Positions 1 through 64,000 of a DNA stretch of 64,000 nt are shown here, piece by piece. Each line of letters begins with the position of its first letter. The first letter of the stretch is position 1. The notes below the pieces were generated by a model. It was not told the origin of the DNA, did not search any database, and worked only from the letters and a program-made list of their open reading frames with translations. The translations under genes and the position numbers were made by a program. Source of the stretch: an uncultured Candidatus Saccharibacteria bacterium (GTDB lineage Bacteria > Patescibacteriota > Minisyncoccia > Phycocordibacterales > CAIRYW01). The stretch covers positions 64,192 to 128,191 of the forward strand of contig CAYUPH010000003.1 of the NCBI GenBank assembly GCA_964446625.1, given 5' to 3'.

Positions 1-1040
1 GCTCCCGTCCCATAGTGTCCAAGCACATAGTCGGCTACCCAAACAGGTACTTCTTCTCCATTTGCTGGATTGATAGCTTTTATACCCTTTATCTCGATTC
101 CTGTTTTTTCCTTTTTATCATTTGTTCTTTCTTCCTCAGACTTGTTTTTACAATCTTTGATATAGTTCTCTAGCTCTGCTTTGTTTTGTATTTCATTTTT
201 AAATTTTAAGTCCTCGTTCATAAATCTCTCTGCTATTTCTGGCGCAAGCACAACATAAGTAACACCAAAAAGCGTATCCGCTCTTGTTGTAAATACTTCA
301 ATTTCTCCAATTTCATTCTTAATTCCTAAATCATAAATCTTAAATCTGATTTCAGAACCTTCACTTCTTCCTATCCAGTTTTCTTGTTGGAGTTTTACAG
401 CACTTGGCCATTCGGATAAATCTTTAAGTCCCTCAAGAAGTTTTTCTGCATAGTCTGTAATTTTAAGATACCACTGCCGAAGATTTTTCTTTTCTACTTC
501 GGCGCCACATCTTTCGCATTTACCATCGACGACTTCTTCGTTTGCGAGACCAGTTTTGTCCTTTGGACACCAGTTTATTTCTCCTTCCTTTTCATATGCA
601 AGACCCGCTTTCCAAAACTCAAGAAAAATCTTTTGAGTCCACTTGTAATACTCGGGGTCCGTTGTGTTAATTTCCCTAGACCAATCGTAGCCCGTTCCCC
701 AAGAGATAAGTTGTTTTTTTGCATTAGCAATATTTTTCTTTGTTGAAACAGAAGGGTGAATTTTGTTTTTGATTGCATAGTTTTCAGCAGGAAGACCAAA
801 AGCGTCCCATCCGATTGGGTACATTGCGTTCATGCCTTGCAGTTTGTAGAATTTTGAAACCACGTCTCCTGCGACAAATGGTCTCATGTGACCCATATGA
901 AGTCCTGCTCCTGAAGGATACGGAAACTCAACAAGAATCATTTTTTTCTTTCCTTTTGCTTTTTCACTTGCAAAAAAAGTCTTTTTGTCTTGCCAGAACT
1001 TCTGCCACTTCTTCTCTATTTTCTTTGGGTCGTATTTCAT
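1..1040 (-). CDS. leuS: leucine--tRNA ligase, N-terminal part (gene runs off window start)
   Basis: Reverse-strand translation from ATG (rc CAT ~1038-1040) gives MKYDPKKIEKKWQKFWQDKKTFFAS...FPYPSGAGLHMGHMRPF... with class I HMGH motif and LeuRS-type N-terminus; no stop before position 1 so absent from ORF track. Confidence 0.85.
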   Translation of the reverse strand, partial: MKYDPKKIEKKWQKFWQDKKTFFASEKAKGKKKMILVEFPYPSGAGLHMGHMRPFVAGDVVSKFYKLQGMNAMYPIGWDAFGLPAENYAIKNKIHPSVSTKKNIANAKKQLISWGTGYDWSREINTTDPEYYKWTQKIFLEFWKAGLAYEKEGEINWCPKDKTGLANEEVVDGKCERCGAEVEKKNLRQWYLKITDYAEKLLEGLKDLSEWPSAVKLQQENWIGRSEGSEIRFKIYDLGIKNEIGEIEVFTTRADTLFGVTYVVLAPEIAERFMNEDLKFKNEIQNKAELENYIKDCKNKSEEERTNDKKEKTGIEIKGIKAINPANGEEVPVWVADYVLGHYGTG

Positions 1041-1094
1041 GTGTAAAACTATACCATTTTTTAAACTTTTTTGAAGGAAAGGGTGAAATGGGTA

Positions 1095-1125
1095 AAAATA
1101 AACAAAAAGCCGCGCTTCGCGCGGC
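1095..1125 (-). terminator. Rho-independent terminator downstream of ychF
   Basis: GC hairpin gccgcgc-ttc-gcgcggc (~1109-1125) followed on minus strand by T-run (plus A-run 1095-1108). Confidence 0.5.
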
Positions 1126-1143
1126 TGGAATGCGAACTAAGAG

Positions 1144-2241
1144 TTACACCTTGAACTCAATCACATCTCCGTCTTTGACGATATATTCTTTTCCTTCTGT
1201 TCGTAGGTAGCCTTTTTCTCTGCACACGGCGTATGAACCAGCTTCAACAAACTTCTCATACGCAACAATGTCGGCTCTAATAAACCTATCTTTAAAATCG
1301 TTATGAATCGCTGCTCCGGCAACAGGTGCAGTTGAATTTTTTTGTATAGTCCACGCCCGCGTCTCGGCTTCTCCAGTCGTAAAAAAAGTTTCAAGTCCAA
1401 GCAGGTCGTAGGCTTTTTTAATAAGTTCATTTATTCCGTCGTCTTTTGCACCAAGCTCGCTTCGAAAGGCGCTCTTTTCCTCCGCGGACAGGTCTTTTAA
1501 CTCGTCTTCGATTCCAGCGTCCACAATTGTATATGTTGCTCCTTTTGCTTTAAAAAATTCAAGAAGTTTCTGCCATCTTTCATCATTTTCTTCGTCGAGG
1601 TTTTTTGCACCCGCCTTTTTATTGAGTACATACATAAAAGGCTTTAGTGTAAGGAGAGCCAGGCTTTTGATTACTGCTTTATCTTCCTCTGAAAGGTCCG
1701 CTTCACCTGCAAGTTTTTCCGCTTCAAGCGACGCTTTTATCTTTTCTAAAATCTCTTTTTCTTTTATTGCCACTTTGTCTCCCCTTTTTACATCCTTTTC
1801 AACATTTCCAAGTCGTTTTGTTACACTCTGAATGTCTGCGAGGATAAGCTCGAGGTTTATTACTTCAATATCTGCTAGAGGGTTGATTCGTCCGTCAACA
1901 TGAATAATATTTCCGTCTTCGAAAATTCGCACAACTTCAGCGATAGCGTTTACTTCACGAATGTGTGAAAGAAATTGGTTCCCAAGCCCTTCTCCTTCAC
2001 TCGCGCCTTTTACAAGGCCGGCAATGTCCACAAACTCTACAATCGCGGGCACAGTCTTCTTTGTATTTGAAAGTTTTGAAAGTGTATAAAGCCTCTCGTC
2101 AGGAACTGCAACGACGCCCACAGACGGGTCGATAGTTGCAAATGGGTAGTTAGCGGCAAGAACACCCTTTTTTGTAAGGGCGTTAAAAAGCGTAGATTTT
2201 CCCACATTTGGTAGACCAACAATTCCAATACTTAGATTCAT
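1144..2241 (-). CDS. ychF: ribosome-binding ATPase YchF (Obg-family GTPase, OLA1-like)
   Basis: 365 aa; N-terminal G1 motif GIVGLPNVGKSTLFNALT, C-terminal TGS domain (...KEYIVKDGDVIEFKV) typical of YchF. Confidence 0.9.
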   Translation of the reverse strand: MNLSIGIVGLPNVGKSTLFNALTKKGVLAANYPFATIDPSVGVVAVPDERLYTLSKLSNTKKTVPAIVEFVDIAGLVKGASEGEGLGNQFLSHIREVNAIAEVVRIFEDGNIIHVDGRINPLADIEVINLELILADIQSVTKRLGNVEKDVKRGDKVAIKEKEILEKIKASLEAEKLAGEADLSEEDKAVIKSLALLTLKPFMYVLNKKAGAKNLDEENDERWQKLLEFFKAKGATYTIVDAGIEDELKDLSAEEKSAFRSELGAKDDGINELIKKAYDLLGLETFFTTGEAETRAWTIQKNSTAPVAGAAIHNDFKDRFIRADIVAYEKFVEAGSYAVCREKGYLRTEGKEYIVKDGDVIEFKV

Positions 2242-2371
2242 TTTTTTGTTTGAAGTTAAAAAAGCCTAAGGAGTAAAAAGACTTTTCTCAATCATACCCA
2301 AAAACAGCAAAAAAACAAAAACAACTGCAAAAACTCCCTTTCTTGCTCCTCAAAAAACCCACACCAAAAAC

Positions 2372-2435
2372 TTCAAGGGCGGTCCTTGTAACAAACGAGC
2401 CTTATGCCACAACAAACTCAAGGACCGCCCTTGAA
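2372..2435. repeat. 17-bp perfect GC-rich inverted repeat with ~30-nt spacer (long hairpin) between small ORF and ychF
   Basis: ttcaagggcggtccttg ... caaggaccgcccttgaa; on minus strand followed by T-rich tract (aagtttttggtgtgggtttttt) so could act as terminator or structured leader. Confidence 0.5.
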
Positions 2436-2457
2436 AGTTTCTGTGGTTTACTTTTGT

Positions 2458-2682
2458 TTACTGGTTTAGAGCCTTAAGTTCGTTCTCATATCTTTTCATC
2501 ACTTCCATAACCGCGTCCATCTGGCTCTTTCCCTTTTTCATTTCTTCCTGAGACTCTTCAGCGATTTTTTTAAATAGGTCGGGGTTTTTCTCTATCATTG
2601 CAAAGATTTTCTCCTGTTGTTCCGCAGGAATATCTTTCATTTTGCTTTGTAAAAGTTTCTTCATTAAAAAGTTTCCAAACAT
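2458..2682 (-). CDS. small hypothetical protein (74 aa, charged/helical)
   Basis: Intact ORF with ATG, lysine/glutamate-rich, no recognisable motif. Confidence 0.35.
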   Translation of the reverse strand: MFGNFLMKKLLQSKMKDIPAEQQEKIFAMIEKNPDLFKKIAEESQEEMKKGKSQMDAVMEVMKRYENELKALNQ

Positions 2683-2779
2683 ATATTTTTGATTAATTGT
2701 ATAGGCTTCGCATTATATCAAACACCCTTTTTTCTCGCCAGATGTTTTTGATTTTGGTTCTTTTTGGTAAAATAAACAC

Positions 2780-3601
2780 ATGATAAAAAGAATTCTTGTT
2801 TTCGTTGCAATCATATTTGTAAGTCTCGGCGTATACAGCATGAGTATTACTATGCAAACTGGTAGCACAGAAGCTCTCCTCCGAGATGCGTTTACAAACC
2901 TTTTGGAGAGTGAGTTCTATGTTGCTCTTGCAAGTCCAGAAAGCGCGTTTGTAAAAATTCCCGAAGGTTCACGAAAGGAGCAAATTCTTGCCTACCTCGA
3001 CAAACGATTTGTGTGGGATGAAAAAGACGAAGAAGCTTTTCTTGCCTTTGATGAAATCCGCAAGACAAAACATGAAGGAACTTATTTTCCAGACACTTAC
3101 CTAATGCCTCAGGACGCAACAGGAAGCGAAGTTAGAAAAATAATGGAAGAGCGTTTTGATACAAAGCTTGAAGCGCTCCGTCAGGAAGCAAAAAAGAAAA
3201 ATATCAATTTTGATACGGCGGTAAACATTGCTTCTATTATTCAGCGAGAGGCTGCCGGCAAAAGCGATCGAAACATTGTTTCAGGAATTATTTGGAACAG
3301 AATTTTTGCAGGTATGAAATTGCAGATGGACGCAACCCTTCAGTACGCAAAAGGTACCGAAGATAACGGATGGTGGCCAAAAGTTGTTCCTGCCGACAAA
3401 AAAATTGAGTCTCCGTACAATACTTATAAATACGCAGGACTTCCACCAAGCCCGATTGCAAACCCAGGACTTGCTTCTATAAAAGCTGCGCTAAACCCGA
3501 CAAAAACGTCTTGCCTGTTTTATTTTCACAAAGACGGCGTGATTTATTGTTCTAAAAACTACGAGGAGCACAAAAGAAAAATTGATTTATATTTGAAATA
3601 A
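2780..3601 (+). CDS. mltG: endolytic murein transglycosylase MltG (YceG family)
   Basis: N-terminal TM helix, C-terminal YceG signature ...YNTYKYAGLPPSPIANPGLASIKAALNP... Confidence 0.85.
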   Translation: MIKRILVFVAIIFVSLGVYSMSITMQTGSTEALLRDAFTNLLESEFYVALASPESAFVKIPEGSRKEQILAYLDKRFVWDEKDEEAFLAFDEIRKTKHEGTYFPDTYLMPQDATGSEVRKIMEERFDTKLEALRQEAKKKNINFDTAVNIASIIQREAAGKSDRNIVSGIIWNRIFAGMKLQMDATLQYAKGTEDNGWWPKVVPADKKIESPYNTYKYAGLPPSPIANPGLASIKAALNPTKTSCLFYFHKDGVIYCSKNYEEHKRKIDLYLK

Positions 3602-3621
3602 AAAAAAGCCTACAAAGTAGG

Positions 3622-4014
3622 CTACTCTCTCGAAAAATGGATAAGGCTTCTAATGAAACAGCCCCGCATAGATCTAACAGCATCGGTAACTGCGAATTCT
3701 GCAAAGAACTCAACAGTTATTTCGTCATATGGTGATTTCACCATTATGAACTCAATCCCATCTTCCGTGATGTTTGGAATTATGGGTATCTGTGTCTTTC
3801 TCTTATTTTTCCTTCCTTTTACCCACTTCACCCACCCTTTAACTTTTACATAAACTATCTTCGGCGTATCGCTTTGATGGCGGATTGTGATTTTTTTTAA
3901 TCTTGTGTTAGGTGGGACCTCAGGATAGCCACCAGTGGGTATTGGAAATTTTTCATGAACAATTCTTTCTTCACCCTTATTTCTACGGTTTAAAAAAACA
4001 AATTCAATTTTCAT
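3622..4014 (-). CDS. hypothetical protein (130 aa, basic)
   Basis: ORF with ATG start; hairpin agcctac-aaa-gtaggct + T-run immediately at its 3' end (plus ~3608-3625); no family recognised. Confidence 0.4.
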   Translation of the reverse strand: MKIEFVFLNRRNKGEERIVHEKFPIPTGGYPEVPPNTRLKKITIRHQSDTPKIVYVKVKGWVKWVKGRKNKRKTQIPIIPNITEDGIEFIMVKSPYDEITVEFFAEFAVTDAVRSMRGCFIRSLIHFSRE

Positions 4015-4111
4015 AGTTTTATGGGTAATGCCACTTTCAATCCTACCTTAGAAGTAAAATTTGTAAATTAACCTCTCTCTTCTTTTTACTTTCCCGCCTC
4101 TGTGTTAGAAT

Positions 4112-5395
4112 TTGCGCATTATTTTATTTGCCAAACACATGAGCGATATCAAAAACAAAGAATTAAAAGCTGAAGGAAAAAAGAAAATCGAATGGGCACG
4201 AAAGGACATGCCGGTTCTTTGTGAAATTGCAGACGATTTTAAAAAAAGAAAGCCTCTTAAGGGACTACGAATTGCCGCGTGCCTACACGTTACTGCAGAG
4301 ACTGCAAACCTATGTCGAACCCTTAAGGATGGAGGCGCGGAAGTTTTTCTTTGTGCATCAAACCCGCTTTCTACACAGGATGATGTCGCCGCTTCCCTTT
4401 CAGAAGATTTTGGAATTCATACTTTTGCAATTAAGGGCGAAGATTCAAAAACATATTTTAACCATATAAATTCTGTTCTGGATGCAGGTCCGCAGATTGT
4501 GATGGACGACGGTGCGGACCTTGTTTCCGAGCTTCATAAAGCAAGGCAAAATCAAATCCCAGAACTTATTGGAAGCACAGAAGAAACAACAACAGGTGTA
4601 ATTCGACTACAGGCACTTGCAAAAGAAAAGAAACTCCAGGTTCCTGTGATTGCAGTCAATGAAAGCAAGACAAAGCATATGTTTGATAACCGGTACGGTA
4701 CTGGACAAAGCACACTCGACGGAATTATACGAGCAACAAACAAACTCCTTGCGGGAAATGTTTTTGTTGTCGCTGGCTACGGCTGGTGTGGTAAGGGTCT
4801 TGCAATGCGAGCGCGAGGAATGGGTGCCCGAGTTGTTGTTACAGAAATCGATAGTGTCAAAGCCCTCGAAGCAAACATGGACGGCTTTGAAGTTCTACCG
4901 ATGTCAAAGGCGGCAAAAATTGCTGACTTTATTTGTACTGTAACTGGTAACAAACATGTACTGCGGGAAGAGCATTTTAAAACACTAAAGGACGGGTGTA
5001 TTATTTCAAACTCAGGACACTTTGATATCGAGATTGATCTCGTAGCTCTAAAGAAAATGAGCAAAAAAGTGCAGAGCGCTCGACCTTACAACGAAGAATA
5101 CGAACTAAAAGACGGACGAAAAGTATATGTGATTGCAGAGGGACGCCTTGTAAACCTTGGAAGCGCAGAAGGACACCCATCGAGCGTTATGGATATGAGT
5201 TTTGCAAACCAAGCTATGGCAGCAGAATTTTTGGTAAAGAACAAGGGAAAAATTGTAAAAGATGTTCATGTGCTTCCTGAAGAGTTAGACCACAAAATTG
5301 CAGGACTTAAACTAAAAGCGCTTCATATCTCGATAGATAAACTCACAGCCGATCAAAAGAAATACCTCAGTAGTTGGGAGGAAGGGACGAATTAG
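4112..5395 (+). CDS. ahcY: adenosylhomocysteinase (S-adenosyl-L-homocysteine hydrolase)
   Basis: 427 aa; NAD-binding Rossmann GYGWCGKG, overall SAHH architecture; true start may be the internal MSDIKNK (~4139). Confidence 0.9.
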   Translation: MRIILFAKHMSDIKNKELKAEGKKKIEWARKDMPVLCEIADDFKKRKPLKGLRIAACLHVTAETANLCRTLKDGGAEVFLCASNPLSTQDDVAASLSEDFGIHTFAIKGEDSKTYFNHINSVLDAGPQIVMDDGADLVSELHKARQNQIPELIGSTEETTTGVIRLQALAKEKKLQVPVIAVNESKTKHMFDNRYGTGQSTLDGIIRATNKLLAGNVFVVAGYGWCGKGLAMRARGMGARVVVTEIDSVKALEANMDGFEVLPMSKAAKIADFICTVTGNKHVLREEHFKTLKDGCIISNSGHFDIEIDLVALKKMSKKVQSARPYNEEYELKDGRKVYVIAEGRLVNLGSAEGHPSSVMDMSFANQAMAAEFLVKNKGKIVKDVHVLPEELDHKIAGLKLKALHISIDKLTADQKKYLSSWEEGTN

Positions 5396-5470
5396 AAGAA
5401 GAATCAAGATTTAAGAATTACGAATTAGGAATGAAGAGTTGAGAATAAAAAAAGCCGAAGAGTGTAATTC

Positions 5471-5854
5471 TTAGGCTGTAGCGTTGAACTGAATTTGAAA
5501 AAGGAGCGTAAAGCTTTTCATGCCGAGACGGAACATTGTGCCGTTTTCCATGCTTGAGGCACCAGCTTCCATTGCTTCACCTAACGTCATTTTTTCCCCA
5601 AGCTCAATTGCTTTCTCCGTTGCACCTGGGCCGTTCAAGTGGAGGGTATTGGGAATAGGTGCATCAGACCGGCTGACTATTGCCGTGGTAATTTCACCCC
5701 ACTGAATCCCGTCCGTTGCAAGGTTCAAAGTCGCACCAGCAAGGGATTTTGCGAAGGGAGCTACGGTCATTACCGACTGTTCGCCAGCGTCCAAGATGAG
5801 AACGAGGTAATGGTCCTTTTCTAATTTAACCCGGATGAATACGTTTGTTTTCAT
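5471..5854 (-). CDS. hypothetical small protein (possible roadblock/LC7-like fold)
   Basis: Likely start MKTNVFIRV... inside longer track ORF 5471..5977; sequence LVLILDAGEQSVMTVAPFAKSLAGATLNLATDG weakly resembles roadblock/MglB pattern. Confidence 0.4.
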   Translation of the reverse strand: MKTNVFIRVKLEKDHYLVLILDAGEQSVMTVAPFAKSLAGATLNLATDGIQWGEITTAIVSRSDAPIPNTLHLNGPGATEKAIELGEKMTLGEAMEAGASSMENGTMFRLGMKSFTLLFQIQFNATA

Positions 5855-5913
5855 AGCTAAAACTACAATAGCAATTAAAAAAAATAAATCAAACAATAAA
5901 AAAACCAGAGGGG

Positions 5914-6195
5914 TTAGCTCTGGGTATCGACGGGTATCGCGGTTACTCCTAAATATCTGAGCTCTTCGACTAGGCACCTTGCTGTGTGAAGAGCTTTTAA
6001 TTCGTTGAATGCACCTGTTCCGCGAGTGATTTCAGGCGGATTTTCTCCCAATTTTCTTTCACTTTTTAAGAGTGAGAACACTCCTGTTCGCATGATTTCG
6101 ACGATCAGCATTGCGAGTCCAGTTGTGTCGATTTCTTCAGGATCATCAACCTGCAAACAGAGTTTCTCGTCTATATATAATTCAAAAAATGGCAT
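5914..6195 (-). CDS. hypothetical small protein (93 aa), co-oriented with 5471..5854
   Basis: Intact ORF; motif LCLQVDDPEEI loosely similar to Cys-x-PEE/MPC motifs of the 24.5-25.9 kb paralogs. Confidence 0.4.
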   Translation of the reverse strand: MPFFELYIDEKLCLQVDDPEEIDTTGLAMLIVEIMRTGVFSLLKSERKLGENPPEITRGTGAFNELKALHTARCLVEELRYLGVTAIPVDTQS

Positions 6196-6271
6196 ACTTA
6201 ATAAATAAAATCATACAGAATTCTAAGAAGCAAACATTTTCTTTTTCTGTTACTTTGCTAGACTATTAAAA

Positions 6272-7210
6272 ATGAAAAAAAATAAACAAAGTAAAAGGGT
6301 TTTGGTGTCAGGTTCGGTTGTGTACGACACTATTTTTAGTTTGCATGGAAATATTCAAGACCAAATAGTTCTCGAAAATGGAAAGCTAGGTCATCAGAAT
6401 CTTATGTTCACTGGAAAAGAAAAAAAAGTTTTCTTTGGTGGAACTGGAGGAAACATTGTCTACGGACTTTCTAAACTAGGTGTGCTTCCCTATCTTGTTT
6501 CTGCGGTGGGAAAAGATTTTGGAGAATACAAGGATTATTTGAAAGGTAAAGCGGAACTTAAAGTTTTGGAAGATAAAAGTGGATACACAAGTGTCTTCTA
6601 TGCTATGACTGACGAAGCGGGAGAGCAAATTGGAGTTTTCCAAACTGGCGTGTATGCAAAGAGGGTTGAAAAGCTCGCGCTTTCTTCCCTACTTTCTGCG
6701 ACAGAACTTTCTAAAGTTGAAGTGGGTATTTTTGCGGCAGGAACTGCGAAAAGCATTGCGTCCCAAATGACAGAACTTCGAAAAGTAAACAAGAACGCCA
6801 TTATTATTTTTGATCCGGGACAAATGCTTGGAATTGATTTTACAAAAAGTCTTCTCGAGAAAGTGCTCAAAGTCGCGGACATAGTAATTGTAAATGATGT
6901 AGAACAGAAAATTCTTGAAACAAAGTTTGGTTTTGGTTTCGAAAAAGTATTTAAAAAAGGAGTAAAGAAAATTGTTGTGACTGAGGGTTCTCTTGGAAGC
7001 TCGCTTTACACACATGGAGAAGGAAAAATTGAAAAAGTTTTTGTAAAAGCAAAAACTGTAAAAGTGGTGGATCCGACAGGTGCGGGCGATGCTTTTCGTG
7101 CTGGGTTTATAGATGCTCTCCTAAAAGGTAAAACAGAAAAACAAATGCTTGAAGCGGGAAATGCTCTTGGAGCAAAGTGTGTGCAAAAGTTCGGAGGACA
7201 AGGATACTAG
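6272..7210 (+). CDS. PfkB-family carbohydrate/nucleoside kinase (ribokinase/adenosine kinase-like)
   Basis: GG dipeptide region near N-terminus and PfkB signature 2 DPTGAGDAFRAGFIDALLKG near C-terminus. Confidence 0.8.
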   Translation: MKKNKQSKRVLVSGSVVYDTIFSLHGNIQDQIVLENGKLGHQNLMFTGKEKKVFFGGTGGNIVYGLSKLGVLPYLVSAVGKDFGEYKDYLKGKAELKVLEDKSGYTSVFYAMTDEAGEQIGVFQTGVYAKRVEKLALSSLLSATELSKVEVGIFAAGTAKSIASQMTELRKVNKNAIIIFDPGQMLGIDFTKSLLEKVLKVADIVIVNDVEQKILETKFGFGFEKVFKKGVKKIVVTEGSLGSSLYTHGEGKIEKVFVKAKTVKVVDPTGAGDAFRAGFIDALLKGKTEKQMLEAGNALGAKCVQKFGGQGY

Positions 7211-7233
7211 TTTTCTGTATACTTGGAAGTGGT

Positions 7234-7383
7234 ATGACACTTGAAGAAATAATAGCTACCCCTCCCCTTCATGATTCTGTCCGACCTGATCCGGACCAAG
7301 GTATCCTAAAGCGAATGGCAGCTGAAGAAGGTGCTTGGTCTGACCTTGGGGATATTCTTGATGAATACCCAATTATCGGCTAA
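7234..7383 (+). CDS. small hypothetical protein (49 aa from internal MTLEEII)
   Basis: Short ORF directly upstream of a strong terminator; acidic; weak support. Confidence 0.2.
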   Translation: MTLEEIIATPPLHDSVRPDPDQGILKRMAAEEGAWSDLGDILDEYPIIG

Positions 7384-7410
7384 TCCTCAGTAGAAAGTGA
7401 GGAAGATATG

Positions 7411-7439
7411 GCTGATGACTAACATCATCAGCTTTTTTT
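7411..7439 (+). terminator. Rho-independent terminator
   Basis: gctgatga-ctaaca-tcatcagc hairpin followed by TTTTTTT. Confidence 0.65.
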
Positions 7440-7444
7440 ATTCT

Positions 7445-7933
7445 CTACATCATCCGCAAAAGCGCCTCGGCTGCTTCGATACCTTTGTTCATCATGCCAG
7501 TTGAGCGCACGAGAGCCTGCTCTAGTGTGTCTACAGTTAAAATCGCATTTGCAATCGGAGTTTCTTCGGAGAGCATAACATCCATAATTCCTCTTGTAGA
7601 TTCGCCAGAGATAAAAACGTAGTGGTCGGTGTCACCCCGAATCACACACCCTACTGCAATGACGCCTAAAACTTTTTTTTCTTTAATTACTTTTTTTGCA
7701 CAAAGGGGAATTTCGAATGCTCCTGGCGCTTCGACTATGAAAATATTTTTTTCTTGAATCCCTGCTTCCAAAAGGGTTTTGTACGCTCCGTCTCGAAGTG
7801 GGTAAGTAATGTCACTGTTATACGCGGAAACGACAATCGCAACTTTAGTAGTTTTTTTGATTTGTTTCCCCCCACCTGTTTTCTCTTGTTTGCGATTCAT
7901 ATTTTCTTTTTTAGATATTAAAACTTTACTCAA
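7445..7933 (-). CDS. ribH: 6,7-dimethyl-8-ribityllumazine synthase
   Basis: KVAIVVSAYNSDIT...GAFEIP...GCVIRGDTDHYVFI motifs of lumazine synthase; lysine-rich N-terminal extension. Confidence 0.85.
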   Translation of the reverse strand: MSKVLISKKENMNRKQEKTGGGKQIKKTTKVAIVVSAYNSDITYPLRDGAYKTLLEAGIQEKNIFIVEAPGAFEIPLCAKKVIKEKKVLGVIAVGCVIRGDTDHYVFISGESTRGIMDVMLSEETPIANAILTVDTLEQALVRSTGMMNKGIEAAEALLRMM

Positions 7934-8516
7934 ACTTCTCCCCTAGCCTTTCTGCATACCTCGCGATTATATCCGTTTCTATGTTTAAAATGTCGCCCAC
8001 CTTCTTTTCGCCCAGAGTTGTATGCTCAAGTGTATACGGAATGAGGCTGACTTCAAAACGAGTTCCTTTTACTTTTGAAACAGTAAGCGATACGCCTGCG
8101 AGACAAATACTCCCTTTGTAGGCAATATACTTTGCTACACTACTATCTGTATTTAAAGTAAAAACAGTGCTCCCTTCCCCTTTTACTACTTTTTCAATAA
8201 CTCCGATTCCATCAATGTGTCCGTACACAAAATGTCCAGAGATTTTGTCTCCTGCCTTTAAGCTTTCTTCAAAATTAACCTCGCTTCCTGCAACGAGTGC
8301 GCCGAGCGTTGTTTTACCGAGAGTTTCGTTCATGTATTCTACGGTAAACTTATCATCCTCAAGGTTTATTATAGTTGAGCAAACTCCTTCAATTGAAACA
8401 CTCTCACCTTTCTCTAAATTTGCACCCTCTGGCAATGCAAAAGTCACCTTCTTATTTCCAAGCAGGTCTGTTGTTCCGAGTACTTTTGTTTTTGCACTTA
8501 TGATTCCAGTAAACAT
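7926..8516 (-). CDS. ribE: riboflavin synthase alpha subunit
   Basis: MFTGII N-terminus and duplicated lumazine-binding halves (GESVSIEGVCST / GSICLAGVSLTV). Confidence 0.85.
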   Translation of the reverse strand: MFTGIISAKTKVLGTTDLLGNKKVTFALPEGANLEKGESVSIEGVCSTIINLEDDKFTVEYMNETLGKTTLGALVAGSEVNFEESLKAGDKISGHFVYGHIDGIGVIEKVVKGEGSTVFTLNTDSSVAKYIAYKGSICLAGVSLTVSKVKGTRFEVSLIPYTLEHTTLGEKKVGDILNIETDIIARYAERLGEKFE

Positions 8517-8518
8517 GA

Positions 8519-8899
8519 TTAGCAGACAATCGGTCCTTCGTTCCAGTTTTTGTCCGACTTGTCGAGCTCAATTCTAATCATTTCAATGTCGTTTGCAATA
8601 AGCTCCTTTAGTTTCTCTGTATCAGCAATTTCAAAATCATCACGAATCTTTTCACAGATTTTTACGCAGATTTCTTTGCCGTAGAGCTCCCCTTCAAAGT
8701 CCAGAACATGCACTTCGATTACCGATGGGTTGTTTTTTGAAATATAAAGAGCTGCTTTGTGGTGTTCTTCTCCAAGTAGTGCGTACCCTGCGTAGATTCC
8801 AGGTTCCCCTGGATTTTGAAGCACAATATTTGCTGTTGGAAAGCCGATCTTTGTTGCTTCGCCTTTTCCTTTTATTACCTCGCCTTTGTGGGTTGTCAT
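8519..8899 (-). CDS. riboflavin kinase (stand-alone, no FAD synthetase domain)
   Basis: GFPTANI flavokinase motif; 126 aa. Confidence 0.7.
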   Translation of the reverse strand: MTTHKGEVIKGKGEATKIGFPTANIVLQNPGEPGIYAGYALLGEEHHKAALYISKNNPSVIEVHVLDFEGELYGKEICVKICEKIRDDFEIADTEKLKELIANDIEMIRIELDKSDKNWNEGPIVC

Positions 8900-8900
8900 A

Positions 8901-9437
8901 TTATTTTTTTCGCTGTGAATTTTTTAATACTTCTATATCTTTTTGAAGAAGTGAGAGCATTTCTTCAATTCGACTAATTGTGTCACTTTTTTGTTTTGCA
9001 TTTTCTTCATCGCTACCTTCCTCAATCTCCTCAACATCCTCTTGAATCTCATCAATGTCCTCCTGAATTTCGTCGACGTCCTCTTGAATCTCATCAATGT
9101 CTTCCTGGATTTCATCGACATTTTCTTCGATTTCTTCTACGTCTTCTTGGATTTCATCAATGTCTTCCTGAATTTCGTCGATATCTTTTCCTACCTCTTC
9201 GATTTCTTTTGTGTTTTGGTTTACTGAATACTGAATGAGTATAGAGAGGTAAATAGCCTCGAGGGAAACCAAGGTTGTAAGGAAAAGAAGTACTTGGTCT
9301 AAGTTAAACCCAAAAAGCGGAAGAACGAGACATAGTATAAAAAAAAGTGTATGAAGAATAAGTGAAGGTACTGAACCTACAGAGCGTGTCACTTTCTCCG
9401 CCAGTGTGTCTTCGGTTTTGAGTACTTTCTCTTTCAT
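8901..9437 (-). CDS. DUF1003-like two-TM membrane protein with long acidic heptad-repeat tail
   Basis: TM segments then LSILIQYSVNQNTKEIEE followed by (EIQEDID/EIEENVD)n repeats. Confidence 0.55.
   Translation of the reverse strand: MKEKVLKTEDTLAEKVTRSVGSVPSLILHTLFFILCLVLPLFGFNLDQVLLFLTTLVSLEAIYLSILIQYSVNQNTKEIEEVGKDIDEIQEDIDEIQEDVEEIEENVDEIQEDIDEIQEDVDEIQEDIDEIQEDVEEIEEGSDEENAKQKSDTISRIEEMLSLLQKDIEVLKNSQRKK
9017..9205. repeat. ~9 tandem 21-bp repeats inside CDS 8901..9437
   Basis: cctcttgaatctcatcaatgt / cctcctgaatttcgtcgacgt etc.; encodes acidic heptads; coding repeat, not CRISPR (no spacers). Confidence 0.7.
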
Positions 9438-9523
9438 ATGGCTATTCTAGCAAATAAACTTGAATTTAAAAACGATGACCTACTGTTTTTTGAGAATTTT
9501 CTGATTTCTGCTATAATCCTCGC

Positions 9524-9772
9524 GTGGAAGAAAACAATATTCCAAAGGAAAAAGAGGTAGAAAAGCCTATAAAAACAAAAGCAGAGCTTATCGCTTTTGC
9601 ATACGACCTCGGTTTTGCAATCATTCTTCCGCTTGCACTTCTCGGCTTTGGAGGCAGATACCTCGACCGTTCACTCGGAACTTCACCCATTTTCCTTCTT
9701 GCAGGACTTCTACTCTCGTTGGTTTCAACTGGAATTATTATTGTTAAAAAAGTAAAAAAATTTAGCCTTTAG
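9524..9772 (+). CDS. atpZ: ATP synthase protein I/AtpZ-like small membrane protein (GTG start)
   Basis: 82 aa, two TM helices with glycine-rich loop (LLGFGGRYLD), immediately upstream of atpB. Confidence 0.55.
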   Translation: MEENNIPKEKEVEKPIKTKAELIAFAYDLGFAIILPLALLGFGGRYLDRSLGTSPIFLLAGLLLSLVSTGIIIVKKVKKFSL

Positions 9773-9777
9773 AATTT

Positions 9778-10635
9778 ATGCATATATCAATCGCAGCAGA
9801 AACACTTTTTCATATCGGCGCTTTCCCTGTCACAAACAGCATGCTTATGGCATGGATTGTCGTTATCTTTCTTTCTGTAACAGTCTTTTTTGTTAGTCGA
9901 AATCCAAAGAAAGTTCCAGGACGGCTTCAAGCGCTTATGGAGCTTATTCTCGAGAAATTTGTTGATTTTATGCAAGTGTTTACTGGCGACAGAGCTCTTG
10001 TAAAAAAATATCTTCCAATTGTTGGAACAATCTTTTTCTTTGTTCTCTTTTCTAACTGGGCAGGAATTTTGCCTGGAGTTGGAACAATAGGTTTTTATGA
10101 AAAACATGAGGAGGAAGCGGTCAAAGAAGTTGTGGACATAGAAGGAGTAGAGGGAAACCCTGCTTCTCCTTCCGAAGTTCACGAAGCCGAAGCTCCTACT
10201 TCAGAGACTGCAGAGCATGAAAACGCTCCGCTTGTACCATTCTTTAGATCTGGATTTGCTGACCTCAACATGACGCTTGCGCTAGCGCTCATTGTTGTGA
10301 TTTCAACACACATCATTGGGTTTGTTTCAATTGGAGTTTCGCACCACATAGGAAAATTCTTACAAAATCCATTCAAAAAACCTATCGGCGCTTTCATTGG
10401 TTTTCTAGAGCTTATTGGTGAAGTTTCAAGAGTTGTCTCATTTTCTTTTAGGCTTTTTGGAAACCTGTTTGCAGGAGAGGTTCTTCTCATGATTATTTCT
10501 TCTCTTGTTCCCTATTTTATTCCGATTCCGTTTCTAGGGCTTGAAGTATTCGTAGGTTTTGTGCAAGCACTCATCTTCTCTACCCTTGCAATGACTTTTA
10601 TCGCAGCTTCAACGCAGCACCACGAGGAGCACTAA
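9778..10635 (+). CDS. atpB: F0F1 ATP synthase subunit a
   Basis: Conserved FRLFGNLFAGEVLL (essential Arg) region; contains unusual acidic ~55-aa insertion (EEEAVKEVVDIEGVEGNPASPSEVHEAEAPTSETAEHEN). Confidence 0.9.
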   Translation: MHISIAAETLFHIGAFPVTNSMLMAWIVVIFLSVTVFFVSRNPKKVPGRLQALMELILEKFVDFMQVFTGDRALVKKYLPIVGTIFFFVLFSNWAGILPGVGTIGFYEKHEEEAVKEVVDIEGVEGNPASPSEVHEAEAPTSETAEHENAPLVPFFRSGFADLNMTLALALIVVISTHIIGFVSIGVSHHIGKFLQNPFKKPIGAFIGFLELIGEVSRVVSFSFRLFGNLFAGEVLLMIISSLVPYFIPIPFLGLEVFVGFVQALIFSTLAMTFIAASTQHHEEH

Positions 10636-10666
10636 ATAAAATTAAATTTAGGTAGAAAAGTAACCG

Positions 10667-10694
10667 GCCGGCGTTCCTCTAGAGGAACGCCGGC
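10667..10694. terminator. perfect 28-bp GC palindrome just after atpB stop
   Basis: gccggcgttcctct|agaggaacgccggc; no clear T-tract, may be terminator/processing hairpin or part of the downstream structured element. Confidence 0.35.
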
Positions 10695-10699
10695 ACAAC

Positions 10700-11795
10700 C
10701 CACCACTGAAAAAACTTTCACTTTAATTTTTGCACGCTTTAATAAAACCGTGCAAGTGGAAAACGAAGTCAGCCCAGTCCCCCGTGTGGGGACTGGGCTG
10801 TGAGCTTTGTTGAATGGGGAATGGGAGCCGCCACCGTGTGTGGCGCTTAGAAGGGGTACGCTCGTCCATTGTATCCTCCTTCGAGGGACTGTGCTCCCAA
10901 TTCAACCAACGAGCTCTAATTAGAGTAATAACATAGATGTATTTACATGTCAATACGTAAACGAAATGAGCCCCGGCCTCCTGCTTGCGCAAGTGACCGG
11001 AGCTCTCCAGAGAGTATTTCGGCGCTAAGTAGGCGTAAAAGCCGGCAGCAGCCCTCTCTGGATTCGGTGAACAAGTTATGGTGTAACCTCCAACCACACC
11101 TTAACCCATCCACCAAAGTGAGAGGACGGAGAACCAAACTTTCCTAAACCAACGGATTGTTAAGTGTTGATTTGCCTAGTTCTCCGCCCAAAAGAGCGAA
11201 AATTGTGAAGTGATATTACTCACATTTTCGCTCTTTGTCAATATAAAATAAATGAGGAAGGTCCCGCCGGCACAGAGTGCTAGCGGGACCTTTTGTTAGC
11301 CACCCTGCTCCGGCGAATCCGACCCTTCGACTCGGTTTGGAGCATGAATGGCTCTACCTTTTGGTGGTTGCATGGCAACCTCTTTCGGCTAACCACCAAA
11401 TTGGGTGGCAGAGAAGCGCACGGCGCCTGATGAAACTCACCCGAGCCCAGCAGACAATTCCATTTTGCCCGCGCTTCTCCGCCAAATTTAAGGCCAAGGC
11501 GACGATTGATTTCCGAAAACCCGTCTAGTTGGGTTTATTTGCTGTTCGTCGCCTTGGCCAAAGCATGAAAACCGTTTATTAGCCTACTCCTTAAGTAAAA
11601 ATAGTCAAATGAAGATGGCCCGGCTGCAGCTGCAGCCGGGCCCCGATTCGAGCGTGCAAAAGCCCCGTTAAGCACCTCGATGTTCCGAGCGGCCAAGCGA
11701 ATGCACACAGGGCCCAGATACCCTGGTGCATTTCCGCTCGAAAGATTAAAAAGCCGCTAAAACTATACATTAAATATACTTAATGTCAAACAGTT
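10700..11795. ncRNA. candidate large structured non-coding element (unclassified) between atpB and atpE
   Basis: ~1.1 kb without convincing ORF, locally GC-rich in AT-rich context, dense in long perfect stems (cagcccagtcccc/ggggactgggctg; ggtcccgccggc...gccggcgggacc-like; ggccaaggcgacg/cgtcgccttggcc; gcccggctgcagctgcagccgggc; ttcgagcg/cgctcgaa; ttggtgg/ccaccaa enclosing ggttgcatggcaacc). Confidence 0.35.
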
Positions 11796-11800
11796 TTCCC

Positions 11801-11829
11801 TTGCGAGAGCCTAAAATTTGGCTTATAAT
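11801..11829 (+). promoter_or_regulatory. sigma70-like promoter for atpE-atpC
   Basis: TTGCGA - 17 nt - TATAAT about 55 nt upstream of atpE ATG. Confidence 0.55.
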
Positions 11830-11885
11830 ACGCGCAAATGACCGAAAGGTCTTATTTATTTGTTTATTAATAATTATAAAAAAAC

Positions 11886-12113
11886 ATGGAAGTAGAAAAC
11901 CTTAAAGTATTTGCAGCAGCCCTTGCTATCGGTGTCGGAGCTCTCGGTCCCGCTATTGGAATCGGAAACCTTGCCGGAAAAGCTATGGAATCAATTGGAC
12001 GAAATCCAGAAGCTGCTTCAAAAGTACAATCAGCGATGATTCTTGCTATCGCCTTTACAGAAGCGATTGCAGTTTACGCTCTTGTAGTTGCCCTTATTAT
12101 CCTTTTTGCTTAG
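11886..12113 (+). CDS. atpE: F0F1 ATP synthase subunit c
   Basis: 75 aa hairpin proteolipid, conserved carboxylate helix ...[20 protein letters not shown]. Confidence 0.9.
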
Positions 12114-12122
12114 TTTCTTTCC

Positions 12123-12641
12123 ATGGAGTCTCTCTTACACGCTCTTGGTATCGACTGGAAACTGCTAGTTGCACAGATTATAAACTTCGGTGTTCTAGCC
12201 TTTGTTCTTCATCGATTTGCATTCAAGCCTCTCATGAAAACTCTTGATGAGCGTATTTCTGGTGCAAAAGAAGCAGAAGAAAAGACTTCATCTATTGAAG
12301 AAAAACTAAATGAGATTAAAGCTCTCGAAGAAAAAGCACTTGCAGAGGCACGAGAAGTATCAAAAAAACTTATCGCTGATGCAGAAGCAAATGCCTCTGA
12401 CCTTCAAAAGAGACTTGAGGATGAAGCAGGAAAAGCCGTATCCGACTTTAGAACTTCCGAAATGAAGAAGCTAGAGGAAGAGAAAAAGGCTTTTTTTGGT
12501 TCACTAAAAAAAGAAGTTCATGAACTTGTTGCCCTCTCTGTTGAAAAAGCAGTTGGAGAGTATGCAACTCCTGAACTCAAAGCAAAAATGACCTCTGAAG
12601 CTCTTACAGAGCTAGAGAAGTTTGCAAAACACAATGATTAG
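12123..12641 (+). CDS. atpF: F0F1 ATP synthase subunit b
   Basis: N-terminal TM helix then long charged coiled coil, position in operon. Confidence 0.8.
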   Translation: MESLLHALGIDWKLLVAQIINFGVLAFVLHRFAFKPLMKTLDERISGAKEAEEKTSSIEEKLNEIKALEEKALAEAREVSKKLIADAEANASDLQKRLEDEAGKAVSDFRTSEMKKLEEEKKAFFGSLKKEVHELVALSVEKAVGEYATPELKAKMTSEALTELEKFAKHND

Positions 12642-13005
12642 TTCAAAGACACTAGGTGAAGCGTTTGCAGAAAAGCTTGCGGAAGCAAGCGGAAAAGCAG
12701 AAGCAGACAAAGCGGTAAAAGAATTTGCTGCTTTTGTTGTTTCAGAAGGACGAACAGGAAGTGTTCCTCGAATTATCGCTGCCTTTACTAAAAAGTGGAA
12801 TGAACTAAAAAACGAAGTAGATATAAAAGTGGAGTATGCTGGTGAAAAGCCTGATTTTCCTCATAAAATTCATGGCAAAAACACAAGTGTTTCGTACAAG
12901 CAAAACGATGCGCTTATCGGCGGAATGACAGCGTCTATTGGAGACTATCTTATCGATGCGTCAATTCAAGGACGAATAAATAAAATTAAAAATATTACCC
13001 GGTAG
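12622..13005 (+). CDS. atpH: F0F1 ATP synthase subunit delta (short form)
   Basis: C-terminal OSCP-like LIGGMTASIGDYLIDASIQGRINKIK; only 127 aa (N-terminal domain reduced). Confidence 0.7.
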   Translation: MQNTMISSKTLGEAFAEKLAEASGKAEADKAVKEFAAFVVSEGRTGSVPRIIAAFTKKWNELKNEVDIKVEYAGEKPDFPHKIHGKNTSVSYKQNDALIGGMTASIGDYLIDASIQGRINKIKNITR

Positions 13006-13029
13006 TTATTATTAGCTAAAAAGACAGGA

Positions 13030-14553
13030 ATGAATAAAGATTCAATAATTGAAGAACTAAAAAGTGAAATCGGAAAACTGAAGGCTGATCCTTCGTTTTC
13101 ACATTTCGGAGAGGTCGTAAAAATTGCGGACGGTGTAGCGTCTATCAAGGGACTCCGTGAAGTAAGATACTCTGAAATGATCGAGTTTGAAGACAAAAAT
13201 GGTGCAAAAATCCCAGGGGTAGCCTTAAACCTTGAAGAAGACCTTGTGGGAGCGATTGTACTTGGAAACGACCTTGGTATTTCTGAGGGTGGAAAAGTAA
13301 CAAACACGGGCAAAATCCTCTCGATTCCTGTCTCAGAGGATATTGTTGGACGAGTTGTGGACGGACTTGGAGCTCCAAAAGACGGTGGTGCTCCCCTTTC
13401 AAATACAAAACTCATGCCTCTTGAGAAAATCGCGCCGGGTGTGATTACTCGAGAATCTGTGAAGACTCCTCTTCACACAGGTATTACAGCAGTAGACGCC
13501 ATGATTCCAATTGGACGAGGACAGCGTCAGCTTATTATTGGTGACAGACAAACTGGAAAGACTGCAATTGCAATCGATACAATCATTCACCAGAAGAACG
13601 AAAAGAACCGACCAATTTGTATTTATGTTGCCATCGGTCAAAAAGAATCTAAAGTTGCGCAAATTGTAGAGCGACTAAAGAGAGCTGGTGCAATGGAATA
13701 CACAGTAGTTGTATCTGCGTCAGCATCTAACCCAGCATCTCTTCAATACCTAGCACCTTACACAGGATGTTCAATTGGAGAATTTTTTATGGAACAAGGG
13801 AAAGACGTTCTTGTTGTCTACGATGATCTTTCAAAACATGCGTGGGCATACAGACAGATTTCTCTCCTTCTCAAGCGTCCACCAGGACGAGAAGCTTACC
13901 CTGGAGATGTATTTTATCTTCACTCAAGACTTCTCGAGCGAGCAGGACGACTAAACAAAGAGTTTGGCGGAGGATCGATTACAGCGCTTCCTATTATTGA
14001 AACTCAGCTTGGAGATATCTCTGCATACATTCCAACAAACGTTATTTCTATTACTGACGGACAAATCTTCCTTGAGTCTGATCTTTTCTTTAAAGGTATT
14101 AGACCAGCGATTAACGTCGGACTTTCTGTGTCTCGAGTAGGATCAAGTGCTCAAACAAAAGCAATGAAAAAAGTTGCAGGAAAAATGCGACTAGACCTAG
14201 CGCAGTTTCGAAGTCTTGAAGCCTTTGCTCAGTTCGGATCTGACCTCGACGAAGGAACAAAGAGACAAATTGCACAAGGACGACGAATGACAGAGCTCCT
14301 AAAGCAACCACAGTTTGCGACAAAGCCTTTTTATGAAATGGCAATTGTAATCTTTGCAGTAGCAAACGGACTTTTTGACAGTATTGAAGTATCAAAAATC
14401 AGAGAAGCTGAAAAGGGGCTTGTTAAATTCCTAAAAGACGAACATCACACTCTTCTTAGTACAATTGCGGATAATGCTGAACTTTCAGATGACTCAGTTC
14501 AAAAACTAAAAGAGGTTATCGCTGATTACACTACAAACTACTTCAATAAGTAG
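13030..14553 (+). CDS. atpA: F0F1 ATP synthase subunit alpha
   Basis: Walker [17 protein letters not shown], full-length alpha. Confidence 0.95.
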
Positions 14554-14572
14554 TAAAAAGTAAACAAAAAAA

Positions 14573-15502
14573 ATGGCAGGAGCGCGCGCAATCAAAACTC
14601 GCATAAAGTCTACAAAAAATATCCAGCAGATTACAAAAGCGATGGAAGCGGTTTCTGCTGTGAAGATGCGAAAGAGCGAGGCTGCTGCCCTTCATGGTAG
14701 ACCATACGCGCTCTATGCGCTCCAAATTTTGCGAAAGATTGAAAGCGGAACAGAGGAATCCCTAAAAGCCCTCTCTCCTTTCTTTGAAAAAGTGGAAGGA
14801 GTAAATAAGGTGTGCTTTATTGTTGTTGCCTCAGACAAGGGTCTTGCAGGAAGCTTTAACAGCAATGTTCTAAAAAAAGCTCACGAAGTGATTTCAAAGG
14901 AAACTCTCCCTGTTTCTGTAGTCGCTGTTGGAAAAAAAGCACGAGACTACTTTGAAAGAAAAGGAATTCCACTTGAAGCTACATTTGAAGGAATTGGAGA
15001 TTTTGCAACAATGGAAGAGTGTAGTCCTATTGCAGAGCTTGCGACTTCCCTTTTCCTTCAAAAAAAATATTCTAAAATAAATATTGTATACACAAACTTC
15101 GTCTCTGCTCTAAAACAAGAAGCAGTCCTTCGCCCCCTCCTTCCTCTTTCAAGAGAAACTCTTGAGGAAGTAACTGCAAATATTATTCCGGAAACAGGAA
15201 AATTTTCACACCTCCGAAACAATGTTTCAAACGATACTGAATACAAATTTGAACCAACACCCGCGACAATAATAAAGGAGCTTGTTCCTCTGCTTGTTGA
15301 AATCGAAATTTTTCATAGTATTCTGGAAGCGAACGCTTCAGAGCACTCGGCGCGAATGGTTGCCATGAAGAACGCATCAGACAACGCCAAGGATATTATC
15401 GGAAAGCTTACAATCAAATACAACAAAGAACGTCAGGCACAAATCACAAAAGAACTTATCGAAATCACGAGCGGAAAAGAAGCATTATCAAAAGAAGAAT
15501 AA
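14573..15502 (+). CDS. atpG: F0F1 ATP synthase subunit gamma
   Basis: MAGARAIKTRIKSTKNIQQITKAMEAVSAVKMRK N-terminus and conserved C-terminal helix. Confidence 0.9.
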   Translation: MAGARAIKTRIKSTKNIQQITKAMEAVSAVKMRKSEAAALHGRPYALYALQILRKIESGTEESLKALSPFFEKVEGVNKVCFIVVASDKGLAGSFNSNVLKKAHEVISKETLPVSVVAVGKKARDYFERKGIPLEATFEGIGDFATMEECSPIAELATSLFLQKKYSKINIVYTNFVSALKQEAVLRPLLPLSRETLEEVTANIIPETGKFSHLRNNVSNDTEYKFEPTPATIIKELVPLLVEIEIFHSILEANASEHSARMVAMKNASDNAKDIIGKLTIKYNKERQAQITKELIEITSGKEALSKEE

Positions 15503-15504
15503 AT

Positions 15505-15678
15505 ATGGAAAATAAAAAAAAGTTAAATCGAATAGAAAAAATTTACATCGCTTTTTTTATTCTTTTGTTAGGGTTTGTTTTAATAACTAATCCAACATTG
15601 GAGGGGGTTGCACATGTAATTAGCGGAGCAGTGATTCTCTATTTAATTTACCTTTTTAACAAAAAATATTTTAAGTAA
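15505..15678 (+). CDS. small two-TM membrane protein (57 aa) inserted between atpG and atpD
   Basis: ATG 3 nt after atpG stop; MENKKKLNRIEKIYIAFFILLLGFVLITNPTLEGVAHVISGAVILYLIYLFNKKYFK; below 60-aa track cutoff. Confidence 0.45.
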   Translation: MENKKKLNRIEKIYIAFFILLLGFVLITNPTLEGVAHVISGAVILYLIYLFNKKYFK

Positions 15679-17088
<1,410 letters not shown>

Positions 17089-17090
17089 TT

Positions 17091-17378
17091 ATGGCAGAAA
17101 GATTTTCTGCAGATGAAGGCGGATGGAATGAAGTGCAGCAAAAAGCTTTAAAAGAACTTTATTCAGAGAGTGGAGCTGAGACGATAGATGAAAAAATTGC
17201 TGTTCATGAAGGAATTTACGGAAAATCAAATTTTTATGGAACCGCCATTGACCATGAGTCCGATCAGCCTGTTAGTCAGGAATTTGTAGGAAGATTGGTG
17301 GATATTACTGAGGAACAAAAATTAAAAATGCACGAGTATACTTATCTTGAAGGACTTGGTCTTATAAATATTGTCTAA
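17091..17378 (+). CDS. hypothetical acidic protein (95 aa) inserted between atpD and atpC
   Basis: Starts 3 nt after atpD stop and ends 6 nt before atpC; no recognisable family. Confidence 0.45.
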   Translation: MAERFSADEGGWNEVQQKALKELYSESGAETIDEKIAVHEGIYGKSNFYGTAIDHESDQPVSQEFVGRLVDITEEQKLKMHEYTYLEGLGLINIV

Positions 17379-17383
17379 AACAA

Positions 17384-17605
17384 ATGTATCTAAAAATTCA
17401 CACACTAGAAGGAACAAAATTTGAAGGAGAAGTAGATTCTGTTACTTTGCCTGCTTCTGACGGTGAAATTACTATTCTTCCAGGACACATTCCCCTCATT
17501 ACAACCCTATCTATTGGCAATATAAAGACCGCTAAGGAAAGTTTTCCTATAACAGGTGGTGTTGCTGAGGTAGACGACAAGGGTGTCGTTGTTCTCGCAA
17601 GCTAA
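17384..17605 (+). CDS. atpC: F0F1 ATP synthase subunit epsilon, N-terminal beta-sandwich domain only
   Basis: 73 aa; ...ITILPGHIPLITTL... motif; lacks the C-terminal two-helix inhibitory domain. Confidence 0.75.
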   Translation: MYLKIHTLEGTKFEGEVDSVTLPASDGEITILPGHIPLITTLSIGNIKTAKESFPITGGVAEVDDKGVVVLAS

Positions 17606-17609
17606 TACA

Positions 17610-18641
17610 TTAGTTTAAAGTGAGTGTAAACTCACTGTCCTTATCTTTTTCGAAAAGACCAGTCTCGGTTGCGTATGTTTTCACACTAACGGTCTTTGTG
17701 CTTGGTGTAAAAGTGTAAACGCGAAGTTTTCCCTCACCACCTCTTGTGCGTCCTTGGTAGTTTTGTACAATTTCAAACACATCTTCCCCGCAAGAGTTTT
17801 TAGATACTTGCCTCGCTTCTCCGTCAACGGTGTGAAAATGTCCGTTAAGTACAAAATCTACATTACAATGTGGATAAACTAACTTTTTAAATAGATTTTC
17901 TCCTGTATTTCCACCTTTTGTATAGTCGAGCTCCGTAGACCGACCAGAATCGTCGTCGCTTAGGTAAAGGTGTGTACTTAAAATAACCATTCTGTCTTTG
18001 TTTTGAGAGATAATCTTGCTTGCCCAGGCAATTACCTCATTATCCGCTTCTACTTCAAGGTTAAGGAAGAGTAGTTTTACTCCATTTGCTTCTACGAGAG
18101 AATAGTTGTTGCGGTTATCTCTAAAACTACCTCCAAAAGAAGAAAACCCTTTGAATTTCTTCTCTCCAAAATACTTTTGATACGTTTTGTACCTTGCTTC
18201 TAAATTACCATCTTCTTCCATATCATGGTTTCCCGGAAGCACTTCATACGGCACCTTGTCATCTAAAAGACTAAGGCAATTTGAAACATTCCCCCACTCT
18301 TTTAAGTCTTTACCTCCGTCTTCTACCAAGTCCCCCAATTGATTTACAAAGGCTATGTTTAGTTTCTCTTTGTTTTCAAGTACCCAGTTAGCTTGTCCGC
18401 AAGTTGTTTCAGGGAAAAATTTTGAATAAACCTGCGTGTCTGGAAGAATGACGACTGAAAAAGATTTTGTACTATCTACTGCCTCAAACTCTTGTCTGTT
18501 TAGGTTTTTACCAGGTTCTCCTGTATGTCTTTTTGGGCCAGCTAAACTTGATCTACCAGCAAAATAAACAATAAGGAAAAGAACAAGAGACGAGAAAGCG
18601 ACGGTGGCAAGAATGTAAAGAACATACTTTTTAAAACTCAT
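17610..18641 (-). CDS. membrane-anchored calcineurin-like metallophosphoesterase
   Basis: N-terminal TM; GDLVEDGG, LPGNHD, GHFH metal-ligand motifs. Confidence 0.75.
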   Translation of the reverse strand: MSFKKYVLYILATVAFSSLVLFLIVYFAGRSSLAGPKRHTGEPGKNLNRQEFEAVDSTKSFSVVILPDTQVYSKFFPETTCGQANWVLENKEKLNIAFVNQLGDLVEDGGKDLKEWGNVSNCLSLLDDKVPYEVLPGNHDMEEDGNLEARYKTYQKYFGEKKFKGFSSFGGSFRDNRNNYSLVEANGVKLLFLNLEVEADNEVIAWASKIISQNKDRMVILSTHLYLSDDDSGRSTELDYTKGGNTGENLFKKLVYPHCNVDFVLNGHFHTVDGEARQVSKNSCGEDVFEIVQNYQGRTRGGEGKLRVYTFTPSTKTVSVKTYATETGLFEKDKDSEFTLTLN

Positions 18642-18643
18642 AT

Positions 18644-19384
18644 TTATGGCTTTATTATACTTCCAACAAAATTTTTACCGTTTATAAAAGCGTCTGCTTC
18701 TTCAAGTTTGTTTCCGTTTATTATTGCAACCTGAAGTCCAAGTACTTCTGCTTCTTTGCTTGCAATTGGATCAAATGGGCTCGATAGTCCTGGATCCCAT
18801 TTTTTTGGAATTAGCTTCCTGAACTCCTTCCAGTTTATTTCTTCGATTCTTTTTGCATCTTTAAATTCCCGCGGGTCTTTGTCGAAAATATAATCTATGT
18901 TTGTGAGGTTTATGAGTTTCTTTGCTTTAAAGCGCTTTGCAAGGCACACCGAAACAAAATCTGTTGACCATCCTGGTTTCCAGCCAGCACCAATTAAAAT
19001 AGGTTTTGTAAAAGAAACTTTTTTGTCGAAAGGATCATGAATGATTACCTCCTCAACTTTCGGCAAGAAAATAGCCTTAACGAGCTGGGCATTAAGTCTT
19101 GTTGAGTGAATTCCAAGCCAATCGACATCTTGTGGTCTAAGCTTTGTTACTTCGAGGGCTGCGTGTTGGTATTTTCGGCAAATCTTTCCTCCTCCACAGA
19201 CAATCACAAATCGCTTCCCTTTTTTTACGCCATTTAGGACAAAGTCTTTTAGGTGAGATAGAAAACTAGTATTGATTTCTTCTGGGAAAATCATTGATCC
19301 TCCAACCGATATAATCACTACTTCTTTGTTTTCTTTTTTTGTCATGTTAAGGAGTATTCTAACAGAACAAGCCTCTTTTTTCAA
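18644..19384 (-). CDS. pyrH: uridylate kinase (amino-acid kinase family)
   Basis: VVIISVGGSMIF ... IVCGGG ... amino-acid-kinase fold; start may be internal MTKKENK. Confidence 0.7.
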   Translation of the reverse strand: MKKEACSVRILLNMTKKENKEVVIISVGGSMIFPEEINTSFLSHLKDFVLNGVKKGKRFVIVCGGGKICRKYQHAALEVTKLRPQDVDWLGIHSTRLNAQLVKAIFLPKVEEVIIHDPFDKKVSFTKPILIGAGWKPGWSTDFVSVCLAKRFKAKKLINLTNIDYIFDKDPREFKDAKRIEEINWKEFRKLIPKKWDPGLSSPFDPIASKEAEVLGLQVAIINGNKLEEADAFINGKNFVGSIIKP

Positions 19385-19399
19385 ACTTGTTCTCCCCTA

Positions 19400-19936
19400 C
19401 TATTTTCTCAGGACCACGAGCTTTCCGCTCTTTAGGGCAACAATCCGTGAGGCCTTTTTTGAGACCCTTCCACCAAGGTAAAAGTCTACTTTTTCTCCAA
19501 AGTAACTCCGAGCTTCTCCAATTGTTCGCGCGGGTTCAAGTCCTTCAGGGTTTGCGCTCGGTGCAATGAGTGGGCCTGTCTTCTTTAGAAGCCTTAGGAG
19601 TCCTTTTCTTTGCGGGATTCGGAAACCCAGAGTATTCTTTCCTCGATGCAGGTACCGAAACTTTTTTTGAACTCTTGGCATAAGCGGAAGAACAACAGTT
19701 GTTTTTTTTCGAAGAAAAATGCTTTTGTCTTTTGGTAATTCTGCACCGAAGGACACAATGTCCCCTACACTTGAAACCAGAACAAGAACTGGCTTCTCTG
19801 GGTTTCTTTTTTTTAAACCAAAAACCTCTTCTACTCCTTTTACACTTCCTGCGCTTGCAACAATACCGTATATAGTGTCTGTTGGTATGACAGCGACACC
19901 ACCTGCCTTTAAAATCTCTTCAAGGTTATGCTTCAC
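19400..19936 (-). CDS. tsaC: L-threonylcarbamoyladenylate synthase (YrdC/Sua5 family)
   Basis: VIPTDTIYGI and APSANPEG motifs of YrdC domain. Confidence 0.8.
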   Translation of the reverse strand: MKHNLEEILKAGGVAVIPTDTIYGIVASAGSVKGVEEVFGLKKRNPEKPVLVLVSSVGDIVSFGAELPKDKSIFLRKKTTVVLPLMPRVQKKFRYLHRGKNTLGFRIPQRKGLLRLLKKTGPLIAPSANPEGLEPARTIGEARSYFGEKVDFYLGGRVSKKASRIVALKSGKLVVLRK

Positions 19937-21599
19937 AGCTAATGCAAACTTTCTTTCGATTTAGCTCTTGCGCCGCGTTCATGCTGTGCTGGTAGTAAAG
20001 AGTTTTCACACCCTGTTTCCAAGCGTCAATATAAAGCGCGTTAATCTCCTTTGCAGTTGTTGTCTTTGGATTGATCATAAGGTTAAGTGACTGGCTTTGA
20101 TCAATATAGAGCTGACGAGCTGCTGCTTGGTCAACCACTGCGTACTGGTCAATTTCGGCAAATGTTTTAAACACTTCTTTTTCTTCTGGAGTTAAAATAT
20201 CGAGGTGTTGAACTGATCCGTTCATGTCACGAATTGACTGCCAAACTTCTTTTGTGTTTTGTCCTTTACTTTCGAGAAGTTTTTCAAGAAACGGATTCTT
20301 GATTGTTACTTTCATTTTCTCAATATCTTTTACATAACAGTTTGACCACACAGGCTCTACTCCTTGTGATACCTGCCCGAGAATGAAAGCTGACGAAGTG
20401 TTCGGAGCAACTGCCATAGTTGTTGTGTTTCGCATGCCGTAACCCTTTAGAATTTCTGGCTCTCCAAAAAGCTCAGCCATTTCCTTTGAAGCTTTGTAAG
20501 TCTTTTGCTGAATTTCCTTGAAAAGTTTTACATTGAGAATCATTGCTTCTTGGCTATCAAAAGAAAGCATTTTGCTCTGTAGGAGTGAGTGCCATCCTAG
20601 AACTCCAAGTCCAAGTGCTCGGTTTTCTTTTGCAAAACGATACGCCTTTTCCATAAAAAGGAATTCCTGTCTTTTATCTTTTGCTTCGTGGTCTCGCCTC
20701 CACTCTAGTTTTTCTATAAACTCTGTCATAACTGCGTCGAGGAAGTAAGTCAAAGTCTCTACTGCATCGGTGTCTTTCCATTCGTCGTAGAAAAGAGCGT
20801 TTATTGATGAAAGACAGCACACAAATGACCAATCTTCGTTTGAAGGAAGTGCAATTTCGCTACAAAGGTTACTTGCGTACACCTTAAGGTCTTTGTCTTT
20901 GTATACTTTTACAGTGTTGTTGTTTACATTGTCAGTAAACATGATGTATGGGTATCCAATTTCTGTTCGTCTTTTAATTATTTTTGCCCATATATTTCTT
21001 TTCTTCTCATCACCAGCAATCATTTCTTCCATCCACTTATTTGTCACTGTAACAGCATTGTTAAGTCCTTGGATTTTGTTTCCTTCTGTTCCAATATCCA
21101 AAAACTCTTCTATGTCTGGGTGTTCAACTGGCATATACGCTGCAAGGTGTCCGCGTCTTGTTGAACCTTGAGACACAACATCAGTCATAACATCAAAAAG
21201 TTGCATAAAGTGTACTGGGCCAGAAGAGTATCCGTTGTTGGTAATCTCTGCTCCACGAGGTCGAAGCGCTCCAAAGTACGCAGATGTTCCTCCTCCCATT
21301 TTACTCATCATTCCAACCTCTGCGTTTGTAAACAAAATATCTCCCATTGTGTCGCCGAGGTACGAGCCAAAGCAACTAATTGGAAGACCTTTTTTTACTC
21401 CAAAGTTTACCCAAACAGGTGTCGAGAGTGAGTAGTATCCTTTTTCCATGTAGCCATAGAACTTGTCGGCGTAGCCTTTGATTCCAAGAATTTTTTCGGC
21501 GTGATCAGCGATAAATCGAATCCTCTGTTCAGGAGTTGAACCATCGTTAATATAATCCTTTGCTAAAAATTTTCTGCTGTTTTCGTTGAGCCAGTGCAT
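19926..21599 (-). CDS. nrdA: class I ribonucleoside-diphosphate reductase alpha subunit, short form without ATP-cone
   Basis: 557 aa; active-site NLCSEI..., C-terminal Cys pair CISCEA; no N-terminal ATP-cone. Confidence 0.85.
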   Translation of the reverse strand: MHWLNENSRKFLAKDYINDGSTPEQRIRFIADHAEKILGIKGYADKFYGYMEKGYYSLSTPVWVNFGVKKGLPISCFGSYLGDTMGDILFTNAEVGMMSKMGGGTSAYFGALRPRGAEITNNGYSSGPVHFMQLFDVMTDVVSQGSTRRGHLAAYMPVEHPDIEEFLDIGTEGNKIQGLNNAVTVTNKWMEEMIAGDEKKRNIWAKIIKRRTEIGYPYIMFTDNVNNNTVKVYKDKDLKVYASNLCSEIALPSNEDWSFVCCLSSINALFYDEWKDTDAVETLTYFLDAVMTEFIEKLEWRRDHEAKDKRQEFLFMEKAYRFAKENRALGLGVLGWHSLLQSKMLSFDSQEAMILNVKLFKEIQQKTYKASKEMAELFGEPEILKGYGMRNTTTMAVAPNTSSAFILGQVSQGVEPVWSNCYVKDIEKMKVTIKNPFLEKLLESKGQNTKEVWQSIRDMNGSVQHLDILTPEEKEVFKTFAEIDQYAVVDQAAARQLYIDQSQSLNLMINPKTTTAKEINALYIDAWKQGVKTLYYQHSMNAAQELNRKKVCISCEA

Positions 21600-21651
21600 A
21601 ATGATTTTCTAGTTGTTCTGTTAGTTTAATAATTTCCCTTCCCTATTCTCT

Positions 21652-22920
21652 TTAAAACAAATCGTCTCCAGTGATACTTTCAACTCTTTTGTTGTAATTG
21701 ACAGATCGTTTTACAAAGAAGTCGAGGTGCTTTGTTGTCATGATTTCGTCGTTAAACCATTCAGTCTCCTCGAGAAGTTTCTCGTCAATTGTAAAGAGTT
21801 TCTTGAATCCAATTGCTGAAAGTGAGTTATTGAATCGGTTTTTGATGAACTCAAGAACTGTAGCTTTTGAAAGGAACGGAATCTCTCCTTTTTCAAAAAT
21901 CCAATCTACAATTGCCTGCTCTGCTGCAAATGCCTCGTTGCATAAATCGTACACAGACTGCTCGTACTCTTCTGTAAACCACTCTGGGTGTTCTGTTTTA
22001 ATAATTTTAAGAAGGTCGATACCAAAGAGTCCGTGAATTTGCTCTTCTTTTGAAGTCGCTTCAATAACATTCGACATTCCTCGGAAGAGTCCTTTGAACT
22101 TGTTGAAGGACATGATGATGAGGAATTGTGAAAACAGCGACACATGTTCAATAAACAAAGAAAAAAGAAGAAGTGTTCGAGAATAATCTTTGTGATGATC
22201 AGAATGTGCGTTTGCAATCGCCTTTTCAATATAGTTGATTCGGCTAATGATTGCAGGAACCTCTTTGATTTTTTCGAATTCAGCATTTAGTCCAAGGATT
22301 TCAAGAAGGTGCGCGTAGGCGTCTTGGTGACGCACTTCACTTTCTGCAAAAGTTGCTCCCACAGCACCAACTTCTGGCTTTGGAATTTTTTTGTAAATGT
22401 CTCCCCAAAAAGTTTTTACAGACACTTCTACTTGAGCAATTGCGAGCATTGCATTTTTGAGAGCGTTTTTCTCTGCTTCGCTTGTGTTGACGAGGTAATC
22501 GTGAATATCAGAAGTAAAATTAAACTCAGTGTGTAGCCAATATGAGTGACGAATTCCGTCTACATACTCCAGGAGCTCTGGGTACTCATAAGGCTTTAGT
22601 GCTAGTCGCTTCTTAAAGATGTCTCGCTTTCGAAGTTCTGCCTGTTTCTGTCTGTAGAGGATATACGCCTTTGCAGTCGCGTGTAGTCCTGAGTCCATGA
22701 GCGCAAATTCTACTTGATCCTGAACACCTTCAACTGTTGGTGTACTGTCTCCAAACTTTTCTTCAAGATTTTTGATGGCAAGGTCTGTAATTTCAGAAAT
22801 TTTTTGCTTTGAAGCTTCTTCTCCAGTTGCAACGCACGCTTTTCTAATAGCTTCTTCGATTCGAACTCGGTCGAATTCGACAATCGAACCATTTCTTTTT
22901 ATTACAAGTTGTATTGCCAT
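21652..22920 (-). CDS. nrdB: ribonucleotide reductase beta (R2) subunit with N-terminal ATP-cone domain
   Basis: N-terminus VIKRNGSIVEFDRVRIEEAIRKA...AKAYILYRQ (ATP-cone) fused to ferritin-like R2 core (iron ligands in ...EAIH.. / ..EEQIHG.. regions). Confidence 0.8.
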   Translation of the reverse strand: MAIQLVIKRNGSIVEFDRVRIEEAIRKACVATGEEASKQKISEITDLAIKNLEEKFGDSTPTVEGVQDQVEFALMDSGLHATAKAYILYRQKQAELRKRDIFKKRLALKPYEYPELLEYVDGIRHSYWLHTEFNFTSDIHDYLVNTSEAEKNALKNAMLAIAQVEVSVKTFWGDIYKKIPKPEVGAVGATFAESEVRHQDAYAHLLEILGLNAEFEKIKEVPAIISRINYIEKAIANAHSDHHKDYSRTLLLFSLFIEHVSLFSQFLIIMSFNKFKGLFRGMSNVIEATSKEEQIHGLFGIDLLKIIKTEHPEWFTEEYEQSVYDLCNEAFAAEQAIVDWIFEKGEIPFLSKATVLEFIKNRFNNSLSAIGFKKLFTIDEKLLEETEWFNDEIMTTKHLDFFVKRSVNYNKRVESITGDDLF

Positions 22921-23062
22921 AAATTGTTTGGATTATCTCTTATAATTTTTTCTTTAAGTTTCTAGCCAATATATTTTACATTAAAATGACTGAGTCTTAA
23001 AGAGTGGAAAACTATAAAATTCGCCATCAAGACACAGAGAATATCTTAATGCAATACCGAAG

Positions 23063-24430
23063 CTACTCCGGGTCAAAAATAGAAGGCGAAAATAGCTCTC
23101 CTGCAAGAAGTTTTGCAACTTTCCACCCACCATAAATTGATGGCATGAGTCCAACACCGTTACACCCAAGGTTATAAAAGAGATTATGATCTTCTTTTTC
23201 CGGACCAATGAGTCGAATACGGTTTTTTGTGTAGCCCATGAGTCCGTGCCAGCTAAAAGTGTGCTCTATTTTTTTGTTCGGGTGCAGTTTGTAGGTTTTT
23301 TTCACAAAGCTGTCTATCTCGCCAATGATTTCGTGTGTAAGGAGTGCTTTTTTGTCATACAAATGTTTCTGTTCAACAAAATTCCCGGGGCCTCCAACAG
23401 AAATAAGGTTGTGCTCCACTCCCTTTTCGTATTCATATTGCCTTCGAGTCAGATAAAAGTAGTTTAATTCGTCGCTCGCAAGCCCAGTATCTGGGTTTTG
23501 AATGTAACTTATCGCAATCGGCGGTTTATTCATCTTTTCAAGGTAAGCAGACATGTAGCCAATATATCCTTCGAGGTTCTCGTGGAATTTTCTGTTAATA
23601 GAAAGTCCGCCTTTTGCAAATATTTCAATATGCTCGAAGCCGTTCGTACAAAGAACAACATCGATTGCAGTGATTGTGTGGGTTATGGCGTCCAAAATCC
23701 CATAGTTTTCTTCCATTACTATTTTTTTAATCGGTGTTTTCTCAAAAAGTGTAAATCTCTCCGGATATTTTCGAGACAAATAGTCTGCAATTTCATTACA
23801 AATGAGCGCACTGTTCGCACACCCCTTCTGTGAAGACAAAAGCGCAACATAGCTGTCGTCAGTTGTTTCAAGACACTCCATAATTTTTTCGCGAGCTGTA
23901 AGTTCATAAAGTCCCGCGTACTTTTCAGGAATTTCGCGAAGGAATTTTGCATCGTCTGCAATTTGTAATCTTTCAAAGTTGATTTCACCTTCCTTTCGAC
24001 AACGATTATTTTCAAGACACTCCAGAACATGCTGATACCCAGTAAGTCCTGTGTAGCCAGTAAAGCGAGCAACAGGAATATTTAGTCCAGCTTCTGTGTA
24101 CATAAGGTCAAAAAGAGCCCATGTTTCCTCAATGGCTTTTTGACCTTCGGTTGCCATTTTTACTCCGAACATTTCAGCAATTTCGTAGAGTTGCTTTTCA
24201 AAATACGTCACCATGTGTCCCCCGTTGTGCCCTGAAGCCCCATGCGCAACACGGTCTGCGTCTACAAGAACAACATTTTTGTCTGTCTCTCGTAGTATAA
24301 AAAAGGCAGTTGAGATACCTGCAATACCAGCTCCCACGATGACAACATCAGTACTTACATCTTCTGTAAGTTTTTTTGCTTCTCTTTGAATGTTAAGCTG
24401 ATGTATCCAAGGGGAACGATTTTCGTGCAT
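23063..24430 (-). CDS. FAD-dependent oxidoreductase (DAO/glycine-oxidase-like)
   Basis: N-terminal dinucleotide fold VVIVGAGIAGISTAFF. Confidence 0.75.
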   Translation of the reverse strand: MHENRSPWIHQLNIQREAKKLTEDVSTDVVIVGAGIAGISTAFFILRETDKNVVLVDADRVAHGASGHNGGHMVTYFEKQLYEIAEMFGVKMATEGQKAIEETWALFDLMYTEAGLNIPVARFTGYTGLTGYQHVLECLENNRCRKEGEINFERLQIADDAKFLREIPEKYAGLYELTAREKIMECLETTDDSYVALLSSQKGCANSALICNEIADYLSRKYPERFTLFEKTPIKKIVMEENYGILDAITHTITAIDVVLCTNGFEHIEIFAKGGLSINRKFHENLEGYIGYMSAYLEKMNKPPIAISYIQNPDTGLASDELNYFYLTRRQYEYEKGVEHNLISVGGPGNFVEQKHLYDKKALLTHEIIGEIDSFVKKTYKLHPNKKIEHTFSWHGLMGYTKNRIRLIGPEKEDHNLFYNLGCNGVGLMPSIYGGWKVAKLLAGELFSPSIFDPE

Positions 24431-24478
24431 ATCATAAATTATATCATAAGAAATTTTGGCATTAAAAAAAGCAGCTGG

Positions 24479-24931
24479 TTAGGCTGCTGCGAGGAGCGGA
24501 GGTGGTTTGGAACCTCTGCTGTAGTCCATAAAGACCCGAATCCCTCTCTGCGCAAGTAGATGCAGGATACTCTCGGCGAGCTCAGGGACAGAAAATAGTG
24601 TAGACGGCCGATGAATAGTAACTGTCATCGATCCAGTTTTCCCTGTTTCGTAAACCGCATCTATCCACAGAAGCAGTTCGTCACACTTCCCCTTAACTAC
24701 TTGCAGGGGCTCCAACGGGTTGCGAGAAGACCTGTTTCCTAAGCCGGTCTCATTTATAATGATTCCGGTTGCGCTCCTAAGGTCCCTTCTTGCGAAAACA
24801 ACAGGAACATACAAATAGACTTGCTTTCCTGTGATTTGCTTATTCGGGAATTCTTCCGGCTCACAAAGACCCGAAAGTCTCACAAGGGTTTCGCGAGCTA
24901 AAAGCTCGATGGCTGTTGCTTGTTTCTTCAT
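24479..24931 (-). CDS. hypothetical protein, GC-rich, member of 3-gene paralog-like cluster
   Basis: 150 aa; GLCEPEEFP motif resembling FCxVxxxMPCxP of neighbours. Confidence 0.45.
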   Translation of the reverse strand: MKKQATAIELLARETLVRLSGLCEPEEFPNKQITGKQVYLYVPVVFARRDLRSATGIIINETGLGNRSSRNPLEPLQVVKGKCDELLLWIDAVYETGKTGSMTVTIHRPSTLFSVPELAESILHLLAQRGIRVFMDYSRGSKPPPLLAAA

Positions 24932-25010
24932 CTACCAAAATAATACAACATTTAGTATAAAAAGTAAACAAATAAAAAAACTCCTAGGAAACCCTAGGAG
25001 CCTAATTGTG

Positions 25011-25439
25011 TTATTTGCCCCAAAGCAGATTTGCTAGCTTCGGAGTAGGAACTAGAATGATATCCTCCTCTCCTTCCTGCCCTATCATTTGCATCTCCAC
25101 GAAGCCCTCTAGGACCAGCCTCATGAAGCCGTGTGAAAGAGCAAGAAAGTCATCAATCCCCAATTCCACAAGCGGGATAGCTGCATGATGGTCAACTTCT
25201 TTTCCGAGCGCACCTTCCCTCCACTGGAGCTCCAGGTGTCTCAAGAAAGTTGTCACAAGAATCCCTACCCACCTTCCCTTGTCACAGGAGAAGTGAACTA
25301 GCTCTTCTGCTATGTAACATGCCTCCTCTGATAGTGTGGCGTGTGGACGAGGAATCTTGCGTCCAGCAAGTTTTTTGGGCTTGCAAGGCATTTTTGACAG
25401 CACTTGGCAAAAGCCGTCAGCAATTAAAGGATTTGCCAT
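25011..25439 (-). CDS. hypothetical protein, GC-rich paralog B
   Basis: 142 aa; GFCQVLSKMPCKP ... LVPTPKLANLL, paralogous to 25507..25911 product. Confidence 0.5.
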   Translation of the reverse strand: MANPLIADGFCQVLSKMPCKPKKLAGRKIPRPHATLSEEACYIAEELVHFSCDKGRWVGILVTTFLRHLELQWREGALGKEVDHHAAIPLVELGIDDFLALSHGFMRLVLEGFVEMQMIGQEGEEDIILVPTPKLANLLWGK

Positions 25440-25506
25440 AAAGAACAGGCGCTATTTTACAATATTTTTGCGAGATTTCAATAAAAAATCCCCAGGCGTT
25501 GGGGAG

Positions 25507-25911
25507 TTATGTGAGAGCTGCTTGCTGAAGTAGAGTCCCCACAAGTTTGGCAGTGGGAAAGTAGAAGACTCTACCCTCAAGGAATGATAGTTCTACCCAC
25601 CCTTCCCTTGTAAGTGTAATCAGTTGAAGTTCAACGATGACACCTTCGGCTTGACTTCGTGAATCTTTGAAGAGATGTTCTGCTGAAACTCCTACCCAGA
25701 ACCCCTGAGCCCCGGAGTTGGATAGTAGTCGAACTACTGCTACAACTCCAGGTATTGCACAGGCAAGGATAGTTCTCTCCAAATCTTTGCCGAGGATGTC
25801 TTGAGGGGTGCAGGGCATTTCTTCTGCAACAGTGCAGAAGTCTCCGCCCAGATAGGAATGATTTGTCATAAAGAGCGTTTGAACTCTACAACACTTTTGA
25901 GAGGATTTCAA
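25507..25911 (-). CDS. hypothetical protein, GC-rich paralog C (possible roadblock/LC7-like)
   Basis: GDFCTVAEEMPCTP ... IPGVVAVVRLLSNSGAQGFWVG ... YFPTAKLVGTLL; true start may be internal MTNHSY. Confidence 0.5.
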   Translation of the reverse strand: MKSSQKCCRVQTLFMTNHSYLGGDFCTVAEEMPCTPQDILGKDLERTILACAIPGVVAVVRLLSNSGAQGFWVGVSAEHLFKDSRSQAEGVIVELQLITLTREGWVELSFLEGRVFYFPTAKLVGTLLQQAALT

Positions 25912-26238
25912 TTACTCGTCTCTGTTTTCTCTTTCCTCCATTTCTCGGTAGCAAATTTCTTTATAGCCAGTGTTGCATATGTCGAGTATTTCGCTCTCAG
26001 AAAATCCGGAGATTTTATAAGCTGACTCATTATTTTCATCCATAAGTGCAACCGTGTATGTTCCATCTTCTTCCCTTTTTAAACCATAGAGGCTCACCCA
26101 CCCAATACCAATTCCCTCTTTGATTTCAGGTACTGTTTTTAAATCTGGTGGAGTTTCATCAAAAGTGCCTCTAGGAAAAAAGTAAGTTTCTAGTAGTTCT
26201 TCTATTTTACTTCGGTGTTCAGGTTCTTTTTCGCTCAT
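25912..26238 (-). CDS. hypothetical acidic protein (108 aa)
   Basis: Intact ORF, AT-rich codon usage like host. Confidence 0.4.
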   Translation of the reverse strand: MSEKEPEHRSKIEELLETYFFPRGTFDETPPDLKTVPEIKEGIGIGWVSLYGLKREEDGTYTVALMDENNESAYKISGFSESEILDICNTGYKEICYREMEERENRDE

Positions 26239-26340
26239 GTTTGTATAGTAGCATGAAAGTTTTAGCTAAAACAAAAGCCGCCTTGTGACGGGCTTTTGTT
26301 TTCTATAAAAGGAAACTGTGGTGAAAATTTAGGACAAATA

Positions 26341-26559
26341 AACTAATCGACACCTAAACTTTTTTTAACTCTCGCAATCTCTTCTGCGTTTGTTTCTCCT
26401 AATTCTTCTAGTCTCCTTCTATCTTTTTCTAAATCTTCTTCATCACCTGGTGAAAGTTCTTCTCCATAAACCCTTGGAGCATCGGTAGTAGCTATTCTTT
26501 TTATTAAAATCTCTACTTCGCCCCAAGACCTATCTGGCTTATTAAAATAAGCTGCTGGA
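26341..26559 (-). pseudogene. 3' gene remnant (72-codon C-terminal fragment without start codon)
   Basis: Minus-strand frame reads ...NPAAYFNKPDRSWGEVEILIKRIATTDAPRVYGEELSPGDEEDLEKDRRRLEELGETNAEEIARVKKSLGVD* but upstream in-frame stop and no Met; lies between terminator-like repeat and defence island. Confidence 0.35.
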
Positions 26560-26738
26560 TTTTATTATAGAGTCTCCAGACAATGTCTACTATTAGGACT
26601 TCTTTGATCCAATGCAGAAATATATATTTCTTACGTTGTGTTGATGAATGGATACAAAAAATAGTATTGTCGAATTTTATATTTAGATATGGTTTAACTT
26701 AATATAATACGGTAAGTTAATGAATACAGTACCTGATA

Positions 26739-28622
26739 TTAAGATTGCCATTTATCCAAGAGATTAATAGTTTGACTTACGGGCTGATTTTTTCTATTTG
26801 AAATTTTACCAACTTTCATTACAACTGGGATTTGAGCAAGCAAGCCAGCAAGAATACATGTACCAGTTGCTAGGTTTGGAATTGAATCAGCAGATACCTT
26901 ATCCAAATAGGCAATTGTTTTTTCAACAGCCAATAAATCATTATTATTAATAAGTCTGTGTAGAAAATAATTATGAAGTTGTGAAATGATTGTCGGAGAT
27001 ATATCTGAAGGTCTTTGACTTGAAATAGTAAGGAATGTACCGAACTTTCTTCCTTCTTTAATAATCTCCTCAAATGTTTCCAATCTGTAATCTTTCCATT
27101 GCTCACTCTCACGTTGAGAACTACCAGATAGTATATTGTGAGCTTCATCAATAATTATATGTAGCGAATTTTCCTTATTATTACTAGATTTTTTAGTATC
27201 ATAAAGCTCCTTACAAATAAGTAGAGGTAGCATTTTTCTAATATCCAAGTTTACATCCTTTAGGGATATAATAGTAAGATTTTTAACAAACCTTTCTCTT
27301 CCTTGCACTGAAATAACCTTTTCCAAATCAAGAACCCTTTTTTCCATTCGCTTGATTAATGGAGAAAGATGTTCACGGTTTGAAAAACCTCTAATCATTT
27401 CATCATAATATTTTATAATAATTCTGACTCCAATTTTCTTAATACCCGATAATAATGAAACATCAATAGTTTCAATTGAATTAATGGTGTCTTCGATTTT
27501 TACAGCAAATGTTGGCGAATCACTATAGATTTTATCTGATAGGCCAGACTTTAGGTAAAAACTAATATTCTCATTGCCACCAAATAAATTCCCTTTAAAA
27601 TAATCTCCGGCTAATTTAAGGTCATTATTATCCAAAAAAGAAGCTAATTCATAAAGTAAATCTACAGTTAGTGACCTATCAATATTTTTTCCACTAATTG
27701 AAGTCGCAGCTTTTATTTTCTCTATAATCAACCCTTTAAATGATTCATCAGTATTTATTCTAGATTCTATGTAATAATCTTTTATTGCCCTATTTATAAA
27801 TGGAATCTGAGTCTTTTCTGTAGCTTCAAGAAAGATTGACCAGAAACTTACATCTTTTAAGGTCTCCTTTTTTATAGGAAACCTATCATCTCCCTCATCT
27901 GTGCTAGTTGAAAGTTTATATACATTTTTATATTTTTTTTCAATTATCACATCATCGTCAGCATATTCGCCATTAAAATCAATCATAAAAAACTTTGCTT
28001 TTGACTTAAAACTGGCATTGTCTTTAAATTTCTTAAACAATTCTCTAAATAATTTTGCCAATGTGTATGATTTTCCACTTCCTGTGTTTCCAAAAATTCC
28101 GATATGACTAGCAAATAAACTATTAATACCTAAATCAATTCTCTGCCCATCATCGTAAGCTAATGTACCAACCTCGATTCTCTCATCTCCTTTTTGTATA
28201 AAATTGTGGATTTCTTCAAACTCCTCCTTGCGTAATAAAAAACACTTATTATCAATAAGGGGTAATTCCTTAATACCTCTGTAAAATGAACCGTCCTCAA
28301 TAAAGCCGAGTATTTTGACGTTTAAAATTCTATTTATCTTTTCTTTATTACTCTTATAACTTGTTTTAAGATAGTCCCTATCTTCAGTGATTGACTCTCC
28401 TTCAATTTTTCCAACCATCTCTAAAAAACCTTTTTTTATTTTAATGTATCCACCCACAAAAATATTTTGGATTATGTCTCCTTTATATAAAACTGAAGAA
28501 GTATTTTTTCCCTTATCAACTTTAATTTTAATTGATTGCCCCTCAACAGCAAAAACTACCCCAATTCTAAATATTGAATTATCAACAATATGTGTTCCGG
28601 TATTATTTTCCAGTATTTTCAT
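26739..28622 (-). CDS. herA: HerA-like (FtsK/HerA superfamily, DUF87) ATPase, partner of SIR2 in SIR2-HerA defence system
   Basis: 627 aa; N-terminal HAS-barrel-like region, Walker A GIFGNTGSGKSYTLAKL, Walker B LHIIIDEAHNIL; 6 nt downstream of SIR2 gene. Confidence 0.8.
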   Translation of the reverse strand: MKILENNTGTHIVDNSIFRIGVVFAVEGQSIKIKVDKGKNTSSVLYKGDIIQNIFVGGYIKIKKGFLEMVGKIEGESITEDRDYLKTSYKSNKEKINRILNVKILGFIEDGSFYRGIKELPLIDNKCFLLRKEEFEEIHNFIQKGDERIEVGTLAYDDGQRIDLGINSLFASHIGIFGNTGSGKSYTLAKLFRELFKKFKDNASFKSKAKFFMIDFNGEYADDDVIIEKKYKNVYKLSTSTDEGDDRFPIKKETLKDVSFWSIFLEATEKTQIPFINRAIKDYYIESRINTDESFKGLIIEKIKAATSISGKNIDRSLTVDLLYELASFLDNNDLKLAGDYFKGNLFGGNENISFYLKSGLSDKIYSDSPTFAVKIEDTINSIETIDVSLLSGIKKIGVRIIIKYYDEMIRGFSNREHLSPLIKRMEKRVLDLEKVISVQGRERFVKNLTIISLKDVNLDIRKMLPLLICKELYDTKKSSNNKENSLHIIIDEAHNILSGSSQRESEQWKDYRLETFEEIIKEGRKFGTFLTISSQRPSDISPTIISQLHNYFLHRLINNNDLLAVEKTIAYLDKVSADSIPNLATGTCILAGLLAQIPVVMKVGKISNRKNQPVSQTINLLDKWQS

Positions 28623-28628
28623 TTATGT

Positions 28629-29675
28629 CTATACAACTTCTTCAACAAGGTCATTTTGACCAATAATCGGACCAAAAATATCTTTATTTAATGTTTCAAA
28701 ATTATATTTCCTTCCATCTTCTGGTACCACAATTTTAATATTTTTATTTTTTGCTTCGTTTTCCATTTTCTCAAAAATTACCGATTTGCTTCCATGTGCA
28801 AATATGTATATTTTTAATGTTGGATTTGATGCGGCCACCCGAGTGGTCATATCCCTAATATGTTCATCGGCTAATGAAGATCCAATAACAAACAATACAC
28901 TATTTTCTTTTTCTAATTCATTTGAATATATCCTCAATAAGTCATAATAGTACTGTTGAAGAAGTGTGGTTTCATATTTAGCCTTCGTCGGATTCACGAT
29001 AACAAGCTTCTTATAGTATTTATCGAATTCATCACCATCTATCTTGTCAGCAACATCTCTAACATTCTGTAGATTCTTGTCTAATGAGATTACAGCCTCA
29101 TTTCCTATCTCATCAAACTTCCAAGTTAATGATCCGTGAATTTTAAGTATATTAAATACGGGTATTTCAGATGTGTTTTCATAATGAAGACTTTTCATAA
29201 AATATGATTTTTTAAAATTACCTAGATTGAATGTTGGATTAAATCTACCATTGAATCCATCATTGAATTCTATCCCTGTCCCTTCCAACGCCTTTTCAGA
29301 AAAAATATCTATATTTGTCGTAAATATATTTACTTGTTTAGTTAGAATAGAATTTTCTCTTTTTAGAACCAAATTATTTAATATTTTGTAAAAATTCGTA
29401 TAATTAGACATAACATAGTCTTTGTCTACTTCTAAAACATCATCCAATACCTTAATATTTCCTAACATAACTTTATTAAAATACTCTTTTTTCTTACTCA
29501 AGATTTCTTCACTTGTTTTAGATGTATCAGATAAAAAGAGCTCGATATCATTAAGAGTATCAAGAAAAGGCTTTGAAAGACCCGCACCTATCAAAAAGTT
29601 AATATTTGCACTGTCAATTGTTTTCTTTATATCTCTGAGAAGCGGTGTGTAATTAGACATATGTTGATTATGCAA
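28629..29675 (-). CDS. SIR2-family (DUF4020/SIR2_2-like) NAD+-utilising protein
   Basis: 348 aa; NINFLIGAGLSKPF Rossmann/NAD motif, TTNIDIF (Asn), KIHGSLTW (catalytic His), VLFVIGSSL C-terminal motif. Confidence 0.8.
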   Translation of the reverse strand: MHNQHMSNYTPLLRDIKKTIDSANINFLIGAGLSKPFLDTLNDIELFLSDTSKTSEEILSKKKEYFNKVMLGNIKVLDDVLEVDKDYVMSNYTNFYKILNNLVLKRENSILTKQVNIFTTNIDIFSEKALEGTGIEFNDGFNGRFNPTFNLGNFKKSYFMKSLHYENTSEIPVFNILKIHGSLTWKFDEIGNEAVISLDKNLQNVRDVADKIDGDEFDKYYKKLVIVNPTKAKYETTLLQQYYYDLLRIYSNELEKENSVLFVIGSSLADEHIRDMTTRVAASNPTLKIYIFAHGSKSVIFEKMENEAKNKNIKIVVPEDGRKYNFETLNKDIFGPIIGQNDLVEEVV

Positions 29676-29832
29676 TATTTTAAGTTTTTTTCAATCTTAC
29701 CGTATTTACTGGCTTGCCAGTCCAAACTACTTTTATGCATAGTACGATTTTATTCAAAAGCATATTATTATATATGTACAATTGAATAAGTAAGTAGCCT
29801 AAACTAAAAATCATAAAACTTTTTGCATGGTG

Positions 29833-29863
29833 AAAATTAAGTCTTGAAGAGACTTAATTTTTT
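29833..29863. terminator. AT-rich 10-bp hairpin between tRNA region and SIR2 promoter region
   Basis: aattaagtct-tgaag-agacttaatt followed by TTTTT. Confidence 0.35.
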
Positions 29864-29990
29864 AGTTAAAACTTATAAAAACTAGATAATTCCAGACCCC
29901 TAGCGGAATTTCTCCCTCGACTCAAGACTCGTCAGCCACTCGTCTTGGTCTGGGCACCAGCTCACTTGTTTTTACTGCTGTAAAAACATA

Positions 29991-30046
29991 GTTCCGCTGT
30001 TCGAATCCGCACGCAAGCAAAGTAGTTTGCTTGCTTAGGGTCCACC
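29991..30046 (+). other. tRNA-Ala 3'-half-like fragment in inverted orientation (T-arm-like + acceptor 3' strand)
   Basis: ccgctgTTCGAATCCgc ... ttagggtccacc mirrors AGCGGTTCGAATCCGCTAGGGTCCACC of adjacent tRNA-Ala but with 24-nt hairpin insert; cannot fold as tRNA. Confidence 0.4.
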
Positions 30047-30049
30047 GGA

Positions 30050-30076
30050 AAAACAAAAGCCGCCTTGTGGCGGACT
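30050..30076 (-). terminator. Rho-independent terminator after tRNA-Ala
   Basis: minus strand GTCCGCC-ACAA-GGCGGC followed by TTTTGTTTTT. Confidence 0.6.
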
Positions 30077-30091
30077 TAAGTTTTTCTACGG

Positions 30092-30164
30092 TGGACCCTA
30101 GCGGATTCGAACCGCTGACCTCCTCAGTGCAAATGAGGCGCTCTACCAACTAAGCTAAGGGCCC
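30092..30164 (-). tRNA. tRNA-Ala (anticodon UGC)
   Basis: GGGCCCTTAGCTTAGTTGGTAGAGCGCCTCATTTGCACTGAGGAGGTCAGCGGTTCGAATCCGCTAGGGTCCA; cloverleaf folds, G3:U70 Ala identity pair, GTTCGAATC T-loop, CC encoded. Confidence 0.9.
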
Positions 30165-30200
30165 TTGTATCCAATTGTAACATAACAGAGTCCTTAGTTT

Positions 30201-30258
30201 CCTTCATTTGCACAAATGAGTCGGCTAAAATCTTCTTTGCCAACTAAGCTAAGGGCCC
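30201..30258 (-). pseudogene. degenerate partial copy of tRNA-Ala 5' half
   Basis: 19-nt exact duplicate GGGCCCTTAGCTTAGTTGG (acceptor + D-arm) plus CTCATTTGtGCA anticodon-loop-like piece, remainder diverged. Confidence 0.5.
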
Positions 30259-30412
30259 GTTTTAATACAATTAAGATTCTATATGATTCCTCCTTTTTTC
30301 GCAAGAATCGGGGTTTTGCCCTCAGAGCCTTCCCTACTTATACACACTCGAGCCTTTGAATAGAGGGGTGCCTTGATATAATTAGTCTATTATTGGGTAA
30401 TAAATTATAAAC

Positions 30413-30781
30413 ATGAAGAAATTTTTACTTTTGACTCTCCTACCTTCTATGGCATTCGCCCAGGATATGGCCGGAGAACCTGCTTCAGCGGGGCCAGTGA
30501 CTTTTGCTGGTAGTTATACACTTTGGATTGCAATTATTATTGGATTCATTGCCGCGTTTGTGACATTTAGATACGCAATGCAAATGAAAGGATCGGCTGT
30601 CGGCGGTGTCCTTTCTCTTTTTGGATGGGGAATGTTTACTGTCGTTCTTGGATTTCTTTCAGTAGCTGTGGCGTGGGCGTCAGCACCAACACAAAAGATT
30701 GTTCACGATCTTTTGTTTATTGTTGGTTACCTTATGCTTCTTGCAGGAGCAGGACGAGTGCGAAAGTTTAGCGCTCAGTAG
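30413..30781 (+). CDS. small membrane protein with signal peptide and 3 TM helices
   Basis: MKKFLLLTLLPSMAFAQD signal-like N-terminus, hydrophobic helices. Confidence 0.55.
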   Translation: MKKFLLLTLLPSMAFAQDMAGEPASAGPVTFAGSYTLWIAIIIGFIAAFVTFRYAMQMKGSAVGGVLSLFGWGMFTVVLGFLSVAVAWASAPTQKIVHDLLFIVGYLMLLAGAGRVRKFSAQ

Positions 30782-30795
30782 TTTTTCTAAACCTT

Positions 30796-30829
30796 AGCCC
30801 CGCCTCTTCTTTTGAGGCGGGGCTTTTGA
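30796..30829 (+). terminator. Rho-independent terminator
   Basis: agccccgcctc-ttcttttga-gaggcggggct then TTTTG. Confidence 0.7.
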
Positions 30830-30848
30830 TATACTTTACTAAACTTCT

Positions 30849-32720
30849 ATGAGTTTTTTTAAATTCTTTTCTTCGGCTAATCACCAAAAGAGACAACTTC
30901 AAACAAATGAAATTGATTCGCTCTTTTCGTATTTAAAAAGACTAATAAACAGAGAGGATCTTGCACAAGGAATTATTGAGCAATACCAAAAAGTAAAATT
31001 CCTCGACAAATCAGCGCAGCCACTCGCCTATACAAAAGCATATATTCTCTTTGAGGACTTCATTACTTCACACAAACCACTCGTCGTTAAACGAGAATTT
31101 ACAAAAGATTCGCTCCGAGCCGATATTGCTGGCTCGCAGGATGTAAATCTGCTCCCTATAGAGCTTGCGCTTCTCTTTTTTGAAGAAAAGAAAAAGCTTT
31201 CTACTTTTTTTAGAGAAAACCTTCGGCCTCTTGAGAGGTATTTGATTAACACTTTTGGTACAGAGCGCCTCAAAGTGCTGACAGACAAAATCAACTCAAT
31301 TGTGAGTATTAATCTCAAAGTGTCCGAAGGCGGACTCGACTTCTTTGAGCTTGAAAATTCGATCAAAAATGATCCGACAGTCACAACAGGAAGCATTGTG
31401 ACCGATTTTAAAACAATTTATAACGCTTTTTATTTTGAAATCCGCGAATATCTGGGAGAAACGGTAGCACTAAACCTTTATAGTGGCGTGTACGCATCGA
31501 TTAAAGACACTTACGGCTTTGACCTTCTGTCACGATTTCTTGAACTTATGCCTCTCGAAATTCAGGAGAAAGAGAAAATTTCACTCCTTTCGCGAAAACA
31601 ATTGGAGGAAGCGGTATACAAGAGAACAGAAGAGCTTGCGTCCGAGAAGGGTCGCGTCGAGGAAAAGGTAAAAGAAAGAACATTTGAGCTAACTCTCGAA
31701 AAAGAAAAGCTCGATATTGTAACAGAAAACATGCTGGAAGGTTCAATACTTCTAAACGAAAGTTTTGATGTTATTTTCACAAACGAAAAAGCACGAAAGA
31801 TTCTTGCTTTTACAAAAGAAACGAGCGAAAAGGCTCTCCTGTATTTTCAGCAAGCCACAAAAGTAGATGCAGTAGAGAAACTCAAGTCAGAAAATGAAAA
31901 AGAAAAGATTACTGAAGTAAACATTGCCGACAAAATCTACGAAATTACTTTTGGTACGATAAAAAATGGAAACAGAATAAAAAACTACCTTGTGTGGCTT
32001 CGAGACATTACACAGTTCAAACTCCTCGAAGTAGCAAAAAGCGAATTTGTGTCTGTGGCAGCGCACCAACTCCGTACTCCCCTTTCTGGAAACAAATGGA
32101 TTCTCCACATGCTTGCAAAAGGAGAAATAGGAACGCTTACAGTTGAGCAAAAAAGCTTTATTATGAAAGCGTACGAAAGTAACGAGCGTATGATTACTCT
32201 AGTAAACGACCTTCTAAACGCTGAGCGGATTGATTCAAACGAAACTGAATACAAAATGGTTCCCGTACAGATTTTTGACCTTATTGAAAACATTCTCCTT
32301 GAACTTAAGCCGAAAATCGAAAAAGGAAACCTCAAGATCATAAAAGAAAAAGGTGGTGTTCCTCCTGTCTCAGCAGACGGAGAGAAAATGCGACTTGTTT
32401 TCCAGAATTTGCTTGAAAACGCAGTCAAATATACAATGAGTGGAGGTGCTATCTCCATTTCAGGCGAGGCTGAGGACGGCTTTGTAAAAGTGCGAATTGC
32501 TGACACAGGTATTGGTATACCAGTAGAGCAACAAGGCAACATTTTCAAGCGTTTCTACCGAGCAACAAATGCAGTAAAAATTCAAACAGATGGTTCTGGT
32601 CTCGGGCTCTTTCTCGTAAAAACAGTAGTAGAAAGACACGGCGGAGCTGTGTGGTTTGAAAGTACAGAAGGCAAAGGCACTGTTTTCTTTGTTAAGTTAC
32701 CAATTTTACAAAAAAAGTAA
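30849..32720 (+). CDS. sensor histidine kinase (PAS + HisKA + HATPase_c), cytoplasmic
   Basis: H-box AAHQLRTPLS, PAS-like LEGSILLNESFDVIFTNEKARKIL, G1/G2 boxes (DTGIGIP, GSGLGL). Confidence 0.85.
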   Translation: MSFFKFFSSANHQKRQLQTNEIDSLFSYLKRLINREDLAQGIIEQYQKVKFLDKSAQPLAYTKAYILFEDFITSHKPLVVKREFTKDSLRADIAGSQDVNLLPIELALLFFEEKKKLSTFFRENLRPLERYLINTFGTERLKVLTDKINSIVSINLKVSEGGLDFFELENSIKNDPTVTTGSIVTDFKTIYNAFYFEIREYLGETVALNLYSGVYASIKDTYGFDLLSRFLELMPLEIQEKEKISLLSRKQLEEAVYKRTEELASEKGRVEEKVKERTFELTLEKEKLDIVTENMLEGSILLNESFDVIFTNEKARKILAFTKETSEKALLYFQQATKVDAVEKLKSENEKEKITEVNIADKIYEITFGTIKNGNRIKNYLVWLRDITQFKLLEVAKSEFVSVAAHQLRTPLSGNKWILHMLAKGEIGTLTVEQKSFIMKAYESNERMITLVNDLLNAERIDSNETEYKMVPVQIFDLIENILLELKPKIEKGNLKIIKEKGGVPPVSADGEKMRLVFQNLLENAVKYTMSGGAISISGEAEDGFVKVRIADTGIGIPVEQQGNIFKRFYRATNAVKIQTDGSGLGLFLVKTVVERHGGAVWFESTEGKGTVFFVKLPILQKK

Positions 32721-32721
32721 T

Positions 32722-33513
32722 ATGAAAAAAATTCTCATAGTTGAAGATGATAACGCTCTCGGAACAGCTCTCGTCACAAAGCTTTCAAAAAGCGAATATG
32801 ATGTAAAGCTTGTTGAAGACGGTCTCGAAGTAATTTCTACTGCACGAGGTTTTAAACCAGACCTCATTCTTCTTGATATTATTTTGCCACACAAAAATGG
32901 CTACGAAATTTTGGACGAAATGACAAAGGACGCTGAGCTAAATACAATTCCAGTTATCGTTATCTCAAATTCTGGACAACCAGTTGAAATTAGCCGAATT
33001 CTTGCTCTTGGTGTAAAAGACTACATTGTAAAAGCACAGTTTAATCCCGAAGAGCTCCTCGAAAAGGTACGAACACAGCTTGAGGAGGAAGTTCAAACAG
33101 AAATAAACACTGAGGGTCAAAACAGCTTCTCACCTTCCCTTTCTGGAAAGAGCGTTCTTTGGGTTGAGGACGACGAATTCCTAGGTGATATTGTTGAGAA
33201 GAAACTTTCAGGAGTGGACTGCAAACTGACACACGTTAAAAATGGAGAGGACGCTCTAAAATTCCTTGAGGCAAACAAAGCAGATATTGTCGTCCTTGAT
33301 GTTATCCTTCCTATGCTCGACGGGTACGAAATCCTAAAGCGAATCAAAGAGAATCCAAACACAGCCAGTGTTCCTGTAATCCTCCTTTCAAACCTAGGGC
33401 AACCTGAAGATATTGAAAAAGGAAAAAAGCTTGGAGCTGAGCTCTTTCTCATAAAAGCAACATTTACTCTCGACGAAGTTTTGCTTCAGATAGCAAAAAT
33501 CCTCGCGAAGTAA
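32722..33513 (+). CDS. response regulator with two tandem receiver (REC) domains, no output domain
   Basis: Two copies of ...VEDD...LLD(I/V)ILP...GYE(I)L... with conserved Asp; start taken at MKKILIVEDD. Confidence 0.8.
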   Translation: MKKILIVEDDNALGTALVTKLSKSEYDVKLVEDGLEVISTARGFKPDLILLDIILPHKNGYEILDEMTKDAELNTIPVIVISNSGQPVEISRILALGVKDYIVKAQFNPEELLEKVRTQLEEEVQTEINTEGQNSFSPSLSGKSVLWVEDDEFLGDIVEKKLSGVDCKLTHVKNGEDALKFLEANKADIVVLDVILPMLDGYEILKRIKENPNTASVPVILLSNLGQPEDIEKGKKLGAELFLIKATFTLDEVLLQIAKILAK

Positions 33514-33516
33514 GTT

Positions 33517-34296
33517 TTAAATCTTAGCACCCTTTTCTTTAAGTGTTTGGGGGTTTTCCGGAAAGGTAGCAAACGAGATATCTACATCAAAACCAGTAAG
33601 ATTACGCTGCTCTTTTGCTAATCGATTGAAAGCAATTATTGACCTATAGACATATCCCACACACCTATTTAGCATTTTCTCACTTAACTCATCATTTTCA
33701 TAGGTTAGGTACCCTCCACTCATTCTTATTTTTCTCACACCAGTTTCCCATAAGAAACTTAGAAAGGTTAATATCTTTCTTGAGTCTTTATCTACTTTCT
33801 CAAGAAACATAAAATCTGTAATTCTTTGACTATGCGGAATAGCCCAGTCGATATCAGTAGGAAAAGAAAACATATCCGGCGATTCTTCATTTGATTCTGA
33901 TACCTCAGACCCATTTCCAATTAGCGATTCAATCTGGTTTTTAACAGATGAAATTAGCGGGTATTCTTCCATTACTAACACTGTTGATTTTAGTCTTTCA
34001 GGTACCCCTGATTGATCAAAAACTTTTTTTATATGGGTATTAAAAGAATCTTCTCTTGCTTTATGAATTTCCGGGGAGAGAGTTGTGTATGTAGAATGAA
34101 TATTTTTTCTTCTTTTTACTTCATCCTCGCCTTTTAGAAAAAAGGGATGGACAACCAAATCTAAAAATCCATTTGTGCGTACCATACTTTCCTGAAAAGA
34201 AGCTATATCTTTATTATCTGCTTCCCCTAGATTTCTTACTTCGAAGAAGTTTTCTCTTTTCTCAGGAGTTCTGATTCCTTCGCTCTCGGGATTCAT
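33517..34296 (-). CDS. hypothetical protein (259 aa)
   Basis: Intact ORF convergent with RR gene; no family recognised. Confidence 0.4.
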   Translation of the reverse strand: MNPESEGIRTPEKRENFFEVRNLGEADNKDIASFQESMVRTNGFLDLVVHPFFLKGEDEVKRRKNIHSTYTTLSPEIHKAREDSFNTHIKKVFDQSGVPERLKSTVLVMEEYPLISSVKNQIESLIGNGSEVSESNEESPDMFSFPTDIDWAIPHSQRITDFMFLEKVDKDSRKILTFLSFLWETGVRKIRMSGGYLTYENDELSEKMLNRCVGYVYRSIIAFNRLAKEQRNLTGFDVDISFATFPENPQTLKEKGAKI

Positions 34297-34297
34297 A

Positions 34298-35284
34298 CTA
34301 TTTCTTCTCTAAAGCAAGACCAATAAGGTGGTCGAGAAGACCGCTGTAACTTGATCCTACTGCAACCATTTCTTTTGGAAGAAGTGACGTAGGTGTGAGT
34401 CCTGGTAGAGTATTGATTTCAAGACAAAAGACTCCTCTCTTTGGGTGAACCATAAAATCCACGCGACTGTAGTGCCGTGCACCGAGCGCTTTGTGTACTT
34501 CAACTGCGAGCCTTTCTATTTCTTCTGTCTCTTGTTTTGTAAATCTTCCAGGACAAAGCTCGTGTGCACCTTTTACATCGCTATACTTCGCTTCGAAGTC
34601 AAAAAAGGCTTGGTGGTCTTGAGGCAAAATTTCGACCGGTATGAGGGGGTAAAATTCTTTGCCTCTAAAGTGTTCAAGAACGCCACAAGTTGCTTCCTTG
34701 CCCTTTATAAACTCTTCTATGAGCACTTTGTCACCATGTTTAAATGCTTCTTCAAGTGCAGACTGCATTTCAGGAAGAGTTCTAACGAGGGAGACACCAA
34801 CAGACGAACCAGCCATAGCAGGTTTTACAATAGACGGCTGTATAAAGGTGGTAAAGAGCTCTCGTGCAAGTTTAGAAACATCGGTGTCTTCTTTTTTTTC
34901 GATTTCTCTGCTGTGCGGAGTTGGTATGTTGTACTGAGTAAGAATTTTTTTTGTAAGAATTTTGTTCATGCCGAGCGCTGAAGCCAAAATCTTTGATCCA
35001 GTATATGGAATTCCGTGTGCTTCAAGAATCTTTTGGACAGTTCCATCTTCTCCATAGTTTCCGTGGAGTGCTATAAAACAAACATCAGCAATTCGGGCGA
35101 TTTTTTCTGGTTTTACAAAAACACCGCCCACATGCCACTGCCCTTCTTTGTCTATAAGAACATCAATCGCTTCATATTTATTTTGGTCAAGGTTTGCAAG
35201 AACACCAGCACCTGTTTTAAGGGACACTTCGTATTCGCTTGATGGACCACCTCGCAGAACTGCAACTCTGATTTTGTTTCGCAT
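34298..35284 (-). CDS. ddl: D-alanine--D-alanine ligase
   Basis: ATP-grasp; RVAVLRGGPSSEYEVSL N-terminus, ...LEINTLPGLT... C-terminus; start at MRNKIRV inside longer track ORF. Confidence 0.85.
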   Translation of the reverse strand: MRNKIRVAVLRGGPSSEYEVSLKTGAGVLANLDQNKYEAIDVLIDKEGQWHVGGVFVKPEKIARIADVCFIALHGNYGEDGTVQKILEAHGIPYTGSKILASALGMNKILTKKILTQYNIPTPHSREIEKKEDTDVSKLARELFTTFIQPSIVKPAMAGSSVGVSLVRTLPEMQSALEEAFKHGDKVLIEEFIKGKEATCGVLEHFRGKEFYPLIPVEILPQDHQAFFDFEAKYSDVKGAHELCPGRFTKQETEEIERLAVEVHKALGARHYSRVDFMVHPKRGVFCLEINTLPGLTPTSLLPKEMVAVGSSYSGLLDHLIGLALEKK

Positions 35285-35359
35285 AAAAACATTATAACTT
35301 AAAGTAAAGTAAATAAAAAAAGCTTCCGGGAAAGTATGTCTTCCAAGAAGCAAAACTTG

Positions 35360-35584
35360 CTAGCTCGCTCTTCCGCTTAGCTTGTCACACAGCCAATCAA
35401 GGATGGTAAAAAGTGTGATGGCTACAACGAAAAGAAATAGACGAGTCACTACAATCACATGCGCAGCAACCTGCACATGCCAAGGACTTTCTTGTTCTCT
35501 TCCCAAGTAGCCTAGGGTGGAGAATGCGGAGCCGTAAAATCGCTTAATGAGCTGCTCAATAATAGCGTCCTCGTTGGGTTTCAT
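35360..35584 (-). CDS. hypothetical small protein
   Basis: 74-aa ORF with one hydrophobic segment. Confidence 0.25.
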   Translation of the reverse strand: MKPNEDAIIEQLIKRFYGSAFSTLGYLGREQESPWHVQVAAHVIVVTRLFLFVVAITLFTILDWLCDKLSGRAS

Positions 35585-35663
35585 GCTTTTGCAAAATTAA
35601 CACATAAAACAGGATTTGTAAATAAAAAATATATAAAAAACCTAAGACAAAATTTGCTTAGGT

Positions 35664-35879
35664 TCAGACTCTAATATTTCTGAGCGACGGCAACCTTGCT
35701 GCTTTAGCAGCTTCGTGGACTGTGTCCTCGGTGGCGCCAGCCATCTCAATAAAACGAGCTGTTTTTTTGTCGTCTTCAGCAAGCTGATGGAGGAGCGGAA
35801 CTACAATTTGATCAACGTGAGTTACACCTCCACATGGTCGTGAAGGGCCAATGGTTTGAGAAAGAAAAGGACGCATCAA
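35664..35879 (-). CDS. hypothetical small protein
   Basis: 71-aa ORF, ...GGVTHVDQIVVPLLHQLAEDDKKTARFIEMAGA...; unknown family. Confidence 0.3.
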   Translation of the reverse strand: MMRPFLSQTIGPSRPCGGVTHVDQIVVPLLHQLAEDDKKTARFIEMAGATEDTVHEAAKAARLPSLRNIRV

Positions 35880-35884
35880 AAATA

Positions 35885-37135
35885 TTATACCAGAAAATTT
35901 TTTCCGCGCTTCTTTTGGTGGAACGCGAGAGCAAAACGGTGCGCCTCACTATTGGCAAGAATAATAGAATTTTTATGCTTCTTTCCTAGGTCAGTTTTAC
36001 CAAGTATTCCTTTTGCTTTATGTCTTTTATCTTTTACCACCGAAACAACTGGAATTCCAAGTCCTTTTTCGAGGAGTACACTGTACATTGCTTCAAGTTG
36101 AACTGAACCTCCGTCTACGACAATTAGGTCAGGAAGTCTCCACTCGTTATGTTCCAGTCTTCTTGTAAGCACTTCTTTTAGTGCAGCAGGGTCATTTTGG
36201 TTTTTAAGAGTTTTAATATTGAATTTTCGGTACTCACTTTTCTGTGCTTCGCCATTTAAAACAACTGTCATAACTCCGACAATATCCTTTCCTGCCATGT
36301 GCGCGATGTCGTAGCTTTCAATACGAAAACCCTTGTCACCAAAGTCTTGACTAGAAGAAGCAGGTTTTATGAGCGCAACATCGTTAATGTGCCTTAGTGC
36401 GAAAAGTCTGTCACGGTACATCTTGGCTTTTTCAAACTCTTGATTTTCTGCAGCCACTGCCATTTCTTTTTCAAAACTTTTTACAACAGAGCTAAAGTTT
36501 CCCGACAGAAACTCTTCGATATCTTTTATTCTTTTTGCATACTCTTTTTTTGAAATGGCACCCGCACAAACTCCAGGACAAAGACCAATTGTGTAGTTAA
36601 AACATGGAGAGGGTTTCTTCTTTGCTACTTCTTCTGGCAAAGGGCACTTTTCGTCTCTGTATGGCAAAATGCGGCGCATTATTTTTAGTGCTTCTCTTAG
36701 TTCTCCTCCGTTTGAAAACGGGCCAAACACTTTTTTGATTTTAAAGGGTAAACTTTCTGGATTATCTAGCTCTTTTTTTCGTATAACGCGAAGAACAGGA
36801 AAATCCTCTTTTGTGATAACTATACAATTAAAGCTTTTGTCGTCTTTTTCTTTTGTATTGAAGGCTGGCTTAAACTTTTTTATAAGGTCAGCCTCAAGAA
36901 GAAGCGCTTCGAGCACAGAGAGAGTCTCTCGAAACTCTATATTCTCTGCAGACTCCACCATCTTTGCAATAAGTGGGCTCCGCGCTGTTACTAAGTCAGG
37001 TGCAAAATAACTCCGAACCCTGCTCCGAAGGCTTGTTGCCTTTCCTATATACAGAATCTTCTTTCCTTTTCCAAGAAAAAAATACACTCCTGGAGTGTCC
37101 GGCAGTTTTGCAAGTTTTTTTTCTAGTTTAGACAT
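35885..37135 (-). CDS. uvrC: excinuclease ABC subunit C homologue, short form lacking C-terminal HhH domain
   Basis: GIY-YIG motif PGVYFFLGKGKKILYIGKATSLRSRV, UvrC RNaseH-like endonuclease region at C-terminus; 416 aa vs ~600. Confidence 0.75.
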   Translation of the reverse strand: MSKLEKKLAKLPDTPGVYFFLGKGKKILYIGKATSLRSRVRSYFAPDLVTARSPLIAKMVESAENIEFRETLSVLEALLLEADLIKKFKPAFNTKEKDDKSFNCIVITKEDFPVLRVIRKKELDNPESLPFKIKKVFGPFSNGGELREALKIMRRILPYRDEKCPLPEEVAKKKPSPCFNYTIGLCPGVCAGAISKKEYAKRIKDIEEFLSGNFSSVVKSFEKEMAVAAENQEFEKAKMYRDRLFALRHINDVALIKPASSSQDFGDKGFRIESYDIAHMAGKDIVGVMTVVLNGEAQKSEYRKFNIKTLKNQNDPAALKEVLTRRLEHNEWRLPDLIVVDGGSVQLEAMYSVLLEKGLGIPVVSVVKDKRHKAKGILGKTDLGKKHKNSIILANSEAHRFALAFHQKKRGKNFLV

Positions 37136-37267
37136 AGGATATAATTATATATAGGATGAAGACATTAGTTTTGATTTACCCCTTAGCCTCCGTATGGATA
37201 CGCGTTAAAGGGGTGCCGATTGTTTTCAGAATATTGGTGCTACTAAGCTAGTTACAACCTAGCTTTT

Positions 37268-39883
37268 TTATTTTCCTCTCAAAATCTTGCGAAGGTAAGT
37301 TCCTGTGTGACTCTTTTGGTTATTCGCCACCTCCTCTGGTGTCCCCTTTGCAACAATTTGACCTCCTGAGGCACCTCCTTCCGGACCAATATCAATAATG
37401 TAGTCACTACATTTAATTAAATCAAGATTGTGCTCAATAACAAGGACAGTGTTTCCGTGCGACACGAGCCTTTGGAGGATTTCAATAAGTTTTCGCACAT
37501 CTTCATAGTGAAGACCTACTGTTGGTTCATCGAGAAGGTAAATAGTTTTTTGTGTATGTGTTCTGTAAAGCTCGCTTGAGATTTTTACCCTCTGCGCTTC
37601 CCCGCCCGAGAGTGTAGTTGCGCTTTGTCCAAGCTCTAGGTAGCCAAGTCCTACTTCATCTAGAGTTTTTAGCCTGTCATAAATAGATGGAATTTCCTCA
37701 AAGAATGCCAACCCCTCTTCCACTGTCATTTTTAGAATATCGTAAATACTTTTCTTCTTGTATTTAACTTCGAGAGTCTCTTTCATAAATCTCTTTCCTC
37801 CACAGATATCACAAGTCACATACACAGTTGGCAAAAAGTGCATTTCTACTTCAATAACTCCATTTCCTTCACAAGTTTCGCATCGTCCACCTTTTCTGTT
37901 AAAAGAAAATCTTCCTGGACCCCACCCGCGAACTCTTGCTTCGCTAGTTGCTGCAAATAGGTCACGAATGTGTCCCCATGCGCCAGTATATGTTGCAGGG
38001 TTACTTCGTGGAGTTCGTCCAATTGGAGATTGATCAATCAAAACTACTCGCGAAAGATACTCTGAACCAGTAAAACTTGTACAGTTATATGTTTCTGCGC
38101 GTCTGTACTTCTTTTCAAGACGAGCTAAGAGGTTTTTGTGTAGAATTTCATACACAAACGAACTTTTTCCTGATCCTGATACACCTGTCACAGACACAAA
38201 TTTTCCAAGAGGAACTTCGACATTTAGATTTTTTATATTAAAGATTTTTCCACCCGCAACTTTTAGAGACCCTTTGTCCCCTTCGCGCCTTTTTGGGATT
38301 TCAATCTCTTCTTCTCCTCGCAGATATGCAAGTGTCTTTGATCCACTGTCGTTTTTCTTGGCTTTAAGCAGGTCATCTATAAAGCCTGATACAACAACTT
38401 CTCCTCCGTGAACTCCAGCCCCTTTTCCAATATCAATAATAAAATCAGAAGCGTACATAGTATCTTCGTCGTGCTCTACCACAATGATTGTATTTCCTAG
38501 GTCTCTAAGGTTTAAGAGTGTTTTTATAAGCCTGTCGTTGTCTCTTTGATGAAGTCCAATTGTTGGTTCATCGAGTACATACAAAGCTCCTACAAGACCG
38601 CTTCCAAGCTGGCTCGCAAGACGAATTCGCTGGGCTTCACCTCCTGAAAGAGTCGATGCCTTTCGGTCTAGTGACAAATAGTCAATTCCCACATCAACCA
38701 TAAACTGAATTCGTGACAAAATCTCTTTTACCACAACTTTAGAAATTTCTTCTTCTTTTTTTGAAAGGTCTAGTGCATAGAAAAACTCCTCTGCGTCTTT
38801 AATAGACAGCGCGGTTGTCTCTACGATATTCTTCTTTGTTCCTGGCAAGAAAACTGCAAGCGCTTCCGGACGAAGTCTTGCTCCATGACAAACTTTACAT
38901 TCTTCGTTCACAAAAAATTCTCTTGTACCAAGACCATTACACTCAGGACACGCGCCATATGGTGAGTTAAAAGAGAAAAGTCTTGGTTCAACCTCTGGAA
39001 AAGAAAATCCGTCGTAAGGACACATAAACTTAGAAGAGATAAGGTGAGTTTCTTCGTCTGTGACGATTTTAATAAGTCCGTCAGACTGTTCAAGAGCTTT
39101 TTCAATTGACTCACTTAGTCTTTCTGTAAACCCGGCACCACCGTCTTTGATTTCTGAAAGATAAAATTCATCAACAAGCACATCAATGTTGTGGTTTTTT
39201 GTTTTTGAAAGCTCGATTCTTTCTCGGAGTGAATACAGGTTTCCATCGACAAGAACTTTCTCATATCCTTTTCCGAGTAGGTCATAGAGGAGCTGATAGT
39301 ACTCGCCTTTTCTACCAACGACAACTGGCGCAAAAAGTTTAAAAGTCTTTTCTGAAATAGAAACTCCGAGAACTTTTTTTGAAGATTTTGTAATATCAAT
39401 AGCCGAAACAGTGTTTATAATAGTCTCAATAATTTCTTCTTTTGATAGCTTTTTGATTTCTCTATCACAAATGAGACAGTGTGGTTTTCCAATACGGGCA
39501 AAAAGGATTCGCAGGTAGTCGTAAATTTCTGTAATAGTTGCAACTGTAGAGCGAGGGTTGTTTGAACGAGACTTTTGATCAATAGAAATAGCTGGCGAAA
39601 GTCCTACAATTTCATCGACGTCTGGCTTTTGCATTTGTCGTAGGAACTGGCGCGCATAACTAGAGAGACTTTCTACATAGCGTCTCTGTCCTTCGGCAAA
39701 AATAGTATCAAAAGCAAGAGAGCTCTTTCCTGATCCAGAGAGCCCTGTAATTGCAATCATCTTTCCTCGAGGCATCTCAACGGTTATGTTTTTGAGATTA
39801 TGTGTTCTAGCCCCTCGAACAATGATTTTTTCGGTCTCTTTTGGAAGTTTACAGATGTGTTTGTTGTTTGAATTTTCCTTCAT
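37268..39883 (-). CDS. uvrA: excinuclease ABC subunit A
   Basis: Two ABC ATPase modules ([26 protein letters not shown]), Zn-finger Cys clusters, signature LSGGEAQR x2. Confidence 0.95.
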
Positions 39884-39951
39884 AAGCAGTCTATTATGAC
39901 ATAGTTTATATAGTTTGACAAAACACGGTTTAGTTCTATAATCAAAGGCCT

Positions 39952-40197
39952 ATGAATGATGTTCCTTCGAAGCCTTTGGACCGCCCTGTAGCTGGGGACT
40001 ACCTCACCATCAATAGAAAGGAGGGGACAGAGGATCAGTTTATGTTGGAGTTCAACAGAGCTGGTGAGAAAGTTGGACGCACTATTTTAGTCATTGACTG
40101 CGAGAATTCAAGTGCAATTGTTGAAGTGCTGTCCATGTTTGGACTCCAAAAAGATTTTTCAATAAACTCCTATACGTGGAAGTTGAAGCAGCTCTAA
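39952..40197 (+). CDS. hypothetical protein (81 aa)
   Basis: Intact ORF; no family recognised. Confidence 0.3.
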   Translation: MNDVPSKPLDRPVAGDYLTINRKEGTEDQFMLEFNRAGEKVGRTILVIDCENSSAIVEVLSMFGLQKDFSINSYTWKLKQL

Positions 40198-40210
40198 TCA
40201 AGCTGTTTTT

Positions 40211-40879
40211 TTATTTCCTAATTAAAATCACTCCATCCCATGCAGGAATAAGCACCGCTTTTTCTTTAAATTTTCGCTTTACAAAATCATTAAATTTTTG
40301 AGTATAGACAATAGACTCTCGGGTCTCATTTTTGTCTACCACTTTTCCCTTCCACAAACTATTGTCACAAATTATAACTCCACCCTCTTTTAAAAGAGTG
40401 AGGGACTTAAGTAGGTACTCTTTTTGATTTCTCTTGTCTGCATCTATAAAAATAGCATCGAAACGGATTTTTTTCTTTTGAAGACCCTCTAGCATTTTTA
40501 CCCCTGGACCATGTAGTTGGATTATTCTCTCTGAGGCTTTAAGTTTTTTCCAAAGAGCAGTGCTCGGCGCCAAATTCCTTTTATCTGCTTCAATTGTGTA
40601 TACTTTTCCATTTTGAGGAAGAGCTCTCGACAAAAATACGGTACTAAAACCTCTAAAAGTGCCGATTTCTAAAACTTTTTTTACCTTTAGTAGTGAAAGG
40701 AGAAACTGTAAAAAACTTCCTTCCGAGAAGGGGACTTGTATAAAGGAGTCGGGTAATTCAAAAGTCTCTTCGAGAACTTTCCGCTTTTCAACTTTTGAGA
40801 AGTTCTCTATATACGAAAATAGTTCGTCAGTTTCCTCTACCTTTTTACTTCTTTTTGCTCTTTGAGGTAGGTTTATCAT
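40211..40879 (-). CDS. class I SAM-dependent O-methyltransferase (family 3, caffeoyl-CoA OMT-like)
   Basis: VLEIGTFRGFST SAM motif, IFIDADK motif. Confidence 0.75.
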   Translation of the reverse strand: MINLPQRAKRSKKVEETDELFSYIENFSKVEKRKVLEETFELPDSFIQVPFSEGSFLQFLLSLLKVKKVLEIGTFRGFSTVFLSRALPQNGKVYTIEADKRNLAPSTALWKKLKASERIIQLHGPGVKMLEGLQKKKIRFDAIFIDADKRNQKEYLLKSLTLLKEGGVIICDNSLWKGKVVDKNETRESIVYTQKFNDFVKRKFKEKAVLIPAWDGVILIRK

Positions 40880-42920
40880 CTCCTTTTCTTTTTATTCCAG
40901 GAACTCGTAGCCCTGTCTTGTCCATAAGCGCAATAAGCTCATCACGAATAATCGCTGCTGTTTCAAAATCGAGAGCTTTCACCGCTTCTTCCATTTCTTC
41001 TTTCTTTTGCTTCATAAATGACACTGGATCCTTTTCAAAAAGTACTTTTTCTATATTCATAACACTACTTACTGCTTTCTGGTGGTCAGTTGCAACCATG
41101 TCTGTAATGTCTTTAATTGCCTTTTTGATAGTTTTTGGAGTAATACCATGCTTTTTGTTGTACTCTTCTTGAAGTGTACGCCTTCTTTTTGTTTCTCCTA
41201 TCGCTTTTTCAAGAGACTTTGTTGTGTGGTCTGCGTAGACAACTACCCTTCCCTCACTATTTCTCGCTGCTCGTCCGATAATCTGAATAAGCGAAGTTTC
41301 GGATCGAAGGAACCCTTCCTTATCTGCATCAAAAATACCAATGAGCGCTACCTCGGGCAGGTCGAGTCCTTCTCGCAGTAGATTTACTCCGATTAGTACA
41401 TCAAACTTCCCTTTTCGAAAATCTGAAAGGATTGTAATTCGGTCAAATGTGTCTACGTCACTGTGGAGGTACTCTGCTTTTATGTTTTTCTCTTTTAGAA
41501 ATTCAGAAAGGTCTTCGGCCATTTTCTTTGTAAGAGTTGTACCAATAACACGAAAACCTTTTGCAATAGTCTTTTGCGCATCAAGGATAAAATCCTGAAT
41601 TTGTCCTTTGTAGTTTCCTTCTGCAACAACTCCTCTTATATCAATAAGTGGGTCGAGGAGCCCTGTTGGACGAACAACTTGCTCGACAATTGCTTTGCTT
41701 TTTTCTGCCTCGTATTTAGAAGGTGTAGCGCTCGTAAAAATCATTTGCCCCACTCTCTCTTCGAACTCCGGAAACTTTAGTGGTCTGTTGTCCGCAGCAG
41801 AGGGAAGCCTAAAACCGTGGTCGATTAGGTTCTTTTTTCGTGAAGCGTCTCCTGCATACATGGCTCCGATCTGAGGAATTGTGACATGCGACTCATCTAT
41901 AACAGTTAGAAAATCTGCTTTACCGTCCTTTGTTCGGGGAAAGTACGACAAAAGACTGTCCGGCGCCTCACCAGGAGCTTTACCTGAAAAATGCCTTGAG
42001 TAGTTTTCGATACCGTTGCAGTAACCCACTTCTTTAATAAGAGCGATATCGTAATTTGTTCGGCGCTTTAGTCTCTCTGCCTCAAGAATCTTTCCTTCTT
42101 TTTCAAGTTCTTTTAATCTCTCCGCGAGCTCTAGTTTTATGCTTTCTACTGCGCGAAGAGCTGCGTCTTCGTCAGAAATAAAGTGTTTTGCAGGAAAGAG
42201 GAAAAAAGTATCTATCTCAGAAACAATTTCTCGTGTCACAGCATCGAGTGTCTGAATTCTTTCAATCGAATCCCCTTTAAAGTCAATTTTATAAAGAAGT
42301 CTTTCACTAATAGGCATTACTTCAATACTGTTTCCAAGCGCTCGAAATACTCCAGGCGAAAGATCTGCATTTGTTCGCTCGTAGTGAATTGAAATAAACT
42401 TTCGTGCGAGGTCATTTCGAGAAAGTTTCTGTCCTTTCGCTACTTTTATGTTTACTTTTTCGTATTCATCTGGGCTTCCAAGTCCATAGATACACGAAAC
42501 AGACGCGACTATGATTACATCTTTTCGGGTAAGAAGAGCTTGGGTTGAGGCGTGGCGGAGGCGGTCAATTTCTTCGTTTATCTGGGCTTCTTTTTCAATA
42601 TACGTATCGCTCGCGGAAATATAGGCCTCAGGCTGATAGTAGTCGTAATACGAAACAAAGTAATGCACCGCGTTTTCTGGGAAAAATTCTCTATACTCTG
42701 CTGCGAGCTGCGCTGCAAGAGTTTTGTTGTGAGCAATCACTAGAGTCGGTTTTCCAATATTTGCAATTATATTTGCTATTGTAAAAGTCTTTCCAGAGCC
42801 GGTTACACCAAGAAGAGTCTGGTTATCTAAACCTTGCTTCACTCCTTTTGTCAGAGCTTCTATTGCCTTTGGTTGATCTCCTGCTGGCTTGTAGCCTGTT
42901 TTTAGTTTGAAAATACTCAT
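40845..42920 (-). CDS. uvrB: excinuclease ABC subunit B
   Basis: Helicase motifs GVTGSGKT, DESH, C-terminal UVR domain AAIIRDEL; start at MSIFKLKTGY inside longer track ORF. Confidence 0.9.
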   Translation of the reverse strand: MSIFKLKTGYKPAGDQPKAIEALTKGVKQGLDNQTLLGVTGSGKTFTIANIIANIGKPTLVIAHNKTLAAQLAAEYREFFPENAVHYFVSYYDYYQPEAYISASDTYIEKEAQINEEIDRLRHASTQALLTRKDVIIVASVSCIYGLGSPDEYEKVNIKVAKGQKLSRNDLARKFISIHYERTNADLSPGVFRALGNSIEVMPISERLLYKIDFKGDSIERIQTLDAVTREIVSEIDTFFLFPAKHFISDEDAALRAVESIKLELAERLKELEKEGKILEAERLKRRTNYDIALIKEVGYCNGIENYSRHFSGKAPGEAPDSLLSYFPRTKDGKADFLTVIDESHVTIPQIGAMYAGDASRKKNLIDHGFRLPSAADNRPLKFPEFEERVGQMIFTSATPSKYEAEKSKAIVEQVVRPTGLLDPLIDIRGVVAEGNYKGQIQDFILDAQKTIAKGFRVIGTTLTKKMAEDLSEFLKEKNIKAEYLHSDVDTFDRITILSDFRKGKFDVLIGVNLLREGLDLPEVALIGIFDADKEGFLRSETSLIQIIGRAARNSEGRVVVYADHTTKSLEKAIGETKRRRTLQEEYNKKHGITPKTIKKAIKDITDMVATDHQKAVSSVMNIEKVLFEKDPVSFMKQKKEEMEEAVKALDFETAAIIRDELIALMDKTGLRVPGIKRKGDDKPTSKSKKK

Positions 42921-42976
42921 AAATGCAAATAATACCACAAAAAAAGCGCTCTGGAAACCAGAGCGCAAAGAAAGAA

Positions 42977-43249
42977 CTATTTTGGGTTTTTATCCCTTCT
43001 CACTCTTTTACTATTTTGTGACGGAGAACCTTCGAGAATAATTGATACTGTGCCGACAGAGAGTTTTATCTTATCCATTCGAACTCCCGGGAACTCTTTT
43101 GCCACATACCCTAGCAAGGCATCGATAGTGAGAATCTTCTTTTCTCGAAGATCTACTGGGTATAAACTAACAGTTTTTTTCATGGTGGTAAGAAGCTTTT
43201 TCTCAGAGCTTCTCACTACTTCCAAATTTATAGAAACAGAGAAAAACAC
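42977..43249 (-). CDS. hypothetical small protein
   Basis: ORF possibly starting at internal MKKTVSLYP; no family recognised. Confidence 0.3.
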   Translation of the reverse strand: MFFSVSINLEVVRSSEKKLLTTMKKTVSLYPVDLREKKILTIDALLGYVAKEFPGVRMDKIKLSVGTVSIILEGSPSQNSKRVRRDKNPK

Positions 43250-43320
43250 TGAGGAAAATTCCTTGTTTTCTTCTGCTTTTTGGTTGTACTGATTTTTAAC
43301 ATGTTTGTATAAAAAGTGCC

Positions 43321-43509
43321 TTACGGCACAAGATCGTAATAAAGCGTCGCTTCGTCTCCCTGAACTTCAACATAAACAGGTTCAGGTGGCATTTGTCCGA
43401 AAAGCCTATAGAATCTAATCTCAAGTTTTTCCAGACACATTCCAAGCGGGATTGTAGCTACAATGCCCTGATTTTCTAAATGAAAGAACATAACAAAAAC
43501 GAGCCCCAT
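43321..43509 (-). CDS. doubtful small ORF
   Basis: Predicted start lies inside terminator hairpin; weak. Confidence 0.15.
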   Translation of the reverse strand: MGLVFVMFFHLENQGIVATIPLGMCLEKLEIRFYRLFGQMPPEPVYVEVQGDEATLYYDLVP

Positions 43510-43522
43510 CTTGAGGGCTCGT
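43490..43522 (-). terminator. Rho-independent terminator downstream of membrane-protein gene
   Basis: acgagccc-catcttga-gggctcgt with T-run on minus strand. Confidence 0.55.
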
Positions 43523-43640
43523 CTTGTTTGTTTAGAAAAAAAGTAAACAACTAAGAGGAAACCTCAAGAGATGTGAGGATTACCTTGACCTTAATTGTTG
43601 CTTTTCGTGTGTTCATGTTTAGTATTTTACAGAAGAAGAG

Positions 43641-45155
43641 TTACTTTGCAAGTCCTGTTAGCTTGAAACTACTTATAACAAACCCAACTTGTATAACCGA
43701 CTGCAAATTTGTTGGAGTTCCAGTACCGCTCACAACAAACGCTTTGTCGCCTTTTACGAACACTTTTTGAACTACATAATTGTTTTCGTCTTTACCTTCG
43801 AACATAGCATACTCATTTCCACTTTCATCTTTTCCACTCTGAAAATCTGCGTCAGTAGAGGGGATTTTGTATTTATTTAGGTTTTGAAGAATGACAGATT
43901 TTGCTGTAACGCCTACTTTGACTGTTTCCACCTCAACACTCACCGCAGAAGGCAGAAGACCTGCTTCTATGTTTTCTTTTGCAGTAGCAGAATCTATTGC
44001 AGAAAAAACTGGTTCGCCAGGTTTTTTTGCAGTCACATAGTTCCACGAAGCTGGGAGTGTGATTTGGAAACCATTTTCTGTATCTGTGTAAACTTTTGAA
44101 TTATTTAGATTTGTTGCAATTTGATTTGCATTATTTCTTACTTCCTTCAGTCCTAAAAATATTATTCCACTTAAAGTGACTAAAACGAGAAGTACGCCAA
44201 GAGTAAGGGAAAGCCAAAAAGAAATTTTTACTCTTTTTCGTGTTTTCTGCAGTATTTCCTCTGTTACATCCCCTACTCTATTTTTTAGACCTTTAAGTAT
44301 TTGATACCCGAAACTAAAACTCATTACATTTACGACAATTTGGCTCACTAAGCCTACAATCAATATCGCAATGAAGAACAGTAATCCCTTTTCAGCAAAT
44401 TGATCAAGGGTTCCTGATTTGAAAAGCTGAAACATTTTCGAAAAGCCGTATGTTTTATAAATAGGATAAAGTTCAATAACCCTAAGTACTGTAAGTGGGA
44501 TATAAATTACAAATAATAGTACAACATATCCAAGAACTCGGAGCATGAGCTTTCCCACTACATCTTTTGTAATCAAGACACTTTTTGCAAGAGCAGAAAA
44601 GAAACTTATGTGCTCAGTAACCAAAAAGAGGGGTGCTAAAGCAAAACGAGCCATTGTCCAAACTCCAAGAAGAAAAAAACTTACTGCTAGAACAGTAAAC
44701 ACTATTAGAGGTGGTAGTGCCATACTAGAAGCAAAAGCAATAACCATAGCAATAGGTATCATTCCAATAAACAAAATTGCCATTGCAAAACTATTAATAA
44801 GCATATAGAAAACGATATTTCTAAGTCCAGTTAGATACGCTTCTTTTTTACTTGCGACTCCTGTCTCCTCAAGGTCTTTCAGGTATTTAAAACCTCCGAG
44901 GCTTGTTGCTACTGAGAAAAGGAAGAGTGGCAGGCCAACCACTATGCTTCCAATTATTCTAACAATATGAGGCAAATTGGCCTGTGCCACCAGGTTTACA
45001 ATAGCTACACCCACAAGTGAGGGTAAAACAAAAAACAAAAGCGGCTTGAAGTGCTTCTTTGTAAGAGAAAGAAAACTGATAAAAAATTCTTTGAAAGAAC
45101 TAAGTTTTCCTGTTCCTTCTGTTTTAGGCGCTGCCTCGATTTGAGTAGAATCCAT
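43641..45155 (-). CDS. polytopic membrane protein with C-terminal extracytoplasmic domain
   Basis: ~8 hydrophobic helices then ~170-aa soluble domain; no family recognised. Confidence 0.55.
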   Translation of the reverse strand: MDSTQIEAAPKTEGTGKLSSFKEFFISFLSLTKKHFKPLLFFVLPSLVGVAIVNLVAQANLPHIVRIIGSIVVGLPLFLFSVATSLGGFKYLKDLEETGVASKKEAYLTGLRNIVFYMLINSFAMAILFIGMIPIAMVIAFASSMALPPLIVFTVLAVSFFLLGVWTMARFALAPLFLVTEHISFFSALAKSVLITKDVVGKLMLRVLGYVVLLFVIYIPLTVLRVIELYPIYKTYGFSKMFQLFKSGTLDQFAEKGLLFFIAILIVGLVSQIVVNVMSFSFGYQILKGLKNRVGDVTEEILQKTRKRVKISFWLSLTLGVLLVLVTLSGIIFLGLKEVRNNANQIATNLNNSKVYTDTENGFQITLPASWNYVTAKKPGEPVFSAIDSATAKENIEAGLLPSAVSVEVETVKVGVTAKSVILQNLNKYKIPSTDADFQSGKDESGNEYAMFEGKDENNYVVQKVFVKGDKAFVVSGTGTPTNLQSVIQVGFVISSFKLTGLAK

Positions 45156-45201
45156 ATTATTAAACTAAGTTAGTATGGATTAAGTATACCACAGTAGGGT
45201 T

Positions 45202-46392
45202 TTAAATATTGTAGTCCTTAAGGAATTTTTCTTTAAAAGACTCGTAGGTTCCGCTTCGTATCGCTTCTCTTATGTTCTTAAAAAGACTCTCAATAAAATA
45301 AACATTGTGAAGAGATGCGAGGGTTTTTCCTAAAATCTCATCTACCCTAAAAAGATGCGAAATATAACTTTTTGTAAAATTTTTGCACGCATAGCACTCA
45401 CACCCATCTTCAAGAGGAGAAAAATCATTTTTGTACTTGCTATTTGTTATATTGAACCTTCCTTCATGCGTAAGGATTCTGCCGTTTCGAGCATTTCGAG
45501 TTGGAAGCACACAATCGAACGTGTCGCACCCCGCCTCAACTCCCGCAAAAATATCGAGAGGCTCTCCAATTCCTAGGAGGTGCCTTGGTTTGTCCTCGGG
45601 CAAAATTTTGTTCACTTCGTAAACCGCTTCACCTATATCTTTTTTGCTGTATGATCCACCAATAGCATATCCATCAAAATCGAGTCCTGCTAGAAACGTA
45701 GCGCTCTCCTTTCGTAAATCTAAAAATTTTCCTCCTTGTACGACTGCGTAGAGTCCTTGAGTTTTTGAATTTTCTTTTGATCTATGGAAGTCTAGACATC
45801 TCTTTGCCCACGCATGAGTTCGTGCGAGAGCTATCTTTTGGTACGAAACAGGCGCATGAGGAGCTGTGGGTTCGTCGAGAACTACGATAATATCAGCACC
45901 TATGTTGTGCTGTATTTCTATGGATTTTTCTGGTGAAAAAAAATGCGTACTTCCGTCGATATGTGATTTAAAAGTAACTCCTTCGTCAGTTACCGTTGCG
46001 CTTCCCTCACTTTCAGTCTGCGCCTCAGCATCAGGGTTATCGTGATCAGTAAACTTTGTAACCCCTTTTCCATACGCAACCCCTAAAGAAAAAGCTTGAA
46101 AACCACCCGAGTCTGTCATTGTTGGTCCGTTCCAACCGGAAAATTTACTGAGTCCGCCAGCAGAAGCAAGAATCTCGCTTCCTGGACGCATTTCAAGGTG
46201 ATATGTGTTCGACAAAAATAACTGCGAGCCGATTTCTTTTAGCATTTGTGGGGTGAGGGCTTTTACTGTTGCTTTTGTTCCAACCACAGCAAAAGATGGG
46301 GTTTCAACCTTTCCATGCGGTGTTTCTAGTTCTCCAAGGCGAGCAAGTGTGCCAGGAACTTTTTCTTTAATTGTAAAACGAAGCGGAGACAA
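45202..46392 (-). CDS. tgt: queuine tRNA-ribosyltransferase
   Basis: TIM-barrel Tgt with LLGIGEP motif and Zn site CECYAC...H; contains an insertion (~45 aa) versus typical Tgt. Confidence 0.85.
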   Translation of the reverse strand: MSPLRFTIKEKVPGTLARLGELETPHGKVETPSFAVVGTKATVKALTPQMLKEIGSQLFLSNTYHLEMRPGSEILASAGGLSKFSGWNGPTMTDSGGFQAFSLGVAYGKGVTKFTDHDNPDAEAQTESEGSATVTDEGVTFKSHIDGSTHFFSPEKSIEIQHNIGADIIVVLDEPTAPHAPVSYQKIALARTHAWAKRCLDFHRSKENSKTQGLYAVVQGGKFLDLRKESATFLAGLDFDGYAIGGSYSKKDIGEAVYEVNKILPEDKPRHLLGIGEPLDIFAGVEAGCDTFDCVLPTRNARNGRILTHEGRFNITNSKYKNDFSPLEDGCECYACKNFTKSYISHLFRVDEILGKTLASLHNVYFIESLFKNIREAIRSGTYESFKEKFLKDYNI

Positions 46393-46394
46393 TG

Positions 46395-46937
46395 CTATTT
46401 TGTAGAGACGTCAACAACTTCAATATCAAAGATAAGAGTTGCTCCTCCTGGAATAACACCAGGCACTCCACGCTCACCATACCCCATTTCCGCAGGGATA
46501 GTCAGAGTGATTGAACTTCCCTTTTTAGCTCCAAGAAGACCTTTCTCCCAACCAGCAATTACTCGTCCTTCTCCTAGTGTTACTTCAAACGGCACTCCTC
46601 TGCTAAGAGAAGAGTCGAAAACTTTTCCGTCTTCTAATTTTCCTGTGTAGTGCACTGTAACAACATCTCCAATTCGTGCTGCTTGACCCTCACCTTCCTT
46701 TTTAACTTCAACTTTTAGTCCGTTTTCCATTATTTTTTTATTATTATTTATAATTTTTTCTTCCTTCTTAGGTGTACTTTCTTCTACCACTTTTACTTCT
46801 TCCCTGGGCATAGGCGCCTCAGTTTCAGAAGTAAACCAAAGTAACCCCACTAGAAGAATTACAATACCGATTACAATAAAAAGAAATTTTTTATCTTTCA
46901 TAGACAGTATTATACATATTTTCGATTCTTTTTCCAT
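46395..46937 (-). CDS. FKBP-type peptidyl-prolyl cis-trans isomerase, membrane anchored
   Basis: GDVVTVHYTGKLEDGKVFDSS...GWEKGLLG...ATLIFDIEVVDV. Confidence 0.85.
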   Translation of the reverse strand: MEKESKICIILSMKDKKFLFIVIGIVILLVGLLWFTSETEAPMPREEVKVVEESTPKKEEKIINNNKKIMENGLKVEVKKEGEGQAARIGDVVTVHYTGKLEDGKVFDSSLSRGVPFEVTLGEGRVIAGWEKGLLGAKKGSSITLTIPAEMGYGERGVPGVIPGGATLIFDIEVVDVSTK

Positions 46938-46964
46938 TTAATAGAAATTTCATTTTTTTCTGAT

Positions 46965-48344
46965 ATGATAAGCGTTTATATGGATCACGGACACCTTACA
47001 GAAGGAGATATTGCAAAACTTGTTTGGAAAATCGCGCTACCTGCGTCGATTGGTTTTTTCTTTAACACAATGTTTAACGTTGTGGATGCATTTTATGGCG
47101 GAAAACTGGGTACAGACGCACTCGCAGCCATGTCAGCTTCGTTTCCAATATTCTTTTTGATCATCGCTGCTTCATCTGGTGTTGGTAGCGCAGCCTCTTC
47201 TCTAATTGGAAACGCTCTTGGTGCAAAGGACACAAAAAAGGCAAAAGAGTACTATCTTACTGCTATATTTATTGGAGTTGCTGTTTCAATTGTTTTAACT
47301 ATTATTGGTCTTCTTGTTTCAGAGCCTCTTTTTGAGGAGCTTGGTCTTCAAGGTGCCTCTCTCCAATATGCACTTGATTATACAAACATGATTTTCTACG
47401 GAACTATCTTTTTTGTTCTTGCAAACATTTTAAACTCTTACCTTCTTGCAATTGGTGACACAAAAACTTTTAGCAAAAGTCTTATCTTTTCTTTTATTTT
47501 AAACGTTATTCTTGATCCTTGGTTCATGTATGGCGGTTTTGGTGTAAAACCAATGGGGCTAGCAGGGATTGCATTTGCAACAATTCTTGTACAACTCATT
47601 CAGTGTATCTATATTGGATTTAAGTCACGCAAATTACATTTGCTACGTGGGTTCAGAGAACTTAAATGTAGTAAAGAAACTGTAAAGGAAATCTTTGTCC
47701 AGGCAGTTCCATCAAGTGTCAACATGATGACTGTGGCGATTGGAAGTTTTATTTTGACTTACTTTATTGGCGTCTATGGAACTGATGCGGTTGCAGCATA
47801 CGGAACGGCAGTACGAATTGAACAGATTATTCTTATTCCATCGATAGGACTCAACATTGCCGCTCTTGCGCTTGCTGGTCAAAGTAGCGGAGCTCGCAAC
47901 TATGAGCGAATTCGAGAAATCATAAAAGCTACTACGCGGATTGCACTATACCTCTCTGGAGTCGCACTCATTGTTTTGCTTTTTGGAGGAAAACTTCTGA
48001 TGAAGGTTTTTTCTAAGGACCCTACTGTAATTTCAATTGGTACTACATACCTTTATTTTGCTGCTTTTATTTTCCTTTCTTATATTTTAATTTTTGTAGG
48101 TAGTTCTATTCTCCAAGCAGTCAAAAGACCCTCGAAAGCACTAGCTATTTCAGTTGTAAGACAGATTATTGTGCCTGTTATTCTCTTTACAATCGTTACG
48201 AAGGTTTTCCATCTTGAAATAACAGCAATTTGGACACTGATTTTAATCACCAACTGGCTTGGAGCTTTTGTAACAAATAAAATTGTAGAGCGGGAACTAA
48301 AGGTTTTAGAAGCTAAGAAAGAAACTTTAGTACAGTCTGCTTAA
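46965..48344 (+). CDS. MATE family efflux transporter
   Basis: 12 predicted TM helices, duplicated MatE-type halves. Confidence 0.75.
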   Translation: MISVYMDHGHLTEGDIAKLVWKIALPASIGFFFNTMFNVVDAFYGGKLGTDALAAMSASFPIFFLIIAASSGVGSAASSLIGNALGAKDTKKAKEYYLTAIFIGVAVSIVLTIIGLLVSEPLFEELGLQGASLQYALDYTNMIFYGTIFFVLANILNSYLLAIGDTKTFSKSLIFSFILNVILDPWFMYGGFGVKPMGLAGIAFATILVQLIQCIYIGFKSRKLHLLRGFRELKCSKETVKEIFVQAVPSSVNMMTVAIGSFILTYFIGVYGTDAVAAYGTAVRIEQIILIPSIGLNIAALALAGQSSGARNYERIREIIKATTRIALYLSGVALIVLLFGGKLLMKVFSKDPTVISIGTTYLYFAAFIFLSYILIFVGSSILQAVKRPSKALAISVVRQIIVPVILFTIVTKVFHLEITAIWTLILITNWLGAFVTNKIVERELKVLEAKKETLVQSA

Positions 48345-49059
48345 AGCGGGGAGAAAATATTTCCGGTCCGTGCCCTCCTTTTTTCACAAATATACTTTTT
48401 ATTTTTTCCCCTGCTACAAAATCTCGAACTGACTCGAGAGAAATCACATCATCATCTTCTGCGTGAATAATGAGCACCTTTTTAGTATCAATTTTTTCTA
48501 AGCCTGTCGCTGGGTTATAAAAGAAGCCTTCTTTAATTTTTTTCCAACCCCCTTTCACGATTCTGTACCCTTCTCCAAAAGCCTCGCTAACAAAGCGACT
48601 CAAAACCGGAATCGGCTCTACAGTGTCGTCCATTGTTCTCCAATCTACAACAGGCGAAAGAGCAAGGACTTTCTTTACTTCCTTTATTGTTGAACTAAAA
48701 AGAGCTGCTGGACCTCCAAAACTAACTCCGTAGACAAAAACTTGTGGAGAAGTAATTTTGAAAGTTTTTCCACCCCATAACTCTTTAAATTCGTTTTGAA
48801 TTCCTTCTATGACATCTACCACATCAAAGCAAGGACACTTCTCAAAAAGTTTTCCCTCGCTTTCCCAAGTTCCGCGATACCTCGGGATAAAAATATAATA
48901 ACCACGCAGAGTGAACTCACGGACGATCTTTTCATATTTTAATTTGTGTGGGTACCCAGGGAGTCCGCTTAAAATAAGCAGAACCTTCTTGGACTTAAGG
49001 TTTTTTGGTACTGCAAATTCTGTGACAATTCCCTTAAACTTTGTTCTGTAGAGGTACAT
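48313..49059 (-). CDS. alpha/beta hydrolase (dienelactone hydrolase/S9-like)
   Basis: nucleophile elbow GVSFGG, conserved His/Asp downstream. Confidence 0.65.
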   Translation of the reverse strand: MYLYRTKFKGIVTEFAVPKNLKSKKVLLILSGLPGYPHKLKYEKIVREFTLRGYYIFIPRYRGTWESEGKLFEKCPCFDVVDVIEGIQNEFKELWGGKTFKITSPQVFVYGVSFGGPAALFSSTIKEVKKVLALSPVVDWRTMDDTVEPIPVLSRFVSEAFGEGYRIVKGGWKKIKEGFFYNPATGLEKIDTKKVLIIHAEDDDVISLESVRDFVAGEKIKSIFVKKGGHGPEIFSPRFKQTVLKFLS

Positions 49060-49060
49060 A

Positions 49061-50287
49061 CTACTTATTCATAGCCTCAACTACTCTTTGAATAGCAAGC
49101 ATGTACGCCGCCTTTCGTACGGACACATTTTTTTCTTGCTTTAGAGCCCAGATTGAATCGAAAGCTTTTCCTATTTTCTCAGTAAGCTTTGCAAGCACAT
49201 CATCTCGAGTCCACTTCTGCTTTTCCATATTTTGAAGCCATTCAAAGTATGACACGGTTACTCCTCCACTGTTTGAAAGAATGTCTGGAATAGAAATAAT
49301 TCCTTTTCTTTCTAAAATAGCATCAGCTTCTGGGGTGACAGGACCGTTTGCCATTTCTATGATGCACTTTGCAGCGATTTTTTCTGCATTTGCTTCTGTA
49401 ATCACATTTTCAAGTGCAGAAGGTACAAGAACATCTACTGGAAGAAGGAGTAAATCTTCGTTTGAAATAAAACTTGCCCCAGGAAAACTTGCAAGAGTTT
49501 TATTTTTTTCTTTATACTCAATAACTTCTTTTACACTGAGTCCTTCAGGATTATAAATTCCTCCTTTTGAGTCAGAGAGTGCCACTACTTTGTAACCACT
49601 TTTCTCTGCAAAAAGCGCAAAAAACTGTCCAACATTTCCAATTCCTTGAACTGCAATTTTTGTTCCTGTCGCTTCCATGCCAAGGGCTTTTGAGAGAGAC
49701 TCAAGAACCTTAACTCCCCCGTATCCTGTTGCTTCTGCTCGCCCTTCTGATCCTCCACCTCCAATTGTTTTACCTGTAAAGACCGCCTCTACACGCTTTC
49801 CATTTACTTTTGCGTATTCGTCCACCATAATGTCCATAATCTCTGCTGTTGTGTACATGTCAGGAGCAGGAACATCTTTGTTTTCACCAATACAGTCTGC
49901 AATCGAGCGCACAAAAGAGCGAGAAAGATTTTCTATTTCAGTTTTTGAGAGAACTCTTGTATCGACAATTACTCCTCCCTTTCCTCCACCAAAAGGAATG
50001 TCGGCTACCGCGCATTTCCATGTCATCCAACTTGAAAGCGCCTTTACTTCACTTAAATTAACTTCAGGAGAAAAGCGAAGCCCTCCTTTGTATGGACCAC
50101 GCGCATTGTTGTGCTGACTTCGAAAGCCAGTAAAACTTTTTATTTCACCACTGTCCATTTTGACTGGAAAATGCACTTCAATTACTCGCTCCGGCGTCGA
50201 GATTCGCTTCATCATCCCTGCAGAAAGTCCAAGGGCATCTGCGGCATCTGTTACTTGTTTAATCGAGTTTTGAAATGGGTCGTTCAT
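49061..50287 (-). CDS. gdh: Glu/Leu/Phe/Val-family glutamate dehydrogenase
   Basis: GPYKGGLRFSP ... IPFGGGKGG active-site motifs. Confidence 0.9.
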   Translation of the reverse strand: MNDPFQNSIKQVTDAADALGLSAGMMKRISTPERVIEVHFPVKMDSGEIKSFTGFRSQHNNARGPYKGGLRFSPEVNLSEVKALSSWMTWKCAVADIPFGGGKGGVIVDTRVLSKTEIENLSRSFVRSIADCIGENKDVPAPDMYTTAEIMDIMVDEYAKVNGKRVEAVFTGKTIGGGGSEGRAEATGYGGVKVLESLSKALGMEATGTKIAVQGIGNVGQFFALFAEKSGYKVVALSDSKGGIYNPEGLSVKEVIEYKEKNKTLASFPGASFISNEDLLLLPVDVLVPSALENVITEANAEKIAAKCIIEMANGPVTPEADAILERKGIISIPDILSNSGGVTVSYFEWLQNMEKQKWTRDDVLAKLTEKIGKAFDSIWALKQEKNVSVRKAAYMLAIQRVVEAMNK

Positions 50288-50360
50288 AAAAATATGTTAG
50301 TTTGTATACACCTATTATACCGCATTTTAAAAATGCTTGGGAAATAAAAAAGGAAGCTAT

Positions 50361-50858
50361 TTAGGCTTCCTTGGCGTGCATTAAAAGGATTTCCCCGTAG
50401 AAATCTCTCGTGGTGGAAATTCTTCCCCTCGACAAGATAGCAAACTGACCTGTTTCCATTGTCCATTTACCACCTACTTTCTTTAGGAAAACTTGGAAAG
50501 ATTGACCTTCTCCGAGTAGAAGAACTCCTTTTATTAGCTTGTAGCCCGCGCCATTTAACAAGGCGCAAACTTCACGGGCAAGGGCTTCAAGTTTATATTT
50601 TACTTCTTCTCGAGACATTGTTTTGTCCCAAGAAGCAAAAATACAACCACACTCTCCTTTTACCTTAAATCCGATGAAAACTTTTTGAACAAGCTCGGAA
50701 ATTTCTGACCTTACCTTTTTAAAAGACTTTCCTCGGATATGAACCCGAATTTCCATACTCGCAAAACTATACCTCAAAAATATTTTTTGGCAATAAAAAA
50801 AGAGAAGGAGGAGACCTTCTCTAAAATGGAAACGGCAAGGGCTCACGACCTTGAGCAA
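50361..50858 (-). CDS. hypothetical protein
   Basis: Intact ORF; probable start at internal MEIRVHIRG (~50756); no family recognised. Confidence 0.35.
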   Translation of the reverse strand: MLKVVSPCRFHFREGLLLLFFYCQKIFLRYSFASMEIRVHIRGKSFKKVRSEISELVQKVFIGFKVKGECGCIFASWDKTMSREEVKYKLEALAREVCALLNGAGYKLIKGVLLLGEGQSFQVFLKKVGGKWTMETGQFAILSRGRISTTRDFYGEILLMHAKEA

Positions 50859-50859
50859 T

Positions 50860-51213
50860 CAACCAGGCATTAAACCCGGCGTATGTAGTGAAATAACACC
50901 AGAAACTGTCGAATTCAAGTCTTACTCGGTGGGCCTCTCTGAGGTAGTTTTGAGTGAAAGTCTTTCCCTCCCAGAGGTGAAATTGACTGCGTATGATGTA
51001 GCCAACATCCTGGTTCCGACATCCGAGGCGAATTTGTCCGACCCACTTAAGACAACCATCCTGATTATGAATCCCGGGAAATGGGGTGCCTAGCGACTCA
51101 ACAACGCCTGGCTCTAAGTCCGTTATTTGGTGCGCATCGCACCCATAAAAGGAGAATGAAAAGATCATAACTCTTTTACTCTACACCCGACACATACTTT
51201 TTTCAAAGTGGAA
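50860..51213. other. GC-rich ~350-nt intergenic segment (possible ncRNA or unannotated small gene)
   Basis: Locally elevated GC, perfect hairpin ggtgcg-cat-cgcacc, short ORFs in both strands of doubtful coding quality. Confidence 0.25.
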
Positions 51214-52290
51214 TTACTTCACCACTTCGAGAAGCTCAGGTGTATTTCCACCCTCTGCAATATCAAAACGAATTCGCCCAAGCACTCTTCCATTTGCTGT
51301 TTTGGTGTCTACTCTCCAAAGCCCCGGCTTTGGCGTACTGTAAAATGAATATATTCGATATCCGTCTTCCCTACCACCAACAAGTGTCGTTTCTATTTTT
51401 GCCTTACTTACCCAACCTTCTTCAGCATCTTTGTACTGCCAATCGTGAATAATCTTTGTATTGAGATTTAAAGGCGAATAGACTGATGTAAATACATAAG
51501 GGTAGTCAGAACTACTCTCTGCGGTAAACACTTTCTTAAACGACAAAATGTCTTCTATGGTTCGCTTTTCTTCAAAACCAACATAGTTTCCTCCTTTTCT
51601 CTCAAAATGATGGTAAATACCCGAGTCTTTTACATAGAGTGGAAGCGGAGGAATAAACCCAAATAGATACATGATGTTTATAACAGCAAAAGCTCCCCAA
51701 ATTGCGAGCGAGGCGTGGAGCTTCTCTTTTTGATCTGCGTGCTTTGCAACAGAAAAAAGTAATCTTCCAAAGAGTGTAATGATCACAATTGAGAGGATAC
51801 CACTTAAAACAAATACTCCTCCTGAAATGCTTTTAAAAACAACCGGCAGAGCAAAAATGAGAAACGCAAATATGCTTATATAAAAGACGACGAGCTGAAA
51901 AATCCGTGCTTTGTACTTTGATTTAAGGAATTCGTTTGCAAGCATAAGGAAACAAAGAAGGAGAAGAAACGGAAAACTTGCTTCGAGCGAAGAACCTCTT
52001 CCGTAGAAAACCAGGAAACCACTAAAGAGTCCTCCTGCAGCAAATTGGAGTGCGAAAAAAGAAAAAAAGTGAAGTGCCTCTCTTTGTCTCATATACGGCT
52101 CTCTCTCGATGTAATTAAGAAGAAGAAGTGAAATAGCTGTGATAACAATATAAGAAACAAATACAAGATTTTCAGCAAGAAAATCAACTCTGCGAAGTGT
52201 TAGATTATCGATCAGAAAACCAAGAAGAAGCGCTACTCTTGAAAAGCTATTTTCGTATTTTAGGTAAAATGTTCGCAGTGCTCTAAGCAT
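51214..52290 (-). CDS. polytopic membrane protein with C-terminal soluble domain
   Basis: ~8 TM helices followed by ~150-aa domain (…YSFYSTPKPGLWRVD…). Confidence 0.55.
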   Translation of the reverse strand: MLRALRTFYLKYENSFSRVALLLGFLIDNLTLRRVDFLAENLVFVSYIVITAISLLLLNYIEREPYMRQREALHFFSFFALQFAAGGLFSGFLVFYGRGSSLEASFPFLLLLCFLMLANEFLKSKYKARIFQLVVFYISIFAFLIFALPVVFKSISGGVFVLSGILSIVIITLFGRLLFSVAKHADQKEKLHASLAIWGAFAVINIMYLFGFIPPLPLYVKDSGIYHHFERKGGNYVGFEEKRTIEDILSFKKVFTAESSSDYPYVFTSVYSPLNLNTKIIHDWQYKDAEEGWVSKAKIETTLVGGREDGYRIYSFYSTPKPGLWRVDTKTANGRVLGRIRFDIAEGGNTPELLEVVK

Positions 52291-52294
52291 GGTT

Positions 52295-52831
52295 TTATTT
52301 TACCTCACAAACACCGTTCTTTTCTACAAGCCGAAGGTTGTACCAAAGAGAGAACCCAAGGAGGAGAACTGCTAAAATATCTACTTCAAGCCCTTTTAGA
52401 GGAAGTCTCGCGAGTAGTGCTCCTCCGCCTATTCCCGCAAAAACGAAGCCGAGCGCAATGTTACCACATGCAAAGCACCCTGCTCCGAATGCGCTTCCGA
52501 GGCCTCCTATAATTCCGGAGAGAGCGCTCCTTTTGCTTCCATAGTTTCTTCTATAAATATAAACACTTGTTGCAACAGATAGAGACAAAAGAATAGCAAG
52601 AACAAAGGAAAGAAAAACGGAAAAAGCCGGATATGAGACAGTAAAGGAAATGACGGATGTAAAAAGAAACTTTATTTTCTGCAAAAAGGTAAACCCCGGA
52701 AAACTAAAAAGAGTTCTAATCGTCTGCAGTGAGGGCACTAGAGCAAACAAAGAGTAAGAGAAAACAAAACACAAAACGACAATACTTTTGTACTGTCGTT
52801 TTGCAAAAATTGTTTTGAGGGAATTCCTCAT
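52295..52831 (-). CDS. membrane protein with conserved CxxC (GAGCFACG), candidate thiol-disulfide redox partner
   Basis: 5 hydrophobic helices, CFAC in helix, adjacent to DsbA-like gene. Confidence 0.45.
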   Translation of the reverse strand: MRNSLKTIFAKRQYKSIVVLCFVFSYSLFALVPSLQTIRTLFSFPGFTFLQKIKFLFTSVISFTVSYPAFSVFLSFVLAILLSLSVATSVYIYRRNYGSKRSALSGIIGGLGSAFGAGCFACGNIALGFVFAGIGGGALLARLPLKGLEVDILAVLLLGFSLWYNLRLVEKNGVCEVK

Positions 52832-52839
52832 TTGGAAAA

Positions 52840-53565
52840 CTATTTAGAAAGGGCTTCTATAACAGCAGAAACATATTCGTAGTCCTGAGCACCATTTACT
52901 GGAATCTTATCCCCTTTTGCATTCACCACAATACTCCATGGTGTCCCATTTCCTCCTGTTTCAAAGGCGTTGTTGAGGTCAGTAGTCACCTTTGAAGCAA
53001 ATTTTCCTGAAGACAGACATGCACTAAACACTTTTTCATCCACGCCAACTTTTTTTGCTATTTCTGGAAGTTTTGCTGGATCGAGTCCATTGTTCATTGG
53101 TGAAGTTGCAAAAACTTCATCAACAAAAGCAAAAAACTTTTCGTTTCCTCCTTGTTCATATACACACTCAGCTGCTTCTGCTTCTTTTGGAGCTCTTGAG
53201 TGAAGTTGCGCCAGTGGAAAATGTCGATACACAATCGCTGCTTTTCCTGATTTAACAAAGTTCTCCTTTACCTGTGCGAGCGCGTCGATATGGAATCTTT
53301 TGCAGAAAGGACACTCTAGGTCTGTATAGACAACAATCTTAACTGGTGCATTTGGGTTTCCTTGTATATGATCAGCTTTTACATCAACTGGTCGCATCTT
53401 ATCCAGTTTTTCCTGTGACACTTCTTCTTCCTGTCCTGAAGGTGCTGCGGCAGGTTGTTTTGAGCCACTAAAGAAAATTGCAATCGCCACAAGGAGTCCT
53501 GCTGCAACAATTGCTAGAGGAATCGCGAGAGGACTTTGGTTTTTTTGTTCCATATCTTTCTCCAT
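52840..53565 (-). CDS. DsbA-like thioredoxin-fold thiol:disulfide oxidoreductase, membrane anchored
   Basis: N-terminal TM, active site YTDLECPFCKRFH. Confidence 0.8.
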   Translation of the reverse strand: MEKDMEQKNQSPLAIPLAIVAAGLLVAIAIFFSGSKQPAAAPSGQEEEVSQEKLDKMRPVDVKADHIQGNPNAPVKIVVYTDLECPFCKRFHIDALAQVKENFVKSGKAAIVYRHFPLAQLHSRAPKEAEAAECVYEQGGNEKFFAFVDEVFATSPMNNGLDPAKLPEIAKKVGVDEKVFSACLSSGKFASKVTTDLNNAFETGGNGTPWSIVVNAKGDKIPVNGAQDYEYVSAVIEALSK

Positions 53566-53612
53566 ATTTGTTTAATGATATTTTGTAATTATACCAACAG
53601 TTGTACAAAATC

Positions 53613-53636
53613 AAAACGCCCCGCGAGGGGCGTTTT
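53613..53636 (-). terminator. Rho-independent terminator after lipase-like gene
   Basis: aaaacgcccc-gcga-ggggcgtttt perfect hairpin with flanking A/T runs (bidirectional form). Confidence 0.65.
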
Positions 53637-53639
53637 GAT

Positions 53640-54404
53640 TTAATTAGCTGAACATTTTTTTGCCTCAGCGATTCTATCTTCGATTTTCTTTAGAATTTTA
53701 TCAGCATTATTTCTGTTTGGATCCTCAGCTGGATTATGGGGCGTTCCATCTTCCAAGTCACTTGCTGTTCCGTTTGTCCAAACCAGACCATCATCGTTGG
53801 TAAGTTTAGCAGCACACATAGCCTGGTTAATTTTTCTCCACTGATTTCCAATATTATCAAAGTCAGCAAATGGAATAGGTGGGATTGGCCATACAACAGA
53901 CAAACATTTGCTTCCTTTATCAATTGGCGGATCAAGCGCAAGAAAGTCTACACAGTATCCCTGCTTTTTCATTTCCTCAACCACAGTCTTAACAGTTGAT
54001 CCTGCTGAAAAACCAATAACAAGAATACTTTGCTTATCTTTTCCTTTCTCTCTTATTTGCTTTTCAAGTTCTTTTTTTGCTTTTTCTATATCTCCCGGCC
54101 AATGGCGTTCGTCTGATAATGGTATTGCAGAATAATTGCCATTTGGGACATGTGAAAGCTCTTTAATCTTTTTCTCCATAGCATCATCCTTTTGAGAATA
54201 CAAACCTCCTACAAAAATGATTTTTTTAGGTGGACAAATACATTTTTCATAAGGATTAGAGACAGTTTGTGCTTTTCTTGCAGTGGCAAGAAGATTGCTA
54301 ATTGTAATATCCCTCAACTTTATCCCGTTTGAGGAAGCACGCAGAAAAACTAAAGCAAGTACTATTGTTACAATAAGAACTCCAACCAAAATCTTTTGTC
54401 TCAT
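53640..54404 (-). CDS. membrane-anchored alpha/beta hydrolase (lipase/esterase-like)
   Basis: N-terminal TM, GxSxG elbow VIGFSAGS. Confidence 0.55.
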   Translation of the reverse strand: MRQKILVGVLIVTIVLALVFLRASSNGIKLRDITISNLLATARKAQTVSNPYEKCICPPKKIIFVGGLYSQKDDAMEKKIKELSHVPNGNYSAIPLSDERHWPGDIEKAKKELEKQIREKGKDKQSILVIGFSAGSTVKTVVEEMKKQGYCVDFLALDPPIDKGSKCLSVVWPIPPIPFADFDNIGNQWRKINQAMCAAKLTNDDGLVWTNGTASDLEDGTPHNPAEDPNRNNADKILKKIEDRIAEAKKCSAN

Positions 54405-54454
54405 TTTCTTTTATCTAGAATAATATAAGATATAAACGACATATATAATGTTAT

Positions 54455-56971
54455 ATGAAGGAAAATACTCGTCAAGTGAATAAATGGGCATTTCTATGGG
54501 CTTTTCTGTTGCCTATTATCCTTGGAACTGGAATCTACTATTTCTTTTTTGAACGCCTCTATACCCCTATTTCTACCTATAACTGCGTTAGCTACGAACC
54601 ATCGGCTCTTGCACGAATTGGTAGTATTGAAGACGGAAAATTTAATCTGGATGAAGTAAAAAAAGACCTCAAACTACTAAAAACAAAAACAGGGTGTATT
54701 CGACTATATAAATCTAGTGGAGACTACACAAAAATCTCGCTTCTTGCAGGAGAAGTAGGCCTCAGAATTTCCCAAGGCATTTGGATAGAGCCAGACCTAA
54801 AAGAAAATCAAAAAGAAATTGCCGCTCTTCTCTCCCTTTTAAAAACAAACAAGTCGATTGACCTAGTGATTGTAGGAAACGAGACTCAGCTTTTTAATAT
54901 CATTCCTGAAAAGACTCTTATCGATTACATAAAACAAATTAGAGGAGAAACAAAGATTCCAATCACAACCGGAGAACCTGCCTATTTTTATATAGATAAT
55001 CCCTCTTTTACAAAATATGTTGATTACATTGGGATTCAAACATTTCCTTACTGGCAAGGTGTGTCGATAGAAGACTCCATAAGCTTCCTACAAGAACTTG
55101 TACAAAATGTAAAAAAAGAGTTTCCGCGAAAAAAAATCTATATTTTAGAAACTGGGTGGCCAAACATGGGACAAGTTAGAAACGACTCAAAAACAAGCCT
55201 TATGACACAAAGAAAATATTTTGACGAGGTTTCAAAATGGTTTCAAAAAGAAAAAATTCCCTACAACATCATTGAAGCATTTGATCAGAGCTGGAAAATT
55301 GAAAAAGGTGAAGGTATAAGTGGAGGGCACTGGGGACTCTGGGACAATAAACGAAATGATAAAGCGGATAAATACGTTCAAAATTCAAAAATATTTTTGA
55401 TCCTCTTTTTAGTGTTTAGCTTGCTCATAAATTTTTTGGCTGTTATATGGCGGAAAGGAAATTCTCTTTCATCTTTTATTTTTTACTTTATATTAAACAG
55501 TCTTTCATTGTCTGTGATCCTTTATACTACACTTGCACTCAAAAACTCTTACCTACTCCTCTCTACTTTTTCATGGATACTCTTTGCAACTTCTAATCTT
55601 TTTCTTGTTTCAATTATTTATATAGCGATGAATGAGGTTTTTTTTGGGGGCACATGTGACTTAGCTGTTTCAAAAAAAGATACATCTCTAAAGAAAAAAT
55701 CACTTCCCTTTGTCTCTATTCTCATTCCCACTTCAAACGAGAATCCAAAAATTGTTTTAGAAACAATACACTCGTGCCTCGCGCAAGACTTTCCTTACTT
55801 TGAGGTGATCGTTATTGATAACAACACTACAAAAGAAGAGCTATGGCTTCCACTTTCAAAGGTGCGTGACCAGAGGTACAAATTTTTCCATGAGGAAAAG
55901 CTCGCTGGTTTTAAGGCGGGAGCATTAAACTACGCTCTATTAAAACGAGACCCGGGGTCTATTTATACAGCATTTCTTGACGCAGACTACATTGTAGATA
56001 AAAACTGGCTTTCTGATGCAATCTTTCACCTTGCAGAAGATGAAAATAAAAATGTTGCAGCAGTACAGTATCCTCAAGCATATAGAAAAGTAAGCGGTTC
56101 CCTTCTTGAGCTCGGCGCAACTATTGAGCAGGATTTCTTTACCAAAGTTAATCTTCCAATTCGAAGCAATTCGAACTCTGTTTTGCTTCACGGTACAATG
56201 TCAGTCATAAAAAATGATTTTCTAAGAGTATGTGAAATACGAAGTTCTACAATTTGTGAAGACGCGGATCTTGGACTCCAAATTCTTTCTTTAGGCGGAA
56301 CAATCTTGTATTCATCTGAAATTTTAGGAAAAGGAATTGCGCCTCAAAGCTATGTCGAGCTAAAAACCCAAAGGTCGCGCTGGGTAATTGGTGCGATGCA
56401 AATAATTAAAAAGTTTCTTTTTGAAAAAGAATACAGTGGTCTAACAAAAGCACAAAAATTTTCATACTTAAAAGGTTGGCTTTTCTGGGTAGCCCATGTT
56501 TTCTACCCCGTGTTTATTGTTCTTAGTTTTTTCGGAAGTATGAGTATAATGCTCGACGAAATGTTCGTACTTCCTTTTGAATTAAACCTTATCTCCCTTC
56601 TCACTTTTTTTGTTATCATTGTGGTCTTTATTTTTATCGGTGTAAAAGATCTTCGGTACAGTGCAAAGCAAATTTTTGGAACCCTTCTTGTGGGAGCATC
56701 ACTCACACTTACAATCGCTGAAAGTGTGATGCTTGGATTTTTGTTTCGTAACCATTCATTCAAGAGGACTCGCTCTGATGCAGATAAAACAAACGAAAAA
56801 TACTACTACTTTTCAATTCTCATAATACTTATTGGAGAAATCTACTTTACACACCGAACTTACGGCTTTAAATACCTCGACACAACTGTGTGGATGCTTG
56901 CAGTTCTTGCACTTACAATCCCTATAGCAAGTACAAGTTACTTTCTCTACAAAGACGATAAAAAAGTTTAA
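54455..56971 (+). CDS. bifunctional GH17 beta-1,3-glucanase-like + GT2 processive glycosyltransferase (beta-glucan synthase-like)
   Basis: N-terminal GH17 motifs LVIVGNETQ and ILETGWPNMG; TM helices; GT2 core with DADY (DxD) and QRSRW (QxxRW). Confidence 0.8.
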   Translation: MKENTRQVNKWAFLWAFLLPIILGTGIYYFFFERLYTPISTYNCVSYEPSALARIGSIEDGKFNLDEVKKDLKLLKTKTGCIRLYKSSGDYTKISLLAGEVGLRISQGIWIEPDLKENQKEIAALLSLLKTNKSIDLVIVGNETQLFNIIPEKTLIDYIKQIRGETKIPITTGEPAYFYIDNPSFTKYVDYIGIQTFPYWQGVSIEDSISFLQELVQNVKKEFPRKKIYILETGWPNMGQVRNDSKTSLMTQRKYFDEVSKWFQKEKIPYNIIEAFDQSWKIEKGEGISGGHWGLWDNKRNDKADKYVQNSKIFLILFLVFSLLINFLAVIWRKGNSLSSFIFYFILNSLSLSVILYTTLALKNSYLLLSTFSWILFATSNLFLVSIIYIAMNEVFFGGTCDLAVSKKDTSLKKKSLPFVSILIPTSNENPKIVLETIHSCLAQDFPYFEVIVIDNNTTKEELWLPLSKVRDQRYKFFHEEKLAGFKAGALNYALLKRDPGSIYTAFLDADYIVDKNWLSDAIFHLAEDENKNVAAVQYPQAYRKVSGSLLELGATIEQDFFTKVNLPIRSNSNSVLLHGTMSVIKNDFLRVCEIRSSTICEDADLGLQILSLGGTILYSSEILGKGIAPQSYVELKTQRSRWVIGAMQIIKKFLFEKEYSGLTKAQKFSYLKGWLFWVAHVFYPVFIVLSFFGSMSIMLDEMFVLPFELNLISLLTFFVIIVVFIFIGVKDLRYSAKQIFGTLLVGASLTLTIAESVMLGFLFRNHSFKRTRSDADKTNEKYYYFSILIILIGEIYFTHRTYGFKYLDTTVWMLAVLALTIPIASTSYFLYKDDKKV

Positions 56972-57423
56972 GACTCTTTCTTTTCAAGTACGTTATAAAC
57001 CTTTGAAACAAGCCTTTCTATAGCTGAAAGCGCCATTATAAGGTGAAAAGCAAAAACTTCACCTGGAAAGAGGCAAGCACTGTAGACTGTGAGCATTGCA
57101 ATCCATACACCAAGGCACGAAGGGCACGAGAAAAGGTCCCTAAGAAAAAGAATTAACTTTCCCTTCTTCTTTTCCGGCAAATTTTCTCCTGAGACAATCT
57201 CCCGCACAGGCTCTGCAACTTTTTCAAAAACAAGAATGTCCGCCGTGCGATAAACTCCTAGTCCTAAAACGATTAAAATCAAGAAATCCAGGCTTCCAAT
57301 AAGCACATATACACGCTCACGAAGCAAGACTAGCGCCACAATGTTCACCCCCGCAAAAACCAGCATTCCCGCTAGGTTTCTTTCTTTTGCATTTTTCTTC
57401 ATGAACCAAAATATACAGCACAA
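56968..57423 (-). CDS. DUF1360-like small membrane protein
   Basis: 3 TM helices and CPSCLGVW motif (CPxCxxxW). Confidence 0.5.
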   Translation of the reverse strand: MCCIFWFMKKNAKERNLAGMLVFAGVNIVALVLLRERVYVLIGSLDFLILIVLGLGVYRTADILVFEKVAEPVREIVSGENLPEKKKGKLILFLRDLFSCPSCLGVWIAMLTVYSACLFPGEVFAFHLIMALSAIERLVSKVYNVLEKKES

Positions 57424-57482
57424 GGATTAGTAAAGCATTAAGGCTTGAGAAATATACCTATCCCAACTATACTAGCGTCAGT

Positions 57483-57899
57483 ATGAAGACAATCGCTTAT
57501 GTTGACCTTATGTTGATAATTATAAGGATTCTCGACCCTACCCAGCCTGATAGTGAGCACGGCGCGGAAGGATTTGTGATGGCATGGGGTAAACCTGAAG
57601 GACCATTAGATCCATCTGCTCAAGTGATTTACGTCTACCAAATGGTAAAAGGTGATTCGAATGTTCTGCGAGTTGAGGCGATTTTTGAGGGAGGAAGCGC
57701 TTATATGGATTTTTTCCAAGCTGATTTACCGGCCACAGGATATAGAATCAACCCTGTTGTTGGGGGCAAAAGCGACGACACCTCAAATTTGCCACCTTGG
57801 ATTAGCACAGCAAGTGCTACCGTCTTTTTTCAACCATCTATGGCGGCGCTTCTAGAGTTTGCAGGAGTCCAATCTTTCGAAGAGCTTACCGAGGGTTAA
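57483..57899 (+). CDS. hypothetical protein (138 aa)
   Basis: Intact ORF, somewhat GC-richer; no family recognised. Confidence 0.35.
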   Translation: MKTIAYVDLMLIIIRILDPTQPDSEHGAEGFVMAWGKPEGPLDPSAQVIYVYQMVKGDSNVLRVEAIFEGGSAYMDFFQADLPATGYRINPVVGGKSDDTSNLPPWISTASATVFFQPSMAALLEFAGVQSFEELTEG

Positions 57900-57912
57900 C
57901 TACCCTCTTTTT

Positions 57913-60900
57913 TTATTTCCCTCCAAAAAGTGATTTAAATACGCTTATGATAGTTGCCTTGAGACTTCCTCCACTTTGTGAAGTTCCAGAGCCCACCTTG
58001 TTTATTGTGAAATATCCTCCAATTGCGTACGATGAGCCGTACTCGTTATGAGACCTTATTGCAATTGTAAACGAGTTTCCTGTACTGGTTGTATCCCCCA
58101 TTCGTGAGACAGTCCAAGTGTACGATCCAGTGTTTGGTTGACTGTATGCAATATCTTTTGTTCCTGTTGGTCCTGCAAGACGAATATCAACATTGTCCGC
58201 GCCATCTGACTCATATTTAATTGTATAGGTTTGCCCCTCTGTCAAAACCTCACCTGAACCCGGCGAAAGAACTGTCACCGGTGCAGGACTATGACTTTCT
58301 ATTGTGGTCTGTCCACTTTCAGATACATCAGAATTAACCTCTGTTACTGATCTTCCATTTATCTTGAAGACATTGTCTGTATAGTCAGTGTAAGAAGCTT
58401 CAGCACTATTTAGATTATTGCCTCCTCTAACTGAAATAAGGAAGTCACTTTGGGTTGTTCCAGGGTCAGTCACTTTCCAGTCATAATAACCTGTGTTTGG
58501 AATATTTTGAGCTAGAAACTCCCCATACGAACGCTTGTCAGACGAAAGAAGCGAAACAGTAACATTTTTTACAGCTGTGTTTGAAGTCCAAGTAATTCGT
58601 TTTGTTTCTCCAACATTCGCGTCACTTATATTTGTCACTTTTACATAAGGGTTATTTTGTATTTGTACTTTACTTACAATATTTACCCTTCCTTTTGAGG
58701 CACAAACCCCAAGCGGTGAACAAATTCGGACGGTATATTCTCCTTCTGCGACTGTTTCGTCATTTGAGGCCGTCTTCTCTGTTATTCCTACTGTTCCGTA
58801 TATATATTTTCCTGAAATACCTGAAATAGTTGACGTTTGTCCTAGTTTTCGAGTGACTACATATGTCTTTTCGTTTCCAAGAAGTTCTAGTTTTCCATTT
58901 TGTCCCCAGTCAGAAAGATCACCGGCAGTCCAAGTAATTGTTGCAGGATCTCCAATATACCAAGTACTTCCGACTTTTGGAGCAGTAATTGTAATCACTG
59001 TACTTTTTGGAATTTCACTCTCAGCAACAAAAGTAAATACTCCTGATGTTGCCGATACTGCCGGATTATCTTCGCTGACAACTTTTATTCGATAACTGCC
59101 GGCGAGTGACTTTTCTGGAGTCCAATACAGGTAACCTTTTGGAGAAGTCGAAATGTGACTTCCAAGCAAAACATCAGGTGAGCCCACTCTATAGACACTT
59201 ACTTTTGTAGAGTTTCCAGCAAAATTCTCACTTGTCCATGAAATTCTTATTTGACTACCACTTTGAACTACCGAACCACTTTCTGGTGAAGTAATTTTAA
59301 GTGTTGCAGGTAAAGTTGCTATAACTGGCGCAACTGTAGGTAATGCGATTTCTGGAACTGGAATAGACACCACTTCTGCATCATTTCCACACATACTTAA
59401 TAGATCCTTGTTTAGTGCAGTTCTGGTACCGGGTCCTACATACCCTTCTGCTGGTGTAAGTCCATTTTGTATTTGATAGGTTGCAACAGCACCTTTTGTG
59501 TAGGCCCCAAAATAGTTAGAAGGGATGCCGTCTTGCTTAGCAAGGTGACCTTTGGCAATAAGAAATTTTTGAAGATTATAAACATCGAGGCCAACCGAAC
59601 CAGTATTAAGGAATTTAGACCATGTGTATCCACACGGTAAGTCAACACTTGCTCCAGGAGAACCTGGTCCACGGTTTTCTGGGTTAGGTAGTGTTGAGTT
59701 AGCCCTTAGCTTAAAATAACCTTTTGTTAAACTAAATACTGGGCCAGTACTGCTACCTTTTTGCATAATATTAGACAAGTACGCACTCGAAGCTCCTTGC
59801 TGGTCGACAACTAAAAGCTTAAAGTAATCTCCTTCACCAAGAAATCCTACTGCTTCAGAAGAAATACTGATCTCAAACTCCTTTTTCCCTGTTTTTTCTG
59901 TAACATCGAGCATTCGAACTTGTCGCCAATTTGTTACTTTTCCTTGTTTATCATATTTCACAATATATAAGTACGCTAACCTAGTGTAGTCCCATTCAGT
60001 AAAATTTATCGTTATTTTTTCTTTATTATCTGCTGTTATGGTTTTAATATCAAAGTTAGAAAAGCTTACCTCCTTATCTTTTGAGCTTGGCAGAGATGAT
60101 TCCTCAACATTCTCAATAACAACCTTAACTGGGGAGTTATTGTCCCACGCAGTTAAATACGCGCTTTCACCACTCTCATCTGTTGCTTTAATTTCTAGAA
60201 AATATTCCATAGGGGCAACTTCATTCATACCAAGTCTTCGGCGAACTTCAGGGGCTTCAAAATCGAGCTTTAGGTCGTCTTCTACATAAATATCTCCTGT
60301 ATTCCTATTTATATTTAGGCCGTATTCTAACCCTTTTAAAACAGAGTAGGTAATCTTGTCTCCATCTGGATCCTGTGCTTTTACATTTCCTACAACCGTA
60401 CCCCTAGGCGTATGCTCATTTACTGAAATTCTTACACCCCTTGATGAATCAGAAAAAACAGGCTCATGAGAATCACCACGAGACTCTCTAAATTCAATCA
60501 CTCGGAGCTCTGAATCACTTCCCATGTCTGATATTGCTTTATTTACATCATCTATGTAATAAGAGTAGAAAGGACCAGAAACAGAAAGCAGTGAACCTGT
60601 ATGTGTAGAAACTAGAACTAATTCTCCCCTATAAAGCACAAACGAAGGCGACCCCGAATCACCTGTCCTTACACTATTTAGATCATTTGGGTTATATTGC
60701 AACTCATTACCATCAGTTTTCAGATATCTAAGTGGAATACCTGCCCAAATCTTCATTTCGTTGATTACCTGAGGATAAGAAGTTGTAAGCTCTCCAGTCA
60801 GAACTACTCTATTTTGATCTAAAAGCAAGTAACGGAGATTATTATTTGAAAACAAAACTTGTAGATTTTTTTTATCTTCAGGGGTAATTTCCTGACCAAC

Positions 60901-61443
60901 ATGCTCCCATCTATCTATTCCCACTTTTGACATAAAATCTTTGTAATCAAAAACAGGATAGACTTTAAATTTGCTTGGGAGTGGTGAGTCCAAAAGAGCG
61001 ACTTCAATGTCGCTTTGAGGTATGTAGCGAAGATTTGTAATCTTTCTATACTCAACTGTTCCGTCTTTTGCAGTAAAAGCCAAATTTGTATTTTTTTCTA
61101 ACTGATGGTGAGACGCCAAAACAATAACATCCGGAGCTACAAGGGTTCCTGCACCCCTGTTGCCTCTAACATTGTTCCAGTTCGAAACTCCGGAAAAGTC
61201 CAAGTTTTTTGTCCATGAGTTTTTGTTGATTTCAAGTTTTCCTTGGAGAGAAGAAGCGTCAGAAACATAAATATTATTATCAGCAGTGGCAACACTACTA
61301 AGCTCTGTTACAGCTTCCTTTAGCTCGCTATTTATCGCATCAGTGACAGGATCGTTTGATGCACTACTTACTTTTTTTACTACAAAAAAAGAAACTACTA
61401 GCAAAACCCCAATAACAATACTCGCCTTAAAGAATTTTTTCAT
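57913..61443 (-). CDS. large secreted/surface protein: trypsin-like serine protease + cadherin-like repeat + peptidoglycan-binding domain + Ig-like repeats
   Basis: Signal/TM N-terminus; S1 triad context (..ASHHQ.., ..DIEVALLD.., TGDSGSPSF); DPDGDKITYSV cadherin-like; PG_binding_1-like LQKFLIAKGHLAKQDGIPSNYFGAYTKGAVATYQIQNGL. Confidence 0.75.
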   Translation of the reverse strand: MKKFFKASIVIGVLLVVSFFVVKKVSSASNDPVTDAINSELKEAVTELSSVATADNNIYVSDASSLQGKLEINKNSWTKNLDFSGVSNWNNVRGNRGAGTLVAPDVIVLASHHQLEKNTNLAFTAKDGTVEYRKITNLRYIPQSDIEVALLDSPLPSKFKVYPVFDYKDFMSKVGIDRWEHVGQEITPEDKKNLQVLFSNNNLRYLLLDQNRVVLTGELTTSYPQVINEMKIWAGIPLRYLKTDGNELQYNPNDLNSVRTGDSGSPSFVLYRGELVLVSTHTGSLLSVSGPFYSYYIDDVNKAISDMGSDSELRVIEFRESRGDSHEPVFSDSSRGVRISVNEHTPRGTVVGNVKAQDPDGDKITYSVLKGLEYGLNINRNTGDIYVEDDLKLDFEAPEVRRRLGMNEVAPMEYFLEIKATDESGESAYLTAWDNNSPVKVVIENVEESSLPSSKDKEVSFSNFDIKTITADNKEKITINFTEWDYTRLAYLYIVKYDKQGKVTNWRQVRMLDVTEKTGKKEFEISISSEAVGFLGEGDYFKLLVVDQQGASSAYLSNIMQKGSSTGPVFSLTKGYFKLRANSTLPNPENRGPGSPGASVDLPCGYTWSKFLNTGSVGLDVYNLQKFLIAKGHLAKQDGIPSNYFGAYTKGAVATYQIQNGLTPAEGYVGPGTRTALNKDLLSMCGNDAEVVSIPVPEIALPTVAPVIATLPATLKITSPESGSVVQSGSQIRISWTSENFAGNSTKVSVYRVGSPDVLLGSHISTSPKGYLYWTPEKSLAGSYRIKVVSEDNPAVSATSGVFTFVAESEIPKSTVITITAPKVGSTWYIGDPATITWTAGDLSDWGQNGKLELLGNEKTYVVTRKLGQTSTISGISGKYIYGTVGITEKTASNDETVAEGEYTVRICSPLGVCASKGRVNIVSKVQIQNNPYVKVTNISDANVGETKRITWTSNTAVKNVTVSLLSSDKRSYGEFLAQNIPNTGYYDWKVTDPGTTQSDFLISVRGGNNLNSAEASYTDYTDNVFKINGRSVTEVNSDVSESGQTTIESHSPAPVTVLSPGSGEVLTEGQTYTIKYESDGADNVDIRLAGPTGTKDIAYSQPNTGSYTWTVSRMGDTTSTGNSFTIAIRSHNEYGSSYAIGGYFTINKVGSGTSQSGGSLKATIISVFKSLFGGK

Positions 61444-61518
61444 TATATTAACTTATATTTAATTAATATAATTCTATACCCTTAGTAGAAGTCCTCATAA
61501 CAAGGGTGTGGACAACTT

Positions 61519-62016
61519 TCAGTTCAAATTGAACAGGAATTCGTGTGGTACCTTTTTCCTACCATCTTTCCACTGCCTTGTGTCAAAGCACCACACTTCT
61601 TCCGGGGAGATTTTAAAAAACTGCCACGGCGCACTACTTCTTCCATGTACCGAAGTTATTTTTTTAAACTCCTCAGATTTGTGTAGTCTATTAAAATAAA
61701 TATTGCTCACTTTTTTTAAATCGTCAGAATCAACAATTTGCTCTAGCTTACCAGTTATCTGAAGTCCGAAAATATCTCCTGTTTCAAACCTTTCGGTTTT
61801 GTAAATCGATACAGAAACAGTATCTCTTTTTAAAGCATTTTGGATATGCCTACTTTGCATTTCTGAAAGAATGTAAAGGTTCATGTTCTCGTCGTACGCA
61901 TAGCCCAGTGGGTTAGTCCAAGGAGTACCCGCTTCATCACTGGTCCCAAGACAAAGAAACTCAGTTCTTTCAAGCGCTTCTTTGAGTTTAGCTTCCCAGT
62001 TTACCTGTTCTTCCAT
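61519..62016 (-). CDS. pyridoxamine 5'-phosphate oxidase-like FMN-binding split-barrel protein
   Basis: 165 aa; PNPOx-like pattern (…LCLGTSDEAGTPWTNPLGYAYDE…). Confidence 0.55.
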   Translation of the reverse strand: MEEQVNWEAKLKEALERTEFLCLGTSDEAGTPWTNPLGYAYDENMNLYILSEMQSRHIQNALKRDTVSVSIYKTERFETGDIFGLQITGKLEQIVDSDDLKKVSNIYFNRLHKSEEFKKITSVHGRSSAPWQFFKISPEEVWCFDTRQWKDGRKKVPHEFLFNLN

Positions 62017-62048
62017 ACTCCTATTTTAACGCAGGAAGGATGTTTTTA

Positions 62049-62954
62049 CTAAAGGTCAATATCGTGTAGGAAATCAGCAATTTGCTCCATCACTTTTATT
62101 TTTCCTACATCTCCTTCTTTTCCTCCTCTTTGAAGCTCAGAAATCTCGGTGCGAACTAATTGTTCCAAAACTAAAGAGGTTCTACTAACAAAATCTTTTG
62201 CCTTTGGGTTCTTATTTACCTCTATAAATACCCTCTTTATTTTTTCGAACTCTTCTTCTAAATTACTTGAAAGAATAAAGTTTTGTGGTAGCAAACTGTT
62301 ATTTTCTAAAAGCTTATATACAGTCAGATAACCTCCAGTAATCGCATCCGCGCATTCCTTAAGGTTTTTATCTTCCTTTAGCAAACCAAGTCTTTCTAGC
62401 TCTGCTGCAACCTTAGTAATACTTGAAAGCTGAAACATTAAATTATCATCCTCAGTTACCTCGAGGTCATACACTCGACAAACTTGATCATATAATCTAT
62501 GTCCAAGCTGACGGATTGCATTTTCACAATCCGATTCTTTATTTCCTAAGGGTAGTGATTTTAGCCATTCTATTAATTTCTGGTCCGCAAGTTCAATTGT
62601 TGGAACAAATACTTGCTCATCTGCATTTAGTGTCCACTCATTTTTCTGAAGAACTAGCTTTAGTTTTAAACCAAGCTCAGAAAAAACTTCTTGCGCCCCA
62701 CTTCGAATACTTTGTAGTTTTGCAAATGAGTCATCCTCAAAAAGTTTAGTAGTATATTTTGTTGATAAATTAGGTGGAAAATCTTTTCCAGTCGGCTCAG
62801 CGACTTTACAATGATCAACCGCCCTCGCCAAATCTGGCTCTATTTCTACCTCAATAATTTTATCAACTCCTTCTGTCAAATCTAGCAAACCTTCGCCGAC
62901 ACGGGCGTAGTATTTTTCGTAGTAAAAAGAATTGACTGCTTCGTAACGTACCAT
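62049..62954 (-). CDS. hypothetical protein (301 aa)
   Basis: Intact ORF, helical; no family recognised. Confidence 0.4.
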   Translation of the reverse strand: MVRYEAVNSFYYEKYYARVGEGLLDLTEGVDKIIEVEIEPDLARAVDHCKVAEPTGKDFPPNLSTKYTTKLFEDDSFAKLQSIRSGAQEVFSELGLKLKLVLQKNEWTLNADEQVFVPTIELADQKLIEWLKSLPLGNKESDCENAIRQLGHRLYDQVCRVYDLEVTEDDNLMFQLSSITKVAAELERLGLLKEDKNLKECADAITGGYLTVYKLLENNSLLPQNFILSSNLEEEFEKIKRVFIEVNKNPKAKDFVSRTSLVLEQLVRTEISELQRGGKEGDVGKIKVMEQIADFLHDIDL

Positions 62955-62958
62955 AGAA

Positions 62959-64000
62959 TTATTTCCACCAAATTCCGCTTTGACCTTTTGCTCTCATGTA
63001 GTCGCGAGTAATTGGTCCAAAGTACCCATAGGAAGGCGTGATACCATTTGCTTTTTGATACTCCGCGAGCGCACTGCGTGTCAGTACTCCAAAGTAACCA
63101 GTTATTCCCACTTCCTTTAAGTTTTGTGCCCCCTTGCCGAGATTTAGTTTTATGAGTATATCTTGGAGTTTTTTTACATCATCTCCCGAGAGTCCAACAA
63201 ATAAATTCCTTACTGGCAAAAGAGGATCAGTAAAAACCTGAACCACCTCTTCTTTTTTATTTTCCACAGTAACACCACTTCCACTACTTCTACTTCCACT
63301 TCTATTTGTTGACGGCGTAGAAGCTACAGGACAATCTGGCGTGGTAAATGTTTCTTCATCACCAAAGAAGGTAACAGAGCGAGGATACCGCGAAAGTCCA
63401 CCAAGCACTCGGTAGTAATATGTTGTATTACACACCAGACTACTTGCTGTCATTTCTGTTTCAATCTCATTTAGATCAGGCTTTTCTGCATCCGGGGTCA
63501 TATCATTTGCATAATACGGATAGTATGTGTGCAAATTAAGACCAGTTGGAAAAAGCCCGCCATGAATATAATCCGGGTAACTTGAAGTTCCATACATGAG
63601 GTGAAAAAAGAGAATTGAGTCAGGAAGAGCATCAATTGCATCCCAGTCCCACGAATCATCTACGTCCATTGAGCCTGTAATAACCGCAGAGTCAGTTTGA
63701 AGTGTTCCACTCTTTACTGCGCCACTTACGACACTTGCCCTAAAGTTAATTGGCGTAATACTTTGCCACTTAAAAAATGGGTAGTTATCATTTGCATTTG
63801 AGAGAGTAAAGTTGTTTATCGCCCACACATCATCAAAGTCCCAGCCTGCGTCTGTAAACGTTACTGAATCTTTCATTGCATAAGTACTTGTTCCTGTTCC
63901 TTCAAATTCAAATCCTTCTTCATGAATACCACTTGCTGTTTCGTCCCATAAGTTAGCAAGAAACATATCATCTCCATAAGCAAATGAGGCAACAATTGGT
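62959..64000 (-). CDS. secreted protein with C-terminal peptidoglycan-binding domain (5' end beyond window)
   Basis: No in-frame stop upstream of first Met to window end; C-terminal PG_binding_1-like KKLQDILIKLNLGKGAQNLKEVGITGYFGVLTRSALAEYQKANGITP. Confidence 0.65.
   Translation of the reverse strand, partial: PIVASFAYGDDMFLANLWDETASGIHEEGFEFEGTGTSTYAMKDSVTFTDAGWDFDDVWAINNFTLSNANDNYPFFKWQSITPINFRASVVSGAVKSGTLQTDSAVITGSMDVDDSWDWDAIDALPDSILFFHLMYGTSSYPDYIHGGLFPTGLNLHTYYPYYANDMTPDAEKPDLNEIETEMTASSLVCNTTYYYRVLGGLSRYPRSVTFFGDEETFTTPDCPVASTPSTNRSGSRSSGSGVTVENKKEEVVQVFTDPLLPVRNLFVGLSGDDVKKLQDILIKLNLGKGAQNLKEVGITGYFGVLTRSALAEYQKANGITPSYGYFGPITRDYMRAKGQSGIWWK

What the first reader, a model, noticed from the sequence alone, without database searches (positions are those of the whole stretch)
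26266..30260. tRNA-Ala(UGC) as a scarred integration hotspot
An intact tRNA-Ala (30092..30164, minus) is followed on its 3' side by the AT-rich defence island.
- Upstream (30201..30258) is a degenerate duplicate of the tRNA 5' half (19-nt exact acceptor/D-arm copy).
- Just downstream (29991..30046, opposite strand) is an inverted, interrupted copy of its T-arm/3'-acceptor.
- The tRNA's terminator hairpin core (caaaagccgccttgtgGcggACtt, ~30053-30077) recurs almost exactly at the far island edge (caaaagccgccttgtgAcggGCtt, ~26270-26294; 16-nt exact core). These two copies bracket ~3.8 kb holding a gene remnant, HerA and SIR2.
- No integrase is present, suggesting an old, decayed or repeatedly recombined insertion site.
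Basis: seen in the sequence. Interest (0 to 1): 0.6.

Follow-up and report, generated by a model that had tools for sequence, protein, structure and literature searches.

The report
Defence cassette beside a scarred tRNA-Ala
In an uncultured ultra-small (Patescibacteria/CPR) bacterium, a foreign two-gene SIR2-HerA anti-phage cassette sits just downstream of a tRNA-Ala gene that is surrounded by real tRNA-derived scars. This is an ordinary integrase-less defence islet in a tRNA-adjacent variable spot, and the tRNA fragments are not its insertion boundaries.

Summary
Every sequence observation holds:
- The tRNA-Ala(UGC) at 30090-30164(-) is intact.
- An upstream pseudo-copy covers tRNA positions 1-44.
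- An inverted, interrupted copy of the tRNA 3' half lies downstream.
- A terminator direct repeat (39 nt, first 20 identical) sits at 26268-26306 and 30050-30088. It is found nowhere else in about 73 kb of this genome or about 1 Mb of related genomes.
- The gene remnant is real.
- No integrase is present.

The foreign DNA is a 3.3-kb low-GC (30% vs 40%) SIR2-HerA cassette at about 26593-29877. Its left edge truncates a gene of a ~200-aa HExxH-motif family. Independent assemblies break exactly at 26592, and one breaks at 29877.

No empty site was recovered, and no tRNA-derived repeat marks the island's far end. The upstream pseudo-tRNA is older than the cassette: it occurs in a 95%-identical relative and varies in length within the species. 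The inverted 3' copy is best read as a palindrome extension around the terminator hairpin.

The terminator repeats bracket a larger, older interval. They could be att-like relics or anchors for homologous exchange.

Verdict: a new member of a known kind, of low to moderate interest.

The parts
26268..26306 (.). Left copy of the 39-nt terminator repeat (D1L). It forms a 12-bp A/T-flanked hairpin, lies 37 nt after the stop of the truncated gene and sits just upstream of the 108-aa gene's start.
   Evidence: D1, I6; minus-strand terminator CCGTCACAAGGCGG+CTTTTGTTTT; dG -18, z -3.7
26346..26561 (-). Gene remnant: the C-terminal ~72 codons (equivalent to residues ~136-203) of a ~200-aa HExxH-motif (HENAHxNVA) protein family found in CPR genomes. 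The N-terminal two-thirds are missing.
   Evidence: phmmer E 4e-16, 6e-15, 6e-12; tblastn, no N-terminal piece anywhere in the window; sequences; no gene called here by the source assemblies
26593..29877 (-). Low-GC (~30%) foreign cassette carrying the SIR2-HerA operon with its own promoter-like site and upstream hairpin.
   Evidence: GC and change points; contig ends at 26592 (L012, L013) and 29877 (L110)
26739..28622 (-). HerA-type ATPase (627 aa). Walker A (GNTGSGKS) and Walker B (IIIDEAH) motifs are present.
   Evidence: DUF87/HerA 6.6e-18; PADLOC HerA 5e-177; PDB 8yho 6e-32; sequence
28629..29660 (-). SIR2-family NADase effector (343 aa as called by the source assemblies; the ORF can extend to 29675). 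The TTN(I)D and HGS catalytic motifs align with the solved SIR2 of a SIR2-HerA complex.
   Evidence: SIR2_2 2.9e-13; PADLOC SIR2 3.8e-60; PDB 8yhx_G 2.9e-12 with alignment
29667..29694 (-). Sigma-70-like promoter match (TTGAAA-16-CATAAT) directly upstream of SIR2.
   Evidence: consensus match only
29833..29861 (.). Perfect 12-bp AT-rich hairpin at the cassette's tRNA-proximal end. It may act as an insulator or terminator.
   Evidence: I22; z -6.3
29878..30049 (.). GC-rich (~50%), strongly structured 172-nt scar zone between the cassette and the tRNA terminator.
   Evidence: z -6.4; z -9.2
29990..30046 (+). Inverted copy of the tRNA-Ala T arm and 3' acceptor strand, interrupted by a 25-nt hairpin (30011-30035). 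Together with the tRNA 3' half it forms a large imperfect palindrome centred on the terminator loop.
   Evidence: (I4, I10)
30050..30088 (.). Right copy of the terminator repeat (D1R). It is the intrinsic terminator of tRNA-Ala and abuts the tRNA 3' end.
   Evidence: CCGCCACAAGGCGG+CTTTTGTTTT; dG -23.4, z -5.9
30090..30164 (-). Intact tRNA-Ala(UGC).
30200..30258 (-). Pseudo-tRNA-Ala covering positions 1-44, in a short, deleted allele. Strain L004 and relatives L098/L099 carry a long allele: 24 nt of exact tRNA 5' end, an ~88-nt structured insert and an anticodon-arm-like hairpin.
   Evidence: (D3)
30276..30304 (-). Promoter-like site (TTGCGA-17-TAGAAT) 18 nt upstream of the pseudo-tRNA. It is the probable ancestral tRNA promoter, now reading through the pseudo-copy into the intact tRNA.
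   Evidence: consensus match only; function inferred

Best explanation
The locus is a variable zone downstream of tRNA-Ala in a Patescibacteria (CPR) chromosome. Its current occupant is a horizontally acquired, integrase-less, 3.3-kb SIR2-HerA abortive-infection cassette at about 26593-29877.

**Shown**
- The cassette is compositionally foreign.
- Its distal edge coincides with the truncation point of a gene of an HExxH-motif family.
- It has its own promoter-like site.
- It is followed by the hairpin terminator D1L and separated from the tRNA by terminator D1R and a 12-bp hairpin.
- Assemblies show population heterogeneity at both cassette edges.

**Inferred**
- The cassette arrived by recombination that also deleted DNA. 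That recombination was either illegitimate or homology-anchored exchange with a divergent donor allele, for example after DNA uptake. It was not made by a tRNA-specific integrase encoded here.
- The tRNA-derived pieces are older, local rearrangements.
  - The upstream pseudo-tRNA is a partial tandem copy that likely pre-dates the cassette. It is shared with a 95%-identical relative and now varies in length within the species.
  - The downstream inverted 3'-half copy arose by fold-back or template-switch extension of the terminator palindrome.
- The two 39-nt terminator copies descend from one A-run/GCCGCC-hairpin/T-run terminator. They flank a larger, older 3.78-kb interval. They can serve as short homology anchors, or they are relics of an earlier element's junctions.

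**Function (from established knowledge)**
The cassette should work as characterised SIR2-HerA systems do. HerA and SIR2 form a complex that, on phage infection, activates NAD+ depletion and nuclease/ATPase activities, which arrests the infected cell (PMC11514289, PMC11472057).
For: - **Composition and boundaries:**; contig ends.
- **Truncated gene at the cassette edge:**
- **SIR2-HerA identity and intact motifs:**. The same gene order is widespread on plasmids, at no more than 46% identity.
- **No mobility genes in 64 kb:**
- **No tRNA-derived repeat at the distal side:**
- **Pseudo-tRNA shared with the 95% relative, with long and short alleles inside the species:**
- **Palindrome centred on the terminator loop:**
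- **The D1 copies diverge at 5 of 39 positions and fold as different hairpins:**. This fits an old duplication rather than a junction made by the un-ameliorated cassette.
- **D1 is not a dispersed motif:**
- **No intact allele of the truncated gene exists among 5.8 billion protein clusters:**
Against: - No empty or alternative allele was recovered, so insertion polymorphism is inferred only from contig break points. L110's end at 29877 could be a coverage dead end.
- The lineage is sparsely sampled. The flanking histidine kinase has no homologue between 100% and 52% identity, and the 108-aa neighbour has none at all. Ancestral states therefore cannot be reconstructed.
- All 5 differences between the D1 copies lie in the second half, leaving a 20-nt identical core. 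That pattern also fits a site-specific crossover core.
- The palindrome-extension mechanism for the inverted copy is an inference from geometry alone.
Confidence: 0.55

Rival explanations
1. It proposes a decayed, integrase-mediated genomic island that integrated site-specifically next to the tRNA. The 39-nt terminator copies would be attL and attR, and the integrase gene would have been lost later, for example when SIR2-HerA replaced the island's interior.
For: - Significant direct repeats bracket the whole anomalous segment, and one of them abuts the tRNA 3' end.
- A 20-nt identical core with all differences on one side resembles a crossover core plus diverged arms.
- The repeat is absent elsewhere.
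- The locus is next to a tRNA and compositionally anomalous.
Against: - No integrase or excisionase was found anywhere in 64 kb.
- The repeat is the terminator, not part of the tRNA, and no tRNA 3' fragment lies at the distal end.
- The compositional and assembly boundaries (26592/3 and 29877/8) do not coincide with the repeats.
- No empty site or circular junction was found in any assembly.
- The left copy functions as the terminator of a gene whose family sits in ordinary chromosomal contexts in other CPR genomes.
Confidence: 0.2
2. This model says there is no hotspot. The two terminator copies would belong to a small dispersed REP-like or terminator family, or be convergent. SIR2-HerA would be a long-resident operon whose low GC reflects its own composition, and the tRNA fragments would be unrelated noise.
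For: - The same 20-mer turns up in terminator-like hairpins of unrelated metagenome contigs, once directly after a tmRNA gene. This terminator design therefore recurs in nature.
- All spanning contigs show the same arrangement.
Against: - Only two copies occur in about 73 kb, and both lie at the edges of the anomalous segment.
- The other predicted terminators in the region have unrelated sequences.
- The 20-mer has only 5 hits in the whole metagenome collection.
- A gene is truncated exactly at the GC shift.
- Two independent assemblies break at the same nucleotide.
- The tRNA-derived copies are statistically significant.
Confidence: 0.08
3. In this model the GC-rich 29878-30049 segment is a functional structured RNA gene on the + strand, not a scar. 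Candidates are a tRNA-like or tmRNA-derived small RNA ending in ...GGGUCCACC and sharing the bidirectional terminator with tRNA-Ala.
For: - The predicted structure is very stable (z -6.4).
- The segment ends with a tRNA-Ala-like 3' end followed by a terminator. This is the same layout and the same 20-mer seen after a genuine tmRNA in L105.
Against: - Neither Rfam nor ARAGORN detects a tRNA, tmRNA or any other family there. Relaxed ARAGORN calls are inconsistent.
- The body shows no similarity to the L105 tmRNA beyond the T arm.
- The T stem keeps only 3 of 5 pairs, no 5' acceptor strand is present, and no smpB is nearby.
- No homologous sequences are available to test covariation.
Confidence: 0.07

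Closest known systems
SIR2-HerA two-gene anti-phage defence system (Paenibacillus sp. 453MF, E. coli and Staphylococcus systems; PDB 8yho/8yhx, 8j4u, 8xau)
   Same: It has the same two-gene order, SIR2 then HerA, 6 nt apart on one strand. PADLOC matches are strong (HerA 5e-177, SIR2 4e-60). The Walker A/B motifs and the SIR2 N/H motifs are conserved.
   Different: Identity to any plasmid-borne homologue is no more than 46% (HerA) and 35% (SIR2). The host is a Patescibacteria MAG. Activity has not been tested.
tRNA-adjacent defence or genomic-island hotspots that lack mobility genes, as described for E. coli and other pan-genomes (from my own knowledge, e.g. Hochhauser et al. 2023). Genomic islands enriched in defence genes in Patescibacteria are reported in PMC12455944.
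   Same: A short foreign defence cassette lies next to a tRNA, with no integrase, between housekeeping flanks (RNR and DAO on one side; two-component system, Ddl and UvrABC on the other). There are signs of strain heterogeneity.
   Different: Variable occupancy could not be shown because no relatives or empty sites were recovered. The flanking repeat is a terminator hairpin, not core-gene homology.
Integrase-mediated tRNA/tmRNA-targeting islands and prophages (Williams 2002 classification; from my own knowledge)
   Same: The locus is next to a tRNA gene, partial tRNA copies are present, direct repeats flank the segment, and the composition is anomalous.
   Different: There is no integrase. The repeat lies outside the tRNA. 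The partial tRNA copies are a 5' piece upstream and an inverted 3' piece, not a direct 3' repeat at the distal end.
Quasi-palindrome extension or template switching at hairpins (a general mutational mechanism; from my own knowledge)
   Same: The inverted tRNA 3'-half copy mirrors the tRNA across the terminator loop. This gives a ~130-nt imperfect palindrome at 29990-30121.
   Different: A 25-nt hairpin interrupts one arm. The mechanism is inferred from geometry only.

Membership tests
tRNA (Rfam RF00005), tRNA-Ala(UGC) | Cloverleaf covariance-model score above the gathering threshold, with a UGC anticodon | tested here: met
   71.2 bits against a gathering score of 29; ARAGORN anticodon tgc
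SIR2-HerA defence system | A SIR2-family NADase gene adjacent to and co-oriented with a HerA-type ATPase gene | tested here: met
   28629-29660(-) and 26739-28622(-), 6 nt apart; Pfam SIR2_2 and DUF87; PADLOC SIR2 3.8e-60 and HerA 5.2e-177
SIR2-HerA defence system | Catalytic motifs intact (SIR2 Asn/His; HerA Walker A/B) | tested here: met
   TTNID and KIHGS align with 8yhx_G; GNTGSGKS and IIIDEAH are in the HerA translation
SIR2-HerA defence system | Confers phage resistance through NAD+ depletion | not testable with these tools
   This needs heterologous expression and phage challenge
Integrase-mediated tRNA-targeting genomic island | A tyrosine or serine recombinase gene at one end of the island | tested here: not met
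   No recombinase or transposase Pfam domain in any ORF searched (41 of 47 non-overlapping ORFs of at least 110 aa in 64 kb)
Integrase-mediated tRNA-targeting genomic island | A direct repeat of the tRNA 3' portion at the distal island boundary | tested here: not met
   Aligning the tRNA to 26303-26600 on either strand scores at shuffle level. The direct fragment at 29898-29907 is not significant (93 of 1000 shuffles).
Integrase-mediated tRNA-targeting genomic island | Flanking direct repeats (att) bounding the foreign DNA | tested here: inconclusive
   A significant 39-nt repeat brackets the segment. It lies 286 nt and 172 nt outside the compositional and assembly boundaries, and it is a terminator.
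Integrase-mediated tRNA-targeting genomic island | Presence/absence polymorphism (an empty site in relatives) | tested here: inconclusive
   No empty site was found in any recovered contig. Contig ends at 26592 (two assemblies) and 29877, plus the L004 allele, show heterogeneity. The closest genomes by RNR (85% and 81%) lack synteny.
Dispersed REP-like or terminator repeat family | Many copies spread through the genome | tested here: not met
   Two copies in the 64-kb window, none in 9 kb more, and none in 80 related loci. The whole genome was not available.
tmRNA (ssrA) gene or remnant on the + strand | A tRNA-like domain with paired 5' and 3' ends, a tag reading frame and pseudoknots | tested here: not met
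   No ARAGORN or Rfam hit; no 5' acceptor strand; no similarity to the body of the L105 tmRNA
Xer/dif-exploiting integrative elements (IMEX) | Integration at a dif-like site with 11-nt arms and a 6-8 nt spacer, at the replication terminus | not tested
   D1 is a hairpin with a 4-nt loop, and no dif consensus for this lineage is available. This was considered only as a possible in-trans mechanism.

The most novel reading that the evidence does not exclude
The 39-nt bidirectional terminator hairpin abutting tRNA-Ala may be a genuine recombination site. A recombinase encoded elsewhere in the genome or on a helper element would use it in trans to insert and swap integrase-less defence cassettes in CPR bacteria. 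This would be a cis-mobilisable cassette dock whose crossover core is the 20-nt identical part of the repeat.
Probability: 0.12. Interest if true: 0.6.

Novelty: new member of a known kind. Interest (0 to 1): 0.3.

Why it matters
CPR/Patescibacteria have tiny genomes and were long thought to carry few defence systems. A clearly foreign, apparently intact SIR2-HerA abortive-infection cassette next to a tRNA adds a concrete example of how such organisms acquire immunity without self-mobile elements.

The locus also shows that tRNA scars near an island need not be att sites. Here they are better explained by local duplication and by palindrome growth at a terminator. The finding changes no concept, and its value is mainly as a documented case and a caution for island-boundary calling.

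Tried and rejected
1. **Synteny through the RNR small subunit** (genome-contig scan). The best relatives, at 85% and 81% identity, have no tRNA-Ala and no shared gene order, so they give no empty site.
2. **Homologues of the flanking genes.** The histidine kinase has nothing between 100% and 52% identity. The 108-aa neighbour has no homologue at all.
3. **Exact-protein look-ups** of the histidine kinase and of the 122-aa, 108-aa, 150-aa, HerA and SIR2 proteins. These returned only the occupied arrangement or contigs broken at the tRNA.
4. **tmRNA-remnant idea** for 29878-30046, prompted by L105, where the same 20-mer follows a tmRNA. I rejected it. The tmRNA body shows no similarity, there is no 5' acceptor strand, there is no Rfam or ARAGORN support, and the relaxed ARAGORN calls are junk.
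5. **A third, direct tRNA 3' fragment** at 29898-29907. It is not significant.
6. **A degenerate full-length inverted tRNA.** The 5' half is not significant.
7. **Other candidate junction repeats.** D13 (14 nt at 26319 and 29828) and a shared TCCAGAC 7-mer are at chance level and do not fit the contig break points.
8. **Viral, plasmid and phage searches** with island DNA and junction motifs. These found only distant SIR2-HerA homologues, tRNA-Ala matches and two chance coding hits.
9. **The remnant against the word-indexed protein database**. It found nothing, but the full HMMER scan did.
10. **One look-up failed** because my ORF start differed from the called gene.

Full report
**Context.** The window comes from an uncultured Patescibacteria (CPR) genome. 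The ribonucleotide-reductase small subunit at 21652-22920 finds its best relatives (85% and 81%) in MAGs labelled Saccharibacteria, Paceibacteria and Nomurabacteria. The same sequence occurs at 99.6-100% identity in contigs from ENA, JGI and Logan assemblies of several samples. The lineage is sparsely sampled. The flanking histidine kinase has no homologue between 100% and 52% identity. The 108-aa neighbour has none at all among 5.8 billion protein clusters.

**Checking the observation.**
- The tRNA-Ala(UGC) is intact at 30090/30092-30164 on the minus strand (71.2 bits).
- The upstream duplicate is real. There is a 19-nt exact match at 30240-30258 and a 24-nt repeat at 92% identity.
- A gapped alignment shows that 30200-30258(-) covers tRNA positions 1-44 with an 11-nt insertion. 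It scores 45 against a maximum of 28 in 1000 shuffles.
- The downstream inverted copy (29990-30046, + strand) has exact 12-nt and 11-nt matches to the T arm and the 3' acceptor strand, separated by a 25-nt hairpin. The chained score is 47.75, reached by 0 of 1000 shuffles.
- The terminator repeat is longer than reported. It spans 39 nt with one gap (26268-26306 vs 30050-30088), and the first 20 nt are identical. It scores 27 against 11.7 +/- 1.3 in shuffles.
- Both copies are predicted intrinsic terminators for minus-strand transcripts, and other terminators nearby have unrelated sequences.
- The core occurs only twice in the 64-kb window. It is absent from 9 kb of additional sequence from this genome and from 80 loci of related CPR genomes totalling about 1 Mb.
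- The 20-mer has only five exact hits in the whole JGI metagenome collection.

**What lies between the repeats.**
- SIR2 (28629-29660/29675) and HerA (26739-28622) are confirmed by Pfam and PADLOC (HerA 5e-177, SIR2 4e-60). Both also match solved SIR2-HerA complexes (8yho/8yhx and others). The Walker A/B motifs and the SIR2 TTN(I)D/HGS motifs are intact.
- The same SIR2-then-HerA order is common on plasmids, but at no more than 46% identity.
- The three 1-kb windows covering 27001-30000 have the lowest GC in the window (0.296-0.301, against about 0.40).
- GC change points fall at about 26540-26620 and about 29892.
- The gene remnant is genuine. The frame at 26346-26561(-) matches the C-terminal ~70 residues (136-203) of ~200-aa proteins with a HENAHxNVA (HExxH) motif (E 4e-16 to 6e-12).
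- No N-terminal part of that gene exists anywhere in the window.
- A 51%-identical homologue (P0123) sits as an ordinary chromosomal gene, near ruvB and dnaA/dnaN, in another CPR genome.
- The cassette's distal edge therefore coincides with a gene truncation.

**Population evidence.**
- Every contig that spans the region carries the cassette, so no empty site was found.
- Two independent assemblies end at exactly 26592. They are a Logan k=31 contig from SRR6837571 and a MEGAHIT k141 contig from ERZ27282949. Both are 100% identical to the window near that end.
- A third contig (ERZ27282946) ends at 29877, 15 nt from the sharp GC change point.
- Contigs also break inside the tRNA (30119/30120 and 30137), as expected for a sequence shared among taxa.
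- Strain L004 is 99.98% identical over 4 kb of the right flank. It switches at 30239/30240 to a different, long allele of the pseudo-tRNA.
- The same long allele occurs in a 95%-identical relative, L098/L099. It has 24 nt of exact tRNA 5' end, an ~88-nt structured insert and an anticodon-arm-like hairpin.
- The upstream pseudo-tRNA therefore likely pre-dates the cassette and is not its att site. The segment between it and the intact tRNA evolves much faster than the flank.

**Interpreting the scars.**
- A tRNA-targeting integrase would leave a direct repeat of the tRNA 3' part at the far end of the island. None is detectable at 26303-26600. A candidate direct fragment at 29898-29907 is not significant.
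- The inverted 3'-half copy mirrors the tRNA across the loop of the terminator hairpin, giving a large imperfect palindrome at 29990-30121. A read-through minus-strand RNA would fold at -138 kcal/mol, z -9.2.
- This geometry is what fold-back or template-switch extension of an existing palindrome produces, and it needs no recombinase. That mechanism is an inference.
- I tested whether the + strand piece could be a tmRNA remnant. The trigger was an unrelated metagenome contig (L105) that has the same 20-mer directly after a tmRNA 3' end.
- I rejected the idea. The tmRNA body shows no similarity, no 5' acceptor strand is present, and Rfam and ARAGORN find nothing.

**The terminator repeats.**
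- The two copies differ at 5 of 39 positions, all in the second half, and they fold into different hairpins. The left copy uses a 12-bp outer stem, and the right copy uses a perfect 5-bp GC inner stem.
- The left copy terminates the truncated gene and the SIR2-HerA operon. The right copy terminates the tRNA.
- The repeats lie 286 nt and 172 nt outside the compositional and assembly boundaries of the cassette.
- I therefore regard the duplication as older than the SIR2-HerA arrival. It is either a relic of the junctions of an earlier element or a duplicated terminator that now offers 20-39 nt of homology on both sides of the variable segment.
- The identical 20-nt core keeps a site-specific origin possible. 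I give that rival 0.2.

**Mobility genes.** No integrase, recombinase, transposase or relaxase domain was found in any ORF searched across the 64 kb. That set is 41 of 47 non-overlapping ORFs of at least 110 aa; six shorter ORFs outside 15.9-42.7 kb were not searched. The flanks are housekeeping genes:
- on one side, ribonucleotide reductase, an FAD oxidoreductase and ATP synthase;
- on the other, a two-component system, Ddl and UvrABC.

**Comparison with known systems.**
- The cassette is a member of the SIR2-HerA defence family by every testable criterion. Its mechanism is taken from the literature (PMC11514289, PMC11472057).
- The locus as a whole behaves like the integrase-less, tRNA-adjacent defence hotspots known from well-sampled bacteria (from my own knowledge). 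Genomic islands enriched in defence genes have been reported in Patescibacteria (PMC12455944).
- It fails two defining tests for a classical integrase-mediated tRNA island: it has no integrase and no distal tRNA 3' repeat.

**Verdict.** This is a new member of a known kind, with interest of about 0.3. The most novel reading still open is that the terminator hairpin is a docking site used in trans for cassette exchange. I put that at about 0.12 probability.

Noticed in passing
window 10636-11885: A 1.25-kb non-coding insert sits inside the ATP synthase operon, between the a subunit (9778-10635) and the c subunit (11886-12113). It has the highest GC in the window (~47%), no credible ORF and a dense series of long perfect hairpins (MFE -475 kcal/mol). 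Rfam gives no match at gathering threshold; the E<=1 scan returns only three weak hits far below their gathering scores. It could be a large structured RNA or an intron-like element.
   Followed up: partly
L004 1-107; L098 31-206; L099 (equivalent to window ~30165-30258): A long allele of the pseudo-tRNA lies upstream of tRNA-Ala. It has a 24-nt exact tRNA 5' end, an ~88-nt GC-rich insert with three hairpins and an anticodon-arm-like 8-bp hairpin. The 176-nt fold gives z -3.4, and there is no Rfam match. L004 (same species as the window) and L098 differ by only 2 nt over their shared stretch, while the window carries a deleted short allele.
   Followed up: partly
L008 (SRR6837555), equivalent to window 29156, 29181, 29222: In one sample's strain, three substitutions split SIR2 into 159-aa and 122-aa ORFs while HerA stays identical. 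This may be inactivation of the toxic effector, or assembly error.
   Followed up: no
L105 6505-6905: An unrelated metagenome contig carries the same 20-mer (AAAACAAAAGCCGCCTTGTG) as a terminator immediately after the ...TCCACCG 3' end of a tmRNA gene. This mirrors the + strand layout at window 30040-30069.
   Followed up: partly
window 21652-22920 (-): The ribonucleotide reductase small subunit carries an N-terminal ATP-cone domain. Relatives at 58-71% identity appear in MAGs labelled Woesearchaeota, Methanosarcinales, Erysipelothrix, Paenibacillus and Halalkalibacter. This suggests wide horizontal spread or mis-binning.
   Followed up: no
window 24479-26238 (-): Four small genes without any Pfam domain (150, 142, 120/134 and 108 aa) lie in a GC-elevated stretch (0.43-0.48) between the FAD oxidoreductase and the left terminator copy. 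The 108-aa protein has no homologue in 5.8 billion clusters. This may be a second, older lineage-specific insert at the same hotspot.
   Followed up: partly
window 26965-28127 (query positions 766-1928 of 26200-30300): Pieces of HerA DNA within this ~1.2-kb span (9% of the 4.1-kb query) are ~72% identical at nucleotide level to an 'ATP-binding protein' gene on Enterococcus faecium plasmids. This fits a low-GC donor pool for the cassette.
   Followed up: no
L100 (IMGVR_UViG_3300033176_000202) 9000-11875: A viral-catalogue contig carries a SIR2-HerA pair whose HerA is 46% identical to the window's. Its flanks were not examined.
   Followed up: no

Follow-up and report, generated by a model that had tools for sequence, protein, structure and literature searches.

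Gene Pair and Its Coding Capacity

The window analyzed here, a 64,000-nucleotide stretch of contig from a tiny-genome (CPR) bacterium of the Patescibacteria (Paceibacterota/Parcubacteria), carries two minus-strand genes that were assigned from their open reading frames and from profile and fold matches: a SIR2-family gene for the putative NADase effector (28629..29675), and directly downstream of it a gene for an ATPase of the hexameric HerA family (26739..28622). The host was placed through AtpD, whose named top hits all belong to Patescibacteria or Paceibacterota. An earlier, sequence-only reading had described two minus-strand genes here, 6 nt apart, and the ORF list agrees, with an intergenic gap at 28623–28628. 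That reading gave the products as about 350 and 630 residues; the ORFs indeed encode 348 and 627 amino acids, but the SIR2 figure counts from a TTG at 29675, and the ATG at 29660, which is preferred because gene callers use it on public copies of the contig, is probably the true start, giving a protein of 343 amino acids. The five additional N-terminal residues that the TTG start would supply are unsupported by homologues.

All of the SIR2 motifs named in the earlier reading are in the sequence (348-residue numbering): GAGLS, of the GAGxS type (30–34), TTNID (119–123), KIHGS (178–182), and GSSLAD (265–270). The catalytic pair consists of Asn121 (codon 29315–29313) and His180 (codon 29138–29136), or N116 and H175 in the 343-residue numbering. 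Alignment of these residues, which had been proposed as a check, places them opposite N226 and H287 of Staphylococcus aureus SaSir2, where the H287A substitution abolishes NADase activity (PMC11514289), and both are conserved in 100% of 74 paired homologues. The protein contains no cysteine and therefore no Zn ribbon of the CobB type, which disposes of the concern that it might resemble a housekeeping sirtuin. The AlphaFold2 (AF2) model of SIR2 (pLDDT 81.8, pTM 0.85) is of low confidence at residues 131–170. Its best 38 PDB matches are all SIR2 chains of SIR2-HerA complexes (8yhx, 8uae, 8sub, 8su9, 8wld, 8j4u, 8sxx). A β-hairpin on the Rossmann domain that serves in ring assembly is reported to be peculiar to Sir2 proteins that work with HerA (PMC11514289); the model predicts a matching hairpin at 180–185/188–193, directly past the His strand (pLDDT about 78–85). 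At 343 residues, the protein is some 40–85 amino acids shorter than its characterized counterparts (381–428 amino acids), the difference being in the stretch that leads from the GxG loop to the catalytic Asn, where the cap domain is reduced.

The HerA protein has a Walker A motif (GNTGSGKS, 178–185; Lys184 codon 28073–28071), a Walker B motif (IIIDEAH, 489–495; Asp492/Glu493 codons 27149–27144), and the sequence SSQRPS at 534–539. Both Walker motifs are invariant, as are its IDFNGEY and SQRP motifs, and K184, D215, D492/E493, and R537 are unchanged across 35 homologues. The Walker motifs and barrel-like N-terminus described from the letters are thus present, the latter in the AF2 model as a β-barrel at residues ~19–115 followed by a RecA-like core. 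That model has a pLDDT of 73.7, with low confidence in the C-terminal residues 554–627. The closest PDB entry is S. aureus SaHerA (8yho/8yhx_A), at 6e-32 by sequence and 1.4e-22 by fold, and the Foldseek alignment of the model to 8yhx_A spans the whole length.

The profile searches suggested by the sequence-only reading returned Pfam SIR2_2 (2.9e-13) and DUF87/HerA (6.6e-18), both above their gathering cut-offs, and full-length matches to the PADLOC models PDLC04080 for SIR2 (E 3.8e-60) and PDLC04097 for HerA (E 5.2e-177). HerA scores 588 bits against the defence HerA model, 72 bits against repair HerA, and less than 16 bits against T4SS/T7SS ATPases; matches to FtsK, TrwB, and TraB are negligible beside those to HerA, which settles the question of a VirB4/TraC-like conjugative ATPase. 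With the best solved relatives of both proteins being chains of SIR2-HerA complexes, the system identity proposed from the letters holds.

Relation to Characterized Systems

SIR2-HerA has already been characterized structurally and biochemically in several species, and the present subfamily is covered by PADLOC models. Identity to the solved homologues is 15–21% in structural alignments. Scores against the NCBIfam equivalogs are far below cut-off, both for SIR2_antiphage (NF042942, 77.8 bits against 500) and for HerA_antiphage (NF042943 and NF042944, 130.7 and 122.2 bits against 800 and 850), which indicates a separate SIR2-HerA subfamily, distinct from the E. coli-type lineages; in stoichiometry, trigger, and nickase activity it may accordingly depart from E. 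coli-type systems.

The best match for both proteins, in sequence and in fold, is the S. aureus SaSir2-HerA system (8YHX/8YHO; Zhen et al., 2024, PMC11514289). The two share gene order, the aligned catalytic Asn/His pair, the hairpin after the His strand, and the short C-terminus of SaSir2, and on the HerA side the N-terminal β-barrel, the RecA core, and the DxxGEY and SQRPS motifs. They differ in that identity is only about 20%; SaSir2 has 428 residues, with ~180 between the GxG loop and the TTN strand as against ~90 here, which implies a smaller cap domain in the present protein; SaHerA has 562 residues as against 627, the helical insertion (~250–440) being larger here; and the staphylococcal host is a Firmicute rather than a CPR bacterium. 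The E. coli SIR2-HerA/Nezha systems (8J4U, 8SU9, 8UAE) and E. coli types I–III (PMC13434337) share the two-gene architecture of SIR2 NADase and HerA ATPase, and EcSir2 gives the highest TM-score to the SIR2 model (0.69). The Lys of Walker A and, ~30 residues further on, a conserved Asp recall K188/D218 of type III. Identity is 15–19%, and the E. coli-based equivalogs are missed widely. Both subunits also match, at the fold level, those of Paenibacillus sp. 453MF (8W9L, 8WLD; PMC11472057), with 17–18% identity; PsHerA has 696 residues and a distinctive C-terminal extension.

DUF4297-HerA (8ZIQ, 9C1M, 8XAU) and archaeal HerA-NurA have a homologous HerA scaffold, but their partner is a DUF4297/Cap4-like nuclease or NurA instead of a SIR2 NADase. 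Thoeris ThsA, DSR2, Avs5, KomC, and pAgo-associated SIR2 share the SIR2 NADase fold and Asn/His chemistry, yet they rank below the SIR2-HerA complexes in fold and HMM searches, and they are fused to or paired with SLOG, tail-tube sensor, STAND, or pAgo modules, none of which is present here.

Composition and Borders of the Islet

The two genes and short non-coding ends make up the whole of a 3.3-kb AT-rich islet core (~26560..~29880). The sequence-only reading had judged the segment more AT-rich than its surroundings, and the figures confirm it: GC is 0.306 in the island (0.29–0.30 in the two genes) and 0.399 in the remaining window, and GC3 is 0.22–0.24 in SIR2 and HerA as against 0.33–0.37 in the host. 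Outside the core lie two minus-strand copies of a 35-nt direct repeat, 3,782 bp apart and 89% identical. The proximal copy (30050..30084) is an intrinsic terminator hairpin placed right after a tRNA, whose 3′ end is not part of the repeat, and the distal copy (26268..26302) is also an intrinsic terminator, the repeat being terminator-like on the minus strand. A 20-mer of the repeat is found at those two sites only, with 0 expected by chance. The distal copy probably serves as terminator of the SIR2-HerA transcript and as the outer limit of the imported segment.

A startless open stretch of 72 codons (26346..26561, minus strand) lies past the HerA stop and before the distal repeat. It matches no Pfam family, has no counterpart in the fetched loci, and is probably a remnant of lost cargo or of a flanking gene. 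This remnant, the small ORFs nearby at 24479–26238, and a 122-residue membrane protein were considered as a third component of the system and rejected: they have no Pfam, PADLOC, or PHROG match and are not conserved beside SIR2-HerA in relatives. A promoter scan of the region found promoter-like sites that were not enriched over shuffled sequence, and no convincing Shine-Dalgarno sequence or promoter. One such site, TTGAAA-16-CATAAT, ends at 29667; because sites of this kind occur at chance level it is a mere lead, which, if real, would make the message from the ATG at 29660 nearly leaderless.

The tRNA-Ala Site

An intact tRNA-Ala(TGC) gene (30090..30164, minus strand; ARAGORN, and Rfam tRNA at 71.2 bits), a probable hotspot of integration, precedes SIR2 on its strand by about 415–430 nt. 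The earlier description of the module as immediately 3′ of this tRNA is right as to neighborhood and strand, but the AT-rich core does not abut the tRNA, from which it is separated by ~200 nt of GC-rich, tRNA-derived repeats. This segment was also considered as a tmRNA or another known RNA, and ARAGORN and Rfam detect the tRNA alone. Within it, the 3′ half of tRNA-Ala is present again in inverted orientation, broken by a 20–22-nt hairpin (29990..30053, minus strand). The tRNA 3′ half, the terminator, and the inverted half copy together form a long imperfect palindrome of 130–140 nt, with a folding energy of −55.5 kcal/mol (z −13.4). This layout recurs, with co-varying sequence, in a related member of the Parcubacteria (locus L016).

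Exactly at the GC transition, the tRNA-Ala 3′ end recurs as a degenerate copy in direct orientation (29891..29908, minus strand), reading TTCCGCTAGGGGTCTGGA as compared with ATCCGCTAGGG-TCCACC in the tRNA itself; a gapless search allowing three mismatches missed it because of one indel. It aligns with a clearer 20-nt copy in L016 and resembles the scar of an att site.

Acquisition and Distribution

Two independent genomes bear on how the islet arrived. In L016, SIR2-HerA adjoins tRNA-Ala(TGC) in an island of GC 0.34 within a host of GC 0.52, and its island proteins are 71% and 83% similar to those of the window, whereas backbone proteins are less so (UvrA 67%, UvrB 64%, Ddl 52%, UvrC 43%). In locus L020, SIR2-HerA is found at tRNA-Ala(TGC) within a 10.5-kb element, where a serine recombinase, a Prim-Pol, and the gene pair lie between two perfect 20-nt att repeats spaced at 10,510 bp; with repeats of the tRNA 3′ end and an integrase, this element qualifies as a tRNA-targeted island. 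The GC content, the flanking repeats, the association with the tRNA in independent genomes, and the greater similarity of islet than of backbone support horizontal acquisition of the islet, as the sequence-only reading had proposed on composition. It probably came in with an integrative element targeting tRNA-Ala, of the kind seen in L020, and lost its mobility genes afterwards. One 27-nt block (85% identity, E 1e-5) and collinear short blocks link the tRNA-proximal module to the L020 element at its right end; this homology is suggestive, not established.

The integration model is circumstantial, given that no integrase or recombinase gene is encoded within the window and no empty site was found among contigs bearing the exact flanking 108- and 122-residue proteins, all spanning contigs of which carry the islet. 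Two strain contigs, 95% identical (L014, L015), end within the tRNA. A metagenome search with a pattern that would fit an island-free allele alone gave 0 matches. A control for the distal junction in its occupied state gave 0 as well, the collection searched lacking this locus, so that the first result carries no information.

Thousands of database relatives belong to this SIR2-HerA subfamily, and SIR2 stands directly upstream of HerA in all 80 of the reference-genome loci compared, which come from many phyla. Relatives occur on about 149 plasmids, the homologues on enterobacterial plasmids being 40% identical, and their neighborhoods include a type III restriction-modification system (L101), TraG/TrwB with a serine recombinase (L102), and a methylase with GmrSD and SNase (L103). 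The gene pair moves between genomes, in many cases within a defence island or an integrative/conjugative element. Among 50,697 phage records no close relative occurs, and IMG/VR holds a single relative, at 46%; PHROG families exist for SIR2 as well as for HerA. Against orthologues dN is 0.11–0.25, and dS is saturated, so that the comparison is qualitative: dN lies far below dS, which indicates purifying selection on the pair.

Interpretation

The locus is very probably a two-gene SIR2-HerA anti-phage operon that a member of the Patescibacteria (Paceibacterota/Parcubacteria) acquired horizontally, on a small islet beside tRNA-Ala(TGC) that has no integrase. From the homologues of S. aureus, of E. 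coli (Nezha and type III), and of Paenibacillus, we infer for this pair NADase activity, complex formation, and protection from phage. By analogy, a HerA hexamer would dock its N-terminal β-barrels into a ring of SIR2 subunits, whose NADase would be held off in the resting state, while HerA would supply ATPase activity and possibly DNA nicking or translocation; upon infection, collapse of NAD+ would arrest the cell and abort phage replication, the abortive infection that E. coli SIR2-HerA brings about being the presumed outcome here as well.

That the genes are instead a housekeeping pair, a CobB-like deacetylase beside either a repair HerA as in NurA/HerA or a translocase of conjugative or FtsK type, with no part in defence, is hardly credible. 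The weak matches of HerA to archaeal HerA and FtsK/TrwB/TraB models would fit such a pair, as would the HerA-NurA structures at rank 26 in the HerA fold list and the fact that Pfam SIR2_2 by itself is not specific to defence. The SIR2 protein, however, is devoid of cysteine and hence of a Zn ribbon and draws no housekeeping sirtuin or deacetylase among its top PDB fold matches, no NurA gene is adjacent, the defence HerA model far outscores the repair and secretion models, and the genes are foreign in composition, mobile, and strictly paired in relatives, so that the reading is effectively refuted. A very improbable reading is that the acquired module is a decaying relic, no longer functional in its host. 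Both ORFs are full length with all conserved catalytic residues intact, independent assemblies of several samples agree on the locus sequence at 100% identity, dN is far below dS, and a terminator follows the operon; these observations outweigh the loss of the mobility genes, the startless ORF remnant downstream, the promoter-like sites at chance level with no convincing Shine-Dalgarno sequence, and a metagenomic allele (L004) with a premature stop (Y160*) in SIR2.

Somewhat unlikely, though by no means negligible, is a different division of labor, in which HerA nicking or degradation with ATP use is the main output and NAD+ hydrolysis is secondary or gating, or in which the module serves as a device of addiction or of competition between elements. 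In E. coli type III, the HerA nickase residue D218 is needed for defence and ATP binding through K188 gates the NADase (PMC13434337), and in the Paenibacillus complex NADase and ATPase are activated together with helicase and nuclease (PMC11472057). K184 and the invariant D215 are spaced here like K188 and D218, with D215 a possible counterpart of D218. SIR2 catalytic residues, however, are required in all characterized systems and invariant in this one. Travel on mobile elements would suit an addiction or competition device, although nothing in the sequence suggests a role in addiction.

Two further proposals, which do not exclude each other and are jointly a long shot, go beyond the anti-phage operon as such. 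The tRNA-Ala palindrome, seen in two divergent Parcubacteria, each with a SIR2-HerA islet, could be an undescribed recombination site at which integrase-less defence islets of CPR bacteria are captured or mobilized in trans. Purifying selection has here maintained an NAD+-depleting abortive-infection system in a bacterium that lives as an obligate epibiont with minimal metabolism, and SIR2-HerA may therefore work differently in such a cell, for example by protecting the pair of epibiont and host or by acting through the nuclease/ATPase output of HerA instead of loss of NAD+.

The understanding of how SIR2-HerA works is unchanged by this locus, for which a motif-level reading of raw sequence sufficed to identify the system correctly. 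Few defence systems have been reported in Patescibacteria, few phages of the group are known, and its genetics are limited (PMC12366544). To this record the locus contributes a well-supported NADase system of the abortive-infection kind, whose SIR2-HerA lineage circulates on small tRNA-Ala-targeting elements between ordinary bacteria and lineages of the CPR.

The SIR2-HerA Gene Pair

Two co-oriented genes separated by 6 nt occupy the minus strand of an AT-rich islet beside tRNA-Ala(TGC): a SIR2 ORF at 28629..29675 (348 codons from a TTG start) and a HerA ORF at 26739..28622 (627 codons). The sequence-only reading had assigned these positions, strand and spacing, and every motif that it quoted was found in the two ORFs: GAGLS, TTNID, KIHGS, and GSSLAD in SIR2, and GNTGSGKS (Walker A, Lys184) and IIIDEAH (Walker B, Asp492/Glu493) in HerA. 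The AT-richness on which it had remarked is likewise evident, with a GC content of 0.29–0.30 over both genes versus 0.40 in the remaining window, and a GC3 of 0.22–0.24 versus 0.33–0.37 in host genes. An ATG at 29660, the start used by gene callers in public copies of the same contig, gives a SIR2 of 343 aa and was adopted here. Among promoter-like sites, the best (TTGAAA, 16-nt spacer, CATAAT; 29667–29694, minus strand) ends 7 nt ahead of this ATG and, if real, would produce a near-leaderless SIR2 mRNA and rule out initiation at the TTG (29675); such sites show no enrichment above chance in the AT-rich DNA of the islet.

Family Assignment and Active Sites

The locus is a SIR2-HerA system, and the sequence-only reading was right in both observation and interpretation; family matches, fold matches, active sites, and gene linkage all uphold the identification. 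Profile searches gave significant matches for both proteins, over the gathering cut-off in Pfam (SIR2_2, 2.9e-13; DUF87/HerA central domain, 6.6e-18) and full-length in PADLOC (PDLC04080, 3.8e-60, residues 15–331 of 348 for SIR2; PDLC04097, 5.2e-177, residues 16–626 of 627 for HerA). The best sequence matches in the PDB are chains of the Staphylococcus aureus SaSir2-HerA complex (8yhx_G, 3e-12, for SIR2; 8yho_A, 6e-32, for HerA), followed by E. coli Nezha (8j4u, 8su9) and a Paenibacillus complex (8w9l, 8wld). AlphaFold2 models were built from input alignments of 40 SIR2 sequences (pLDDT 81.8, pTM 0.85) and 35 HerA sequences (pLDDT 73.7). In Foldseek searches, the first 38 PDB matches to the SIR2 model consist entirely of SIR2 chains from SIR2-HerA assemblies, with ThsA, KomC, DSR2, and Avs5 ranking below them; for the HerA model the leading match is SaHerA (1.4e-22), ahead of other defence HerAs and, lower still, archaeal HerA.

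The catalytic residues of SaSir2 are N226 and H287, and the H287A substitution abolishes NADase activity (PMC11514289). These residues align exactly with the TTN and IHGS motifs of the window SIR2 in a HMMER alignment, and Asn116, Asp118, and His175 (343-aa numbering) are 100% conserved in 74 aligned SIR2s encoded upstream of HerA in reference loci. The SIR2 model places a β-hairpin (180–185/188–193) directly after the His strand; it appears to correspond to the extra hairpin that marks the Sir2 of Sir2-HerA systems and is needed for ring assembly (Zhen et al., PMC11514289). In HerA, K184, D215 (IDFNGEY), D492/E493, and Q536-R537-P538 are invariant among 35 homologues.

Two other identities were weighed: a housekeeping, CobB-like sirtuin for SIR2 and an ATPase of the conjugation or FtsK type for HerA. 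Having no cysteine, the SIR2 protein cannot form a CobB-type Zn ribbon, and no housekeeping sirtuin stands near the top of the PDB fold matches to its model. HerA does match FtsK, TrwB, TraB, and EccC, only marginally in each case. Given these marginal matches, the cysteine-free SIR2 and the conserved sites, neither identity is supported, and the pair is retained as SIR2-HerA.

Distribution and Selection

Scanning 185,579 species-representative genomes yielded 80 loci that encode a HerA relative of 44–83% identity, 15 of them from Patescibacteria lineages and the others from Proteobacteria, Bacteroidota, Acidobacteriota, Actinomycetota, and further groups; a SIR2 homologue lies directly upstream of HerA on the same strand in all 80. 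The surroundings of the nearest relatives are defensive or mobile: the pair adjoins a type III restriction-modification system in one locus (L101), a methylase, GmrSD, and a nuclease in another (L103), and in a third (L102) lies within an element with TraG/TrwB-like ATPases, an AAA_15 protein, and a large serine recombinase. Relatives of 40–46% identity, annotated "SIR2 family protein | ATP-binding protein", occur on about 149 plasmids; phage records hold essentially no SIR2-HerA relatives, and PHROG families exist for both proteins.

Across three orthologous pairs, dN is 0.20–0.25 for SIR2 and 0.11–0.18 for HerA with synonymous sites saturated, which indicates that both genes are under strong purifying selection. 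The window copy is 100% identical across assemblies of several independent samples. One metagenomic allele (L004, Logan SRR6837555) carries three clustered SIR2 substitutions over window positions 29156–29222 (G147S, Y160*, F169I), the stop falling upstream of the catalytic His; this allele represents either a SIR2-null subpopulation, as an escape from toxicity, or an assembly error.

Structure of the Islet at tRNA-Ala

A single intact tRNA-Ala(TGC) was identified by ARAGORN and Rfam at 30090–30164 (minus strand), and the AT-rich core by composition extends over ~26560–29880. The islet is enclosed by a 35-nt direct repeat (26268–26302 and 30050–30084, minus strand; 31/35 identical, including a perfect 20-mer) that is unique to these two sites in the window, with 0 expected by chance. 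Both copies are predicted intrinsic terminators on the gene strand, one after the tRNA and the other ~450 nt past HerA. Besides SIR2-HerA and the tRNA-derived fragments described below, the sole other feature inside these repeats is a startless 72-codon ORF (26346–26561, minus strand) between HerA and the distal terminator repeat, ending in ...DAPRVYGEELSPGDEEDLEKDRRRLEELGETNAEEIARVKKSLGVD and a stop; a homologue search returned none, and it is probably a gene remnant. The islet contains no recombinase.

Between the tRNA and the AT-rich core, repeat analysis located a second tRNA 3′ half in inverted orientation, interrupted by a small hairpin, at 29990–30053 (minus strand); a degenerate version of the tRNA 3′ end, in direct orientation, lies exactly at the GC transition (29891–29908, minus strand). 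The tRNA 3′ half, the terminator, and the inverted half form a long, imperfect palindrome with a side hairpin (29985–30125, minus strand) that folds as single-stranded DNA with a ΔG of −55.5 kcal/mol (z −13.4); it may serve as an attB-like site for recombination or as an element for read-through or processing. The 5′ end of the tRNA is repeated directly over 24 nt (30235–30258, 92% identity) 94 nt upstream of the intact gene, beside an inverted match to the anticodon-arm region (30204–30220); both appear to be further rearrangement scars.

Just outside the islet, four small co-oriented ORFs (24479–26238, minus strand) encode proteins of 150, 142, 134/120, and 108 aa with no Pfam, PADLOC, or PHROG match. 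Three of the four have a GC3 of 0.39–0.48, above that of host genes, and the 134-aa protein is distantly paralogous to that of 142 aa (26% identity, E 1e-7); none is conserved beside SIR2-HerA in other loci.

Evidence for Horizontal Acquisition of the Islet

The horizontal acquisition proposed from base composition is supported by the recurrence of the tRNA-Ala site and by comparison with a divergent Parcubacteria MAG (L016/L021; host GC 0.52, islet GC 0.34), in which a pair 71%/83% identical to that of the window also lies just 3′ of tRNA-Ala(TGC). The order of elements in L016 is that of the window: tRNA, terminator, inverted tRNA half with hairpin, and a direct 20-nt copy of the tRNA end. 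Its palindrome (6615–6752) has the same architecture with a different, co-varying sequence (ΔG −48.2, z −12.4). The islet proteins, at 71 and 83%, are closer between the two genomes than UvrA (67%), UvrB (64%), Ddl (52%), or UvrC (43%), a difference that counts against simple vertical descent of the islet.

An apparently intact 10.5-kb integrative element follows tRNA-Ala(TGC) in a further locus (L020; ENA ERZ27247837 k141_1082008, 905–11490), with perfect 20-nt copies of the tRNA 3′ end at both borders (961–980 and 11471–11490). It carries a large serine recombinase, a Prim-Pol/NrS-1-type polymerase, a DUF3267 protein, SIR2-HerA (HerA 75% identical to that of the window), and two unknown ORFs; such an element is a plausible vehicle for the window's SIR2-HerA lineage. 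A 27-nt block at the L016 junction recurs at the right end of L020 with 85% identity (E 1e-5), a thin hint that their att arms share ancestry. In L016, a separate 37-nt direct repeat (6871–6907 and 10002–10038, 76% identity; GTATTGGT...GGGAGGTTCTAAT), absent from the window, closely brackets SIR2-HerA, which suggests that the cassette moved by more than one route.

All contigs with the exact flanking genes carry the islet, and no empty site was found among them; a metagenome pattern search returned none either, yet the occupied junction is also missing from that collection. Two Logan contigs (L014, SRR35931355; L015, SRR35931351) from a strain ~95% identical to window 30135–31111 have a different ~140-nt sequence between tRNA-Ala and the gene for a 122-aa membrane protein and stop inside the tRNA, which points to strain-level variability at this hotspot.

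Discussion

The catalytic machinery of the window SIR2-HerA is intact, and its mechanism beyond that is drawn from homologous systems. A HerA hexamer would dock its N-terminal barrels into the SIR2 ring and lift SIR2 autoinhibition (PMC11514289, PMC11472057), after which SIR2 would split NAD+ into ADPR and nicotinamide. Of the characterised systems, E. coli type III has been dissected best: phage SSB-like proteins are its trigger, and the HerA nickase (D218) makes DNA ends that lead to ATP consumption, which in turn releases the NADase from an ATP-binding checkpoint (K188; PMC13434337). K184 and the invariant D215 of the window HerA have the same spacing, so comparable gating is possible. The window SIR2 is shorter than characterised SIR2s and has a reduced cap domain, with ~90 residues from the GxG loop to the catalytic strand versus ~180; identity to the solved structures is only ~15–21%, and the locus falls far below NCBIfam equivalog cut-offs.

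The closest named relatives of the window's ATP synthase β subunit (78–90% identity) are solely Patescibacteria, Paceibacterota, Taylorbacteria, Uhrbacteria, and Brennerbacteria, and Parcubacteria MAGs likewise supply the nearest SIR2-HerA pairs. The small subunit of ribonucleotide reductase (21652–22920, minus strand) bears an N-terminal ATP-cone domain (Pfam ATP-cone and Ribonuc_red_sm in a public copy), a domain more usual on the large subunit. According to the literature, Patescibacteria genomes have yielded very few defence systems (PMC12366544), and a full-text literature search combining Patescibacteria, "defense systems", and SIR2 found nothing; database matches show that the module is not rare among the MAGs of these bacteria.

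SIR2-HerA is an already known system with more than 6,700 HerA and 2,600 SIR2 matches in databases, and the window's subfamily is already modelled in PADLOC. Of mild note are its Patescibacteria host, an islet that is minimal, lacks an integrase, and occupies a recurrent tRNA-Ala site, and the conserved tRNA-half palindrome.
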